Assembly (NCBI GenBank): GCA_965237985.1
Contig: OZ250161.1
Coordinates: forward strand, 1,615,012-1,679,011
Length of the DNA: 64,000 bases
From: Candidatus Oxydemutatoraceae bacterium
GTDB taxonomy: Bacteria > Pseudomonadota > Gammaproteobacteria > Poriferisulfidales > Oxydemutatoraceae
Direction: 5' to 3'
Position numbers and translations under genes: made by a program. Positions 1-64,000 of this stretch are shown piece after piece. Below the pieces are notes generated by a model, which made no database searches, was not told the origin of the DNA, and worked only from the letters and a program-made list of their open reading frames with translations. The first letter of the stretch is position 1. Every line of letters begins with the position of its first letter.

Positions 1-1
1 G

Positions 2-673
2 CGGGTATTGAGTATGGGGGATTTTTCCATAGAGTTTTGCGGCGGCACGCATGTCGCGCGTACCGGCGACATCGGAATGTTCAAAATCGTTTCCGATTCG
101 GCCATTGCCGCTGGAGTCAGGCGCATAGAAGCACTGAGCGGGGAAGTTGCCTGTCGCTATTGCAGTGAAGTTGAGCAACAGTTGAAAGCACTGTCGGCAT
201 TGTTGAAAACAGAACGCCCCCTGCTATTGGAAAAAATCAGGCAGTTGCTGGCTGAACGTCGGGATTTGACACAGAGTTTGGACAAAGAACGAGCCACGAA
301 GGCTTTGGGTTCGGGGGATTCCCTGGCGCGAGAAGCGGTGGATGTCAACGGGGTCAAGGTTTTGGCGGCACAGCTGCCGAGAATGGATCGCAAAAGCCTG
401 CGCTTGGTCCTAGACCGTCTGAAAAGTGATTTAGGTCGCGCGGTGATTGTGCTTGCGAGCGAAGAAAACGGCAAAGTGCGCTTGGTGGCAGGGGTGACGA
501 AAGATACGGTCGGGCAAATCCACGCTGGTGAACTGGCTTCCAATGTGGCAGCGAAACTGGGTGGCAAAGGAGGCGGTCGTGCCGATCTGGCGGAAGCCGG
601 CGGCAACAATCCGGATGCGATTGAAGATGTGCTTTCCCAGGTGCCAGGCTGGGTGCGCACCCGGATTTCCTGA
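2..673 (+). CDS. alaS: Alanyl-tRNA synthetase, C-terminal part (5' end lies outside the window)
   Basis: The 221-aa translation matches the AlaRS C-terminal editing/DHHA1 region ('FCGGTHVARTGDIGMFKIV...GGGRADLAEAGGNNPDAIEDVL'). The ORF is open to the window edge. The alaS-lysC order is as in Pseudomonas. Confidence 0.85.
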   Translation, partial: RVLSMGDFSIEFCGGTHVARTGDIGMFKIVSDSAIAAGVRRIEALSGEVACRYCSEVEQQLKALSALLKTERPLLLEKIRQLLAERRDLTQSLDKERATKALGSGDSLAREAVDVNGVKVLAAQLPRMDRKSLRLVLDRLKSDLGRAVIVLASEENGKVRLVAGVTKDTVGQIHAGELASNVAAKLGGKGGGRADLAEAGGNNPDAIEDVLSQVPGWVRTRIS

Positions 674-714
674 ACGCCCCGTTCGGGCTCCTTTCCTGAT
701 TTCAGAACTGCGTA

Positions 715-1932
715 GTGGAAATTGTTGTCCATAAATACGGCGGGTCTTCGCTTGCCACGCTGGAAGACATGGAATTTGTCGCCGCCAAAATTGCCAGGGC
801 CCACCATGCCGAAGAAAAAATCGTGGTGGTGGTGTCCGCGATGGGCAACGAAACCGATCGTTTGTTGGCTTTGGCGAAAGGGGCAGATCGCAATTGTGGC
901 GGCCGCGAACTGGATACCATACTGGCCTCCGGCGAACAGGTCAGTGCAGCAATTCTGGCGACGATATTGCTGAAAAACCGTGTCAACGCGGTTTCTTTCA
1001 GTGGCCGTCAGGCGGGCATCGTGACGGAAAACAGACATAATCGAGCGCGCATCAAAAGTATTGATTGCAGTGCGATAAAAGCGTGTCTGCATGCCGGGAA
1101 AGTCGTGATAGCATCCGGATTTCAGGGAACCAACGAAGCCGGAGAGATCACGACTTTGGGACGGGGTGGTTCCGATACCACGGCCGTTGCCTTGGCAGTC
1201 GTCCTCCAGGCCAGAGAGTGCCGGATTTATACGGATGTGGACGGGGTGTATACGACCGATCCACGAATCGAAGCGAAAGCCAGAAGGCTGTCCCAGATTA
1301 CGTTTGAAGAAATGCTGGAAATGGCCAGTCTGGGCGCCAAGGTTTTACAGAACCGGGCAGTGCGGTTTGCCGGGGAGTACAATGTCCCCCTGCGAGTGCT
1401 TGCCACCTTCGGCACAGGAGAAGGAACTTTGATTGTTCAAAAGGAAGAAGATTTGGAAAAAGCCAGAATAGTCGGCATTGCAGCCAACCAGGATGAAGCG
1501 CAGCTGACCGTTACCCGAGTCAAGGACCAGCCTGGCGTTGCAGCGAAGATATTGGAGGCCATTGCCGCGCAAGACATTGAAGTGGACATGATCGTGCAAA
1601 ACGTGGGGATCAGCAGCCAGCTGGCGGATTTTACATTCACAGTACATCGCCGTGACTACGCGCAGGCCATGTCTTGCTTGAAAGACATGGCCAAGGAATT
1701 GGGGGCGGGATCAGTTTTCGGCGATGACGACATTGTGAAGATTTCACTGGTCGGTGCCGGAATGCGTTCCCACGCCGGGATTGCCGCAAAAATGTTTGCC
1801 GCCATTGCCAAGACCGGCATCAATATCAAAATGATTTCCACTTCCGAAATTAAAATATCCGTGGTGGTGGAAACGCAACATATGAAGACAGTAGTGCGTA
1901 CCCTGCACGAGGCCTTCGACCTCGCAGGTTGA
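715..1932 (+). CDS. lysC: Aspartate kinase (AAK domain plus two ACT domains)
   Basis: N-terminal motif 'KYGGSSL', 'VVVVSAMGNETDRL', and C-terminal ACT repeats ('ISLVGAGM', 'ISTSEIKISVVV'). Length is 405 aa. Confidence 0.9.
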   Translation: MEIVVHKYGGSSLATLEDMEFVAAKIARAHHAEEKIVVVVSAMGNETDRLLALAKGADRNCGGRELDTILASGEQVSAAILATILLKNRVNAVSFSGRQAGIVTENRHNRARIKSIDCSAIKACLHAGKVVIASGFQGTNEAGEITTLGRGGSDTTAVALAVVLQARECRIYTDVDGVYTTDPRIEAKARRLSQITFEEMLEMASLGAKVLQNRAVRFAGEYNVPLRVLATFGTGEGTLIVQKEEDLEKARIVGIAANQDEAQLTVTRVKDQPGVAAKILEAIAAQDIEVDMIVQNVGISSQLADFTFTVHRRDYAQAMSCLKDMAKELGAGSVFGDDDIVKISLVGAGMRSHAGIAAKMFAAIAKTGINIKMISTSEIKISVVVETQHMKTVVRTLHEAFDLAG

Positions 1933-2411
1933 GGGAGATTTTCAACGGGTCTTTGTGTTACGGCATGCTGACGGTTTTGAATGCAGCGGGTTTTTGGACC
2001 TGTCGCGAAACTTGGCGGCGCAGCGCTTACAACACGATGTGGTGTTTGATTGGTTGTTCGACGGGTGACCTGGGCACCATATTGTTTTTTCAATGGTCAG
2101 GAATTCAGTGGGCGGTCCTGCTTGTCATGGGTCTGGCTATGGTCAATGGACTGGTCACCAGCGTGATGCTTGAGACGGTGATTTTGCGGTATGGCGGGAT
2201 GGATCTCAGCACGGCTTTCAAAACCGCTTTTGGAATGAGTTTTGTTTCCATGCTCGCTATGGAAGCCGTCATGAATGCAACCGATTTTTTTCTTGTCGGC
2301 GGCGCAAAAATCGTTTTCTGGGCGTTGCCGTTCATTTTTTTGGCCGGCTTTGTTGCCCCTTGGCCGTACAACTACTGGCGGTTGAGAAAATACGGCAAAG
2401 CCTGCCACTGA
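1929..2411 (+). CDS. Hypothetical integral membrane protein
   Basis: 160-aa ORF with 4-5 hydrophobic helices. It has a TTG start overlapping the lysC stop. No family was recognised. The start is uncertain; an alternative Met lies at 1965. Confidence 0.4.
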   Translation: MREIFNGSLCYGMLTVLNAAGFWTCRETWRRSAYNTMWCLIGCSTGDLGTILFFQWSGIQWAVLLVMGLAMVNGLVTSVMLETVILRYGGMDLSTAFKTAFGMSFVSMLAMEAVMNATDFFLVGGAKIVFWALPFIFLAGFVAPWPYNYWRLRKYGKACH

Positions 2412-2513
2412 ATGGTGCGACAAACGAACCGCTAATCCTGCACGGAAGTCAGGGGCGGCCGGATTGTCAGCAAGATTATTCTCGCTTGCGCGAGGCCGAT
2501 TGAATGGCAGCCG

Positions 2514-3068
2514 CTACCATCCAGACAGTAGCAGGCCGGTACGTTCACGAACAATAAAGTCTGCGATGGCGGCGCTGTCATTGAGTGGCAACACGGGGAT
2601 CGTGATGTTTTCAGGCGCGTCCCCATCGCTTGCAAAAGCAATGACGCTGGGGTCATGTGTGTACAAGGGGGGCCGTTCCAAGGCAACCCGGTGCAATTCT
2701 ATTTTTGGAAAAAGATCTTTTTTAAATCCTTCCACCAGTACCAGATCGAGCGACTGAAGATCCAGTTTTGGCAACAGTTCCTGCAACCTCGGTTCGCGTG
2801 TGTTCCTTGGCAATTCCGTAACCAGGGCATGGCGCCTGCTGGAAGAGACCAGCACTTGTGCCGCGCCTGAGTGGCGCAGTTCATAGCTGTCCTTGCCAGG
2901 CAGATCGGTATCAAAACCATGGTGGGCATGTTTGATGACCGCTGTGCGCAGTTTTCTGGCGCACAGCAACGGCAGCAGTTTTTTCAAAAGTGTGGTTTTG
3001 CCGGTGCCGCTGGTGGCGCAAAAACCGACAATAGAGAAAACTGGGGCGTGGGGTTTCCCAGGCATCAT
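2514..3068 (-). CDS. mobB: Molybdopterin-guanine dinucleotide biosynthesis adaptor protein MobB
   Basis: P-loop 'GFCATSGTGKTTLL' near the N-terminus. Size (184 aa) and position next to mobA are typical. Confidence 0.8.
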   Translation of the reverse strand: MMPGKPHAPVFSIVGFCATSGTGKTTLLKKLLPLLCARKLRTAVIKHAHHGFDTDLPGKDSYELRHSGAAQVLVSSSRRHALVTELPRNTREPRLQELLPKLDLQSLDLVLVEGFKKDLFPKIELHRVALERPPLYTHDPSVIAFASDGDAPENITIPVLPLNDSAAIADFIVRERTGLLLSGW

Positions 3069-3664
3069 GTCACCAGAAAGCGCGTGATGGTTTTCAAGGA
3101 ATCCGGGTCGTTGATGTTTGCAAAGCGCTGATCCCCACCTTCGTAAATGGCTTCAGCGACCCGGATTCCCAGAAACCATTGATCAATTTTCCGCTGTCCG
3201 CTCTGCAAAAACGCTTCCAGGGAATCGAGCAGGGTTTTGTGCATCAGACAAAACACCGGATGCAGTCTTTCTCCTTCCCGCACTGTGACCAAGTCTGCTT
3301 TTGCCCGGGACAATTCTGCACATTGGCGGGACACTAGATCAGGTGGAGGCGCTGGACAATCGCAGGGAAAAGTAGCCAACAGCGGAGTTTCGCAGTGATT
3401 GAGGGCGGTTGCCATTCCCGCAAGTGGCCCCTGGAAGTTTTCAAGAGTGTCGCTGCACACGGGGAAACCATAACTTTCGTAGCGCCGGATATTCCGGTTG
3501 GCATTGATCATCATGCGATCCACCTGGCCTGACATGACAGCCAGAACATGTTCCACAGCTGGCTTGCCAGCCAGTTCCATCAAACCTTTGTCGCACAGCC
3601 CCATGCGCCTGCCTCTGCCGCCGCACAAAACCACTCCGGTGATTTCTTTGCCATTGCAGCTCAT
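3065..3664 (-). CDS. mobA: Molybdenum cofactor guanylyltransferase MobA
   Basis: 'ITGVVLCGGRGRRMG...DKGL' is the MobA nucleotide-binding signature. I trimmed the long ORF (3065..4144) to the internal Met at 3664 (MSCNGKEITGVV). The stop overlaps the mobB start. Confidence 0.8.
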   Translation of the reverse strand: MSCNGKEITGVVLCGGRGRRMGLCDKGLMELAGKPAVEHVLAVMSGQVDRMMINANRNIRRYESYGFPVCSDTLENFQGPLAGMATALNHCETPLLATFPCDCPAPPPDLVSRQCAELSRAKADLVTVREGERLHPVFCLMHKTLLDSLEAFLQSGQRKIDQWFLGIRVAEAIYEGGDQRFANINDPDSLKTITRFLVT

Positions 3665-3813
3665 GAAAAAAAAGGTTTCAGGAGAAGGAGTGTTATCGGT
3701 GTTCGCTGCGGCTTGCTGAGGAACTGCGGGTAGAATGGCATGGGCTGCATTTTGTACCCACCCCCGGGGGCAAGTGGAAACAAGCCGTGAATTATAGATT
3801 GGGAGGATTAAGA

Positions 3814-4119
3814 ATGCCGGATGAAACCAAAGCGCAACAGCTTCTTCGCATTGAATCAGCGGTTTTTCAGCGGCTGGTCGAGCATTTGCGAGAACGTGCG
3901 GATGTTCAAAACATTGACTTGATGACGCTTGCTGACTTTTGTCGAAACTGTCTTGCAAAATGGTACGTGGCAGCGGCGAAAAACGAAGGTCTTTCTGTAG
4001 ACTATGAGCAGGCTCGCGAGCGGATTTACGGAATGCCGTATCGACAGTGGAAAGAAAAACACCAGACCCCGATGACTCCGGAACAGGAAAAAGCATTTGC
4101 CGCCCGTGAAAAACAATAA
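3814..4119 (+). CDS. Small conserved protein, DUF1244-like ('FCRNCLAKWY' motif)
   Basis: 101 aa, starting from ATG 3814. GGGAGG lies 7 nt upstream (3801-3806). The six-frame ORF begins at a GTG at 3787. It is antisense to the over-long mobA ORF. The family assignment is from memory of the FCRNCL motif. Confidence 0.55.
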   Translation: MPDETKAQQLLRIESAVFQRLVEHLRERADVQNIDLMTLADFCRNCLAKWYVAAAKNEGLSVDYEQARERIYGMPYRQWKEKHQTPMTPEQEKAFAAREKQ

Positions 4120-4904
4120 TGCCTGAAGCTGATTTCAGCAACACGCAGCTGCTGCGTTACAGCCGCCAGCTCATGCTTCCTGAAATTGGCTTGCAAGGAC
4201 AGCATACCCTGCAGGATTCCTGCGTTTTGATCATTGGCATGGGAGGACTGGGCATTCCTCTGGCGACCTACCTTGCCACCAGCGGCGTCGGCAAACTGAT
4301 TCTGGTTGACGGAGATCGGATTGAACTCGCCAATCTTCACCGCCAGCCCCTGTATCGTGAAAGTGATGTCGGGGCGGAAAAAGTCACCGTGGTTGCGGAG
4401 CGCTTGGCGGCATTGAATTCGGAAATTGAAATACAGACGTTCGGCCAGCGCGCCGATGAAGACATGGTCAGCGATCTGGCGATCGGGGCGCAAGTGGTGG
4501 CCGACAGCTCGGACAACTTTCAGACCCGTTTTGCCGTGAATCGCGCCTGCTGGAAAAGCACCAGGCCCTTGGTGAGCGCCGCAGTCATTCGTATGGAAGG
4601 GCAACTCACGGTTTTTGATTCCAGGAACCCGGAAAGCCCGTGCTACGCCTGCCTGTATCCGGAACGGGTGTCGGGACAACAGGAGGAAAGTTGCGTGGAA
4701 AGCGGCATAGTCGCGCCTTTGGCCGGAATGATGGGCTGTGCCCAGGCACTGGAAGTTACCAAACTACTGCTGGATATTGGTACCTCTTTGACTGGTCGGT
4801 TTTTGATGCTGGATGCCCGTCTGATGGAATGGCGTGAAATCCGCCTTCGGAAAAGTCCGGGCTGCACGGTGTGCGGGCCTGCGAACCAGGGTGCCCGTGA
4901 CTGA
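4119..4904 (+). CDS. moeB: Molybdopterin-synthase adenylyltransferase MoeB (ThiF/HesA family)
   Basis: 'LIIGMGGLGIPLATYLATSGVGKLILVDGDRIELANLHRQ', plus C-terminal CxxC pairs (CYAC...CTVCG). Its last ~50 nt form part of the downstream 125-bp repeat. Confidence 0.85.
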   Translation: MPEADFSNTQLLRYSRQLMLPEIGLQGQHTLQDSCVLIIGMGGLGIPLATYLATSGVGKLILVDGDRIELANLHRQPLYRESDVGAEKVTVVAERLAALNSEIEIQTFGQRADEDMVSDLAIGAQVVADSSDNFQTRFAVNRACWKSTRPLVSAAVIRMEGQLTVFDSRNPESPCYACLYPERVSGQQEESCVESGIVAPLAGMMGCAQALEVTKLLLDIGTSLTGRFLMLDARLMEWREIRLRKSPGCTVCGPANQGARD

Positions 4905-6390
4905 AACAGACACCCTGCTGACCCTGGAGATTACTGGTACCAGACTGGACATCCCGGGAACCGCACATGTTTCCAGGAAGTCCGGACTGCACGGTGTGCG
5001 GGCCTGCGAACCAGGGTGCCCGTGACTGAAACAGACACCCTGCTGACCCTGGAGATTACTGGTACCAGACTGGACATCCCGGGAACCGCACATGTTTCCA
5101 GGAAGTCCGGGCTGCACGGTGTGCACCTGCGAACCAGGGTGCCCGTGACTGAAACAGACACCCCGCTGACCCTGGAGATTACTGGTACCAGACTGGACAT
5201 CTTGGGAACCGCCTGCGAACCAGGGTGCCCGTGACTGAAACAGACACCCCGCTGACCCTGGAGATTACTGGTACCAGACTGGACATCCCGGGAACCGCAC
5301 ATGTTTCCAGGAAGTCCGGGCTGCACGGTGTGCGGGCCTGCGAACCAGGGTGAAACAGACACCCCGTGACTGAAACAGACACCCAGGAAGTCCGGGCTGC
5401 ACGGTGTGCGGACCTGCGAACCAGGGTGCCCGTGACTGAAACAGACACCCCGCTGACCCTGGAGATTACTGGTACCAGACTGGACATCCCGGGAACCGCA
5501 CATGTTTCCAGGAAGTCCGGGCTGCACGGTGTGCGGACCTGCGAACCAGGGTGCCCGTGACTGAAACAGACACCCCGCTGACCCTGGAGATTACTGGTAC
5601 CAGACTGGACATCCGGGAACCGCACATGTTTCCAGGAAGTCTGGGCTGCACGGTGTGCGGGCCTGCGAACCAGGGTGTACCCGTGACTGAAACAGACACC
5701 CTGCTGACCCTGGAGATTACTGGTACCAGACTGGACATCTTGGGAACCGCACATGTTTCCAGGAAGTCCGGGCTGCACGGTGTGCGGACCTGTGAACCAG
5801 GGTGCCCGTGACTGAAACAGACACCCCGCTGACCCTGGGATTACTGGTACCAGACTGGACATCTTGGGAACCGCACATGTTTCCAGGAAGTCCGGGCTGC
5901 ACGGTGTGCGGGCCTGCGAACCAGGGTGCCCGTGACTGAAACAGACACCCCGCTGACCCTGGAGATTACTGGTACCAGACTGGACATCTTGGGAACCGCA
6001 CATGTTTCCAGGAAGTCCGGGCTGCACGGTGTGCGGGCCTGTGAACCAGGGTGCCCGTGACTGAAACAGACACCCTGCTGACCCTGGAGATTACTGGTAC
6101 CAGACTGGACATCCCGGGAACCGCACATGTTTCCAGGAAGTCCAGGCTGCACGGTGTGCGGACCTGCGAACCAGGGTGCCCGTGACTGAAACAGATACCC
6201 TGCTGACCCTGGAGATTACTGGTACCAGACTGGACATCCCGGGAACCGCACATGTTTCCAGGAAGTCCGGGCTGCACGGTGTGCGGACCTGCGAACCAGG
6301 GTGCCCGTGACTGAAACAGACACCCCGCTGACCCTGGAGATTACTGGTACCAGACTGGACATCTTGGGAACCGCACATGTTTCCAGTATC
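4850..6390. repeat. Tandem array of ~125-bp units, about 12 copies, each copying the moeB 3' end plus the TraB-family gene 5' end
   Basis: The motif 'cccgtgactgaaacagacacc' recurs at 4893, 5018, 5141, 5225, 5430, 5553, 5680, 5807, 5930, 6052, 6180 and 6303. Each unit encodes '...PGCTVCGPANQGARD*' (moeB tail) and 'MPVTETDTxLTLEITGTRLDIxGTAHVS' (TraB head). The period is not a multiple of 3. Confidence 0.9.
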
Positions 6391-7497
6391 AGTCACCAGA
6401 CAGTCATGGAATTGGTTGGCAGCAGGACCTACGACTCAGTTGCGGTCGAGTTGTGCGCGCAGCGCGTACGCATGATTTTCGATGAAGAGAAATACTCCGA
6501 AACCGACATCTGGCAATTGATTAAAAAAAAGCAGATGGCGGCTTTTGCGACCGGCTTGCTTTTCAGTGCTTTTCAACGACGGGTTGCTGAACAAATAGGA
6601 GTGGAACCCGGCTCCGAATTGAAAGCAGCTGTGCGTTTGAGCCGGGAACAATCCATCACTCCGCTTTTGGTGGACCGAGATATTGGCATCACTTTCAAAC
6701 GCCTGCATCGGAGCTTGTCCTTCTGGACCCGACTTTCCATTCCTTCCCTGGTTTTTTTCAGCCTGTTTTCGCGTCAGAAAGTGTCAGCGGAAGAAATAGA
6801 GGCACTGAAAAAAGGCGATGTAGTTGCTTCTCTCTTTGAACAACTGGAACTGGGACACAAAGAAATTTATCAGGTTCTGATCAAGGAACGGGACTGTTAT
6901 ATGGCAACAAAACTTGTGGAATATATCCGCGCCCACAAGCCTTCCAGAATGTTGCTGGTGGTCGGTGCCGGGCATGTTCCCGGGTTGCTGCGGGAAATCC
7001 CTGTTGTCGGGACGGAACCGCAGACCACGCTACATGACCTTGAGGTCATCCCGCAGTCGGCAAGGTGGTTGAAGTATATTCCCTGGGTGATTGTGGCGGT
7101 AATCCTCGCTGGGTTTGCCGTCGGGTTCAGCAGGGATGTGGAACTCGGTTTCAGTCTGGTGCGCGACTGGGTGCTGATTAATGGTGGTCTGGCGGCTCTC
7201 GGGGCCCTGCTGGCGGGCGGGCACCCGCTTACGGTGGTTACCGCGTTCGTGGCGGCACCCCTGACTTCGATCAACCCGACGATCGGTGCCGGCATGGTGA
7301 CGGCGGCAGCCGAAATCTATTTACGCAAGCCACGTGTGAGTGACTTCAAGTCACTGAGAGAAAGTACGAACAGCCTTTTTGGCTGGCGAAAAAACCGCGT
7401 GGCACGAACGGTGTTGATTTTTTTTCTGAGCACTTTCGGTTCGATAGTGGGTACCTGGCTTGGTGGCCTGTGGATTTACGAAAGCCTGAGCGGGTGA
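6301..7497 (+). CDS. TraB/GumN family protein (pheromone-shutdown TraB-like)
   Basis: N-terminal 'ITGTRLDILGTAHVS' motif typical of TraB/GumN, and a C-terminal membrane segment. GTG start at 6301 in the last repeat unit. The length of the 5' overlap with moeB was not re-derived and may vary with repeat number. Confidence 0.7.
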   Translation: MPVTETDTPLTLEITGTRLDILGTAHVSSISHQTVMELVGSRTYDSVAVELCAQRVRMIFDEEKYSETDIWQLIKKKQMAAFATGLLFSAFQRRVAEQIGVEPGSELKAAVRLSREQSITPLLVDRDIGITFKRLHRSLSFWTRLSIPSLVFFSLFSRQKVSAEEIEALKKGDVVASLFEQLELGHKEIYQVLIKERDCYMATKLVEYIRAHKPSRMLLVVGAGHVPGLLREIPVVGTEPQTTLHDLEVIPQSARWLKYIPWVIVAVILAGFAVGFSRDVELGFSLVRDWVLINGGLAALGALLAGGHPLTVVTAFVAAPLTSINPTIGAGMVTAAAEIYLRKPRVSDFKSLRESTNSLFGWRKNRVARTVLIFFLSTFGSIVGTWLGGLWIYESLSG

Positions 7498-7672
7498 TTT
7501 TGTCGTCTTGACGGCAAGATTTTCTGGCTGCTTCCGGAGAATCAGAAGTGGCTGACCGCTGACTGAGATTGAGACGCAGGCAACAGTTCAGAAATATCTG
7601 GCTGAAAATCCAGAATCTGCTTTGCGGATGATCCTGCCCGGTCAGCTTGGGTCAAATAGGAGGCATTGAATT

Positions 7673-8016
7673 CAAGCGGCCAGTCGGTCTATAAGCCGGG
7701 TTCTGTGATCGATAGTCATCCATCTGCGGTGTACGTCACCGCACACCTCTTGCGGCCCACCCGAACCTTGGCGCGGGCTACGCGGTTCTAAATTTGGCCT
7801 TGCTCCAAGTGAGGTTTACCCCGCCGCGCATGTTGCCATCCGCGCGGTGCGCTCTTACCGCACCTTTTCACCCTTACCCGCAATAAAGCGGGCGGTATAT
7901 TTTCTGTGGCACTTTCTGTAGGCTCGCGCCCCCCAGGTGTTACCTGGCACTCTGCCCTGTGGAGCCCGGACTTTCCTCTGCTCGAAGGCAGCGACTATCC
8001 GACCGACTCGCCGATT
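7673..8016 (-). ncRNA. rnpB: RNase P RNA, bacterial type A
   Basis: Minus-strand sequence contains 'AGGAAAGTCCGGGCTCCACAGGGCAGAGTGCCAGGTAACACCTGGGGGG', 'GGTAAGGGTGAAAAGGTGCGGTAAGAGCGCACCGCGCGG', 'GGTAAACCTCACTTGGAGCAAGGCCAAAT' and 'ACAGAACCCGGCTTATAGACCGACTGGCC'. These are collinear with E. coli M1 RNA. The P1 helix pairs ggcgagtcggtc with gaccgactggcc. Confidence 0.85.
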
Positions 8017-8236
8017 GCAGTTTACTCTTTCCCGACGGCCTGAAGGGGCATCCAGGCGACGGGCTGTCCAAGCAGTCCTTGTCGCTGAATTACAGGAAGC
8101 AGAGCAGATGTCGGGAAAGGAAAGCGGAAACAGCGGCCGCAACAGACGGGAGGTTTGCTACTTTCTTTTGCCTGTCCGACAAGCGAATGTTGCTTCAGGT
8201 TCTCCCGCAGATCAGCAAATGTTCCCCGTAGACCAA

Positions 8237-11200
8237 TGGCAAGACCCGTTTCAGTCAGGCTTTGCCTGCTCACCCATGGTGGTGTCGTAACTCTGTAACC
8301 TCAGGCGATGCATGGTGTCCCGTGCCTGTTCCTGTTGATGTGTATAAGGCCCGAGCAATACTTGGAATCATGTCTGGAACCGTTTGTTGTCGTTCGCAGG
8401 GACAGCATCGGTGCGGACTTCGAAGCCCAGTTCGACTACGGTTTTTTCCAGTTTCAAAGCAAGACCCGTTTCAGTCAGGATTTGCCTGCTCACCCATGGT
8501 GGTGTCGTAACTCTGTAACCTCAGGCGATGCATGGTGTCCCGCGCCTGTTTCTGTTGATGTGTATAAGGCCCGAGCAATACTTGGAATCATGTCTGGAAC
8601 CGTTTGTTGCCGTTCGCAGGGACAGCATTGGTGCGGACTTCAAAGCCTGGTTCGACTACGGTTTTTTCCAGTTTCAAAGCAAGACCCGTTTCAGTCAGGC
8701 TTTGCCTGCTCACCCATGGTGGTGTCGTAACTCTGTAACCTCAGGCGATGCATGGTGTCCCGCGCCTGTTTCTGTTGATGTGTATAAGGCCCGAGCAATA
8801 CTTGGAATCATGTCTGGAACCGTTTGTTGCCGTTCGCAGGGACAGCATCGGTGCGGACTTCAAAGCCTGGTTCGACTACGGTTTTTTCCAGTTTCAAAGC
8901 AAGACCCGTTTCAGTCAGGATTTGCCTGCTCACCCATGGTGGTTGTCGTAACCCTGTAGTCTGAGGCGATGCATGGTGTCCCGCGCCTGTTTCTGTTGAT
9001 GTGTATAAGGCCCGAGCAATACTTGGAATCATGTCTGGAACTGTTTCTTGTCGTTCCCAAGGACAGCATTGGTGCGGGCTTCAAAGCCCAGTTCGACTAC
9101 GGTTTTTTCCAGTTTCAAAGCAAGACCCGTTTCAATCGGGATTTGCCTGCTCACCCATGGTGGTGTCGTAACCCTGTAACCTCAGGCGATGCATGGTGTC
9201 CCGCGCCTGTTTCTGTTGATGTGTATAAGGCCCGAGCAATACCTGGAATCATGTCTGGAACCGTTTGTTGCCGTTCGCAGGGACAGCATCGGTGCGGACT
9301 TCAAAGCCTGGTTCGGCTACGGTTTTTTCCCGTTTCAAAGCAAGACCCGTTTCAATCGGGATTTGCCTGCTCACCCATGGTGGTGTCGTAACCCTGTAAC
9401 CTCAGGCGATGCATGGTGTCCCGCGCCTGCATCCTGTTGATGTGTATAAGGCCCGAGCAATACTTGGAATCATGTCTGGAACTGTTTCTTGTCGTTCGCA
9501 AGGACAGCATTGGTGCGGGCTTCAAAGCCCAGTTCGACTACGGTTTTTTCCAGTTTCAAAGCAAGACCCGTTTCAGTCAGGATTTGCCTGCTCACCCATG
9601 GTGGTGTCGTAACCCTGTAGTCTGAGGCGATGCATGGTGTCCCGCGCCTGTTTCTGTTGATGTGTATAAGGCCCGAGCAATACTTGGAATCATGTCTGGA
9701 ACTGTTTCTTGTCGTTCGCAAGGACAGCATTGGTGCGGGCTTCAAAGCCCAGTTCGACTACGGTTTTTTCCAGTTTCAAAGTAAGACCCGTTTCAGTCAG
9801 GCTTTGCCTGCTCACCCATGGTGGTGTCGTAACCCTGTAACCTCAGGCGGTGCATGGTGTCCCGCGCCTGTTCCTGTTGATGTGTATAAGGCCCGAGCAA
9901 TACTTGGAACTGTTTTTTGTCGTTCGCAAGGACGGCATGGTGCGGGTTTCGAAGTCTGGTTCGGCTACGGTTTTTTCCAGTTTCAAAGCAAGACCCGTTT
10001 CAATCGGGATTTGCCTGCTCACCCATGGTGGTGTCGTAACCCTGTAGTCTGAGGCGATGCATGGTGTCCCGCGCCTGTTCCTGTTGATGTGTATAAGGCC
10101 CGAGCAATACTTGGAATCATGTCTGGAACCGTTTGTTGCCGTTCGCAGGGACAGCATCGGTGCGGACTTCAAAGCCTGGTTCGGCTACGGTTTTTTCCAG
10201 TTTCAAAGCAAGACCCGTTTCAATCGGGATTTGCCTGCTCACCCATGGTGGTGTCGTAACCCTGTAACCTCAGGCGATGCATGGTGTCCCGCGCCTGTTC
10301 CTGTTGATGTGTATAAGGCCCGAGCAATACTTGGAATCATGTCTGGAACCGTTTGTTGTCGTTCGCAAGGACAGCATGGTGCGGGCTTCAAAGCCTGGTT
10401 CGACTACGGTTTTTTCCAGTTTCAAAGCAAGACCCGTTTCAATCGGGATTTGCCTGCTCACCCATGGTGGTGTCGTAACCCTGTAACCTCAGGCGATGCA
10501 TGGTGTCCCGCGCCTGTTCCTGTTGATGTGTATAAGGCCCGAGCAATACTTGGAACTGTTGGAACCGTTTGTGTCGTTCGCAAGGACAGCATGGTGCGGG
10601 TTTCGAAGCCTGGTTCGGCTACGGTTTTTTCCAGTTTCAAAGCAAGACCCGTTTCAGTCAGGATTTGCCTGCTCACCCATGGTGGTGTCGTAACTCTGTA
10701 ACCTCAGGCGATGCATGGTGTCCCGTGCCTGTTTCTGTTGATGTGTATAAGGCCCGAGCAATACTTGGAATCATGTCTGGAACTGTTTCTTGTCGTTCGC
10801 AAGGACAGCATTGGTGCGGGCTTCAAAGCCCAGTTCGACTACGGTTTTTTCCAGTTTCAAAGCAAGACCCGTTTCAATCGGGATTTGCCTGCTCACCCAT
10901 GGTGGTGTCGTAACCCTGTAACCTCAGGCGATGCATGGTGTCCCGCGCCTGTTTCTGTTGATGTGTATAAGGCCCGTTTCAAAGCAAGACCCGTTTCAAT
11001 CGGGATTTCCCTGCTCACCCATGGTGGTGTCGTAACTCTGTAACCTCAGGCGATGCATGGTGTCCCGCGCCTGTTTCTGTTGATGTGTATAAGGCCCGAG
11101 CAATACTTGGAATCATGTCTGGAACCGTTTGTTGCCGTTCGCAGGGACAGCATGGTGCGGGTTTCGAAGTCTGGTTCGGCTACGGTTTTTTCCAGTTTCA

Positions 11201-12010
11201 AAGCAAGACCTGTTTCAATCGGGATTTGCCTGCTCACCCATGGTGGTGTCGTAACCCTGTAACCTCAGGCGACGCATGGTGTCCCGTGCCTGTTTCTGTT
11301 GATGTGTATAAGGCCCGAGCAATACTTGGAACTGTTTTTTGTCGTTCGCAAGGACGGCATGGTGCGGGTTTCGAAGTCTGGTTCGGCTACGGTTTTTTCC
11401 AGTTTCAAAGCAAGACCCGTTTCAGTCAGGATTTGCCTGCTCACCCATGGTGGTGTCGTAACCCTGTAACCTCAGGCGATGCATGGTGTCCCGCGCCTGT
11501 TTCTGTTGATGTGTATAAGGCCCGAGCAATACTTGGAATCATGTCTGGAACCGTTTGTTGTCGTTCGCAGGGACAGCATCGGTGCGGACTTCAAAGCCCA
11601 GTTCGGCTACGGTTTTTTCCAGTTTCAAAGCAAGACCCGTTTCAATCGGGATTTGCCTGCTCACCCATGGTGGTGTCGTAACTCTGTAACCTCAGGCGAT
11701 GCATGGTGTCCCGCGCCTGTTTCTGTTGATGTGTATAAGGCCCGAGCAATACTTGGAATCATGTCTGGAACCGTTTGTTGCCGTTCGCAAGGACAGCATC
11801 GGTGCGGACTTCAAAGCCTGGTTCGACTACGGTTTTTTCCAGTTTCAAAGCAAGACCCGTTTCAATCGGGATTTGCCTGCTCACCCATGGTGGTGTCGTA
11901 ACCCTGTAACCTCAGGCGATGCATGGTGTCCCGTGCCTGCTGGTTGGTATAAGGCCCGAGCAATACTTGGAACTGTTTCTTGTCGTTCGCAAGGACAGCA
12001 TTGGTGCGGG
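8237..12010. repeat. Tandem array of ~220-bp units, about 17 copies, degenerate copies of the 3' end of the SPOR-domain gene
   Basis: 'gcgatgcatggtgtcc' recurs at 8306, 8526, 8746, 8966, 9187, 9407 and onward, every 220 bp. Minus-strand translation of each unit gives 'KLEKTVVELGFEARTNAVLANDKKQFQ', matching the C-terminus of the gene at 11862..12380. Confidence 0.9.
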
Positions 12011-12380
12011 CTTCAAAGCCCAGTTCGACTACGGTTTTTTTCAGTTTCTCCGCATCGCTGTGCAGGGCAAAAACGCGCGATTGCAAGTGGTATATTTTTG
12101 CCGAACTCGGGTGGTTGTCAGAGTCCCCGGTGACCAGTTTTTGACGATCCTTGAGCAAAGTGAAATAAGTGTAGCGGGCCTGTTGCACTTCGTTGTCTGC
12201 CACTATCGGTTTTTTTGCTGATGGAACGGGTGGCGTTGCCGGATTTCTGTCTGCGTTTACCTGATAGAGGTAGATGGTCAACACCACGAAGCCGACAAGC
12301 CCGGCGAACAGCACCCACCGTGTGGGTTTTTTCTGTGCTGTTTCCAGTTCGTGGGCCCGGTGTTTGTAGTCCTTGATCAT
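11862..12380 (-). CDS. SPOR-domain protein (N-terminal TM anchor, C-terminal SPOR peptidoglycan-binding domain)
   Basis: Membrane helix 'WVLFAGLVGFVVLTIYLY'. C-terminal 'VVELGFEARTNAVLANDKKQFQVLLGPYTNQQARDTMHRLRLQGYD' fits the SPOR fold. It lies downstream of argS, as with SPOR genes in other gammaproteobacteria. Confidence 0.7.
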   Translation of the reverse strand: MIKDYKHRAHELETAQKKPTRWVLFAGLVGFVVLTIYLYQVNADRNPATPPVPSAKKPIVADNEVQQARYTYFTLLKDRQKLVTGDSDNHPSSAKIYHLQSRVFALHSDAEKLKKTVVELGFEARTNAVLANDKKQFQVLLGPYTNQQARDTMHRLRLQGYDTTMGEQANPD

Positions 12381-12498
12381 GACGTTTACGGTTTGGCAAC
12401 TGCTAAAACTGCAAGGGAATTTCTGCCCGCATCATCTGCCTATTTTCTTTGGGTTTTGTTACTTCCGGAAGTGGCACTCATAAAAAACATCACCTCCT

Positions 12499-14280
12499 TC
12501 ACATCCTGACCGGTGCTGTGATGCCACAAATGCCCAAACCATTTTCCAGTACCCGCGCCGTGGCCAAGAACAATCGCAATCTCGCTTTACGCAGGTGTGG
12601 ATCGTCGACAAGTACTTGGTGTCGGTTATAGCAACTGTGCAGTTTCGCCGCCAGATCCCGAAGATATACCAGAACATGGTGTGGTTCGTGGGCACGAAAT
12701 GCAATGTTCAAGGTATGAGAATAGAGGTGCAAATGATTGATTAAATCGACTTCTTCTTTTTCTCGCAACAAATGAAGTTGGTCGGATTTCCCTGTTGTAT
12801 CCGGGTACAGATCTTTAGCTTTGGCGGATACGCTGCGAATGCGGGCATGCGCGTACTGGATATAGAAGACCGGGTTTTTTTCGTTGCGGGATTTTGCCAA
12901 GTCGATGTCAAAGTCCAAATGCTGGCTCGGTTTTCTGAACAGGAAAAAGAAGCGCGCTGCTTCGACACCGACTTCTTCATACAAATCGCGCAGTGTCACA
13001 AAACTTCCGGCACGCGTAGACATGGGTTCCTTCTGGCCGTCACGCAGCAATGTCACGAACTGCACAAAGACGGTGTGCAATTTCTGCTTTTCATAGCCCA
13101 TGGCAGAGAGTGCGGCGCGCAAACGAGTTTCGTAGCCGTGGTGGTCAGCACCCCAGACATTGATGAATCGGTCGTAGGGGCGCCCTTCCCGGTCTCTGCG
13201 GTCAAATTTGTCTTTGTGATAGGCAATGTCTGAAGCGAAGTAAGTAAAGCGGCCGTCGCTACGTTGCACGACATGATCTTTTACATCACCAAAATGTGTG
13301 GAACGAAACCAGAGTGCCCCGTCATGGCGATAAGTATGTTCTCTTTCCCTGAGAATCTTGAGGACTTCTTCGATTTTTTTCTGTTCTATCAACTCCCGTT
13401 CCGATTGCCAGTGACGAAAGGTCACTTTGAAATCTTTTAGGTCACGTTTTATGTCTTGCTTGATTTTCGCGAGCGCAAATTTCCGGATCCGAGCGGTATC
13501 CGCTTCCCCGATCGCGAGATTTTGGAAAACGATGAGCTCGTCTATCCGTTTTTCTGCATCGTTTGTCGTCGCAGTCCACTCCGGCTGATCGCTTGGTGTG
13601 GGAACAAATTTGTCACCATACTCATCCCTCAGCTCATCTGCCCGATCCCTGATGTAACTGCCCTGGTATGCCGAGAGCGGGAATGGAATCGTTTTGCGGG
13701 CTTTTGCACCCTCAAGGTAGCGGAGCCAGACCGAAAGGCCCAGGACATCGACCTGCCTGCCGGCGTCGTTGACGTAGTATTCATGTTCTACATGGTGGCC
13801 GAAGCGCTTGTTCAAGTCAGCCAGTGCGCTTCCGTATGCCGCCCCCCGGCCATGACCAACATGCAGAGGACCGGTCGGGTTGGCAGAAACATATTCAACG
13901 AGCACCCGCTCGCGTGTAGTTTCCAGTTCTGGAAATTGACTCCCGGTTTTCAATATGCGTTCAATTATGGTTTCCGCCCCGGCAATATAAAAATTTATAA
14001 AGCCCGGGCCCATTGGCTCGATTTTTTTCAGTCCGCCGGGGCCGGGGCACTGCATTTTGGCAATGATTTCCCTGGCAACTTCCATTGCCGGTTTTTCCAC
14101 CTGACGTGATAAAACCATGGCTACATTGGTGGTGTAGTCTCCGTACACCGCCACTCGGCAAGGTTCTACTTTGGGGGCCACCCTGTCCACAAGCTCTTTG
14201 TCAAACAAAGCCAGCAGGGCGTTTTTGAGATCCTTCTGGATTTCCAGGGCTCTGTTTTCAGTTGTCAAATGGGGATCCAC
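12499..14280 (-). CDS. argS: Arginyl-tRNA synthetase
   Basis: Full-length class I aaRS with a HIGH-like 'PTGPLHVGHGRGA' motif and a DALR anticodon-binding domain. I placed the start at GTG 14280, giving 593 aa. The ORF runs on to ATG 14391, which would add a 37-aa non-homologous extension. Confidence 0.85.
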   Translation of the reverse strand: MDPHLTTENRALEIQKDLKNALLALFDKELVDRVAPKVEPCRVAVYGDYTTNVAMVLSRQVEKPAMEVAREIIAKMQCPGPGGLKKIEPMGPGFINFYIAGAETIIERILKTGSQFPELETTRERVLVEYVSANPTGPLHVGHGRGAAYGSALADLNKRFGHHVEHEYYVNDAGRQVDVLGLSVWLRYLEGAKARKTIPFPLSAYQGSYIRDRADELRDEYGDKFVPTPSDQPEWTATTNDAEKRIDELIVFQNLAIGEADTARIRKFALAKIKQDIKRDLKDFKVTFRHWQSERELIEQKKIEEVLKILREREHTYRHDGALWFRSTHFGDVKDHVVQRSDGRFTYFASDIAYHKDKFDRRDREGRPYDRFINVWGADHHGYETRLRAALSAMGYEKQKLHTVFVQFVTLLRDGQKEPMSTRAGSFVTLRDLYEEVGVEAARFFFLFRKPSQHLDFDIDLAKSRNEKNPVFYIQYAHARIRSVSAKAKDLYPDTTGKSDQLHLLREKEEVDLINHLHLYSHTLNIAFRAHEPHHVLVYLRDLAAKLHSCYNRHQVLVDDPHLRKARLRLFLATARVLENGLGICGITAPVRM

Positions 14281-15103
14281 CGTTGCCAGGAATAAAGCAT
14301 GACCGGCATCAGCCAGGCACGGGGGGCGTAAAGATCGGGTTCCTGAAGTCGTTCGGTGAACTGAACAGGTAGCCGGTGCCTGCTGCGACATTTTTCATTT
14401 CTGGTCTGCGAGTTGTATCGTGCGAGGCGTTGCCTGCATTTCTGGAACACGAGGGCGACACCAGGCAGTACCCGTTGTCGAGTCTGGCAAGCTTCGACAT
14501 TACCATGGCCAGTACTTGGACCACCATGAACAAGTATCTGATTTCCTCCTTTTTTTTCAATCCAGATTTTGACATGAATACCGTGAATCAGTACGTGCGG
14601 GCACTTGCTGCATGTTGTATGTGCCCCACCGGCAAGCGTGAAAGAATTCCCATCAATTCCCACAAGGCCGGCCCGAGGAGATGATCAAGTTTGCCGCTCA
14701 CTCAAGGCAGACCCGGCACCGGTTTGTGTCAAAGCCGAGATTCCGCACAACGGAATAGCTGGAAAAGCGTGCGTGCATTGTTGCCAGAAAGAATTCCCAC
14801 GTTTGGCAACCACCCGAAGCATCATGCTCTGGTGTCAGTCTTGTGGCGAATTCTGCGAGTCACCGTCGCTTCGAAAACCAGCCGCCAAGATGGATTTCTC
14901 AGTGCCGACATCGTGCCGGGCATCAAGAAGAGACAGTTCATTCACGAAACCGACCGCGCGGAGCCTGTGGTTCAGAGTCCCGCCCGTTTGTAGTGGTCAT
15001 TTGACGATTCGGGCTTCCTTTTCAGCGAAGTCCATTCCTCGTACAAAGTCGCCGATGTGGGCTACGAACTGACCGACCCTCTTTTTCTTTTTCTCCCACC
15101 GTC

Positions 15104-16033
15104 TCAGACCTCGTGGGGTTCTGCGCCCTCCTTTTTCACCGGTGCCATGTCTTTTTGTGTGATCCCGAACGTCAGCAGACAAGAACCGGCTATATAGATT
15201 GACGAATAGGTGCCGACAACCACGCCGACAATCATGGCAATGGTGAATCCCCGGATCACGGAGCCACCCAGCACCAACAGGGCGATCAGCACCAGAAGCG
15301 TCGTCAATGAAGTCACGAAGGTGCGCGACAGGGTCTGATTGATCGACCGGTTAATGATCCGGATGGTTTCCATGCGCCGTGAGGCAACAAGATTTTCCCG
15401 CACACGGTCATAGACCACTATGGTGTCGTTCAGAGAGTAACCAACTACCGCGAGCAAAGCTGCCAGCACGGTCAAATCACTCTCAATCCCGGTAAGGGAA
15501 AAAAAGCCGATGGTCAGCAGCACATCGTGCACCAAAGCAATCACGGCGCCAAAAGCAAAGCGGTATTCAAAGCGAAACGCAACATAAATGAGGATGCCAA
15601 GCAACGCGTAAAGCAGTGCCAGGCCGCCATCTTCACGCAGTTCCTCCCCGACTTTAGGACCGACATATTCGACTCGCCGTATTTCCAGCTCGCCGAGACC
15701 TTCCAGTGCCGCGATGATTTGCGAACTGATTTCCGCACGCGCGGTTTCGGTGCGCAAAGGAATGCGCAGAAGTAATCCTCTGGCGGTGCCGAAATACTGT
15801 ACTTTCGTGTCCGAAAATTCCGTTTCCACCAGTACGCGGCGCACGTCGTCGAGCAACACCGGTTGAGCGTACTCGACTTCAACCAGCGTGCCACCAGTAA
15901 AGTCAATGCCAAAATTCATTCCCCGGGCGGCCAGTGAAGCCAATGCAATCAAGATCAGCAAAGCAGACGCGCCGACCGCCAGCTTACGCTGTTTCATGAA
16001 ATCAAAACGGACGCTTTTGAAAAGGCTGATCAT
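15104..16033 (-). CDS. secF: Protein translocase subunit SecF
   Basis: 'MNFGIDFTGGTLVEVEY', 'GYSLNDTIVVYDRVREN'. Start at 'MISLFKSVRFDFMKQRK'. ATGA overlap with the secD stop. Confidence 0.9.
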   Translation of the reverse strand: MISLFKSVRFDFMKQRKLAVGASALLILIALASLAARGMNFGIDFTGGTLVEVEYAQPVLLDDVRRVLVETEFSDTKVQYFGTARGLLLRIPLRTETARAEISSQIIAALEGLGELEIRRVEYVGPKVGEELREDGGLALLYALLGILIYVAFRFEYRFAFGAVIALVHDVLLTIGFFSLTGIESDLTVLAALLAVVGYSLNDTIVVYDRVRENLVASRRMETIRIINRSINQTLSRTFVTSLTTLLVLIALLVLGGSVIRGFTIAMIVGVVVGTYSSIYIAGSCLLTFGITQKDMAPVKKEGAEPHEV

Positions 16034-17892
16034 ATTGCCAGGCGGGCTTCTTTTTTCCCGCCGTAAATCAGGTTGGCAATGGCGCGCGTGCCTATAATGG
16101 CTGTGAACATGGAGCACAGAATGCCAATGGACAACGTCACGGCAAAACCCTTGATAGGGCCAGTGCCAAAAGTGAAAAGCACCACTGCCGCAATCAGAGT
16201 AGTCACATTTGCGTCGGCAATCGTTGACAAAGCCTGTCGGTAGCCGGAATCGATGCTGACTTGCGTTGAGTTACCCTGTTTCAGATGTTCGCGGATGCGC
16301 TCGAAAATCAAGACATTGGCATCCACCGCCATACCCACTGTCAAAACGATTCCGACGATGCCGGGCAAAGTCAAGGTGGCTCCAGGTATCAGGGACATTA
16401 TGGCAACGATGAGCACGAGATTGGCAATCAAAGCAAGATTTGCCAGCATGCCGAAGGTTCGGTAATAAATCCCCATGAACAGCACGACCAGCAGGAAAGC
16501 CAAGAGAACAGAGCGCTTTCCCTGGTCGATGTTGTCCTGCCCCAGGCTCGGCCCTACGGTGCGCTCTTCCACGATCTGCATCGGGGCTGCCAGAGCTCCT
16601 GAGCGCAACAGCAAAGAAAGTTTGCGGGCCTCGCGAGTGTCGTCCAGCCCGGTAATCTGGAAGCGCTTGCCGAGCTGTTCCTGGATGCGGGCAACGTTGA
16701 TGACTTCTTCCACGGTACGCAAGCGCCGCTTCGTTTCTCCGGTCAGGCTTTTTACTTTTTCGCTTTTGTTTTCAATGAATACCACCGCCATCAATCGCTT
16801 GACATTTTCACCGGTTACTTTGCTGAACAGCCGTGCTCCTTTTCCGTCCAAAGTGATGTGCACCGCCGGCCGGCCGGTTTCGGAATCTATGCCGGAAGAC
16901 GCGCTCGTGATGTATTCCCCGCTTAGCATCACACGGCGTTTGAGCAATATCGGATCGCCATTGCGTTCGTAATACAGTTTGGTGCCACGCGGTATCCCGC
17001 CCGTTCTGGCCGCACGCTGTGGGTCTTCATTTTCCGCCACCAAGCGAAACTCCAATGTCGCGGTGGCGCCCAGGATGTCTTTCGCCCGCGCTGTGTCCTG
17101 CACTCCCGGCAATTGCACCACGATGCGATCGCGACCTTGCCGGGTAACGGTCGGCTCGGCGACTCCCAATTCGTTCACGCGCTTGCGCAAAGTCACGATG
17201 TTTTGCTGCACCGCGAAATCCGACAGTTCCTTGACCGCATTCTCGGTCAGTTGAAAAAACGCCTGCAATGGGTCTGGATTTTCTTCCTTGGCCACAAGCG
17301 CGTTCGGGCTTTCTTTTTTCACCAGCTCCACGGCCCGGTCTCTTTCCTCCTGATTGGCGAAAGAAAAAGCGATCGCGTCCGCGGCTATTCTGGTTTTTCG
17401 ATAGCGTATCTTTTCCTTGCGAAACAAGGCGCGAAGTTCATTGTGATACCCCAACAATGCTTTATCTCTGGCCGCATCGACATCGACTTCCAACAAAAAA
17501 TGGACGCCGCCCCGCAAGTCCAGGCCCAGGTTCATGGGTGCTGCGTTGAGCGAACGTAGCCACTCCGGAGTGGTTGCCGCCAAGTTCAATGCCACGATGT
17601 AGCCAGGAGGAGCCCAGTCTCTCAACAGCCCAGAGGCCAGCAGCTGCGAATCCGTGTTGTGGAAACGGATCAGCAGTCCCTGAGGAGTCTTGTCCATGGA
17701 CTTCCATGACACTGTCTCCTTGGCGAGCGTTTCTGTAATCTGGTCGCTGATGGTGTCGCCGATGATGCCGTCAACCACGTTGGAAATCTGTACCGCCGGA
17801 TCATCGGGATAAATGTTTGGTAATGCGTAAACGGTTGCTGCCAGCAACACGAACACAATCAGGACGTGTTTCCAGACGGGATAATGGTTCAT
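16030..17892 (-). CDS. secD: Protein translocase subunit SecD
   Basis: 620 aa with N-terminal TM helix, periplasmic domain and C-terminal 6-TM core ('GIVLTVGMAVDANVLIFERIRE'). yajC-secD-secF operon. Confidence 0.9.
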   Translation of the reverse strand: MNHYPVWKHVLIVFVLLAATVYALPNIYPDDPAVQISNVVDGIIGDTISDQITETLAKETVSWKSMDKTPQGLLIRFHNTDSQLLASGLLRDWAPPGYIVALNLAATTPEWLRSLNAAPMNLGLDLRGGVHFLLEVDVDAARDKALLGYHNELRALFRKEKIRYRKTRIAADAIAFSFANQEERDRAVELVKKESPNALVAKEENPDPLQAFFQLTENAVKELSDFAVQQNIVTLRKRVNELGVAEPTVTRQGRDRIVVQLPGVQDTARAKDILGATATLEFRLVAENEDPQRAARTGGIPRGTKLYYERNGDPILLKRRVMLSGEYITSASSGIDSETGRPAVHITLDGKGARLFSKVTGENVKRLMAVVFIENKSEKVKSLTGETKRRLRTVEEVINVARIQEQLGKRFQITGLDDTREARKLSLLLRSGALAAPMQIVEERTVGPSLGQDNIDQGKRSVLLAFLLVVLFMGIYYRTFGMLANLALIANLVLIVAIMSLIPGATLTLPGIVGIVLTVGMAVDANVLIFERIREHLKQGNSTQVSIDSGYRQALSTIADANVTTLIAAVVLFTFGTGPIKGFAVTLSIGILCSMFTAIIGTRAIANLIYGGKKEARLAI

Positions 17893-17898
17893 GGGTGT

Positions 17899-18225
17899 TT
17901 AGTCTTTCAAAGTCCCTTTCGGCATCAGTTGTGCCACTGCCTGTTTTTGGACTTTCACGATCATGTTGTTGGACACTTCAAGTTTTACGAAAGTTTCGCC
18001 AACTTCCACCACGCGACCGAGCAACCCACCGTTGGTGACTATCTCATCGTTGCGCGACAGGGAGGCGATCATTTGCTTGTGTTCCTTGTTGCGCTTGCTT
18101 TGGGGGCGGATAACCAGCAGGTAGAGAATGAGGAAAAACGCCCCAAGCAAAACCAGAGTTTCAATGCCGCCACTCGAGGAGGGGTTTGGTGTTTGCGCCA
18201 TGGCATTTTGAATAAAAATTTCCAT
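17899..18225 (-). CDS. yajC: Preprotein translocase subunit YajC
   Basis: 108 aa with single TM 'LVLLGAFFLILYLLVIRPQSKR' and 'GGLLGRVVEV'. Immediately upstream of secD. Confidence 0.9.
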   Translation of the reverse strand: MEIFIQNAMAQTPNPSSSGGIETLVLLGAFFLILYLLVIRPQSKRNKEHKQMIASLSRNDEIVTNGGLLGRVVEVGETFVKLEVSNNMIVKVQKQAVAQLMPKGTLKD

Positions 18226-18391
18226 CAGTATTTCCTACCTCTTCTGTGAAGATTCTGGGCTTTCCAAGTGTCTTTATGCCGTTCCCGGGTTTTCACCTTG
18301 GATGCGCGGCTGCGATAGAACCTAGGGCCGTAAGATTATGGCACAACTCGGCTGTCGCCAAACGCCGGCCAGTGGAGCAAAAACAAGGTTT

Positions 18392-19380
18392 ATCTGGAGG
18401 GGGTTGGTGTGTGCGCCATGGCATTTTGAATAAAAATTTCCACCAGTATTTCCTACCTCTTCTGTGAAGATTCTGGGCTTTCCAAGTGTCTTTATGCCGT
18501 TCCTTGGTTTTTCACCTTCCGCTAAAGCTGGGGTCGCGCCCAAGTTGCCGTCCGTTGCCGTTTTCGGCAAAGACTTTTTGCCTGGTCTACCAAGTTGCCG
18601 CGCCCCTTTGCCAGTCTGAGCATAACGGTTTCGTGGCTGTCTCTCTGCCTGTTGCCAGCTGCGTCCCGAGGAAAGTCGACGTGTCGACATCGGCCCGGAA
18701 TTTTCCACCATCCGGCATGAACTCCCCGTCACCAGCCGCCACTCACCATCAAGTCTCCACGTCCTGTTCATTGGAAGCTTCTTCCGCTAAAGCTGGGGTC
18801 GCGCCCAAGTTGCCGTCCGTTGCTGTTTTCGGCAAAGACTTTTTGCCCTGTATGCCCAACTCTTCCAGTTTTTTTGCCTGGTCTACCAAGTTGCCGCGCC
18901 CCTTTGCCAGTCTGAGCATAACGGTTTCGTGGCTTTCTCTCTGCCTGTTGCCAGCTGCGTCCCGAGGAAAGTCGACGTGTCGCCATCGGCCCGGAATTTT
19001 CCATCATCCGGCATGAACTCCCCGTCACCAGCCGCCACTCACCATCAAGTCGCCACGTCCTGTTCATTGGAAGCTTCTTCCGCTAAAGCTGGGGTCGCGT
19101 CCAAGTTGCCGTCCGTTGCCGTTTTCGGCAAAGACTTTTTGCCCTGTATGCCCAACTCTTCCAGTTTTTTTTGGCCTGGCCTACATAAGTTGCCGCGCCC
19201 CTTTGCCAGTCTGAGCATAACGGTTTCGTGGCTTTCTCTCTGCCTGTTGCCAGCTGCGTCCCGAGGAAAGTCGACGTGTCGCCATCGGCCCGGAATTTTC
19301 CACCATCCGGCATGAACTCCCCGTCACCAGCCGCCACTCACCATCAAGTCTCCACGTCCTGTTCATTGGAAGCTTCTTCC
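18392..19380. repeat. Composite repeat: a duplicate of the yajC 5' end and upstream region (18392-18520 copies 18175-18300), plus three extra ~299-bp tandem copies of the rmuC 3' end
   Basis: 'ttccgctaaagctggggtcgcg.ccaagttgccgtccgttgc' occurs at 18517, 18780, 19078 and 19378 (the last within rmuC). Minus-strand units encode 'GRPGKKSLPKTATDGNLGATPALAE', the rmuC C-terminus. 'ttctgtgaagattctgggctttccaagtgtctttatgccgttcc' occurs at 18243 and 18460. Confidence 0.85.
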
Positions 19381-20651
19381 GCTAAAGCTGGGGTCGCGCC
19401 CAAGTTGCCGTCCGTTGCTGTTTTCGGCAAAGACTTTTTGCCCTGTATGCCCAACTCTTCCAGTTTTTTTGCCTGGCCTACTAAGTTGCCGCGCCCCTTT
19501 GCCAGTCTGAGCATAACGGTTTCGTGGCTTTTGCAGGCCCGTTCCAGGTTTTTCCCCAAGTCTTTCGCAGACTCCAGGACGCCACTTACTTTATTGTAGA
19601 AAGACGCAGCCTGTCGCACAATTTTCTGGGTGTTCTCTTGCTGCTTGTGAGAGCGCCAGAGGTTTTCAATGATGCGTAAAGTCGGCATCAAGGTATTGAG
19701 CGTCACGAGTCCGACGCGCATTCGCAAAGACTCATCGAATAACGAGGAGTCTTCGTTCAGTGCCGCCGCCAGCGCGTTCTCCAAGGGCACAAACATGAGA
19801 ACGAAATCCAGCGAGTGGACCTGCGGCAGGTCTTGGTAGTTTTTCGCGGCCAGGTCTTTGATATGTTTGCGCATGGCTGCCAGGTGTGCTTTCAGGCATT
19901 TGCTTTTGGCCTCCTCGTTTTTTGCCTCCTGGGCGTTCAGGTAGTCGACCATATTCAGTTTTGAATCGATGATGACCTGGCGGTCAGTCGGCAATTCAAT
20001 CACTATGTCTGGGCGTAACAGGGTGCCGTCTTCGTTGCGATAGCTTTTCTGGGCGTGATAATCCACGCCTTCCTGCAGCCCTGCGGCTTCAAGGATGCGT
20101 CCCAGCTGCACTTCCCCCCAACTGCCTCGTACCTGCGGTGACCGACGCAAGGCGCTTACCAGCTCCTGCGCTTCGTGCGCCAGGGATTCATTTATTTCAC
20201 GTACGTTTTTCAAACCTTCAACCAGCGTGGTGCGCTCCCGGGTAGTTTCATGTCCTTGTCGTTCCAGTTGTTCGCGAAACTGCTGAAACGCTTCCTGAAG
20301 TGGTTTTACGGTGGCATTGAGTTCGCTTTTCCCACGTTCGGCGTAACGGCTGTCAAGCACCTTCATGCTTTTCAAAGTCGCCTGTTCGAGCCGCGCGTCG
20401 AGGGACTGTTCATGTTCTTGGTAAATTTGCGTGCGGCTTTCCAGTCGTGCGCACTCTTCACGTTGCAACTGATGCGCTGCACGTTCTTTTTCCAGTTCCG
20501 ATTGCTCGTGGCGAAGCTGCGTTTCCTGTTCCCGACACAAGGTCTCCACCTGCTTGCGTTTCTGTTGTTCCATTTTGTGTTTGTGCACGAAAAACATTGC
20601 CCCGATAGCGCCCCCCGCACCAGCGCCGAGCAATAAATAGATCACTTCCAC
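19344..20651 (-). CDS. rmuC: DNA recombination protein RmuC
   Basis: N-terminal TM, long coiled-coil region, C-terminal RmuC nuclease-like domain ('DFVLMFVPLENA'). 435 aa. Confidence 0.85.
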   Translation of the reverse strand: MEVIYLLLGAGAGGAIGAMFFVHKHKMEQQKRKQVETLCREQETQLRHEQSELEKERAAHQLQREECARLESRTQIYQEHEQSLDARLEQATLKSMKVLDSRYAERGKSELNATVKPLQEAFQQFREQLERQGHETTRERTTLVEGLKNVREINESLAHEAQELVSALRRSPQVRGSWGEVQLGRILEAAGLQEGVDYHAQKSYRNEDGTLLRPDIVIELPTDRQVIIDSKLNMVDYLNAQEAKNEEAKSKCLKAHLAAMRKHIKDLAAKNYQDLPQVHSLDFVLMFVPLENALAAALNEDSSLFDESLRMRVGLVTLNTLMPTLRIIENLWRSHKQQENTQKIVRQAASFYNKVSGVLESAKDLGKNLERACKSHETVMLRLAKGRGNLVGQAKKLEELGIQGKKSLPKTATDGNLGATPALAEEASNEQDVET

Positions 20652-20850
20652 TGTCGTCCTCCCGAAACAGAAAATATCAAGTATTCTGCATTTTATGCCG
20701 AGCTTTGCTTGTCCGCCGGGCAGGAATCCTACAGAGACACTCTCTGTTCAAAGCGGCCAGCATGGTCGCGCGCAGCTGCCGCGCCCCTCCGCCGGCAACA
20801 GTATTCAGGATGGTGCGGTTATGGTCATCCGGATACGTCACGCCAGCTCA

Positions 20851-22089
20851 CTAGGGTTCTTGCCGACTTTCCCCGGTAGGCTTCATCGGCGGCAGGGTCT
20901 GCTTCCCTCTCGTGTGCTCGCTCTGCCTGAGTAGTGCCCAGCGGACGTGCTCGCGCACCAAGGGTGAGGAGTGGTTCGTTCTACTGCGCAACGCCTGAGC
21001 CACCTTTTTGCTGCGCGGCGCGTTGCCGAGCCCCACGGCAAGATTGCGCAGCCAGCGTTCGTAACCCAGTCGGCGCAAAGTGCTGCCACGCGTCCGGGCA
21101 GCAAAGTCTTTTTCATCCCAGTCCCAGAGAGACAGCAAAGTCGCAGCGTCCAGTCCCTTGCGCACCTGGAAAGCAGTTTCTTCGCTGGTTTTCGCAAAAC
21201 GGTTCCAAGGGCAGATGGTCTGGCAATCGTCGCAGCCGAAAATACGATTGCCGATCAACGGTCTCAGTGTTTCCGGGATAGTCCCTTTGTGCTCGATAGT
21301 GAGGTAAGCGATGCAACGACTTGCGTCCAACCGGTATGGTGCGATGATGGCACGGGTCGGACACACATCCAAGCAGCGTCGGCAACTGCCACAGTGGTTT
21401 TTTGCGGGACGGGAAACGGGGAGCGGGAGGTTGGTGTAGAGCTCGCCGAGAAAAAACCACGAACCCACACGGCGATTGAGCACCAAGGTGTTTTTCCCAA
21501 TCCAGCCCAAACCCGCTTGTTCGGCAATGGCTTTTTCCATGACCGGGGCACTGTCGCAAAAAGCTCGGTAATGAAAAGTTCCGGCGGCCTGAGTAATTTT
21601 GTCAGCGAGTTTCTGCAAACGTTTGCGTATCAGTTTGTGGTAATCACCACCAAGTGCGTAGCGGGCAATCTGTGCCAGGTCGGAAGCGTCTTCGTCGAGG
21701 CCATGACCGGCAACCCCGGGCGGCAAATAATTCATCCGTACTGAAATGATGGTTAGGGTTCCGGGCATCAGTTGTGCCGGACGCGTACGCTTGGTGCCAT
21801 GTTTTTCCATGAATGCCATGTCGCCGTGCATGCCATCGCGCAACCAATTCAGCAGGCGACTTTCGTGTTCGCCGATGTCTGCGTGACTGATTCCGGTCGC
21901 CTGAAAGCCCAGCTCGCTTGCCCACCGCTTGATTCGTTGCACCAGTCTTCGCAGCTTCGTTGTAGCAAGCGAGGTGTCGCCTGACACGCTGGTTTGGTGA
22001 GTTGGCGAACCGCGGGTTTTCACGCTGGCCTGGTTGGTTAGCGGGTCGCGGGCTTTCACGCTGACCTGTGGCAAGTCATGGGCTTTCAT
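20851..22089 (-). CDS. queG: Epoxyqueuosine reductase QueG (start uncertain; N-terminus overlaps an in-frame 66-bp repeat)
   Basis: 'RIKRWASELGF', 4Fe-4S ferredoxin cysteines 'CGSCRRCLDVCP' and 'CDDCQTICPWN', HEAT-like C-terminus. The conserved part begins near 'TTKLRRLVQRIKRW'. The upstream 50 aa are repeat-encoded. Confidence 0.8.
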   Translation of the reverse strand: MKAHDLPQVSVKARDPLTNQASVKTRGSPTHQTSVSGDTSLATTKLRRLVQRIKRWASELGFQATGISHADIGEHESRLLNWLRDGMHGDMAFMEKHGTKRTRPAQLMPGTLTIISVRMNYLPPGVAGHGLDEDASDLAQIARYALGGDYHKLIRKRLQKLADKITQAAGTFHYRAFCDSAPVMEKAIAEQAGLGWIGKNTLVLNRRVGSWFFLGELYTNLPLPVSRPAKNHCGSCRRCLDVCPTRAIIAPYRLDASRCIAYLTIEHKGTIPETLRPLIGNRIFGCDDCQTICPWNRFAKTSEETAFQVRKGLDAATLLSLWDWDEKDFAARTRGSTLRRLGYERWLRNLAVGLGNAPRSKKVAQALRSRTNHSSPLVREHVRWALLRQSEHTRGKQTLPPMKPTGESRQEP

Positions 22090-22520
22090 GCTGTTTGGTT
22101 GGCGAACCGCGGGCTTTCACGCTGACCTGCGGCGAGTCATGGGCTTTCATGCTGGTTTGGTTGGTTAGCGAACCGCGGGCTTTCATGCTGGCCTGGTTTG
22201 GTTGGTTGTGGCAAGTCATGGGCTTTTGCTGGTTTGGTTGGTTAGCGAACCGCGGGCTTTCACGCTGACCTGTGGCAAGTCATGGGCTTTCATGCTGACC
22301 TGTTGGTTAGCGAACCGCGGGCTTTCATGCTGGCCTGTGGCAAGTCATGGGCTTTCATGCTGGCCTGGTTGGTTAGCGGGTCGCGGGCACTCATGCTGAC
22401 CTGTGGCAAGTCATGGGCTTTCATGCTGACTTGCGGGGAGTCATGGGCTTTCATGCTGGCCTGGTTGGTTAGCGGGGCGCGGGCTTTCACGCTGGCCTGC
22501 GGCGAGTCATGAGTTTTCAC
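21960..22520. repeat. Tandem 66-bp repeat, about 8 units, in frame with queG on the minus strand, encoding (MKAHDLPQVSVKARDPLTNQAS)n
   Basis: Alternating 'gacctgtggcaagtcatgggctttcatgctg' and 'gcctggttggttagcgggtcgcgggctttcacgct' units between 22021 and 22520. Every unit carries an in-frame ATG on the minus strand. Confidence 0.85.
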
Positions 22521-22703
22521 ACGGTGCCAAAAAATTGTCTGTCAAACCGGGAGCGGGTAACGGGGAATGATGTTTGTGGCAGTAGCTGCATTGGAGAATT
22601 TTACAGATTTCGGGGCTCCGGCGGCATCCAGAATGTTTTTTGCACAAAGCAAAAATCACAGCGTCTGGTTTGACCCTTTCCTGAGGGGCGTTATTATCAT
22701 TGC

Positions 22704-24203
22704 ATGCTTCCCCTGTACACCTCTCGGCAAAGCAAAAAGCTTGACGAGATCATTATTGGTACCGGCCTGATCAGTGGTGCCGAATTGATGAGCCGCGCCG
22801 CCCATGCGTGCTTCGATGAAATCGTGAAACGTTGGTCGGAAGCCAGAGAAATCACGATTTTCGCAGGTCCTGGCAACAACGGAGGGGACGGATATTTGCT
22901 GGGTGCCTTGTTGTTGCTTGAAGACAGGTACGACGTAAAACTGGTGGCGTGCGCAGCAGGGAGGACTTTGTCGAGGGATGCCTCTGCGGCGCGGGAACAA
23001 TTTTTGGCAGGAGGAGGTTCGGAGTTTCCAGCAGGGACTCTGCTGCGCGGAGATTTGCTGGTCGACGCCATGTTCGGTACCGGCCTGAAACGGCCTCTGG
23101 ATGCCGATACATTATCGATAGTGGGCCATATCAATGACGCGCAATGCACCGTGCTGGCCGTGGATGTGCCAAGCGGGCTGAACTCGGATACCGGAGCCAT
23201 GATGCCGCAGGCCGTGCGAGCGGATGCAACCGTTACATTCATTGTCCGCAAACAGGGACTGTACACCGCTCAAGGTCGCGATTGTTGCGGAGAAATCGTT
23301 TTTGCCTCCCTGGGGGAGTGGCAAGAAGTACTCGCCGAGGAACCGGCAGCGGCGCAGTTGCTTTCCTACCGCGATGTCTGTGGACATCTGTCGCCCTGTC
23401 GCCGTGATGTTCATAAAGGTGATCTGGGTCACGTCTTAGTCATCGGCGGCAACCATGGCACGGCCGGTGCGGCGCGGCTTTGTGCCGAGGCGGCATTGCG
23501 CAGTGGTGCCGGATTGGTGAGCGTCGCCACACGTCCTGAGCACGTGGCAACAATCGCCGCCGATTGTCCGCCCCTGATGGTGCATGCCGTGTCCGGCGCG
23601 AAAGAAGCACTGCCGCTGACAGCCCGTGCCGATATTGTGGCCGTGGGGCCGGGGCTGGGGCAAGATGACTGGGCGATGGAGATGATGTCGGTGGCTCTGG
23701 ATGCGAAACAATGGCGGGTTGTGGATGCCGACGCGCTGAATTTGCTCGCCATCGAACCGTGCCGTTCGCAACGCTGGGTGCTGACGCCGCACCCTGGCGA
23801 GGCAGGACGGATGCTGGGGATTTCCAGTGCCGAGGTGCAAAAAGACCGCTTTCTGGCGTTGGCACAGCTGCGCGAACGCTATGGTGGGGTGTGCGTCCTC
23901 AAAGGTTCCGGCACACTGCTTGCGGCACATGACATGCCTTGCCCCACCGTCGTCCTGCCCGGTAATCCCGGGATGGCGACAGCGGGTGCCGGTGATGTCT
24001 TGACCGGCGTGGTGGCGGGTTTGCTCGCCCAAGGCTTGAAGCCGGAGGTGGCCGCACAAACTGCGGTGTGTGTGCACGCGCAGGCCGGAGATGATGCCGC
24101 GCAGAGTGGTGAGCGCGGCCTGCTGGCGACGGACATTCTGGCGGCCTTGCGCAGACGAGTGAACCCTGGCATGGATGCGAATGACGAAAAGGCTGTTTGT
24201 TGA
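22704..24203 (+). CDS. nnr: Bifunctional NAD(P)H-hydrate repair enzyme Nnr (YjeF_N epimerase plus YjeF_C ADP-dependent dehydratase)
   Basis: N-terminal 'IFAGPGNNGGDGYL', C-terminal 'VIGGNHGTAGAARL...GPGLG...GNPGMATAGAGDVLTG'. nnr-tsaE-amidase order matches E. coli yjeF-yjeE-amiB. Confidence 0.85.
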   Translation: MLPLYTSRQSKKLDEIIIGTGLISGAELMSRAAHACFDEIVKRWSEAREITIFAGPGNNGGDGYLLGALLLLEDRYDVKLVACAAGRTLSRDASAAREQFLAGGGSEFPAGTLLRGDLLVDAMFGTGLKRPLDADTLSIVGHINDAQCTVLAVDVPSGLNSDTGAMMPQAVRADATVTFIVRKQGLYTAQGRDCCGEIVFASLGEWQEVLAEEPAAAQLLSYRDVCGHLSPCRRDVHKGDLGHVLVIGGNHGTAGAARLCAEAALRSGAGLVSVATRPEHVATIAADCPPLMVHAVSGAKEALPLTARADIVAVGPGLGQDDWAMEMMSVALDAKQWRVVDADALNLLAIEPCRSQRWVLTPHPGEAGRMLGISSAEVQKDRFLALAQLRERYGGVCVLKGSGTLLAAHDMPCPTVVLPGNPGMATAGAGDVLTGVVAGLLAQGLKPEVAAQTAVCVHAQAGDDAAQSGERGLLATDILAALRRRVNPGMDANDEKAVC

Positions 24204-24705
24204 AACGCGCCGAGGCGAAGAAACCGAAGCCTTGGCAGGTGCCCTCGCCGACAAGGTCGGCGAGGCCGAAAGCATATGGCTGCTCGGCGAAATCGGCAGC
24301 GGTAAAACAACATTTTGTCGCGGCTTCATTCGTGCCCTCGGTTATTCGGGAAACGTGAAAAGCCCGACCTTTACGCTCATTGAACGCTATCCGGAATGTC
24401 TGCCGCAAATCACCCATTTTGACTGTTACCGGTTGCACAACGCCCATGAATTTACAGTACTGGGTGCGGAAACGTATTTTGATGACAGTCTCTGCCTCAT
24501 AGAGTGGCCCGAACAGGTTGTCGCCGCATTGCCCCCCCCGGCACTGAAGATTTTCTTTGCGCATCTTGAAGTGGGCAGGCAATTACGACTCGAAGCGCAA
24601 AATAACCGCTGGCAGAAATGCCTCGCCAGCCTGACAGACGAAATGGCCCAACCCCGCACCGCACACCGGAACCGCCACCTGCCGACCCCAACCCGTCCGA
24701 CTTAA
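24175..24705 (+). CDS. tsaE: tRNA threonylcarbamoyladenosine biosynthesis protein TsaE
   Basis: Walker A 'GEIGSGKTTFCRG', 'SPTFTLIERY'. It overlaps the nnr 3' end. It carries a ~20-aa proline/arginine-rich C-terminal tail beyond typical TsaE length. Confidence 0.8.
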   Translation: MRMTKRLFVETRRGEETEALAGALADKVGEAESIWLLGEIGSGKTTFCRGFIRALGYSGNVKSPTFTLIERYPECLPQITHFDCYRLHNAHEFTVLGAETYFDDSLCLIEWPEQVVAALPPPALKIFFAHLEVGRQLRLEAQNNRWQKCLASLTDEMAQPRTAHRNRHLPTPTRPT

Positions 24706-26051
24706 AAACAGCTCTGACCACGTTTCCCTCCGCACATCAGGACAAAAAATGGTTCGCCCTGGTGGTGTGCCTGTTCGTGTTTTGTTGGTCAAGCCAGGTA
24801 CAGGCGCAGGCGTCTATTGAAAAGATAGAGGTGCGGGACCTGCCCGACATGACCGAAGTCACGATTGCCCTGGATGCCCCTTTCCGCTATCAGTTCTTTG
24901 CGCTGAACTCTCCGGACAGGTTGGTTGTTGACCTGTTCGACAGCGCGCCCGAAGCTCCGCGCAAGCTCGTGCCACCTTATACAAGCCAGCGGGTAAAGAA
25001 CGTGCGCCATGCTTGGCGGGGACAAAACCACTACCGCGTGGTGTTCGATCTGTCAGGACCGGCAAGTTTTCAAAAGCACACCCGCGCCGACCAGTCGATG
25101 CACTTGCTGGTCATTGCCATCAAAAGCCAGGTGGCAGCGCAGAAACGAACCAGGAAACCAGACTTGCGAGCCGTAGTCGTGGTCATTGATCCGGGCCACG
25201 GCGGAAAAGACCCGGGCGCGGTGGGGATCGCCAATGCCCAGGAAAAAAACGTGGTTCTGGGGGTCGCGAAAGCCCTGTATGCGATGTTGCTGAAAGACTT
25301 CGGGATACGACCAGTGTTGACGCGAAGCCATGATGTTTACGTGTCGCTGCGCAACCGCCTGCGGCACTCACGGAACAATCGGGCGGACGCGGTGTTCTCC
25401 CTGCACGTCGACGCAGTGCCACAGCGCTATGTGGAAGGGGTCTCGGTCTATACACTCTCTGAAAAAGGGGCGACAAACGAAGCGGCGCGCTTGCTTGAAA
25501 AACGCGAAAATCTGTACAGCCACGATGAAGATGTCAGCCTCGCTGAAATCGATAAAGACGTGTCCAGCATCATCATTGACATGTCACAAACCTCCATGAA
25601 AACTCACAGCCTCAAGTTGGCCAAAAAGCTCCTGGCAGCATTGCTCAAAGTAGCTCCGGCACGTACCAGTGAAATACAGTATGGCAACTTCGCCGTGCTG
25701 AAGGCACCGGATTCTCCTTCGGTCCTGGTGGAGCTCGGATACATATCAAACCCTACAGAGGAAGCGGCACTGAAAACCAAGTCGTACCAGCGGCAACTCG
25801 CCGGTGCTTTACGCGCCGGCCTGCTCGCCTATTTTGAACGGAATGCCAGGCGCGACACCCTGCTCGGAAACTATCGCCTGCGGGATTATGTGGTGCGCAG
25901 AGGCGACACGCTTTCCGGTATCGCCTGGCGTATGAGGTCCAGCGTCGCAATGATTACTACGGCATCAGGACTGAAGTCGCAAAGAATTTACGTCGGCCAG
26001 CGACTGATGATCCCCACCCTCAAAATCCGGACTGAGGAGGGCTCTCGGTGA
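24618..26051 (+). CDS. amiC: N-acetylmuramoyl-L-alanine amidase (AmiB/AmiC type) with C-terminal LysM domain
   Basis: AMIN-like N-terminal domain, Amidase_3 core ('VVIDPGHGGKDPGAVG', 'HVDA', 'VLVELGYISNPTEE'), and LysM ('YVVRRGDTLSGIA'). Signal-peptide-like 'KKWFALVVCLFVFCWSSQVQAQA' starts about 40 aa into the ORF. The only in-frame ATG is at 24618, inside tsaE. The true start is unresolved. Confidence 0.8.
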   Translation: MPRQPDRRNGPTPHRTPEPPPADPNPSDLKTALTTFPSAHQDKKWFALVVCLFVFCWSSQVQAQASIEKIEVRDLPDMTEVTIALDAPFRYQFFALNSPDRLVVDLFDSAPEAPRKLVPPYTSQRVKNVRHAWRGQNHYRVVFDLSGPASFQKHTRADQSMHLLVIAIKSQVAAQKRTRKPDLRAVVVVIDPGHGGKDPGAVGIANAQEKNVVLGVAKALYAMLLKDFGIRPVLTRSHDVYVSLRNRLRHSRNNRADAVFSLHVDAVPQRYVEGVSVYTLSEKGATNEAARLLEKRENLYSHDEDVSLAEIDKDVSSIIIDMSQTSMKTHSLKLAKKLLAALLKVAPARTSEIQYGNFAVLKAPDSPSVLVELGYISNPTEEAALKTKSYQRQLAGALRAGLLAYFERNARRDTLLGNYRLRDYVVRRGDTLSGIAWRMRSSVAMITTASGLKSQRIYVGQRLMIPTLKIRTEEGSR

Positions 26052-26155
26052 ACTCCCAATAGTTTTTACGAGAACAGATTTTTAGGTCCTTAAACAGGAC
26101 GGAGCGAGAGTATCCGTTATCGATCCGACAAGCGCTCTGCTAAGAACAGCATGGC

Positions 26156-26341
26156 GTGTCAGTGCAAAGTATCTTGTGCTGGAAACCTGGTTACGGTGGC
26201 GGCACGGAAAATTCGCATTTCGGGCAACCGAAAATGACGACAGCAGAAAATGCCAGGCTGAAAAATTTGTTGGCTGACATTTCACTGGAAAAAGTAGTGC
26301 TGGGGGATGTGCCGGGGGATGTGCTGGGGGAAAAGCGGTAA
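26156..26341 (+). pseudogene. Remnant of an IS3-family (IS2/IS407-group) transposase OrfA C-terminus
   Basis: 'TAENARLKNLLADISLEKVVLGDV...EKR*' matches the conserved OrfA ending (ENxRLKxLVAxLSLDKxxL). No intact orfB or inverted repeats follow. It sits at the left edge of the accessory island. Confidence 0.5.
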
Positions 26342-26639
26342 CGCTGGATGAGCGACGCCAGCCAGCGGTTCAATGTTCAAGGAGACCTCATCAACGTTGT
26401 CCGTCGCACGACCGGACCTGGATGCCTGCGGTCACTGTGCTTGTTCTAAAATAGGCTTGCTGTGCCTGTGGGATGAGCAAACCTTCGCAGTGCTTCAGAG
26501 GAGACAGTCAGCCTGTGTCAACACATTTGCTTTCCACTGAGTTTATGGAACGGAACAAGTCGGTCATTCCCGAAGAGCTGCGCCGTGTGGTGGCAGAGGG
26601 CCTGCTCCGCAAGAAGGTTGTGCCGACCAAGGATTTTGG

Positions 26640-29600
26640 ATGAAGAAACAGGAAAAGATTGGGATCCGTTCACGTTTGCAGAAACTTTCGACCCTCAATG
26701 GCGAGGATGAAATCCGTTCGGAAGTTGGTGAATTGTTCGAGCTTCTCGGGCTGCCGGACAAGAGCCTTCAACACCGGGTTGGCAGATGGTTCGCAGATCT
26801 GGTTTTTTACTCTGCTCGTTTGGTCATTGAGACCAAAGCCCGTGGCAAAGTAAATCCTGAGGATAGAGGGAGCGGACTTGACGAGACCCAGAAAGGGCAG
26901 CTGGCACGCTATCTTGAGAAACTGACTGCAAAAGAAATTTCTCCCTCTGACCAGCCATGGCGCGGCGTCTTGACCGACGGGGAAACCTGGCATGTCTACG
27001 AATGGAACACAAAGTCCCATCCGGGCCGTGAGAAGAGTGGGCCTCGTTCCTCTCGCGTTGCCGAACCTAGGCCGTCTTTGTATGGGTGGAATGATGAACG
27101 GATGCGCGAGATTCGTCCAAAATTTCAGTTTCAAGCCAAGCATAACGGGCGTGCCGAGAGCTTCATTGAATTTTTTCGCCAATACCTTGCTCCTGAAAAA
27201 CGCCGGGGAAAACCTGCTCCCCCGTCGGATTTGGGGACCTCGGTGCTCCAGCCTTTTTTTCATGATTTAGCACAACTTGCTGAGAACGCCGAAGGAGATC
27301 CGCATTTCAACACGAAGTTTCGGGTTTGGAAAAGCGTCCTGAAGGGGGCCGGGCTGTTGCCGCCGGAGGGCATGGTCTCACGTACCCGCAGGTTGTTCCG
27401 GGAACATACGGCACTGGTCGTTACAGCCAGGGGCATTCTCAATGCGATGGGAAAAACAACTCAGCGTGATGCCGGCTTGGACCGAGACTTGAACAGTGGC
27501 TTTGTGTCTTGGTTGCAGGAGGTCACTGGGGGGGCAGAACGTACCCGGCAGTTGTTTCAGGATCTCGAAAAGTACGAATGGCGCGGTACCACCAGAGATG
27601 TGATGCGCACCGCCTACGAGCAATTGATCAAGGCAGAAGATCGCAAGGAATTCGGCGAATACTACACTCCAGATTGGCTGGCTACTGCCGTCTGCGAGGA
27701 CGTTTTGGATGTGGACTGGTTGAACCACGCCTTGGCCGCTGCCCGGCAGGCGCTCACGAGCCGAAGAGCCAGAGAATCTCGGATAGAACCCCTGCTGGGG
27801 ATCGGTGTGTTGGATCCGGCTTGTGGTTCGGGAACCTTTCTGTTCCATGCGGCGCGCCGAATTGTAGACCATGCAGTTCGGGAACGTGGGTTTTCCCCTA
27901 AAGAAGCTTGCCATGCTGCAGCCATTCTGGTTCATGGCATGGATATCCACCCGGTAGCGGTGGAAATGTCACGGGCGGTTTTGCGCACTGCCCTGCCCGA
28001 CCTGGACGATCAGGATGCAGAGCACTTGTCGGTTTACGTTGGCGATTCCCTGCAGACTGACGAGTTTCAGAGTGGAACCCTTTTGGGCAAAGATACAGTC
28101 TATGTTCAGTCCACAAAAGATCATTCCATTGAAATTCCACGTGATCTGTTGAGCCGACCGGATTTTTCCGTGCTCATTGAATGCCTGGTCGGTGCCGCGT
28201 TAGAAAAAGAACCGCTGAACTTGTGCGAATTTGAGATGGACAAGAGTCTGGAAAAGAAATTGCAGATTGCCTATCGGGCGCTCAAGAAAATTTGTCGGGA
28301 CGAGGGCAATCATGTTTGGGCTTGGAAAATTCGGAATACAGCGAAACCGCTGCAATTGACTGGATCAGGAGTTGACCGTCTGATTGGGAATCCTCCCTGG
28401 ATTGTGTCGAACGATACCCCGGAAGGAGTACGCAAGCAGGCGTTCAAGGAAATGACAAAGGGCTATGGACTTCGAGACCCGAAGCTGCACAGAAGTTCCG
28501 CGAAAGGCGATCTGGCAGCTTTATTTGCGGTGCGTGCCATTGATTTGTATTTGGCGTCGGGTGACGGTCGCAAGGGCGGAGGCGGGGTAGCGAAGCGTTT
28601 TGCCTTTGTTTTGCCTGGTTCTGCCCTGATCAACCAAGTATGGAGACCTTTTCGCACTGGGAACTGGCAAGGAAAGCAACACAGAGTGGAAGCGACTCTG
28701 GAAACTCCGTGGGATTTGGGAGGGGTCAAAGAAGCACCTTTTCCACATGCGCCGAACCAGGCGTGCGTGGTTCGGGGGTACTTGGGGGCAGCGCAACAAC
28801 TTCCCAAGGCGATTTTCTGGAAGGCAAGCGACGTGGAACTTGAGCAAGACTGGGAGACTGCGCGCAGACTTATCCGACAAAGTTCCGGATCTGAAGCCTT
28901 CCCTGAGCCGAAGGCAAGCCTGTATGTGCGCGAATTTCATCTCGGTGTGATGTTGAGGCCACTGTGCCTGGGACTGACGACCGATTGGGAAAGCCGTGGA
29001 GATCTGATCCGATTCACCACTTACCGTTCCACGAAGGGACCTTGGAAAGGGAAACAGTACAGAGGCGAAATGGAAGCAGAAGCGACACATTCACTGTTGC
29101 GTTCCCAAACGCTTCGCGCTTTTCGTGCTCTCCCGGACGCATTGCTGCTCGCTCCGTTGCGCGACGAGTCCATCGCGGATTTGGAAACCTGGCCCAAGGC
29201 TTGGTTGCCCAAGGCCCGCAAGTGGTTTCGGGAACATGAAAAAGTCTTCCAGAAATATCGTAGTTCGAAGTCTGCTCCTTCGCTACTGGGGAATATTAAT
29301 TGGAAGAACACCTTCACACGGCAGTATCTACGAGCTTTGAAATCGCCCAAGGCACTGCGCAAAGTTGTTTATAACGCGTCAGGGAGCTCGCTTCGTGCCG
29401 CGCGTGTTGTACTTGGTTTGGCGGTCAATGCGAAGTGTTACTACGCAATACTGACAAGCGAGAAAGCAGCAGCTTACCTTGTGGCCACATTGAACGCACC
29501 GTGTCTATTGCCGGCTTGGAACCATTACAAGACAAGCAGGCTGGATTACGATTTGAACCCTTTGCGAAGCGTGCCGGTTCCTGTTTTTGACAAAACTGAC

Positions 29601-29747
29601 GAACTGCACCTGGATTTGGTGGGAGCCTGCCTGGCAGCCGAACAGGCGGTGGCCCAAAGCAACTCGGCCAAAGATGAGATCCCTCATGAGATACTTGAGC
29701 GGATTGACCGTTGTGTGCGTAGCTTGCTCAAGGAATATGTTCAGTGA
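26640..29747 (+). CDS. Type IIL/IIG restriction-modification enzyme, MmeI family (endonuclease plus gamma-class N6-adenine methyltransferase plus target-recognition domain, one polypeptide)
   Basis: N-terminal 'FADLVFYSARLVIETKARGK' matches the MmeI nuclease motif (D-x10-E-x-K, compare MmeI 'FVDLFWPGILLIEMKSRGK'). MTase motif X 'FGEYYTPDWLA', motif I 'VLDPACGSGTFLFHAARRI', motif IV 'LIGNPPWIV'. Followed by about 450 aa of TRD. 1035 aa. Confidence 0.8.
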   Translation: MKKQEKIGIRSRLQKLSTLNGEDEIRSEVGELFELLGLPDKSLQHRVGRWFADLVFYSARLVIETKARGKVNPEDRGSGLDETQKGQLARYLEKLTAKEISPSDQPWRGVLTDGETWHVYEWNTKSHPGREKSGPRSSRVAEPRPSLYGWNDERMREIRPKFQFQAKHNGRAESFIEFFRQYLAPEKRRGKPAPPSDLGTSVLQPFFHDLAQLAENAEGDPHFNTKFRVWKSVLKGAGLLPPEGMVSRTRRLFREHTALVVTARGILNAMGKTTQRDAGLDRDLNSGFVSWLQEVTGGAERTRQLFQDLEKYEWRGTTRDVMRTAYEQLIKAEDRKEFGEYYTPDWLATAVCEDVLDVDWLNHALAAARQALTSRRARESRIEPLLGIGVLDPACGSGTFLFHAARRIVDHAVRERGFSPKEACHAAAILVHGMDIHPVAVEMSRAVLRTALPDLDDQDAEHLSVYVGDSLQTDEFQSGTLLGKDTVYVQSTKDHSIEIPRDLLSRPDFSVLIECLVGAALEKEPLNLCEFEMDKSLEKKLQIAYRALKKICRDEGNHVWAWKIRNTAKPLQLTGSGVDRLIGNPPWIVSNDTPEGVRKQAFKEMTKGYGLRDPKLHRSSAKGDLAALFAVRAIDLYLASGDGRKGGGGVAKRFAFVLPGSALINQVWRPFRTGNWQGKQHRVEATLETPWDLGGVKEAPFPHAPNQACVVRGYLGAAQQLPKAIFWKASDVELEQDWETARRLIRQSSGSEAFPEPKASLYVREFHLGVMLRPLCLGLTTDWESRGDLIRFTTYRSTKGPWKGKQYRGEMEAEATHSLLRSQTLRAFRALPDALLLAPLRDESIADLETWPKAWLPKARKWFREHEKVFQKYRSSKSAPSLLGNINWKNTFTRQYLRALKSPKALRKVVYNASGSSLRAARVVLGLAVNAKCYYAILTSEKAAAYLVATLNAPCLLPAWNHYKTSRLDYDLNPLRSVPVPVFDKTDELHLDLVGACLAAEQAVAQSNSAKDEIPHEILERIDRCVRSLLKEYVQ

Positions 29748-30099
29748 ATATCGTCGGTGACACAGTCTCCCCATGACATGTTTTCGTATTGTTTAGAGCG
29801 AGGAAAGCAATCTCCACAAGAACCAGAAATGGTTCCCCACCGTGCTTCGGAACAAGATCTTTTTTTATGACATGGTTTTCAAAAAGTATCCCTCAAATAA
29901 GATACATTTGAGGGTATCCGCAGGGGAGTGAGGCATTTTTTGTTTTTGGACATCCCTGCGGCTGCTTGAAGAGTTTTGCAGTTCCGGTATCGCTCAGGTC
30001 AAGTCTCAGGGCAATGCACTTCAATGTCGCCTCGCCCATCTCCCAGCTCGAAGCTCCTAAGCCGCCACGCTGAAAAATTTCTTGCGACCGCCAGTCATC

Positions 30100-30205
30100 G
30101 GTCTCGCCTGTTCAGGGGCCACGAAATTGGGTGGCTTGTTCCCCAATGTCTACGTGCCTGCCTGTTCAGGGGCCACGAAATTGGGTGGCTTGTTCCCCAA
30201 TGCTC
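30100..30205. repeat. Direct repeat, two copies, 54-bp period ('cctgttcaggggccacgaaattgggtggcttgttccccaatg')
   Basis: Exact 42-nt copies at 30107-30148 and 30161-30202, in the 850-bp spacer between the RM gene and the ImmA-like gene. Confidence 0.8.
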
Positions 30206-30605
30206 AAGATATTCAGACCCCAGTCATTTGTGGTACTTTCGGTTGCCCAACTCCGAAAACTGCGCGCTTCCGTCAACCCCCTCGGTTTCCTGGTGTGTTT
30301 TGACTAGACGGCTTGTTATTTGAAGCGAATGTTCCCGCAAACCAGTGCAGAACATGTACGTCTGGCTCAGGGTTTCTCAGTTTTGTTGCATCAGTATGCT
30401 ACAGTTCGTGCGTCCAATTTACCTTCCAGTTTGCCTATGCTTTTATATAGGTTTGTTAGTTTTCCCATCTCTAGTTTTGTGCTCTTTTATCCCTTCCGCG
30501 CCAGCGTCCACTTTCGTGTCAAGACTTCCCAGATAGAACACCCCCCCTCCCAGAACCACCAAAATTCCAAGTGCCTTTTATGTGTAATTCCCATTGTTTT
30601 AGAGC

Positions 30606-31844
30606 GTGACAATGCCTCGGATTCTTGAAAAAATTTCGCCGTGCACCATGAAATGGGCGAGAGTAGATGCAGGCTATCGGACTATCGAGAGAGCCGCCAA
30701 AAAATTATGCCAAGCTGCGGAAAGAATCAGAGGATGGGAAGAGGGGAAGAAGCTTCCTACGGCAGCTCAGCTCAGAGAAGTCGCCAAGACGTACCACCGG
30801 CCGATTTGCTTCTTTTATCTAAAAGAAGTTCCTGAACAGTTCAAGATTCAAAGGCCCGTGGACTTTCGACACCTGTCTTCGGATGTTCACGAACGCTGGA
30901 CTCCCAACCTGATGTTGATGATCAGACAGGCACATGACCGGCAGGACTGGGCGCGCGAACTGTTGGGTGATGAAGCGGGAAGCCAGAATTGGGTCGCCTC
31001 CGTCGACGAAGGAAGCGATCCTAAAGCACTCGCTAAAAAAATACGAAATTGGCTGGGGATCTCTGAACAGAAACAGCGAGGGTTTTCCAATCCGGGGGGT
31101 TTTCTCAATGAACTGGTCCGCCTTGCCGAAAACAGGGGAGTCTTTGTTTCTCGTCATCGGCCCGACCAGAACAGATACCGGTCTATTGAGCCCGAAATAT
31201 TCAGAGGAATCGCGCTCAAAGATGCTGTCGCTCCTTTGGTGGTGATTAATCCAAAAGATGCAATCAGAGGGCAAATTTTCACTCTGCTTCATGAGCTGGC
31301 GCATTTGTGGATGGATGCACCCGGGCTGTCAAATCGAGAACCAGATAAACGAGAAGATACTAGAAACAGAAGAATTGAAGTTGCCTGCAACCGCATTGCC
31401 GCGCAGGTCTTGATGCCAAAGAACTGGTTTCTGGCCGAGTGGAAAAAGTGTTCCGGCCTCTCGGATGATGCTATGAGAATAAAGGAGGTTGCTGGAGTTT
31501 TTTCAGTCAGCAGAGAAAGTGTTGCACGGCGGCGGCTTGACGAGGGTGAAATTACTTGGAATCAGTACATTGAATTTCGTAAAAGGTACCAGGAGGATTG
31601 GCGAGCAGAAAAAGCGAGAAAAAAAGAGCAGGCTTCTCAGAAGTCAAGATTTGGAGGTATGGCGAGCGGGTTGCGCATCTGTTTGGAAAACGGGAAAAAG
31701 CTGGCCCGTCTGGCTTTGGAGAACTATCAAGATCAGGAAATAAGCGCCATCGAGGTTTCTCGAGCACTGAACATGAAAGTCGCACATCTTGGGAAGCTTG
31801 CAAAAGCGGTTGACATTGATCTGCCTGACTGGCGGGATGTATGA
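30606..31844 (+). CDS. HTH_XRE-family regulator fused to an ImmA/IrrE (DUF955, COG2856) zinc metallopeptidase domain
   Basis: N-terminal HTH ('AAKKLCQAAERIRGWEEGKKLPTAAQLREVAKTYHRPICFFYL'). HExxH motif 'LLHELAHLWMD' about 220 aa in. 4-nt ATGA overlap with the next gene. Confidence 0.8.
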   Translation: MTMPRILEKISPCTMKWARVDAGYRTIERAAKKLCQAAERIRGWEEGKKLPTAAQLREVAKTYHRPICFFYLKEVPEQFKIQRPVDFRHLSSDVHERWTPNLMLMIRQAHDRQDWARELLGDEAGSQNWVASVDEGSDPKALAKKIRNWLGISEQKQRGFSNPGGFLNELVRLAENRGVFVSRHRPDQNRYRSIEPEIFRGIALKDAVAPLVVINPKDAIRGQIFTLLHELAHLWMDAPGLSNREPDKREDTRNRRIEVACNRIAAQVLMPKNWFLAEWKKCSGLSDDAMRIKEVAGVFSVSRESVARRRLDEGEITWNQYIEFRKRYQEDWRAEKARKKEQASQKSRFGGMASGLRICLENGKKLARLALENYQDQEISAIEVSRALNMKVAHLGKLAKAVDIDLPDWRDV

Positions 31845-32365
31845 CTGAAGAAGGCTTAGAAACAGAGGAGCCAGTTTATTGCATTGATTCATCAAGCCTG
31901 ATAGCTATGTGGAAAGAGAGATATCCGAAAGAGGTTTTTCCTTCCTTGTGGGAGAACAAGCTAAGAGGGCTCGTGAAATGCAGGCTTGGGGTGTGCAAAC
32001 AAGTGTGGCAGGAAATTGACCACCCGGACTTAAAAGAGTCTCTTTCCAAGATGGGGTTGGACGAAGGACATCTCTTGCCTGAATGCCAAGACCTAAAAAA
32101 CAGGGTCGCGGAAATTATAAACAAGCATCCCGCATGGGCCAAGGGAGATGGGGGAAGAGAAGTGGCTGACCCGTATATCATTGCCTTTGCAAAAGAGCAG
32201 GGTATGGTGGTTGTAACAGAAGAGTTGCCCTTTGATAAAACAAAGCCAGGGGCGGAGAGGAAAAGAAGAAGTTCTGGCCCCAAGATTCCTGATGTCTGCA
32301 AAGAAATGGGTGTTGAGTATATGACCCTGCTGAGTTTGTTCAGAAACGAGAGGTGGAAATTTTAG
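31841..32365 (+). CDS. DUF4411-family protein (predicted PIN-like nuclease fold), second gene of a two-gene module with the ImmA/IrrE gene
   Basis: 174 aa. Acidic residues placed like PIN catalytic positions ('YCIDSSSLI', 'VWQEIDH', 'VADPYIIAFA', 'VVTEE'). Translationally coupled to the upstream gene. The family name is from memory. Confidence 0.65.
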   Translation: MTEEGLETEEPVYCIDSSSLIAMWKERYPKEVFPSLWENKLRGLVKCRLGVCKQVWQEIDHPDLKESLSKMGLDEGHLLPECQDLKNRVAEIINKHPAWAKGDGGREVADPYIIAFAKEQGMVVVTEELPFDKTKPGAERKRRSSGPKIPDVCKEMGVEYMTLLSLFRNERWKF

Positions 32366-33149
32366 CCGGGCAGGAAGTGAGGTGTCCTTGGTTTTTGCTA
32401 CAGAACGTTATCCGAAAGGGTATTTCGAGTGCTTGTTAACGCCGCCTGATTCCTCCTGTTCAGTTCTTTATCCGACGGCTCGACAGCTTGGCCGGTCAGG
32501 TGGATTTTCTCAGGTCTCCAAGTAGCAAGTGATTGGCGGATGCTTTTGCTGTGAGTTTCACAGATGGATTCCAAACTGGCGAGAAAAGGTGGCTGAATGG
32601 CGTTTGATGACCTGCCAATGCCAGAGTACACGGAACAACTAGATGGCATAAATTCACTGGGCGAGATAGCGACATCAGCATTCACCGGGAAGCGAAAATG
32701 TCGCCAGGCTTTCGCACATTGAAGCAGGACTTGATTCAAAAAGCAGTTCAGTGTGGTGACCGGGTGCCGGGTTGTAGGCTTGTTGTTTGCTCCTGCTTGT
32801 TCATGGGTGGCGCCCCTGTTCGGTTGATGTTTGTTCCTGTCGTTATCAATGTCGGCTTCAGTGTGTCAGTAATGGGGGTTGAAGTTATGTTCACACAGAT
32901 TTTGACAGTTGCGTTTTCTCGCGTCATCTGTGTTATAGTCGGGAACCCGTTTTGGCGGCGAAGTGGTGAGGGTTGCGTCCGGGGGTTGGTTGGGTCTTTC
33001 GGTGTGGGGTCTCCCATGCTATGGGGGCTCGCTTTCAGGTTCACCGGTGGTGAGCCAAGGCGCACTCGAGGAACGGGTTTGCCGCAGTATGGACAGTGAA
33101 CGCTGGTCGGGGATGCGTTCGCTTACAGTTTATTCAACAGCGAGGTCTC

Positions 33150-33668
33150 GATATGTATGCAGTAGATCAATTGCTCAAGGAATTCGGAGAAGAGGTCGGG
33201 ATTCCAGAGCTGGTTTTTGATGAGGAAGGCTACTGTACGCTTTCCTTTGACGACACGATTGTCACGCTTTCTAAAAGGGAAAATCAGGAAAGGCTGGTTT
33301 TCTACGCCGACGTGGGGCTTTTGCCTACGCCTCCTCCCAAGGACATTCTGCTGGGATTGCTGGAAGCGAATGCATTGCACAGAGCTGTTGGTGATGGTGC
33401 CATCGGGATTCATACTGATGAAAGCCATAACATGACCATCGTGGTTTATTCCTTGTTATTGCGGGTCGCCAACATCGATAAGGCTGTTTTTGAATCCGCC
33501 CTGAAAGAGTTCATTGAAATTTCTGAAGTTTGGACAAAACACTTGGCGGATGCCGACAAGAAATATATTTCAAAAGATGAGGAAGACAAGAAATCCGGTG
33601 GTGGGAAGGGAGATGCCGTCGAAAGTACCGGTGGTGCTGCCCCAGGTGGCGGCGGAATGAGAGTTTGA
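33150..33668 (+). CDS. Type III secretion chaperone-like / YbjN-family protein with a Gly-rich acidic C-terminal tail
   Basis: 'MYAVDQLLKEFGEEVGIPELVFDEEGYCTLSFDDTIVTLSKRENQERLVFYADVGLLP' has the class I T3SS chaperone/YbjN pattern. Start at the internal Met 33150 rather than 33096. Confidence 0.55.
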   Translation, partial: DMYAVDQLLKEFGEEVGIPELVFDEEGYCTLSFDDTIVTLSKRENQERLVFYADVGLLPTPPPKDILLGLLEANALHRAVGDGAIGIHTDESHNMTIVVYSLLLRVANIDKAVFESALKEFIEISEVWTKHLADADKKYISKDEEDKKSGGGKGDAVESTGGAAPGGGGMRV

Positions 33669-33769
33669 GGTTTTGTTTGCCTAGGGCTTTTGGGTTTTTA
33701 GCTGAGGAGCCGATAGCACTTTAGATTGTTTCCCTCAGGTGGGTTCGATGGTGTTTTCGTTCCCTACGT

Positions 33770-34165
33770 TGGGGCTGGGGCAGGGATGGTTACTGCCTGA
33801 GAAAGGCATGGTCTGGTCCTTGGTGCGAAGGGGCGCGTTAGGACCCGCGCTGCTCTGCTGATTTATCGGCATTCCTTTGTCCCCCGTAAATCCTGTTTCG
33901 TGCCGGCAACCTTTATGGCCCTGCGGTCTGGTGAGTTCCCTCGACTTTGACAATGAACGTTTTGTTCACTGGCTGGGGCAGGGATGGTTACTGCCTGAGA
34001 AAGGCATGGTCTGGTCCCCGGTGCGAAGGGGCGCGTTAGGACCCGCGTTGCTCTGCTGATTTGTCGGCATTCCTTTGTCCTCCGTAAATCCTGTTTTTGT
34101 GCCGGCAACCTTTGCGGCCCTGCGGCCTGGCGGGTTCCCTCGACTTTGCCAGTGAATGTTTTGTT
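33770..34165. repeat. Two tandem ~197-bp units resembling the 3' end and downstream region of the minus-strand AmmeMemo gene
   Basis: 33770-33965 closely matches 33965-34165. Both resemble 34238-34330 (compare 'ccagtgaatgttttgttcactg...tttgtcctccgtaaatcctgtttt' with 'ccagtgaattgaactgaagcg...tttgtccgtaaagctggcacg'). Confidence 0.7.
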
Positions 34166-34237
34166 CACTGACTGACGCAACTCGCCACCTCAGCCACCTG
34201 GCTTCAGGTACAGGGATATTTTGTGGCCCCAGTTCCC

Positions 34238-35644
34238 CTAGGCCAGTTCTTCATCGCTCCAGTGAATTGAACTGAAGCGCCTGACCGTTTGTTTTTGTCC
34301 GTAAAGCTGGCACGTGATGCCGGCTTTGATTTTCAAGTGTGCGAGAAAGTCTTCCGGTTCAGGCAGTGTCTCCCAGACTTCCGGAAGGAAAGTGCCGCTT
34401 TGTGGGGGGGCTCCCAGGACTAGGCCATCAATGCCTGGTCTGATTTTTTTCAAAAGCTCCGCTTCATCACGGTAAGGAACTTTTTCAAGGTCTGAAAGAA
34501 CGGATATGGAAATAGACAGTTGGTCAAGCTCCTCCCTGACCAAGGGCGTGAATCGACTATCCCGGAAGGCTGCGCTTACAGCATTACCTGCTATTGATGA
34601 CACCAGTGGGCGAGTGGCGTTGATGGTGCCCACACAGCCGCGGAGTTGGCCTTGGTTTTTCAAAGTCACGAAACAGGCGGCTTTTTTGCGCAGTGCTTCG
34701 GAATGGCTGGCAACGTCAACGGCAATTTCAGAGCCGTACTCAAGTTGGTGGTCAATGGCGTTGCGAGCCAGTGTGCACAGCAACTTTTTTTCAGCCTGCG
34801 AGAAAGGTTGTGTCTCGTACATGGTGAAAGCCGCGTAGCCCACAACTCTGCTTTTGTCACCGCTGACATCGCCAGAATTGATCTGCGCAATTTTTTCCAC
34901 TTCCATGCTCTTTTGGCGAGCGACTTGGAGCAGCCCGCCCAGCAGAATCTGTCCGCAAGCCTGTGTTTCACTGATTTCTTCGGGTTGCAGCCTTAAAACA
35001 GAATCTACCGCCGAGTTGTCAAGGGTGTAGGCGGTATCGTAGTCATGGTAGTGACTGAGGTCGGTGCTGATGATCACGAGCGTTTCATCGCCACCCCAGA
35101 AATGATTGATCAACAGGGCCGCCTGTTCGTAACTTGCTCCACTGGTTACGAAGGGTAAAAGAACAAACTCTTCCAGAACCTGCTGCAAAAAAGGCAACTG
35201 TACTTCAATGCTGTGCTCTCGCACGTGCGCAGGGTCGTTGTATTCCACAAAAGGCAAGGTGGCAACCGCATCTGCAATGCCTGCCTGGTCGATGGAAACG
35301 TCCCCCAAGGGTGTGCGATATGCCGTGGCCGTGGGAGCACACAGTTTGGCGGTTGGAACGTAATGTGCGGGCCCGAGCAGGACTACTTTTTTAATGTTGT
35401 GCGACACATCGGCAAGCATTGCGTAGGCATGGGCGGCAATCTTTCCCGAGTACATATATCCGGCATGGGGGGCAACCAGTGCTTTCGGTGATTTTCTATT
35501 CTCTTTTGGTAAAGAGGTTTGTGCGACCTCTGCGAGCAAGTGCTCCACTTCGGTCTTCAGAGCGCCCGATTCGTCGGGATAAAAAAGACCTGCAACTGCT
35601 GCCTGCCTGACACGATTTTCAAGTGGCTTTGTAATGTCTACCAT
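34238..35644 (-). CDS. AmmeMemoRadiSam system fusion: protein B (MEMO1-like, N-terminal) plus protein A (AMMECR1 domain, C-terminal)
   Basis: N-terminal 'AGLFYP...LVAPHAGYMYSG...LGPAHY' (Memo-like). C-terminal 'ACFVTLKNQGQLRGCVGT' (AMMECR1 signature). 468 aa. No radical-SAM partner gene is adjacent. Confidence 0.8.
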   Translation of the reverse strand: MVDITKPLENRVRQAAVAGLFYPDESGALKTEVEHLLAEVAQTSLPKENRKSPKALVAPHAGYMYSGKIAAHAYAMLADVSHNIKKVVLLGPAHYVPTAKLCAPTATAYRTPLGDVSIDQAGIADAVATLPFVEYNDPAHVREHSIEVQLPFLQQVLEEFVLLPFVTSGASYEQAALLINHFWGGDETLVIISTDLSHYHDYDTAYTLDNSAVDSVLRLQPEEISETQACGQILLGGLLQVARQKSMEVEKIAQINSGDVSGDKSRVVGYAAFTMYETQPFSQAEKKLLCTLARNAIDHQLEYGSEIAVDVASHSEALRKKAACFVTLKNQGQLRGCVGTINATRPLVSSIAGNAVSAAFRDSRFTPLVREELDQLSISISVLSDLEKVPYRDEAELLKKIRPGIDGLVLGAPPQSGTFLPEVWETLPEPEDFLAHLKIKAGITCQLYGQKQTVRRFSSIHWSDEELA

Positions 35645-35876
35645 GCCGAGTCTTCTTAGTTTGGTACCTTCGTCGGCCGATTCTGCATGAAACCGTGTTC
35701 ATTGTCACCTCTTTGCCTCCCGTGACGCGATTGCCTCCAGATTTCAGGGGGAGGATTAGAGCGGGCACTTTTTCGGCGAAAGCGTTGCCGCCGTTGCCTG
35801 CCAGAACTGCCGAGCAGTGGCCAAGGTGGGGCCGGTGGCAGGCAGGATGCAAAAACGGCTGGTTTGGTAAAAAGAC

Positions 35877-36983
35877 TCACAGTATTCGTGTGTTTTGTTG
35901 GTGTTCGAATTCGAAAATGCAGTCAGTCAAGGTCTGGCTTTTGATGGCGTTGCGGACGGTTTTCAGCAGATTTTGGTAATAGTGCAGATTGTGAAAAGTA
36001 TTCAGTATGGGGCCGAGCATTTCGTTGCTGTGGTCGAGGTGGTTCAAATAGGCGCGGCTGAAATGCTTGCAGGTATAGCAGGCGCAGTCAAGGTCAACGG
36101 GGCGCAGGTCTTTCCGGTATGCGGCATTGCCGATTTTCAATATGCCGCGACTGGTGTACAGGAACCCGGTTCGGGCGTTTCGAGTTGGAATGACGCAATC
36201 AAACAGATCCACACCATGACGTATTGCGGTTAGCAGGTCTTCGGGCCGGCCGATGCCCATCAGGTAGCGCGGCTGGTTTTCTGGCAGCAAAGGCAAGGTG
36301 TCGGCGAGCACCTGCACTCGTGTTTCGGCGTCTTCGCCGACTGAAAGGCCGCCGATCGCATATCCGTCAAAAGCCATATCGCACAGCATTGCCGCTGAAG
36401 TAGCGCGCAGGTCGGTGTACATGCCGCCCTGCACAATGCCAAAGATTGCCGAATCGACGCCGGCATGTGCTGCTTTGGATCGGGCTGCCCAGCGCATGGA
36501 ACGCTGCATGGAAGCTTCCGCGACTGCTTTGCTGACGGGATGCGCAGTACACTCGTCGAATGCCATGGTGACATCGCTGCCAAGTGCTATCTGTACGGCG
36601 ACGGAACGTTCCGCATCCAGCAGAAATTCCTGGCCATTCAACGGCGAGCGGAAACAGGCACCACGCTCAGTAACCCGGCAATGTTTCCCGAGACTGAAAA
36701 CCTGATAGCCGCCCGAATCAGTCAGAATCGGCCCGTCCCAGCCCATGAATGCATGCAGGCCACCGGCATCACGGATAATGTTTTCGCCCGGGCGCAACAT
36801 GAGGTGGTAGGCGTTTGCCAGGATCATGCGCGCTCCGCTTTCGACCATCATTCTGGGAGTCAGCCCCTTGACGGTAGCCTGTGTTCCCACCGGCATGAAA
36901 GCAGGCGTCGGGACGGTGCCGCGCGGGAAACGCAATTCCCCGGCGCGCGCCTGACCGCAGTGACTGTCAACGTGAAACTGCAT
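35877..36983 (-). CDS. tgt: Queuine tRNA-ribosyltransferase (tRNA-guanine transglycosylase)
   Basis: 'RGTVPTPAFMPVGTQATVKG', 'LTDSGGYQVFSL', zinc site 'CACYTCKHFSRAYLNHL'. Start at 'MQFHV', Met 5 of the ORF. Confidence 0.9.
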   Translation of the reverse strand: MQFHVDSHCGQARAGELRFPRGTVPTPAFMPVGTQATVKGLTPRMMVESGARMILANAYHLMLRPGENIIRDAGGLHAFMGWDGPILTDSGGYQVFSLGKHCRVTERGACFRSPLNGQEFLLDAERSVAVQIALGSDVTMAFDECTAHPVSKAVAEASMQRSMRWAARSKAAHAGVDSAIFGIVQGGMYTDLRATSAAMLCDMAFDGYAIGGLSVGEDAETRVQVLADTLPLLPENQPRYLMGIGRPEDLLTAIRHGVDLFDCVIPTRNARTGFLYTSRGILKIGNAAYRKDLRPVDLDCACYTCKHFSRAYLNHLDHSNEMLGPILNTFHNLHYYQNLLKTVRNAIKSQTLTDCIFEFEHQQNTRIL

Positions 36984-37255
36984 GGTTTTTCTCAATTACA
37001 CGTGGTGTCTTTGAAATGGTAAAAGCAGCGTTCAAGCCTAAAGGTTTGTTGCGGTGTGTGCAGCGCAGGTGTTTGCCAGGATCATGCGCGCTCCGCTTTC
37101 GACCATCATTCTGGGCGTTAGCCCCTTGACGGTAGCCTGTGTTCCCACCGGTATGAAAGCAGGCGTCGGGACGGTGCCGCGCGGGAAACGCAATTCCCCG
37201 GCGCGCGCTTGGCCGCAGTGGCTGTCAACGTGAAACTGCATGGTTTTTCTCAATC
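36790..37255. repeat. Tandem duplication, two ~230-bp units, of the queA 3' end-tgt 5' end junction
   Basis: 36813-37020 is nearly identical to 37067-37275. The second copy yields the ORF 37038..37346, a tgt N-terminal fragment ('MQFHVDSHCGQARAGELRFPRGTVPTPAFIPVGTQATVKG...'). Confidence 0.85.
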
Positions 37256-38271
37256 CACATGGCGTCCCCGAAACTGTAAAAGCGATATAGGTTCGTAATG
37301 GCGTGTTCATAAGCCGCACGCATTTTTTGAAGGCCAGCAAACGCACAAACCAGCACGAAAAGCGTGCTGCGGGGCAAATGAAAATTGGTGATCAGTGCAT
37401 CCACAACTTTGAAAGCATAACCGGGGCGTATGAAGAGGTTGGTTTCACCGCTTTGTGGCAGCAGCTCTCCGGTGGTGTCGCAGGCAGCTTCCAATGTGCG
37501 CAAGGCAGTGCTCCCAACCGCGATGACTTTTCCTCCTCGAGCCCGACACGCGGCTATTTCCGCGCTGGTTTTGGCGTTCAGTATAAAGCGCTCACTGTGC
37601 AAGTGGAGCTGCGTCAGACTCTCGGACCGCAAAGGCTGAAAAGTTCCTGCACCGATGTGTAAAGTGATATTTGCCATGCGGATCTCGCGGTCGGCGAGTT
37701 TGCGGAGCAGCGCTTCGTCAAAGTGCAAACCGGCGGTCGGGGCTGCGACTGAACCGGGGTTCCGCGCATAAACAGTCTGATATCTTTCCCGATCCATACT
37801 GTCCGTGGCGCGTTTGATGTAGGGGGGCAACGGGACTTTTCCAGATTGGTTCAGAAGTGATTCCATGGTTTCATCAGCGGCGGTTTCGATCACGTAGAAT
37901 TGGCTTTTGCTCAGGGACACAACACGCAAATGGGCACCATTATTGAGTGTAAGGATGGTGTTTTCCCGTACCCGATTGCTGGCGGAAAGAGAACAGTTTG
38001 CCTGGCGGTCGTCGAGGATGCGTTCAATGAGAATTTCCACTTTCCCGCCGCTGCTTTTGTGTCCATGTAAACGTGCGGGGATGACTTTGCTGTCATTGAA
38101 CACCAGCAAATCGCCAGACGACAGGAGTTGTGTGACCTGATGGAAGCGAAGGTCGTGGAAAGTGTTGTTGCCTTCGGGAACGTGCAACAGACGGGCAGCG
38201 GTGCGCTGTTCGGCAGGATAGTATGCAATTCGCTTCTCTGGAAGCGTGTAATCGAAATCGCTGGTTTTCAT
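37225..38271 (-). CDS. queA: S-adenosylmethionine:tRNA ribosyltransferase-isomerase
   Basis: 'MKTSDFDYTLPEKRIA' N-terminus and 'GDAMW' C-terminus. I trimmed the ORF to Met 13. Confidence 0.9.
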   Translation of the reverse strand: MKTSDFDYTLPEKRIAYYPAEQRTAARLLHVPEGNNTFHDLRFHQVTQLLSSGDLLVFNDSKVIPARLHGHKSSGGKVEILIERILDDRQANCSLSASNRVRENTILTLNNGAHLRVVSLSKSQFYVIETAADETMESLLNQSGKVPLPPYIKRATDSMDRERYQTVYARNPGSVAAPTAGLHFDEALLRKLADREIRMANITLHIGAGTFQPLRSESLTQLHLHSERFILNAKTSAEIAACRARGGKVIAVGSTALRTLEAACDTTGELLPQSGETNLFIRPGYAFKVVDALITNFHLPRSTLFVLVCAFAGLQKMRAAYEHAITNLYRFYSFGDAMWIEKNHAVSR

Positions 38272-38309
38272 CCCGCGCTGGCAATGCTTCGGCTTAGCAC
38301 AAGACAAAA

Positions 38310-41300
38310 GAATTCATGGTGGAACGCAGCGGTGTCTGAGCGACCGGAAAGTATCGTTTCCCGTGGTCACGGCACAATGGGCTTGCGGTCATGCATATTC
38401 CGGAAGTCAGACCATCCGGTACCGAGTGGTTGCGCAAATCCGGCATCATACTTTTGACTGTCATCAGTTTCTTTTGGACATTGGCATTCATGGTGGAACG
38501 CAGCGGTGTCTGAGCGACCGGGAAATATCGTTTCCTGCGGTCACGGCATAATGGGTTTGCGGTCATGCGTATTCCGGAAGTCAGACCATCCGGTACCGAG
38601 AGGTTGCGCAAATCCGGCATCATACTTTCGGCAGCCATCAGTGTCTTTTGGACATTGGCATTCATGGTGGAACGCAGCGGTGTCTGAGCGTTCGGAAAGT
38701 ATCGTTTCCCGTGGTCACGGCATAATGGGTTTGCGGTCATGCATATTCCGGAAGTCAGGCCATCCAGTACCGAGAGGTTGCGCAAATCCAGCACTACATT
38801 TTCGGTAGTCATCAGTGTCTTTTGGACATTGGCATTCATGGTGGAACGCAGCGGTGTCTGAGCGACCGGAAAATATCGTTTCCCGTGGTCACGGCATAAT
38901 GGGCTTGCGGTCATGCATATTCCGGAAGTCAGACCATCCGGTACCGAGGGGTTGCGCAAATCCAGCACTACTTTTCGACTAGTCATCAGTTTCTTTTGGA
39001 CATTGGCATTCATGGTGGAACGCAGCGGTGTCTGTGAGCGACCGGAAAGTATCGTTTCCCGTGGTCACGGCATAATGGGTTTGCGGTCATGCATATTCCG
39101 GAAGTCAGACCATCCGGTACCGAGAGGTTGCGCAAATCCGGCATCATACTTTTCGACAGTCATCAGTTTCTTTTGGACATTGGCATTCATGGTGGAACGC
39201 AGCGGTGTCTGAGCGTTCGGAAAATATCGTTTCCTGCGGTCACGGCATAATGGGTTTGCGGTCATGCGTATTCCGGAAGTCAGACCATCCGGTACCGAGA
39301 GGGTTGCGCAAATCCAGCACTGCATTTTCGGCAGTCATTAGTGTCTTTTGGACATTGGCATTCATGGTGGAACGCAGCAGTGCCTGAGTGAGCGACCGGA
39401 AAATATCGTTTCCCGTGGTCACGGCATAATGGGCTTGCGGTCATGCGTATTCCGGAAGTCAGACCATCCGGTACCGAGGGGGTTGCGCAAATCCGGCACA
39501 TATTTTCGGCAGTCATCAGTGTCTTTTGGACATTGGCATTCATGGTGGAACGCAGCGGTGCCTGAGCGTTCGGAAAATATCGTTTCCGTGGTCACGGCAT
39601 AATGGGGTCGTGGTCATGCGTATTCCGGAAGTCAGACCATCCGGTACCGAGAGGTTGCGCAAATCCGGCATCATACTTTTGACTGTCATTAGTTTCTTTT
39701 GGACATTGGCATTCATGGTGGAACGCAGCGGTGTCTGAGCGACCGGAAAATATCGTTTCCTGCGGTCACGGCATAATGGGTTTGCGGTCATGCGTATTCC
39801 GGAAGTCAGACCATCCGGTCACCGAGAGGGTTGCGCAAATCCAGCATCATTTTCGGCAGTCATCAGTGTCTTTTGGACATTGGCATTCATGGTGGAACGC
39901 AGCGGTGTCTGAGCGTTCGGAAAATATCGTTTCCTGCGGTCACGGCATAATGGGTTTGCGGTCATGCATATTCCGGAAGTCAGACCATCCGGTACCGAGG
40001 GGGTTGCGCAAATCCGGCACTGCATTTTCGGCAGTCATCAGTGTCTTTTGGACATTGGCATTCATGGTGGAACGCAGCGGTGTCTGAGCGACCGGAAAGT
40101 ATCGTTTCCCGTGGTCACGGCATAATGGGTTGCGGTCATGCGTATTCCGGAAGTCAGACCATCCGGTACCGAGGGGTTGCGCAAATCCGGCACTGTATTT
40201 TCGGCAGTCATCAGTGTCTTTTGGACATTGGCATTCATGGTGGAACGCAGCGGTGTCTGAGCGACCGGAAAGTATCGTTTCCTGTGGTCACGGCATAATG
40301 GGTTTGCGGTCATGCGTATTCCGGAAGTCAGACCATCCGGCACCGAGAGGTTGCGCAAATCCAGCATCATACTTTCGACTGTCATCAGTTTCTTTTGGAC
40401 ATTGGCATTCATGGTGGAACGCAGCGGTGTCTGAGCGACCGGAAAGTATCGTTTCCTGCGGTCACGGCATAATGGGTTTGCGGTCATGCGTATTCCGGAA
40501 GTCAGGTCACCCTTCACAGAGGGGTTGCGCAAATCCGGCACTGTATTTTCGGCAGTCATCAGTGTCTTTTGGACATTGGCATTCATGGTGGAACGCAGCG
40601 GTGCCTGAGTGAGCGACCGGGAAATATCGTTTCCTGCGGTCACGGCATAATGGGCTTGCGGTCATGCTATTCCGGAAGTCAGGCCATCCGGTACCGAGGG
40701 GGTTGCGCAAATCCGGCATCATACTTTCGGCAGTCATCAGTGTCTTTTGGACATTGGCATTCATGGTGGAACGCTTGAGCGACCGGGAAATATCGTTTCC
40801 TTGGCACAATGGGTTTGCGGTCATGCGTATCACAGAGGGGTTGCGCAAATGGCACTATATTTTCAGCAGTGTCTTTTGGACATTGGCATTCATGGTGGAA
40901 CGCAGCGGTGTCTGTGCGACCGGAAAGTATCGTTTCCCGTGGTCACGGCATAATGGGCTTGCGGTCATGCGTATTCCGGAAGTCAGACCATCCGGTCCGA
41001 GAGGTTGCGCAAATCCGGGATTTTCAGGAGGCCAGGGGGTTGCGCAAATCCGGCATCATACTTTTGACTGTCATCAGTTTCTTTTGGACATTGGCATTCA
41101 TGGTGGAACGCAGCGGTGTCTGCGACCGGAAAGTATCGTTTCCTGCGGTCACGGCATAATGGGTTTGCGGTCATGCGTTTCCGGAAGTCAGGCCATCCGG
41201 TACCGAGAGGTTGCGCAAATCCAGCATCATACTTTTGACTGTAAGTTTCTTTTGGGCATTGGCATTCATGGTGGAACGCAGCGGTGCTGATGAGCGTCCG

Positions 41301-42950
41301 GAAAATAGGTCACGGCATAATGGGTTTGCGGTCATGCGTATTCCGGAACCGAGAGGGGGTTGCGCAAATCCAGCACTGTATTTTCGGCACTGTTGAACAT
41401 TGGCATTCATGATGGAACGCAGCGGTGTCTGAGTGATCGGAAAGTATCGTTTCCTGTGGTCACGGCATAATGGGTTTGCGGTCATGCGTATTCCGGGTCA
41501 GACCATTACCGATGATTGCGATACGCAGCATTAGTTTCTTTTGAACATTGGCATTCATGGTGGAACGCAGCGGTGTCTGTGCGACCGGAAAATATCGTTT
41601 CCCGCGGTCACGGCATAATGGGTTTGCGGTCATGCATATTCCGGAAGTCAGGCCATCCGGTACCGAGAGGTTGCGCAAATCCGGCACTATATTTTCGGCA
41701 GCCATTAGTTTCTTTTGGACATTGGCATTCATGGTGGAACGCAGCGGTGTCTGAGCGACCGGAAAGTATCGTTTCCTGCGGTCACGGCATAATGGGTTTG
41801 CGGTCATGCGTATTCCGGAAGTCAGGCCATCCGGTACCGAGAGGTTGCGCAAATCCGGCACTATATTTTCGGCAGCCATCAGTGTCTTTTGAACATTGGC
41901 ATTCATGGTGGAACGCAGCGGTGTCTGTGCGACCGGAAAGTATCGTTTCCTGCGGTCACGGCATAATGGGTTTGCGGTCATGCGTATTCCGGAAGTCAGG
42001 CCATCCCTTCACCGAGGGGTTGCGCAAATCCGGCACATATTTTCGGCAGCCATCAGTGTCTTTTGGACATTGGCATTCATGGTGGAACGCAGCAGTGCCT
42101 GAGTGAGCGTCCGGGAAATATCGTTTCCTGCGGTCACGGCATAATGGGCTTGCGGTCATGCGTATTCCGGAAGTCAGGTCATCCAGTACCGAGAGGTTGC
42201 GCAAATCCGGCATCATACTTTCGGCAGTCATCAGTGTCTTTTGGACATTGGCATTCATGGTGGAACGCAGCGGTGTCTGTGCGACCGGAAAGTATCGTTT
42301 CCTGCGGTCACGGCATAATGGGTTTGCGGTTATGCATATTCCGGAAGTCAGGCCATCCAGTACCGAGAGGTTGCGCAAATCCAGCACTACATTTTCGGTA
42401 GCCATCAGTGTCTTTTGGGCATTGGCATTTATGGTGGAACGCAGCGGTGTCTGAGCGACCGGAAAGTATCGTTTCCCGTGGTCACGGCATAATGGGTTTG
42501 CGGTAATGCGTATTCCGGAAGTCAGGTCACCCAGTACCGAGAGGTTGCGCAAATCCAGCACTACATTTTCGGTAGCCATCAGTTTCTTTTGGACATTGGC
42601 ATTCATGGTGGAACGCAGCGGTGCCTGAGCGACCGGAAAGTATCGTTTCCCGTGGTCACGGCATAATGGGTTTGCGGTCATGCATATTCCGGAAGTCAGG
42701 TCATCCGGTACCGAGGGGTTGCGCAAATCCGGCACTATATTTTCGGCAGTCATCAGTTTCTTTTGAACATTGGCATTCATGGTGGAACGCAGCGGTGTCT
42801 GAGCGTTCGGAAAATATCGTTTCCTGCGGTCACGGCATAATGGGTTTGCGGTAATGCGTATTCCGGAAGTCAGGTCACCCTTCACAGAGGGATTGCGCAA
42901 ATCTGGCACTACATTTTCGGTAGCCATCAGTTTCTTTTGGACATTTTGTT
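38310..42950. repeat. Tandem array of ~176-bp units, about 26 copies, each copying the murJ 5' end (about 90 nt) plus about 85 nt of upstream sequence
   Basis: 'ttttggacattggcattcatggtggaacgcagcggtg' recurs about every 176 bp from 38474 to 42945. The last unit diverges from genuine murJ immediately after 'ttttggacatt'. Plus-strand frames give '...RKSGTTFSVAISVFWTLAFMVERSGV*'. Confidence 0.9.
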
Positions 42951-44467
42951 CCCGAATACTTGGTTATCTGCGTGATATTGCAATTTTTCTGACTTTTGGA
43001 GCAACCGGGCTCACGGATATTTTCCTGGTGGCTTTTCGCCTGCCGAATTTTTTTCGTCGCCTGTTCGCCGAGGGGGCTTTCACTCAAGCTTTCGTTCCTG
43101 TGCTGACCACCATGTTGCACAAGTCTCCAGCTGGAGAAGTCCGAAATTTCATCAGTCGGACTTTTGGCTCCCTCGCGGTCGTGTTGTTTGTGGTAACCGC
43201 GATTGGGATGTTGCTGGCCCCCGTGCTGATTTTTCTGTTTGCTCCAGGTTTGTCCGAGCATGCCGGGCAACTGGAGTTGGCTTCGGAAATGCTCCGCATC
43301 ACCTTCCCCTATCTTATTTTCATTTCTCTGGCGGCTATGGCTACGGGGGTTCTCAACTGTTTCGGGGCTTTCGGCGTACCGGCTTTTACCCCGGTACTGC
43401 TCAATCTGTCGCTGATCGGTGCCGCCTTGTGGCTGGCGCCGCGTATGGAGGAACCGATTACCGCTTTGGCGTGGGGTGTTTTGGCAGGCGGGGCAGCCCA
43501 GCTTCTGGTACAACTGCCGTTTCTTGCCGGTCGACGGATGCTGAGCTGGCCACGCATCGGTTTTTCCAATCCGCAGGTGCGCAAGGTCTTGCAGTTGATG
43601 TCGCCAGCGATACTGGGTTCTTCTGTGGTACAGATCAATTTGCTGATCGATACCTTCATTGCTTCGTGGCTGATCAGCGGCAGCATCAGCTGGCTTTATT
43701 TGTCGGATCGTTTTGTCGAGTTTCCGGTCGGCTTGTTCGGCGTGACTTTGTCCATGATTCTTTTGCCGCGCATGGCCCTCAGCTTTGCCGAGCGGTCGCC
43801 GGCAAGATACAACGCGCTGCTGAACTGGGGAGGGGCGGTGGTTCTTTTGACTGCCCTGCCGAGTCTGGCGGGACTCGTGCTTTTATCCGCCCCGATTTTA
43901 AGCACCCTGGTTCAATACGGGGAGTTCACCGCACACGATGTTCGCATGACCGAATTGAGCCTCATGGCTTACGCCGTCGGGATTCCGGCTTTCATATCGG
44001 TGAAGGTGCTCAATGCTGCGTTTTTCGCGCGCCATGAAATGCGCCTGCCGGTCAAAATCGCAGTGGGGTGCGTGTTGGCAAATCTGGTTTTCAATGTCAG
44101 CTTCGTGCTCCTTTGGCAATACTTCAATGTCGCCGGAGTACACGCCGGTCTGGCGCTGGCAACGAGCCTGTCTTCCTGGTTGAATACAGCCCTGCTGTTC
44201 GGTGCTTTGTCGCGGCGCGACTTGCTGCACATTGATCCGCTGATTAAAAAGCTGTCGTTGCGTGTGGTCATCGCTTCCCTGACAATGATTGCGCTGCTTG
44301 TGGTTTTTTTGCCGGATGCGTCGGCATGGGGACCTTGGTCCGCTGGACAGAGAATGTTGGTTTTGGCCGAACTGGTGCTGGGTGGGGCAAGTGCCTATGT
44401 CGTGGTTTTGTATGTTTCCGGATTTCGCTGGCGAGACGTGAAAGTGTTGGAAAAAGGCAGGCCCTGA
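42854..44467 (+). CDS. murJ: Lipid II flippase MurJ (MviN)
   Basis: 'FGATGLTDIFLVAFRLPNFFRRLFAEGAFTQAFVPVL', about 14 TM helices, 537 aa. The start is ambiguous between ATG 42854 and TTG 42893 because the N-terminus is embedded in the repeat. Confidence 0.85.
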   Translation: MRIPEVRSPFTEGLRKSGTTFSVAISFFWTFCSRILGYLRDIAIFLTFGATGLTDIFLVAFRLPNFFRRLFAEGAFTQAFVPVLTTMLHKSPAGEVRNFISRTFGSLAVVLFVVTAIGMLLAPVLIFLFAPGLSEHAGQLELASEMLRITFPYLIFISLAAMATGVLNCFGAFGVPAFTPVLLNLSLIGAALWLAPRMEEPITALAWGVLAGGAAQLLVQLPFLAGRRMLSWPRIGFSNPQVRKVLQLMSPAILGSSVVQINLLIDTFIASWLISGSISWLYLSDRFVEFPVGLFGVTLSMILLPRMALSFAERSPARYNALLNWGGAVVLLTALPSLAGLVLLSAPILSTLVQYGEFTAHDVRMTELSLMAYAVGIPAFISVKVLNAAFFARHEMRLPVKIAVGCVLANLVFNVSFVLLWQYFNVAGVHAGLALATSLSSWLNTALLFGALSRRDLLHIDPLIKKLSLRVVIASLTMIALLVVFLPDASAWGPWSAGQRMLVLAELVLGGASAYVVVLYVSGFRWRDVKVLEKGRP

Positions 44468-44479
44468 GCAGCGACCAGT

Positions 44480-44701
44480 ATGAGCGTTCACGATGAACAA
44501 AAGCCTGATGTACCGCCTTCGCGGGGAGAATCGCTGGTTTTGCTGGGTACTGGCACGATGTTGGCAGCCATGGTCATCGTTGGCTTCTATCTCGGTTTTC
44601 TTCTTGACAACTGGCTTGATACAAAGCCGTTTTTCATGCTAGGATTCGCGGCACTGGGCTTGGTTGGCAGCCTCATCAAGCTTCATAAGTTGCTGGTTTG
44701 A
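44480..44701 (+). CDS. atpZ: AtpZ/AtpI-family small membrane protein preceding the atp operon
   Basis: 73 aa with two TM helices ('LVLLGTGTMLAAMVIVGFYLGFLLDNWL...FFMLGFAALGLVGSLI'), in the conserved position. Confidence 0.6.
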   Translation: MSVHDEQKPDVPPSRGESLVLLGTGTMLAAMVIVGFYLGFLLDNWLDTKPFFMLGFAALGLVGSLIKLHKLLV

Positions 44702-45087
44702 TTGGGCTCCCCAGGCAGGAAGCGGCGCTTTGGCGCCAGGTTTTTCTGCGTCAGGCGGCGTTTTTCGTCTTGGCGCTTGTCGGTGCCTACGTTGTGGTCG
44801 GTCCGGCCGGTGCAATCGCTGCGGCCTACGGTGGTGGTGCGGCGCTTTTACTGGCGTTGGTGCTGGCATGGCAGGTTCTGCGACTGAACAGCAGGTTGGT
44901 GGCTTCCGCCCCTCTTCCTGCCTGCGTGGCGTTGCTGATAGCGGGCTTTGCGGTGCGGCTGGTGCTGGTGGTTTCGCTCCTTGGCTTTGGTTTGGGTCAC
45001 TTGGAGCTTCAACCCTTGCCCCTGCTTGTTGCTTTTGCCTTGGTGTACCTGGGGTATTTTTTCAAACCCTCCAAACAGTCAGGATAG
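44698..45087 (+). CDS. atpI: ATP synthase protein I
   Basis: 129-aa hydrophobic protein immediately upstream of atpB. ATGA overlap with atpZ. Confidence 0.65.
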   Translation: MIGLPRQEAALWRQVFLRQAAFFVLALVGAYVVVGPAGAIAAAYGGGAALLLALVLAWQVLRLNSRLVASAPLPACVALLIAGFAVRLVLVVSLLGFGLGHLELQPLPLLVAFALVYLGYFFKPSKQSG

Positions 45088-45921
<834 letters not shown>

Positions 45922-45954
45922 TTTCGAAATCTAACTTTATATGGAGTACAAAAA

Positions 45955-46236
45955 ATGACCCCGGATATGGTTGCAAATCTTTATGGTTACACCGCAATTG
46001 GAGTGGGCGTGATCCTGGCCGCTGCCGGCATGGGTTCGGCAATAGGGTGGGGGTTGATATGTGCGAAAGCTCTGGAAGGAATCGCTCGCCAACCTGAATT
46101 ACGTCCGCAGTTGATGACCAACATGTTTATTTTTGCCGGATTGATGGAATCATTCCCTTTTATCATCCTGGCTTTTGCAATGTGGTTCCTGTTTGCCAAC
46201 CCATTCGTCGGGGCGTTGCAGGCGGCACTTTCCTGA
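45955..46236 (+). CDS. atpE: ATP synthase F0 subunit c
   Basis: Two TM hairpins with 'GIARQPEL' loop and conserved carboxylate helix ('FAGLMESFPFIILAFAMWFLFA'). Confidence 0.85.
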   Translation: MTPDMVANLYGYTAIGVGVILAAAGMGSAIGWGLICAKALEGIARQPELRPQLMTNMFIFAGLMESFPFIILAFAMWFLFANPFVGALQAALS

Positions 46237-46266
46237 CGGGTTTCCCTGACCGGGAGATAAGCGGCA

Positions 46267-46737
46267 ATGAACATTACAGCGACGCTGCTTGCACAAATCA
46301 CGGCTTTCCTGATTCTCATCTGGATGGTGAACAAGCTTTTGTCCAAGCCTTTGGGAGATGCCCTGGAAAAACGTCGGAGCCAGATCAGCGATGGCCTGGC
46401 CGCCGGGAAGAAAGGGAAGCAGATGCTGGCCGAAGCTGAGTCGCAAAGCCAGAATGTCGCCCGTGAAGCACACGCGAAAAGCGAACAGATTATCGCCGGT
46501 GCCCACGAACGGGCATCAGTGATTGTTGATGAAGCACGCACAGCCGCCGGTGAAGAAGCCGCGCGCATCAAAGCGGCCGCACGGGAAGAAATGGACCGAC
46601 AGCAGGCAACGGTACGCGAAGAGTTGCGCCTGCAGGTAGTGGAACTGGCGGTGGCTGGAACGGAACAGATACTGCGTCGGGAAGTGCACAAGAAAGACCA
46701 CAAAGACGCGCTGCAAGCGCTGCAGGAGCAAATTTAA
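46267..46737 (+). CDS. atpF: ATP synthase F0 subunit b
   Basis: N-terminal TM 'ITAFLILIWMVNKLL' then long charged coiled coil. 156 aa. Confidence 0.85.
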   Translation: MNITATLLAQITAFLILIWMVNKLLSKPLGDALEKRRSQISDGLAAGKKGKQMLAEAESQSQNVAREAHAKSEQIIAGAHERASVIVDEARTAAGEEAARIKAAAREEMDRQQATVREELRLQVVELAVAGTEQILRREVHKKDHKDALQALQEQI

Positions 46738-47277
46738 TTGGCGATTGAGCCGGGTACCACGGCGCGGCCCTACGCCAAAGCGGCTTACGAATACGCCGCC
46801 GGGCAGAAGGCCGAAGTGGAATGGTCGCGCAACCTGGCGGCGCTCAATGACTTGCTCGCGGAGCCACAGGTGGCGCGTTTGTGCCGGGATGTTCGTTGTC
46901 CGACCTCGGGACTTGCCGAGTTTGTGATTGCTGCTTTGGGCTTGTCGCTGAACGACGCTTTCGCCAACTTTGTACGGGTGTTGGCGGATAACCGGCGCCT
47001 GCAACTGGTGCGACTCATCGTGACTTTGTTTGAAGCACGCTGGGCGCGTGCCACGGGAAAAGTCAGAGTGCAGGTGATCGGTGCTGTCGAATTCAATCAG
47101 AACCAGCGCAGGTCTTTCACCGAGGCGCTGAAAAAGCGAGTCGGGCTGGGGGTGGTCCTGGATTGCACAGTGGATGAAACCTTGTTGGGTGGTGGCGTCG
47201 TGAGAATCGGCGATACCGTCATTGATGGTTCCCTGAAAGCACGCTTGGTCAACCTGCGCTCGGCAATGATTTCCTGA
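46738..47277 (+). CDS. atpH: ATP synthase F1 subunit delta (probable TTG start)
   Basis: 'TARPYAKAAYEYA' N-terminus and 'GGVVRIGDTVIDGSLKARL' C-terminus, matching E. coli delta. Confidence 0.85.
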   Translation: MAIEPGTTARPYAKAAYEYAAGQKAEVEWSRNLAALNDLLAEPQVARLCRDVRCPTSGLAEFVIAALGLSLNDAFANFVRVLADNRRLQLVRLIVTLFEARWARATGKVRVQVIGAVEFNQNQRRSFTEALKKRVGLGVVLDCTVDETLLGGGVVRIGDTVIDGSLKARLVNLRSAMIS

Positions 47278-47337
47278 TGTCTTTAGTCTGGCTGCATCTG
47301 GGTTGGAGCTTTCTTACACACAGGGTGAAAACATAAT

Positions 47338-48879
47338 ATGCAACTGAACGCGACTGAAATCAGCGAGCTGATCAAAGAGAAAATCCAGGATTTTGATGCG
47401 ACCCCGCAGGCGCGTACTGAAGGGGAAATCATCGCGTTGACCGACGGCATTGTGCGTATCCACGGCTTGCAGGACGTGATGTACGGGGAAATGATTGAGT
47501 TCAAAGGCGGCCTGTTTGGCATGGCGCTGAATCTGGAAAGAGACTCGGTTGGAGGAGTCGTGCTCGGTGATTACACCTCTCTTACCGAAGGTGACAAATG
47601 TTTTTGTACCGGGAACATTCTCCGGGTTCCAGTCGGCCCGGAACTGGAAGGGCGAGTCATCAATGCCCTGGGAGTTCCCATAGACGGGAAAGGCAACTTG
47701 GATGCCAAAGAAACCGCGCCGCTGGAAAAAGTCGCCCCCGGCGTCATCACCCGCCGCTCAGTCAACGAGCCGGTACAGACCGGTTTGAAATGTGTGGATT
47801 CCATGGTGCCCATTGGCAGAGGACAAAGAGAATTGATCATTGGTGATCGCCAGGTCGGGAAGACCTCATTGGCGATTGATACGATCATCAACCAGAAAGG
47901 CGGCAACTTGAAATGTATCTATGTGGCGGTGGGGCAAAAACAGTCGTCCGTCGCGACCGTGGTCAGAAAACTGGAAGACCATGGGGCCATGGAGCACACC
48001 ATCGTCGTGGCGGCGAGCGCTTCGGAACCGGCCCCCATGCAGTTCATTGCTCCTTTCGCCGGGTGTACGATGGGCGAGTACTACCGTGACAACGGTCAGG
48101 ATGCCCTGATTATTTACGATGACCTGACCAAGCAGGCGTGGGCCTACCGCCAGATTTCACTGCTTTTGCGTCGCCCGCCGGGTCGGGAAGCATACCCCGG
48201 CGACGTGTTTTATCTGCATTCCCGCCTCTTGGAACGCGCGGCCCGGGTCAACGAGAAATACGTGGAAAAATATACCAAAGGTCGCGTCAAGGGACGGACC
48301 GGTTCTCTGACCGCATTGCCGATTATTGAAACGCAGGCCGGCGACGTTTCGGCCTTTGTTCCCACCAACGTCATTTCCATCACCGACGGACAAATCTTCC
48401 TCGAAACCAATCTGTTCAATTCAGGATTGCGGCCGGCGCTTGACGCCGGACTGTCGGTGTCGCGGGTAGGAGGAGCGGCGCAAAGGGAAATCATTAAAAA
48501 GCTGGGCGGCGGCGTTCGTCTGGCGCTTGCTCAGTATCGCGAACTGGCTGCTTTTTCACAGTTCGCTTCGGATCTCGATGAACAGACCCGCAAGCACCTG
48601 GAGCGCGGGGAACGCATCATGGAATTGATGAAACAGAAACAGTACGCGCCGCTCAGCGTTGCGGAAATTGCGATTTCCCTGTTTGCGGTGGATGCCGGTT
48701 ACCTCGATGATCTGGCCGTAGAGAAAGTGACATCCTTTGAGTCCGAGTTGCACGCCTTCATGAAAAAGGGCTACGCGGAACTGCTGGCAGATATTAACGA
48801 GCGCGGTGAATACGACGATGAGATCAAATTGCAGTTCAGCAAGGCTCTTGACCAGTTCAAGTCACAAAGGTCTTGGTGA
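47338..48879 (+). CDS. atpA: ATP synthase F1 subunit alpha
   Basis: Walker A '[15 protein letters not shown]', 513 aa. Confidence 0.95.
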
Positions 48880-48914
48880 ATGAGGCTGGCCGCAAGCAAT
48901 AGGGAAAGCCGCTG

Positions 48915-49784
48915 ATGGCGAACGAAAAAGAAATCCGTTTGAAAATCGCCAGTGTTCAGAACACGCGCAAAATCACCAAAGCCATGGAGATGGTGGCGGC
49001 GAGTAAAATGCGCCGCGCACAAGACCTGATGTACGCCGGCCGCCCTTATGTAGAAAAATTAAGCGAAGTGGCGCAGCACCTGGCGACTTCTTCGCTGAAG
49101 CATCGGCATCCCTGGTTGATCGAGAGGGACAGGACCCAAAACGTGGGTCTCATCATTGTTTCCACTGACCGCGGCTTGTGCGGAGGACTGAATACCAATG
49201 TGTTCAAGCTCGCCGGCAAAGAAATTGCCAAGTGGTCCAGACAGAAGGTCGATGTCAGGCTTTGTGTGTTTGGCAAAAAGGGCGCCGGTTTTTTCAGACG
49301 ACTTTTTACGCTGGCGGCGACTGCCCGGCATTTGGGTGACCGGCCCGCCATGGAAGACATGATCGGTGCCATTCAGGTCATGCTCGACGCCTTCAACGGC
49401 AACGAAATAGACCGCCTGTTCATTGTCGAGAACCGCTTCGTGAATACCATGACGCAGATCCCCAGAGTCAGACCGTTGTTGCCGATTCCACAGCCACTGA
49501 ACGAGCAGGCAGCGGAATCCGGCAGAAGCTGGGATTACATTTACGAGCCAGACAATATGGGGTTGCCCGACACCGTTTTGAGGCGTTATGTGGAAGCCCT
49601 GATCTACCAGGCTGTTGTCGAGAACGTGGCATGTGAAATGGCAGCCAGGATGGTCGCCATGAAAAGCGCTTCGGACAACGCCAGCGACATGGTGGATGAA
49701 TTGCGCCTTGCGTATAACAAAGCGCGTCAGACATCCATCACTCAAGAAATTTCGGAGATCGTTGGCGGTGCCGCGGCGGTTTGA
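48915..49784 (+). CDS. atpG: ATP synthase F1 subunit gamma
   Basis: '[36 protein letters not shown]' N-terminus and '[14 protein letters not shown]' C-terminus. Confidence 0.95.
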
Positions 49785-49814
49785 ACGCAGCGGGCAACCG
49801 CGAAGCCACTTTAG

Positions 49815-51218
<1,404 letters not shown>

Positions 51219-51233
51219 ACACGAGACAAGACC

Positions 51234-51653
51234 ATGCAGACCATAGCAGTGCGCATAGTCAGCCAGAAGGGCGAGGTTTACAACGGTAAGGCAAACATAG
51301 TCAGCGCCGATGCCCACGACGGCGGAGTCGGGATATACCCTGGGCACGCCCCGTTCCTGACCTTGCTCCGACCAGGAGAAGTCAAAGTGCAGGTCGAAGG
51401 AAAAGAAGACCTGCGCTTTTTCGTGGCCGGTGGCATGCTCGAGGTTCAGCCCGACTTGGTGACAGTTCTGGCAGACACCATTGAGCGTAGCGAAGACCTG
51501 GACGAAGACCGCGCCGAAGCGGCAAAGAAACAGGCAGAAGCGCTGGCGCACAAAGGCGATCTAAGCCCTGAGGACAGAGCCAGAGCCATCGAACAACTCA
51601 CCGAAGCGGTTGCCCGCCTGCACATGATCGAAGAACTCCAGAAACGGCACTAA
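51234..51653 (+). CDS. atpC: ATP synthase F1 subunit epsilon
   Basis: N-terminal beta-sandwich ('VVSAD...GILPGHAP') plus C-terminal helical hairpin. 139 aa. Confidence 0.9.
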   Translation: MQTIAVRIVSQKGEVYNGKANIVSADAHDGGVGIYPGHAPFLTLLRPGEVKVQVEGKEDLRFFVAGGMLEVQPDLVTVLADTIERSEDLDEDRAEAAKKQAEALAHKGDLSPEDRARAIEQLTEAVARLHMIEELQKRH

Positions 51654-51659
51654 CACTAA

Positions 51660-52140
51660 CCCCACCCAAGACCCGCCATGCTCGAGGTTCAGCCCGACTT
51701 GGTGACGGTTCTGGCAGACACCGTTGAGCGTAGCGAAGACCTGGACAAAGACCGCGCCGAAGCGGCAAAGAAACAGGCAGAAGCGCTGGCGCACAAAGGC
51801 GATCTAAGCCCTGAGGCCAGAGCCAGAGCCATCGAACAACTCACCGAAGCCGTTGCCCGCCTGCACATAGATCGAAGAACTCCAGAAACGGCACTGACCC
51901 CACCCAAGACCCGCCATGCTCGAAGTTCAGCCCGACTTGGTGACGGTTCTGGCAGACACCGTTGAGCGTAGCGAAGACCTGGACAAAGATCGTGCCGAAG
52001 CGGCAAAGAAGCAGGCAGAAGCGCTGGCGCACAAAGGCGATCTAAGCCCTGAGGACAGAGCCAGAGCCATCGAACAACTCACCGAAGCCGTTGCCCGCCT
52101 GCACATAGATCGAAGAACTCCAGAAACGGCACTAACACTA
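51660..52140. repeat. Two additional ~238-bp tandem copies of the atpC 3' end, immediately downstream of atpC
   Basis: 'ccatgctcga.gttcagcccgacttggtgac.gttctggcagacacc' occurs at 51425 (in the gene), 51677 and 51915. The copies yield the pseudo-ORFs 51678..51965 and 51916..52266 ('MLEVQPDLVTVLADTVERSEDLD...'). Confidence 0.9.
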
Positions 52141-52604
52141 ACCCCACCCAAGACCTGTAAAGCACCAACAGCCCGCTGTCCGCACAACCCCTTCCCCGCG
52201 CGGCTCACTTTTACAGACAACACTCCCAACCTACAACGCGCCACCAGAAAATTCCCCAAAATCTAAAGCAAAGTGAGCGTATCCCCCGCCAAAGCCAGTC
52301 CGGGCCGTGGCAGGGGCTAATAAATCTGTCAGATGAGGAGGATGCCAGAGGCTGCCGATGCTGAGGAGGATGCCAGAGGCTGCCGATGCTAGAGACCGCT
52401 CCTGACAAAAATCGCCTTTCGGATTCTTTCAAATGTCACCTGATAGAGCTGCGGATTTTCCAGGTGCGTTGGTGTTGAGAAGCACGGACTGTGGTGTAGA
52501 GATGAGAGGTGATAAAAAAGGATTTCGTGTTGATAAATTGCAGATACAAAACACCTCAGCGGCATGTTTTTGGAAACCATTTTGGAATTCTTCCGATCAA
52601 CGTG

Positions 52605-52642
52605 AAAAAACCCTGTTCAAGAGGGAGAACAGGGTCTTTTCG
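52605..52642 (+). terminator. Rho-independent terminator-like hairpin (A-tract on the 5' side, so possibly bidirectional)
   Basis: 'aaaaaaCCCTGTTCaagagggaGAACAGGGtcttttcg': 8-bp GC-rich stem, 8-nt loop, T-run. It lies between the atp operon repeats and the type I RM cassette. Confidence 0.6.
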
Positions 52643-52852
52643 TGGGTAATGTCCGAGGGATATCCGAGCGACCTGGAATACACTTCGATACCGGCAGCGG
52701 TACTTATCCGATGTGTCAGACGAACATGAACTTTCGATCTGTATCGTTGGTGTTTTCACGGTGGGTGCAAAATCCGCAGATTAGTGACTAACAACCAAAA
52801 TCCTCGTATACTCCGGAACACATCATCGGGGGTTGCATATTTTGGCAAGAAA

Positions 52853-54574
52853 ATGGCGGAAAAACTAACTCTCCAACAACTCGAGTCCTTTCTCTGGGAA
52901 ACCGCAGACATTCTCCGTGGCAACATGGATGCGTCTGAGTTCAAGGACTACATCTTCGGCATGATGTTCCTGAAACGTCTCTCGGACTCGTTTGAGGAAG
53001 AGCAAGAAAAAGTCATTCAGTACTACGTCTCGTCAGGAAAGTCACGGAAGCAAGCAGAGCAACTCGCATCTGACGAGGATGAGTACGACAAAACGTTCTT
53101 TGTTCCCGAACCTGCGCGATGGCACCAACTCAAGGATCTCAAGCACGACATTGGTGCAGAACTGAACAAGGCGACAGAGACGATCGAGGAACACAACTCA
53201 AGTCTCGAAGGGGTGTTGGTTTCCGTCGACTTCAACATCAAGAACAAACTCTCAGACAAGAAACTTCAGGATCTCCTGTCTCATTTTTCTCGTCATCGAC
53301 TGAGGAATGAGGATTTCGAGAACCCCGACCTGATGGGAGGGGCATACGAATACCTCATCAAGCAGTTTGCAGACTCGGCGGGAAAGAAGGGTGGAGAGTT
53401 CTATACCCCGAGTGAAGTGGTGAAACTTCTGGTATCCCTCCTCAAACCTCGTGCGGGTATGAAGATATATGATCCAACGGTTGGTTCCGGTGGAATGTTA
53501 GTGACCACCAGGCACTACCTCATCGATCACGGAGAGGATAAGTCCAACCTGTCCCTGTATGGTCAGGAGATGAACCTGAACACGTGGGCGATCTGCAAGA
53601 TGAACATGTTCCTACATGGCGTGTTCAACGCAGATATACGCAAAGGTGACACTCTGAGAGATCCTCAGCACATCTCAGGTGGTGAGTTGCAGGTATTTGA
53701 TCGGGTGATCGCAAATCCACCGTTCTCTCTGAAGAAATGGGGGAAAGATGAAGCAGATAACGATGCGTATGGACGGTTTCCCTACGGAACACCTCCCAAG
53801 GGTGCAGGAGATCTTGCATTCATTCAGCATATGATTGCATCTCTGAACGCAGAGGGAGTGATGGGGGTGGTGGTTCCTCACGGCGTTCTGTTCCGTGGAG
53901 CGAGTGAGAAGGAAATTCGCAAGGGTATTCTTGAGGATGATCTACTCGAGGGAGTGGTTGGACTACCCTCGGGACTGTTCTACGGCACAGGAATTCCTGC
54001 TGCACTCCTGATCATTAACAAAAACAAACCCTCAGATCGAAAAGGGAAGGTATTCTTCATTAACGGTGAACTGGAGTTTGAAGAAGGTAAAAACCAGAAC
54101 AAACTCCGTGAGGAGGATATTCAGAGAATTCTCGCGACCTTCGATGGTTACGAGGACGAGAAGCGATACGCGAAGATCGTTTCCATCGAGGAGATCCGTA
54201 AGAACGACTACAACCTGAACATTCGCAGGTATGCAGACACTTCACCCCCACCAGAACAATTTGATGTCCGTGCGATCCTTCACGGTGGAATTCCCATCAG
54301 TGAGGTGGGGGACGAATATGTTCAGGAAACCCTGCAGGGAATGGATGTCGGTAGTGTGTTCGTTCGCAGGGACAACGAATACTACGAGTTCAAACCTGAG
54401 ATTGAGTCCAAGGAACAGATACGTGAGTTCCTGAACACGGATGAGCAGTCAACCATCAACCAATTCGAGAGGTGGTGGGACAAGTATCGTGTCTCCCTGC
54501 ACGAACTGGATGCAGAGGTGAAACAGTCGGAAGAAGTGATGTGGGGTTATCTGAAGGAAATTGGATATGAGTGA
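52853..54574 (+). CDS. hsdM: Type I restriction-modification system, methyltransferase subunit
   Basis: HsdM_N ('[32 protein letters not shown]'), motif I '[12 protein letters not shown]', motif IV 'IANPPF'. I took the start at 'MAEKL', Met 24 of the ORF. Confidence 0.9.
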
Positions 54575-55967
54575 TATCAGAACGGAAAAATCTTTTGAAA
54601 AGAGAAAACTTAAAGATATTTCTTCCATCAAACCCGGCATAAATGTTCCCGCGGAGATGAAAGGAACGATGAACGAGTTGTTGACCAAAGGGATCGGTCA
54701 CACAGAGTTCAAGGACAGTGAGTTGGGGAGAGTTCCTGAGGGTTGGGAGGAAATTACTCTAGAAACTTTAGTTTCAGTCGATAGCGATTCCTTGAAAGGA
54801 AATACAGACGCCAATTATAGGTTCAAATATATTGATATTTCGTGTGTCTCGACTGGAAAAGTGATGCCACCCGCCGAGAAAATTTTGTTTAAGGACGCAC
54901 CAAGCAGGGCAAAACGAGTTGTAAAGCGCGGCGATGTTTTAGTTGCCACAGTTCGCCCAAATTTAAAGGCATTCGCCCACTTTGATGAAGAGGGTGATGG
55001 TTGGGTGGCATCAACTGGTTTCGCAGTCCTTCGGCATAAGGAAAACTCTGATAGTCGGTTTATTTACAATATTATGCTGTCGGATGATGTCAGCAGGCAA
55101 ATAGATAGACTTGTTGCAGGGTCAAATTACCCAGCAATAAGTTCGTCTGATGTTAAAGAGTTAACTTTATTGTCCCCACCCCTCTCAGAACAAAAGAAAA
55201 TCGCATCCATTCTCACCTCCGTTGATGAGGTGATTGAGGAAACCCAATCGCAAATCGACAAACTCCAAGATCTGAAAAGAGGAACGATGAACGAGTTGCT
55301 GACCAAAGGGATTGGTCACACAGAGTTCAAAGACAGTGAGTTGGGGAGAATTCCGAAGAGTTGGGAAATTACCTCAATTTCCGAAATCACGAGTGATAAT
55401 TCCCTATTCTCTGACGGTGATTGGGTTGAAAGCAAAGATCAAGACCCGGGGGGGGCAAATAGACTTATCCAACTCGCAGATATTGGTGACGGAAGTTTTA
55501 TCGACAAATCCGTAAGGTTTATGAACGATGAGCAGTTCCGCCGCTTGAATTGCACCGCTCTTATGAAGGACGACATATTGGTTGCAAGAATGCCTGAACC
55601 GCTCGGGCGTGCATGTCTTTTCCAGAATACAAAACAAGACTGTGCAACTGTTGTCGATGTGGCGATCATCCGAACGCCGAACACGAATCCATATTGGTTA
55701 ATGTCAGTTATTAACTCTGCAAATTTCAGACGGAAAATTGAAATTAATGCGCGCGGTACAACTAGGACACGGATTAGTCGTTCTGCATTGTCAGATATAA
55801 AAATAAATCTCCCCTCCCTCTCAGAACAAAAGAAAATCGCATCCATTCTCACCTCCGTTGATGAGGTGATTGAGAAAATCCAATCGCAAATCGACAAACT
55901 CAAATCCCTCAAAAAATCCCTCATGCAGGATCTCCTGACGGGTAAAGTCAGAGTGTCGGTGAACTGA
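54561..55967 (+). CDS. hsdS: Type I restriction-modification system, specificity subunit with two TRDs
   Basis: Duplicated conserved spacer '[23 protein letters not shown]' (twice), '[19 protein letters not shown]' (twice), and C-terminal '[16 protein letters not shown]'. Confidence 0.9.
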
Positions 55968-55968
55968 C

Positions 55969-58950
55969 ATGTCCTCCGATGAATTCGACAAGGTAGAACT
56001 CCCTGCACTGGAACAACTCCAGTCACTGGGATGGTCATACCTTGAGGGTTCCCAACTTTCTCCCGATGAGTCGGATGCACGCACCTCCTACAAGGACGTG
56101 GTTCTCGAAAACCGTCTTGAGAAAGCGATCCAACGTATCAATCCGTGGATCAGCGATGACAACCTGCGCAGGGTGATCAGTGAATTCACCAGAGCGCAGT
56201 TTCCGAACCTGATCGAGGCGAACCAGTCTGTCTGGAACACCCTCACGCAATACACCTCGGTCATGCAGGATGTGGGTAAGGGTAACCGAGGACAGACGGT
56301 CAAGGTCATCGACTTCGACACCCCTGAGAACAACGAGTTCCTCTGCACCAACCAATTCAAAGTCTCAGGGGTGAACCAGACAATCATTCCTGACATCATC
56401 CTGTTCGTGAATGGACTTCCTCTCGCAGTGATGGAGTGCAAATCCCCCTACATCACCAATCCCATGGAATCTGGGATTGGTCAGTTGATGCGGTACGCAA
56501 ACCGCAGAAACCTGCAAGACGATGAAGGTGCAGAGAAACTCTTTCACTACAACCAACTGATGGTTTCGACCCATCTGGACAAGGCGAGAGTGGGAACTAT
56601 CACTGCAAGAATGGAACACTTTCTGGAGTGGAAGGATCCCTATCCCCTGTCGGTTGCAGACATCGGGGCAAACCCCCAATCACAGGATATTCTGATCTCG
56701 GGAATGTTCAGCAAGACGAACTTCCTTGATCTCATTCAGAATTTCACGGTGTTTGAACCTGCCGATGGACGCACCGTGAAGAAGATCGCACGATATCAGC
56801 AATTCCGTGCAGTCCACAAATCCATTGAACGCATCCAATCGGGAACCGATCGCAAGAGCAAAAGCGGAGTTATTTGGCACACGCAGGGATCTGGCAAGTC
56901 CCTGACGATGGTTTACTTGGTACTCAAAATCCGACGAGACGAAGCACTGAGGGGCTACAAACTCGTTTTCATTACCGATCGTACGCAACTGGACAACCAA
57001 CTCACCGCAACCTTTCAGAATACGCAGAACGAAACGGTGCACCGTGCGGACTCCATCCGTGATCTGAAGGGTCTTCTACAGAAGGATTCATCCGATATCG
57101 TGATGGCAATGGTGCAGAAGTTTCAGGTGAGTGCGAAAGAACTGGAGTTTCCTGTTTTGAATAAGTCCAAGAAGATCATTGTTCTCGCAGACGAGGCACA
57201 CAGAACCCAATATGGAACTCTGGGTGCAGCACTCAACGTGGGACTCCCGCAGGCACCCAAGATTGCGTTCACTGGAACCCCTCTCATCAAATCTGAAAAA
57301 ACCACCAACGAATTTGGTTCCTATATCGACACCTACACCATCGAGCAGTCGGTTGAGGACGGAGCGACTATCCCAATTCTCTATGAGGGACGCGAAGCAA
57401 GGGTGAACGTCACAGGAGACTCTCTCGATGGTCTGTTCGATGAGTATTTTGCAGATAAGACGGAGGAAGAAAAATCTGCAATTAGACGCAAATACGGCAC
57501 CACGAAAGCAGTTCTCGAGGCACCCCAGCGTATTCGCAGGGTTTGCATCGATATTCTCAAGCACTACCGCGAATTCATTCAGCCCAATGGGTTCAAGGCG
57601 ATGATTGTCACCTCATCGCGGAGTGCGGCAATCACCTACAAGGAAATGATGGATGAACTGGAGGCACCAGGGTCCGCAGTCATCATCTCAGGTAATCACA
57701 ATGACGAGGAACGATTTCGGCAATACACGGACGGCACCAAACAGAAGAACCAGATATTGGATTTCAAGAAACCTCTGGGTTCCGATGAGGGACAGTCCAA
57801 TCTCTCGTTCCTGATCGTCAGGGACATGTTGTTGACGGGTTTCGACGCACCCATCGCGCAGGTGATGTATCTCGACAATAAACTTACCGATCACAACCTT
57901 TTGCAGGCGATTGCGCGTGTCAATCGAACCAATAGAAACAAGTTTCGTGGGTATATCGTCGACTATTATGGATTGAGCGATTACCTGACGGAAGCATTGG
58001 AGATGTTCTCGACGGAGGATGTGGAAGGTGCGTTGCGAGATCTCAAAGACGAGATACCAAGACTGCAGAACGCACACACGCGAGTGATGCAGTGCTTCAT
58101 GGGCATGGATCTGGACGATCTCGATGAATGCATTTTCTCTCTCGAGGATGAAGTCCGACGACAGCAGTTTCAGTTAGATTTTCGAAAATTCTCCCAGCAG
58201 ATGGACGTGGTTTTACCTGCTCCAGCAGCAAGCCCGTTTGTGTCGGATTTGAGAAGACTGGGGAAAATATCTCATGGAGCACGGAACCGCTTCAGAGATG
58301 AGCAACTCTTTATCGCAGGAGCAGGCGAGAAGGTTCGCAAACTGATAGAGGATCACATCTATTCGACAGGGGTGGATCCTAAAATCGACCCCGTTTATCT
58401 CCTGGCAGCGGATTTCAAAGAAAAATTGAACCAGCACAAATCCAGCAGGGCGAAAGCATCCGAGATCGAGAATGCGATCAAGCATCACATAAAGATCAAA
58501 CTCGAGGATGATCCCGAATTCTACAAATCTCTCTCCGAGAAATTAGAGTCCATCATTCGGAAGCACGAAGAGAAGTGGGGTGAGTTGGTTCAATCACTCA
58601 TGGATTTTCGTGGCACCATCGAGGAAGGACCAGAAGCAAGGGCAAAAGAACTCGGCCTGACGGAAACGGAGTTCGCGTTTCACAACATCCTGAAGGCAGA
58701 AGTCACCAAGGCCGAAGGTGTGGAGACAATCGACGAGGGCATGCATCAGAAGGTGAAGGATGTCTCCCGGAAACTCGTCGCAATGATGGACGAAGCAACG
58801 AAGATCGTTGATTTCTTCGAGAAATGGGACGAGCGAAGGAGAGTGCGTCGGGATATCAAACGCGCAATCATCGCAGAGTTTGATGATGTCAGTTTGGTGA
58901 AACCGATCACTGACAGGTTCATGGAACTGGCAGAGCGAAAGTTCCGATGA
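55969..58950 (+). CDS. hsdR: Type I restriction-modification system, restriction subunit (helicase/endonuclease)
   Basis: 993 aa. N-terminal HsdR_N, SF2 helicase motifs ('HTQGSGKSLTM' Walker A, 'VLADEAHRTQ' DEAH box). Confidence 0.9.
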   Translation: MSSDEFDKVELPALEQLQSLGWSYLEGSQLSPDESDARTSYKDVVLENRLEKAIQRINPWISDDNLRRVISEFTRAQFPNLIEANQSVWNTLTQYTSVMQDVGKGNRGQTVKVIDFDTPENNEFLCTNQFKVSGVNQTIIPDIILFVNGLPLAVMECKSPYITNPMESGIGQLMRYANRRNLQDDEGAEKLFHYNQLMVSTHLDKARVGTITARMEHFLEWKDPYPLSVADIGANPQSQDILISGMFSKTNFLDLIQNFTVFEPADGRTVKKIARYQQFRAVHKSIERIQSGTDRKSKSGVIWHTQGSGKSLTMVYLVLKIRRDEALRGYKLVFITDRTQLDNQLTATFQNTQNETVHRADSIRDLKGLLQKDSSDIVMAMVQKFQVSAKELEFPVLNKSKKIIVLADEAHRTQYGTLGAALNVGLPQAPKIAFTGTPLIKSEKTTNEFGSYIDTYTIEQSVEDGATIPILYEGREARVNVTGDSLDGLFDEYFADKTEEEKSAIRRKYGTTKAVLEAPQRIRRVCIDILKHYREFIQPNGFKAMIVTSSRSAAITYKEMMDELEAPGSAVIISGNHNDEERFRQYTDGTKQKNQILDFKKPLGSDEGQSNLSFLIVRDMLLTGFDAPIAQVMYLDNKLTDHNLLQAIARVNRTNRNKFRGYIVDYYGLSDYLTEALEMFSTEDVEGALRDLKDEIPRLQNAHTRVMQCFMGMDLDDLDECIFSLEDEVRRQQFQLDFRKFSQQMDVVLPAPAASPFVSDLRRLGKISHGARNRFRDEQLFIAGAGEKVRKLIEDHIYSTGVDPKIDPVYLLAADFKEKLNQHKSSRAKASEIENAIKHHIKIKLEDDPEFYKSLSEKLESIIRKHEEKWGELVQSLMDFRGTIEEGPEARAKELGLTETEFAFHNILKAEVTKAEGVETIDEGMHQKVKDVSRKLVAMMDEATKIVDFFEKWDERRRVRRDIKRAIIAEFDDVSLVKPITDRFMELAERKFR

Positions 58951-59642
58951 ACCCAGAATTCGATAAGGATTTATCGATCGAGGTGGTTCGCACGAATAGG
59001 AAGAAGACTGCGTCCATCAAGATAGTCGATGGATCCGTTCAGGTGATCGTTCCCCGAAAACTCTCGAATGCGAGGGTTGCGGAACTCATTGAGAAACGAA
59101 CTCCGTGGATACGGCAGAAACTCCGTCAGCAGTCGGAAACGGTGGTCCTAAAACCCAAGGAATACGTGAGTGGAGAGAGTTTCACCCATCTGGGGCGGAA
59201 CTATCGTCTCAAACTTGTATCCGGTGGTTTGCGTGAGGTCAGACTCAAAGGTGGATACCTCGAACTTGGCGTCTCCAAGGGAACCAAGGATGGGGATATC
59301 CGAAATGCGTTGGTTCGTTGGTATGAGGAACACGCAATTGAGCGACTGACTGAGAAAACTGTGCGATATGCAAAGATTATGGATGTCGCACCTAACTCGA
59401 TCGTTGCGAGAGACTACAAATCACGATGGGGATCATGTTCCCCGCAGGGTGATATTTCCTACAACTGGAGGATCATCATCGCACCGCATCACATCGTGGA
59501 CTACGTGGTGGTTCATGAACTCTGTCATATGCAGCATCCAAACCACTCACCCGCATACTGGAATTCTGTAAAGCGAGTGATGCTCGACTACAAAGAGTCA
59601 CGGCAGTGGTTGAAGGATCATAGTGCGAGTTTGATTATTTGA
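58947..59642 (+). CDS. DUF45/YgjP-like M48-family metal-dependent hydrolase, commonly linked to type I RM operons
   Basis: C-terminal 'VVVHELCHMQHPNHSPAYW' HExxH motif. 231 aa. ATGA overlap with hsdR. Confidence 0.8.
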   Translation: MNPEFDKDLSIEVVRTNRKKTASIKIVDGSVQVIVPRKLSNARVAELIEKRTPWIRQKLRQQSETVVLKPKEYVSGESFTHLGRNYRLKLVSGGLREVRLKGGYLELGVSKGTKDGDIRNALVRWYEEHAIERLTEKTVRYAKIMDVAPNSIVARDYKSRWGSCSPQGDISYNWRIIIAPHHIVDYVVVHELCHMQHPNHSPAYWNSVKRVMLDYKESRQWLKDHSASLII

Positions 59643-59643
59643 T

Positions 59644-60006
59644 TTACTTCTGATTCTTCAGAATGATGTCCCGCACGTTTTTTGAGTAACCCTGAACATA
59701 GTTGTCGAAGTTCATAAAGACGTTGGTGGGGTCACTCTTAATCCGGGATAGGTCGAACTTTGATGTATTGAAGAAGGAAAGACCAACCTGTCTCAGGATC
59801 ACTGGAGAAGGATCAGAGAGTTGATCTTTGAATTTGTCGTAAAGTTCATACACCTCATCCTTCTGGGGTGCCAGGACACAATCCAGACGCCTCATGACCA
59901 CGAACGGAAGAATGACTCGACCGTATTCACTGGGTTTGAAGAGACCACGAAGGACGTCATCTGCTGACGACCAGATCAAGGATGACAGGCTGCTTGTACT
60001 GTTCAA
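59644..60006 (-). pseudogene. Truncated N-terminal fragment (120 aa) of a second HsdM/PglX-type N6-adenine methyltransferase, an HsdM_N domain only
   Basis: 'IWSSADDVLRGLFKPSEYGRVILPFVVMRRLDCVL...YNTSKFDL...FMNFDNYVQGYSKNVRDI' matches the HsdM N-terminal domain. The frame ends 2 nt from the end of the DUF45 gene, with no catalytic domain. Confidence 0.6.
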
Positions 60007-60093
60007 AAGATTGATTTCCCGACAAAAAGATTGAAAAGAACCGGATATTCCTGAATTATCAACGACGGCTAGGGGGTGTCCATGAAACGAAAA

Positions 60094-62490
60094 TCATTCC
60101 ACAGTGACGGATTTCGCCAGGTTACGGGGTTTGTCGACGTCGGTGCCTTTCAGCATGGCAGGGTAGGCGTTCACGAGTTCTTGTAGGCAAGCGCGAGTGG
60201 ACTGAACGGTCCCTTCTATGTTGTGTTCGGAAAACTCCTCTGTATTACCTAAGGCAAATTTCGGCAGGTCGTCAAACAGAAATCTGTATGGATCAGATGC
60301 GGATGAAACAATCCCACGAAGTTTTTGTGCGTCCCGACTTATGGTGGTGGTTCTCTGGGTCCAGACTGGCAGGCTGGTAACGACAGAAACCAAAATTCTG
60401 GCGACTTCAAGAGGAGTACCTTTCTCGTTGGCTTCAGCACCATAATATTCAGCCATAAAGTCTTGTATGCCCGCCAAAACCAGGGACCGAACTCTGTCAA
60501 GATTCATCCGGCGTATTTGGACCGCTTCAGGTTCTTGATGCATCCGATCAACAAACCATTCATCCAAGTATGGTCGGAATGTTCCATCCAGGTAGAGTGC
60601 CAATCGCTCCGTGCGAGACAACAGGTATGCAAGAGCCAGTACTGGTAACAATCCGGCACGAACACCATATGGTGCATCCGACCAAACGTCGAAAATATTG
60701 GCCAAAGATATTGGTTCAATTTTCGCGTCCTTTAGTAGCCTGTCGGCTGCTAGCCATAAATTTTTAAGGTTACACGGATCTTTGTCAGCTGGTTCTTGGA
60801 ATGCAAATCGGTTTCTTTCTTTATCGGTTGTTCGATACAAATTTGTCGCTTCCAGCACGCTTGTGAATAAGCCGGCCTCGGCAGGGAACCCGGTGAATCC
60901 TAATCGTTCTCTACCGTGTTCTTTGACCATTGCGCGCATCAGCAGACGGCGAGCCGCCACAGCAGTGCTTGACGGTTTGGCGCGGTTCAGCAACTCATTA
61001 CATATTCGTGGGGCGTATGGGTAGGTTTTTTCAGCAAGATCAGAAACGTAACGATGGATTGCCGCCAAGCCATTCAGTTTGATTTTGTGCCCTTCGCTGT
61101 ACCAAGAGGACACGGACAGGAAGGCATCATTCAGTGCGAATTCCAGTTTATGTCTGGTGGCATCAAGGCGTGTTTCGACTTCAAGTCGTGCTATGGCATC
61201 GCCACTCAATTCCGGACGCTTGCTACGAATTTGCTCCAGCACGGCAAGCTCTTGCATTAAATCAAGGAGCATGTTGCCGTTCGGAGCAAGCCCCGCCGTC
61301 ATATTCTTGTTTTTGTACTTTGAAACTTTGCAGAGTAACGCTATCGCTTCACGCTCCGACACATCCTTGGATGGAAGTGCGACGACGAAGATGCCGAATG
61401 ATCCCGTGTTTGGCTGGAACGTCTTCGCACGTGTATCAACTTTGTCTATCGTGAGGACATCGACATCAACCCAGCGCATTGCGCCTGTTTTATGGTAATG
61501 GCGTTTCGCCATGATTGGCCGTAGTGCTGCCAGTTTCTGAATAGTCGCAGAATCCAGGGCTATGGTTTGGTTGAGCTCTCTATCAATAGCCGCATCAATT
61601 TCAAAGTCGCTACCGGCATGTATAGCGAAGGCTGACAAGTGCCGCCGGTAGACAACGATGGACCACCGCATCAAATCCTTGAGCACCTTGTTGCGTGTGG
61701 TTCGTGCAATGGTAGGGGTGGCGATGTCCAATACTTCCCGTGAGGCATAAAACCCCGTGCGTTCTCGAAACAAGTCGATGAGGGCAATGGTTTTGGCTAT
61801 CACCAAATGGTCAGTCCTGCCACCGCGAGACTCGCAACGTTCGAAGGCTTCAAGTGCGGTTGACCAACGATGGCAGTCAGGGGATGCCAAAATAGATGGC
61901 TCGAAATTATCGTGCAAATAATCCCACAGCATTGCTGGTAAATAGGTATTTTCTTTAGTAGCTTGTCTTAGGAAATGCTGAAACGCATGAGGTTCCGAGG
62001 AATTCAAGAAACTAAAAATGCTACGCTGGTTCTGCCCAAATCGGCGACGAAAACATGGGCCAAGCAAGCAGGCAGTGACCGGATTAAGGGGCCAGCATCC
62101 TGCTAAATATACGCTCAGGTTCTTGTCGGTCGTGCCCTTGTTGTTATTGATGAGATTCGCGAGAGCACACGCTGCCGCCGGCGCTGTTTTCGGAGGCTTC
62201 TGTGTTTCAATGGAGCGGGCTAACAGGGCTAACTGCTCATTGGCGGTACTCGCCAGTGGCATATCTAGAAATCGGCCTTGCACCTTCATCCACTTGTCCT
62301 GGGTTTGGCGCGCCATGCGATTGGTATATTCGGCAAAGGCTTGGTGCAGGATCCCGACGACAATCAAGCGCCGATCACTACGTGAGGCAATTTCTGCGAG
62401 TTCCTGCAGAAAGTGAAGATCACCATTACCTTGTCCTGTTTCCTCAAGAATCTTGCCCATTTCATCAATAAAGATAATGGGTCCTGACAA
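60094..62490 (-). CDS. Large P-loop NTPase-like protein whose N-terminus is replaced by an IS1595 insertion; possible BrxC/PglY-like or other defence ATPase
   Basis: About 800 aa continuing in frame from the IS transposase remnant. Walker B-like 'IIFIDEMGK' immediately after the junction, then a long helical region. No Walker A remains. The family assignment is speculative. Confidence 0.45.
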   Translation of the reverse strand: MSGPIIFIDEMGKILEETGQGNGDLHFLQELAEIASRSDRRLIVVGILHQAFAEYTNRMARQTQDKWMKVQGRFLDMPLASTANEQLALLARSIETQKPPKTAPAAACALANLINNNKGTTDKNLSVYLAGCWPLNPVTACLLGPCFRRRFGQNQRSIFSFLNSSEPHAFQHFLRQATKENTYLPAMLWDYLHDNFEPSILASPDCHRWSTALEAFERCESRGGRTDHLVIAKTIALIDLFRERTGFYASREVLDIATPTIARTTRNKVLKDLMRWSIVVYRRHLSAFAIHAGSDFEIDAAIDRELNQTIALDSATIQKLAALRPIMAKRHYHKTGAMRWVDVDVLTIDKVDTRAKTFQPNTGSFGIFVVALPSKDVSEREAIALLCKVSKYKNKNMTAGLAPNGNMLLDLMQELAVLEQIRSKRPELSGDAIARLEVETRLDATRHKLEFALNDAFLSVSSWYSEGHKIKLNGLAAIHRYVSDLAEKTYPYAPRICNELLNRAKPSSTAVAARRLLMRAMVKEHGRERLGFTGFPAEAGLFTSVLEATNLYRTTDKERNRFAFQEPADKDPCNLKNLWLAADRLLKDAKIEPISLANIFDVWSDAPYGVRAGLLPVLALAYLLSRTERLALYLDGTFRPYLDEWFVDRMHQEPEAVQIRRMNLDRVRSLVLAGIQDFMAEYYGAEANEKGTPLEVARILVSVVTSLPVWTQRTTTISRDAQKLRGIVSSASDPYRFLFDDLPKFALGNTEEFSEHNIEGTVQSTRACLQELVNAYPAMLKGTDVDKPRNLAKSVTVE

Positions 62491-63260
62491 GTTAAGCGGC
62501 TCTTTTCTGAATATTCCAAGCAAAATCTTGTAAAGATTTTGCTTGCGATTGTTGAATCTAAATTCACATTCTTTAAGATGTAAATTGAATGTACTTTTGT
62601 CCATCCCTTTAAACTTTACCAACCTAGTTTTTGCATAACCCCAAAATGACTCTATGCCATTAATATGAGAATTTCCTCTGGCGAATTCATTCTCACCATG
62701 ATGAACTCTAAAGTGCTTCTTATAACCAAAATCTACTAAACCATTATACCCACGCCAGCCATCAGAATGAATAACACTATCTATACTTGTTTTACCTCTA
62801 ATTATCTTGGTTAAAGTCGCTGCAGTGCAATCTGGAACAATCTCAGTATAAACTTTATCACCGCGTTTTAATAAACCAAATACTTTGGTTTTACCTTTGG
62901 CGCCAAGACCACGCACACCTTTGACTCTTTTTGCCCCAAAGTAAGATTCATCAACTTCAATCTGTCCCACTAATAGGGCAGATTGGTTGGTTGAATCTCT
63001 GGCAATCTGCTTGCAAATTGCCTTTAAATATTGATTAATAGTTTGTCTACTTAACTTTGTTAATTATTGGATTTGAACGGTGTTCAAATCCAAAGAAAAA
63101 TAGCGAATAATTTCTCTAAATTTATGCTCAGAAATTCTTGAACGAATTACATATTTATTTTTCATTGTCATAACAATACTTTATCATGTTTTTAAACATG
63201 CTTAACTTGTCATAACCCTTATTTAATATCGCCCTCGAAATTAACCATCATGAGAGAGAT
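62480..63260 (-). mobile_element. IS1595-family (ISXO2-like) insertion sequence with a frameshifted transposase
   Basis: Minus-strand 'MTMKNKYVIRSRISEHKFREIIRYFSLDLNTVQIQ*' (63171 to about 63065), then after a frameshift 'LTKLSRQTINQYLK...GQIEVDESYFGAKRVKG...NGIESFWGYAKTRL...ECEFRFNNRKQNLYKILLGIFRKEPL'. The boundaries are approximate and the IRs were not identified. Confidence 0.7.
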
Positions 63261-63431
63261 GAACTGCTGAACGAACTAATCCATGACTATATTATGAACA
63301 CACTCACCAGTGACTCTAGCAATCTGTATCCGTGTGCTGATGCTATTGATAGAGTGAGTGACGTGTTTGATTCATAAAGCATTAGCACCACACATTATTT
63401 ACTACCGTGTCCGAGTGTTATAAATTCAATA

Positions 63432-63998
63432 TTATTTTGTAACTGTAACTATGATGGTTCTTCCAGTTAAACATTCAATAGAATTCATTTTATCTACATA
63501 TTGCTCATTATGCTTATCAATTGTTTTGAACTTCCTTTTTTCTTTCTTTGTAGTAAATACTGAAGTTAATTTAATAACTGGATATAAAAAAATTAACCAA
63601 ATCAATGAGGTTTTTTGCATTTTATCAATAGTTAATTCTATTTGAGAAAAACCAGCATCTAATAATGAATGAACCAAATAAAAATATGAAATAGGATTTA
63701 TATGACTCCCAGTTGAATGTATCTCACTTTCATTAACATGCAATGGTCCAAATAAATTATAAAACCCATACGTTAAAAACCTTACCCTTGATTTTAAATT
63801 TAAAATATTTGGAGTAGACATCACTAATACTCCACCTGACTTTATGACCCTATTAATCTCTTTAAGAATACCCCGATGATTTTCTAAATGCTCTATAACT
63901 TCTGTAAAAATAACTGCATCAAAAAAATTATCCTCATAAGGTAACTTACAATGATTCAAATCTACAACATCCACCTTCTGATTAGGCAAACCCATTAA
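63432..63998 (-). CDS. Class I SAM-dependent methyltransferase (Methyltransf_11-like), 5' end beyond the window; AT-rich
   Basis: 'DAVIFTEVIEHLENHRGILKEINRVIKSGGVLVMSTPN' is MTase post-motif II/III. GC content is markedly lower than in the core genome. Confidence 0.6.
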   Translation of the reverse strand, partial: LMGLPNQKVDVVDLNHCKLPYEDNFFDAVIFTEVIEHLENHRGILKEINRVIKSGGVLVMSTPNILNLKSRVRFLTYGFYNLFGPLHVNESEIHSTGSHINPISYFYLVHSLLDAGFSQIELTIDKMQKTSLIWLIFLYPVIKLTSVFTTKKEKRKFKTIDKHNEQYVDKMNSIECLTGRTIIVTVTK

Positions 63999-64000
63999 AG

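What the first reader, a model, noticed from the sequence alone, without database searches (positions are those of the whole stretch)
59644..63260. Possible BREX-like remnant: an NTPase (BrxC/PglY-like?) followed by an HsdM_N/PglX-like N-terminal fragment, both inactivated by insertions
On the minus strand the order is: IS1595 (frameshifted tnp), an in-frame fusion to an ~800-aa protein beginning at a Walker B 'IIFIDEMGK', a 90-nt gap, then an HsdM_N-type MTase N-terminus. That N-terminus is cut off exactly where the type I RM cassette begins. A large ATPase immediately upstream of an adenine-MTase matches the brxC-to-pglX order of BREX. It could equally be an unrelated ATPase and MTase pair.
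Basis: inference. Interest (0 to 1): 0.55.

Follow-up and report, generated by a model that had tools for sequence, protein, structure and literature searches.

The report
Dead SspC fragment, not BREX
The supposed BREX remnant is three dead gene fragments welded together (a phosphorothioation ATPase SspC, the last 17 codons of glmS, and the start of a type I methylase), next to an intact type I restriction system; this is ordinary decay in a defence island.

Summary
The sequence features are real, but the BREX reading fails. The ~800-aa ATPase is SspC, the P-loop ATPase of the SspABCD DNA-phosphorothioation system. PADLOC scores SspC at 921 bits and BrxC at 294.

The window holds only residues 168-944 of an 1129-aa protein. 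An IS1595-family element abuts the 5' end, so Walker A is lost.

After an 87-nt spacer come codons 1-115 of a type I hsdM, not pglX. Its intact relatives are 570-aa HsdM genes followed by hsdS and hsdR. This fragment is joined 19 bp from the stop codon of a convergent, intact hsdMSR-ygjP cassette. No pglZ, pglX or brx gene lies nearby.

An IS-free metagenomic haplotype carries sspA, sspB and sspC(1-944) with the same downstream junctions. A full-length SspC and an SspD sit on a contig of the same length (2,000,500 bp) as the window's genome. The locus is therefore best read as a non-functional, rearranged partial duplicate of an Ssp/type I defence island, later trimmed next to an IS. Interest is low.

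The parts
62479..63218 (-). IS1595-family insertion sequence, 740 bp. IRL is 63200-63218 and IRR is 62479-62497. The transposase starts at 63171, is inactivated by an in-frame TAA at 63066-63064, and has no stop codon inside the element.
   Evidence: Inverted repeats. Pfam and NCBIfam IS1595 matches. Translation. A 65%-identical full-length relative on a Trichlorobacter lovleyi plasmid has an 8-bp TSD and a stop codon inside its IRR. The window copy has no TSD: left flank TTAAATAA, right flank ATTATCTT.
60148..62478 (-). sspC fragment, codons 168-944 of an 1129-aa SspC. Walker B is retained. Walker A and the N-terminal 167 aa are lost, as are the C-terminal 185 aa.
   Evidence: PADLOC SspC PDLC02780 at 1.9e-277, 921 bits, profile positions 142-933 of 1045. 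66% identity to residues 167-944 of P0003. 776 of 777 residues identical to the full-length P0243.
60094..60147 (-). glmS 3' end: the last 17 codons (GTDVDKPRNLAKSVTVE) plus the stop codon, fused in frame to sspC codon 944.
   Evidence: NCBIfam glmS models match their final 28-31 positions (E 3e-7 and 6.6e-7). Full-length SspC continues ...AYPAMLKTLDALL, whereas the window reads ...AYPAMLKGTDVDKPRN. There is no other glmS sequence in the window.
60007..60093 (-). 87-nt spacer of unknown origin between the glmS stop codon and the hsdM' start codon. It is presumably the native glmS-hsdM intergenic region and holds one promoter-like match.
   Evidence: Sequence. No homology to the regions upstream of hsdM in 25 other genomes. 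Promoter-like site at 60082-60055, no more than chance would give. No Rfam or tRNA hit.
59662..60006 (-). hsdM' fragment: codons 1-115 (HsdM_N domain only) of a type I methyltransferase of 'system A'. The catalytic N6_Mtase domain is absent.
   Evidence: Pfam HsdM_N and PADLOC MTase_I positions 4-118 of 661. Up to 85% aa identity to the N-termini of ~570-aa HsdM genes. DNA homology ends at 59662 in essentially all of them.
59643..59661 (.). 19-bp junction filler between the end of hsdM' homology and the ygjP stop codon. It supplies 5 non-homologous codons and the TAA of the 120-codon ORF.
52784..59642 (+). Intact convergent type I RM 'system B': hsdM 52784-54574, hsdS 54561-55967, hsdR 55969-58950 and a ygjP-like metallopeptidase gene 58947-59642. 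It is a neighbour, not part of the remnant.
   Evidence: PADLOC MTase_I 712 bits, Specificity_I 250 bits, REase_I 500 bits. Pfam YgjP-like 2.6e-61.
63219..64000 (-). Foreign 30%-GC DNA on the left flank of the IS. It carries a class I SAM methyltransferase gene (Methyltransf_11) that is not a DNA MTase; its ORF ends at 63432 and runs off the window. It replaces the expected sspC 5' end and sspB/sspA.
   Evidence: Composition. Pfam. Haplotype L038 lacks 63219-63585.

Best explanation
The locus is non-functional debris from a defence island. It is not a BREX system and not a working gene.

Reading the minus strand, it consists of:
1. a dead IS1595-family element;
2. an internal piece of sspC, the BrxC-family P-loop ATPase that works with SspA (cysteine desulfurase), SspB (DUF4007) and SspD (PAPS-reductase-like) to put phosphorothioate into DNA. 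The piece lacks Walker A and the C-terminal 185 residues;
3. a 0.49-kb patch made of the last 17 codons of glmS, an 87-nt spacer and codons 1-115 of a type I hsdM;
4. the 3' end of an intact, convergent hsdM-hsdS-hsdR-ygjP cassette.

Inferred history:
- A defence island of the form glmS / type I RM 'A' (hsdM-hsdS-hsdR) / ... / sspA-sspB-sspC-sspD was partly duplicated.
- The duplicate is circularly permuted. Sequence from sspC codon 944 runs straight into the glmS 3' end and the start of hsdM_A. A tandem-duplication junction, a reinserted circle or a template switch would each produce this.
- The copy was then joined at hsdM_A codon 115 to the end of RM 'B'.
- Later, in some strains only, an IS1595-associated rearrangement removed everything upstream of sspC codon 168. 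This was an adjacent deletion or a recombination event, because there is no target duplication.
- The genome appears to keep a full-length sspC and an sspD elsewhere, so phosphorothioation does not depend on this copy.

The piece identities, the junction positions and the order of events are shown. The mechanism of each junction and the location of the intact copy are inferred.
For: Identity of the ATPase:
- Ten of the eleven best PADLOC models are SspC; the top one scores 921 bits against 294 for the best BrxC model.
- 66%-identical full-length proteins (1126 aa) sit in loci containing SspA, SspB, SspC, SspD, PbeA and PbeC.

Truncation:
- The fragment aligns to residues 167-944 of P0003 (equivalent to 168-944 of P0243). 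Walker A (GPFGGGKSS, residues 61-69) lies upstream of the break.

glmS tail.

hsdM':
-.
- Its relatives are followed by hsdS and by an hsdR that is 60-76% identical to the HsdR lying upstream of sspA/sspB/sspC' in the IS-free haplotype L004. That arrangement is a circular permutation.

Order of events:
- The junctions sspC/glmS' and hsdM'/ygjP are shared by all four haplotypes: the window, L004, L005 and L038, at 99.4-99.7% identity.
- The IS junction occurs only in the window and L038.
- L004 has the uninterrupted sspC 5' end plus intact sspB and sspA.

IS-associated rearrangement:
- There is no TSD, although a relative has an 8-bp TSD.
- Six bases (CAGGAC) are shared between the IS end and native sspC at the junction, and the next two bases differ between strains.
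- L038 has a further 367-bp deletion at the other IS end.

Intact copy:
- P0243 (1129-aa SspC) and P0282 (SspD) are each on a 2,000,500-bp contig.
- The window's own ORF (P0242), YgjP and AtpC are on a contig of the same length.

No pglZ or brx gene:
- All window ORFs of 398 aa or more were assigned to other families.
- Precomputed Pfam hits on the flanks in L004 and L038 show none.
Against: - The intact glmS-hsdM_A junction that the duplication model predicts was not seen. None of 25 related hsdM loci has glmS upstream, and two exact-match metagenome scans found nothing.
- P0243 and P0282 are placed in the window's genome only because the contig lengths are equal. Their loci could not be fetched.
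- In the IS-bearing haplotype, genes resembling the tail of an Ssp-Pbe island (a Sigma70_r4 gene at 54% identity and a GmrSD_C remnant) lie upstream of the IS. A simple tandem duplication does not predict this order, so more than two events are needed.
- The sspC reading frame is still open in all haplotypes. Divergence is too low (9-21 substitutions in 2.8 kb) to tell relaxed selection from a recent origin.
Confidence: 0.85

Rival explanations
1. BREX remnant: a brxC/pglY ATPase followed by a pglX methyltransferase, both disrupted.
For: The ATPase matches the PADLOC BrxC-PglY model at 4.9e-88, and relatives carry Pfam BrxC-PglY_N. An adenine-MTase N-terminus lies downstream on the same strand.
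Against: - SspC models score three times higher (921 against 294 bits).
- The neighbours in the uninterrupted haplotype and in orthologous loci are SspA, SspB, SspD and Pbe genes, never PglZ, PglX or BrxL.
- The MTase fragment matches only type I MTase models. Its relatives are hsdM genes within hsdMSR operons.
- A glmS fragment separates the two pieces.
Confidence: 0.02
2. Remnant of a type 4 BREX system (brxP-brxC-pglZ-brxL). These are phosphorothioation-based, and their BrxC is the SspC homologue.
For: BrxC of type 4 BREX and SspC share the same domain, and BrxP equals an SspD-SspB fusion (PMC12914056; PMC12839542). SspD of the related locus gives a weak BrxP hit at 1.2e-8.
Against: - SspB (DUF4007) and SspD (PAPS reductase) are separate genes here and in relatives.
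- A dedicated SspA is present.
- No PglZ or BrxL is found in any of the loci.
- The downstream partners are Pbe-type genes.
Confidence: 0.03
3. The chimeric ORF is a functional gene. Either the transposase-SspC-GlmS fusion in the window is expressed and active, or SspC(1-944)+GlmS tail in the IS-free strain works as a second or regulatory SspC that uses SspD in trans.
For: The frame stays open over 2.3 kb in four haplotypes. In L004, sspA and sspB upstream are intact, and Walker A and B are present.
Against: - The window copy lacks Walker A and the whole N-terminal 167 residues.
- The only start codon left is inside a transposase that itself carries a premature stop.
- The C-terminal 185 residues conserved in all ~1126-aa homologues are missing.
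- Divergence between haplotypes is too low for the open frame to indicate selection.
Confidence: 0.05
4. Assembly artefact: the junctions are chimeric joins in a metagenome-assembled genome.
For: The locus contains repeated sequence (a second sspC copy, a glmS 3' end). One related contig (L005) ends 22 bp from the sspC/glmS junction.
Against: The same sspC/glmS' and hsdM'/ygjP junctions occur on three separate contigs with distinct SNP patterns. The IS junction occurs on a separate contig as well as in the window.
Confidence: 0.03

Closest known systems
SspC of the SspABCD phosphorothioation module (SspABCD-SspE of Vibrio cyclitrophicus FF75; SspABCD-SspFGH; PMC8092258, PMC12914056)
   Same: It is the best profile match. 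Intact 66%-identical relatives have the sspA / sspB-sspC-sspD gene order. It has a P-loop ATPase Walker B, and relatives carry the DUF6079 / BrxC-PglY_N domain.
   Different: Only residues 168-944 of 1129 are present. There is no Walker A and no adjacent sspD. The fragment is fused to transposase sequence at its 5' end and to a glmS tail at its 3' end. Relatives are coupled to Pbe-type genes rather than SspE or SspFGH.
BrxC/PglY of BREX (types 1-6, especially PT-based type 4)
   Same: It is a homologous ATPase family (PADLOC BrxC at 294 bits), and it sits in a defence island.
   Different: No PglZ, PglX, BrxA, BrxB, BrxL or BrxP is present. The SspC score is higher and the neighbours are Ssp genes.
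Type I restriction-modification HsdM
   Same: It has an HsdM_N domain with up to 85% identity to the N-termini of 570-aa HsdM proteins encoded in hsdM-hsdS-hsdR operons.
   Different: Only 115 codons remain. The N6_Mtase catalytic domain is absent and there is no cognate hsdS or hsdR downstream.
IS1595-family insertion sequences (compact ~0.74-kb members such as the annotated copy on Trichlorobacter lovleyi plasmid pIAE1)
   Same: It is a 740-bp element with GGGT(C/T)ATGAC... terminal repeats and a single DDE transposase at 64% aa identity.
   Different: It has a nonsense codon at position 36, no stop codon inside the element and no 8-bp target-site duplication. One flank is replaced.

Membership tests
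SspC (SspABCD DNA phosphorothioation) | Best sequence-profile match is SspC rather than another BrxC-family ATPase | tested here: met
   PADLOC SspC PDLC02780 at 921 bits. Ten SspC models outrank the best BrxC model at 294 bits.
SspC (SspABCD DNA phosphorothioation) | Complete P-loop ATPase with Walker A and Walker B | tested here: not met
   Walker B (IIFIDEMGK) is present. Walker A (residues 61-69 of full-length homologues) lies upstream of the IS junction and is absent from the window.
SspC (SspABCD DNA phosphorothioation) | Operon context: sspB upstream, sspD downstream, sspA adjacent | tested here: inconclusive
   Not met in the window, which has the IS upstream and the glmS tail downstream. 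sspA and sspB are present upstream in the IS-free haplotype L004. sspD is absent from both. The full sspA/B/C/D set is present in 66%-identical loci.
SspC (SspABCD DNA phosphorothioation) | Required for phosphorothioate modification of DNA | not testable with these tools
   This needs LC-MS/MS of PT dinucleotides or a genetic test.
BREX | PglZ alkaline-phosphatase-family gene in the cluster | tested here: not met
   No PglZ among the window ORFs of 398 aa or more or in the precomputed Pfam hits for L004, L037 and L038.
BREX | PglX-type methyltransferase next to BrxC | tested here: not met
   The fragment matches only PADLOC MTase_I (128 bits) with no PglX hit. Full-length relatives are 570-aa HsdM genes followed by hsdS and hsdR.
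BREX | BrxC/PglY ATPase | tested here: inconclusive
   Homology is present (BrxC-PglY at 4.9e-88) but subordinate to SspC.
BREX type 4 | Fused BrxP (PAPS reductase + DUF4007) with PglZ and BrxL | tested here: not met
   SspB and SspD are separate genes in relatives, and no PglZ or BrxL is present.
Type I RM HsdM | HsdM_N domain followed by the N6_Mtase catalytic domain | tested here: not met
   Only HsdM_N is present (profile positions 1-108 of 135). Homology ends at codon 115.
IS1595 family | DDE_Tnp_IS1595 transposase between terminal inverted repeats | tested here: met
IS1595 family | 8-bp target-site duplication from simple insertion, and an intact transposase | tested here: not met
   The flanks are TTAAATAA and ATTATCTT. 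There is an in-frame TAA at codon 36.

The most novel reading that the evidence does not exclude
The locus may record how whole defence modules get copied. The glmS'-hsdM' patch would mark a circular or tandem-duplication intermediate that carried 'type I RM A + Ssp' to a site beside the atp operon. In the IS-free strains, the resulting SspA-SspB-SspC(1-944) set would be a working second phosphorothioation module, or a dominant modulator of the first one, using SspD in trans. The IS event in this window would then be a recent knock-out of that module.
Probability: 0.07. Interest if true: 0.4.

Novelty: already known. Interest (0 to 1): 0.15.

Why it matters
It matters mainly as a correction. 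An annotation pipeline or a reader could call this a BREX or 'BrxC' locus, but it is a dead fragment of an Ssp phosphorothioation ATPase.

It also shows, at base-pair resolution and across four co-occurring haplotypes, how defence islands decay and reshuffle. The steps seen are partial duplication, illegitimate junctions that capture a housekeeping gene's 3' end, and loss of sequence next to an IS.

No new biology is implied.

Tried and rejected
- Searching for the intact glmS-hsdM junction. Twenty-five hsdM relatives in reference genomes were inspected and none has glmS upstream. Two exact-match scans of JGI metagenomes, one with the spacer and one with the glmS tail, gave 0 hits.
- Fetching the loci of the full-length SspC (P0243), the SspD (P0282) and the window's own ORF from the 2.0-Mb contig. 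None is in the gene-position index.
- A Tn7 or attTn7 explanation for the glmS tail. It was rejected because no TGT-type transposon end or tns gene follows the tail, and only 87 nt separate the glmS stop codon from hsdM'.
- The idea that 120-aa HsdM_N proteins are a recurrent stand-alone family. The other short hits are independent pseudogenes, either frameshifted or interrupted by IS21, or are contig-end fragments.
- Other copies of the IS, or of the glmS'-hsdM' block, in the window: none found.
- Rfam and tRNA scans of 50-64 kb: nothing.
- PDB sequence search with full-length SspC: no solved relative.
- Terminator and promoter scan: no more than chance would give.
Full report
**Anatomy**

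On the minus strand the region 63218 to 59643 reads as follows.

(i) A 740-bp IS1595-family element lies at 62479-63218.
- It has 19-nt terminal inverted repeats.
- Its transposase matches Pfam DDE_Tnp_IS1595 and NCBIfam transpos_IS1595.

(ii) Directly after the last base of the right repeat, a reading frame starts with IIFIDEMGK at 62478 and ends at 60094.

(iii) An 87-nt spacer follows (60093-60007).

(iv) A 120-codon ORF runs from 60006 to 59644 and carries an HsdM_N domain.

(v) One base later comes the stop codon of a ygjP-like gene. This gene closes a + strand type I RM cassette: hsdM 52784-54574, hsdS 54561-55967, hsdR 55969-58950 and ygjP 58947-59642. All of these give strong PADLOC or Pfam matches.

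**Corrections to the observation**

- The transposase is not frameshifted. It is colinear (64% identity) with the 226-aa transposase of a 65%-identical element on a Trichlorobacter lovleyi plasmid, apart from a single TAA at 63066-63064 where the relative has Glu36.
- That relative ends its ORF inside the right repeat and is flanked by an 8-bp duplication, TTAAATTA.
- The window copy has no stop codon inside the element, which is why the frame runs on into the neighbouring sequence.
- The window copy also has no duplication. Its flanks are TTAAATAA and ATTATCTT.

**What the ATPase is**

- Against PADLOC, the ORF hits SspC with 921 bits (profile positions 142-933 of 1045). Nine further SspC models follow before the best BrxC-PglY model at 294 bits.
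- The large protein collection gives full-length relatives of about 1126 aa at 64-67% identity that carry Pfam PF19557, BrxC-PglY_N.
- Their loci encode a divergent cysteine desulfurase, then DUF4007, the ATPase and a PAPS-reductase-like protein. PADLOC names these SspA, SspB, SspC and SspD, followed by PbeA and PbeC.
- The family is therefore SspC, the P-loop ATPase of the SspABCD single-strand DNA phosphorothioation machinery.
[quoted passage not shown] It is described as the homologue of BrxC, sharing DUF6079, with type 4 BREX being the PT-based BREX (PMC12914056; PMC12839542).

**How much of SspC is left**

- The window fragment aligns to residues 167-944 of P0003.
- It is identical at 776 of 777 positions to residues 168-944 of a full-length 1129-aa protein, P0243.
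- Walker A (GPFGGGKSS, residues 61-69) lies upstream of the IS junction and is missing.
- At the other end, full-length SspC continues ...AYPAMLKTLDALL, whereas the window reads ...AYPAMLKGTDVDKPRNLAKSVTVE*.
- NCBIfam recognises that tail as the last 28-31 positions of GlmS (E 3e-7).
- So 185 C-terminal residues of SspC are replaced by the last 17 codons and the stop codon of glmS (60147-60094).
- No other glmS sequence is in the window.

**What the methylase fragment is**

- It hits only PADLOC type I MTase (128 bits, positions 4-118 of 661) and no PglX model.
- In one-genome-per-species contigs, 26 loci encode relatives, with up to 85% aa identity over residues 1-115. They come from very diverse phyla, including Arenicellales, SAR116, Polynucleobacter, Nitrospira, Prochlorococcus and Pelagibacter.
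- In these loci the gene is a ~570-aa hsdM followed by hsdS and hsdR.
- DNA homology to all of them stops at window 59662, which is codon 115.
- The last five codons and the stop codon come from 19 bp of junction sequence.
- Other short HsdM_N hits on long contigs turned out to be unrelated pseudogenes, either frameshifted or interrupted by IS21. There is no recurrent 'mini-HsdM' family.

**Related haplotypes give the order of events**

Three contigs from one ENA metagenome (ERZ25766962) are 99.4-99.7% identical to this part of the window.

- L004 has no IS.
  - There, sspC is uninterrupted at its 5' end...CATGCAGGACTAATTATCTTTATTGATGAA.
  - It is preceded by intact sspB and sspA.
  - Further upstream lie an AAA_15 gene, a Metallophos gene and an hsdS-hsdR pair.
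  - Even so, L004 has exactly the same sspC/glmS', spacer, hsdM' and ygjP junctions.
- L005 shares those junctions too.
- L038 carries the IS at the same sspC position.

The two downstream junctions are therefore older. The IS-associated loss of sspC codons 1-167, sspB and sspA came later.

**Circular permutation**

- The HsdR upstream of the ssp genes in L004 is 60-76% identical to the HsdR that follows the full-length relatives of hsdM'.
- So hsdM' (codons 1-115) and that hsdS-hsdR pair belong to the same type I 'system A'.
- The start of the system, however, lies downstream of its end, with sspA, sspB and sspC(1-944)|glmS' in between.
- This is the signature of a duplication junction: the end of a duplicated segment in sspC joined to its beginning in glmS. 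Equivalent signatures are a reinserted circle or a templated patch.
- A second break then joined hsdM_A codon 115 to the end of system B.
- This is an inference. I could not find the predicted intact glmS-hsdM_A junction.

**An intact copy probably survives**

- The 90% cluster of this protein holds the window's exact ORF (P0242) and the full-length P0243. Both are on an NCBI/ENA contig of 2,000,500 bp.
- The window's exact YgjP and AtpC are on a contig of that same length.
- An SspD (P0282, 78% identical to the SspD of L002) is on a contig of the same length as well.
- Beyond the window end, L038 shows the low-GC methyltransferase, an rve_3 fragment, a GmrSD_C remnant, and a Sigma70_r4 gene 54% identical to the gene at the tail of the L002 Ssp-Pbe island.
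- This suggests the tail of another Ssp-type island lies just upstream. It also means the full history needs more than two events.

**The IS junction**

- The right end reads ...GCTTAACTTGTCAGGACCC|ATTATC in the window and ...GCTTAACTTGTCAGGACTA|ATTATC in L038. Native sspC reads ...CATGCAGGACTA|ATTATC.
- Six bases (CAGGAC) are common to the IS end and to sspC.
- The next two bases are IS-like in one strain and sspC-like in the other.
- L038 also lacks 367 bp (window 63219-63585) at the other IS end.
- Together with the missing target duplication, this indicates that DNA next to the IS was lost by recombination or adjacent deletion, not by a clean insertion.
- The left flank is 30% GC, against 59% in the core genes. 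It encodes a small-molecule-type class I methyltransferase.

**BREX test**

- Every window ORF of 398 aa or more was assigned to another family. They comprise:
  - aspartokinase, TraB, ArgS, SecD, RmuC, QueG, Nnr and an amidase;
  - a type IIG RM enzyme, an M78 protein, Memo/AMMECR1 and MurJ;
  - AtpA and AtpD;
  - HsdM, HsdS and HsdR.
- No PglZ, PglX, BrxA, BrxB, BrxL or BrxP appears in the window or in the flanks of L004 and L038.
- The ATPase and the MTase fragment are separated by a glmS fragment and come from different operons.
- The BREX reading, including type 4, is not supported.

**Function**

- The window copy cannot be an active SspC. It has no Walker A, no C-terminal 185 residues and no adjacent sspD.
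- Its only upstream start codon is inside a transposase gene that carries a premature stop codon.
- The hsdM' fragment lacks the catalytic domain.
- The adjacent system B is complete and is the only plausibly active element here.
- The open frame in all haplotypes is uninformative, because they differ by only 9-21 substitutions in 2.8 kb.
- No RNA family, tRNA or above-chance promoter or terminator signal was found.

**Verdict**

This is an ordinary, well-explained remnant of known systems (Ssp, type I RM, IS1595) in a defence island downstream of the atp operon. Novelty: already known. Interest: low. Its value is as a corrected annotation and as a small worked example of how defence islands decay.

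Noticed in passing
window 51434-52155 (also L037 114-1330, L039 2355-3321): Directly after intact atpC (51234-51653), the 3' half of atpC is repeated in tandem. The unit is 238-244 bp and the copies match at 94-97%. The window has 3.0 copies, one co-occurring haplotype has 4.0 and another has at least 5.0. Each extra copy begins with an ATG and gives a 95-116-aa ORF for the epsilon-subunit C-terminal helices. The array marks the boundary between core genes and the defence island. Its origin is unexplained; possibilities include att-site stuttering or a selected epsilon C-terminal-domain array.
   Followed up: partly
window 54660-55894 (hsdS of the intact type I system): The part of hsdS that codes for the target-recognition domains has no match in three haplotypes that are otherwise 98-99.7% identical. 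Only the short conserved repeats at 55175-55366 and 55801-55901 match. In those haplotypes hsdS is called in two pieces. This points to a specificity swap or hsdS decay between co-occurring strains.
   Followed up: partly
L005/L039 (ERZ25766962 ctg14751), relative to window 51108: One haplotype loses homology to the window inside the 3' end of atpD. Upstream of atpC it has 315-aa and 119-aa ORFs with no Pfam match instead of atpD. Either the atpC-to-hsdM' block sits in a different context there, or that contig is chimeric.
   Followed up: no
window 26640-31844: A 1035-aa type IIG restriction-methyltransferase (PADLOC REase_MTase_IIG, 160 bits; only a 41-bit PglX-like hit over the catalytic motif) lies near an M78/IrrE-type peptidase gene (30606-31844). 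Together they form a separate small defence islet between an amidase gene and the Memo/tgt/queA genes.
   Followed up: partly
window 63219-64000 and L038 8003-14326: A 30%-GC foreign segment carries a class I SAM methyltransferase (Methyltransf_11). Beyond the window end come an rve_3 transposase fragment, a GmrSD_C remnant, a 414-aa ORF with no family, and a Sigma70_r4 protein 54% identical to a gene at the tail of intact Ssp-Pbe islands. L038 lacks window 63219-63585, so the IS abuts a different position there.
   Followed up: partly
L010-L034 (hsdM relatives): The hsdM type represented by the fragment is 72-85% identical at the protein N-terminus across very distant phyla, including Pelagibacter, Prochlorococcus, Nitrospira, Patescibacteria, Thermodesulfobacteriota and Arenicellales. 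This implies wide horizontal spread of this type I system in aquatic bacteria.
   Followed up: no
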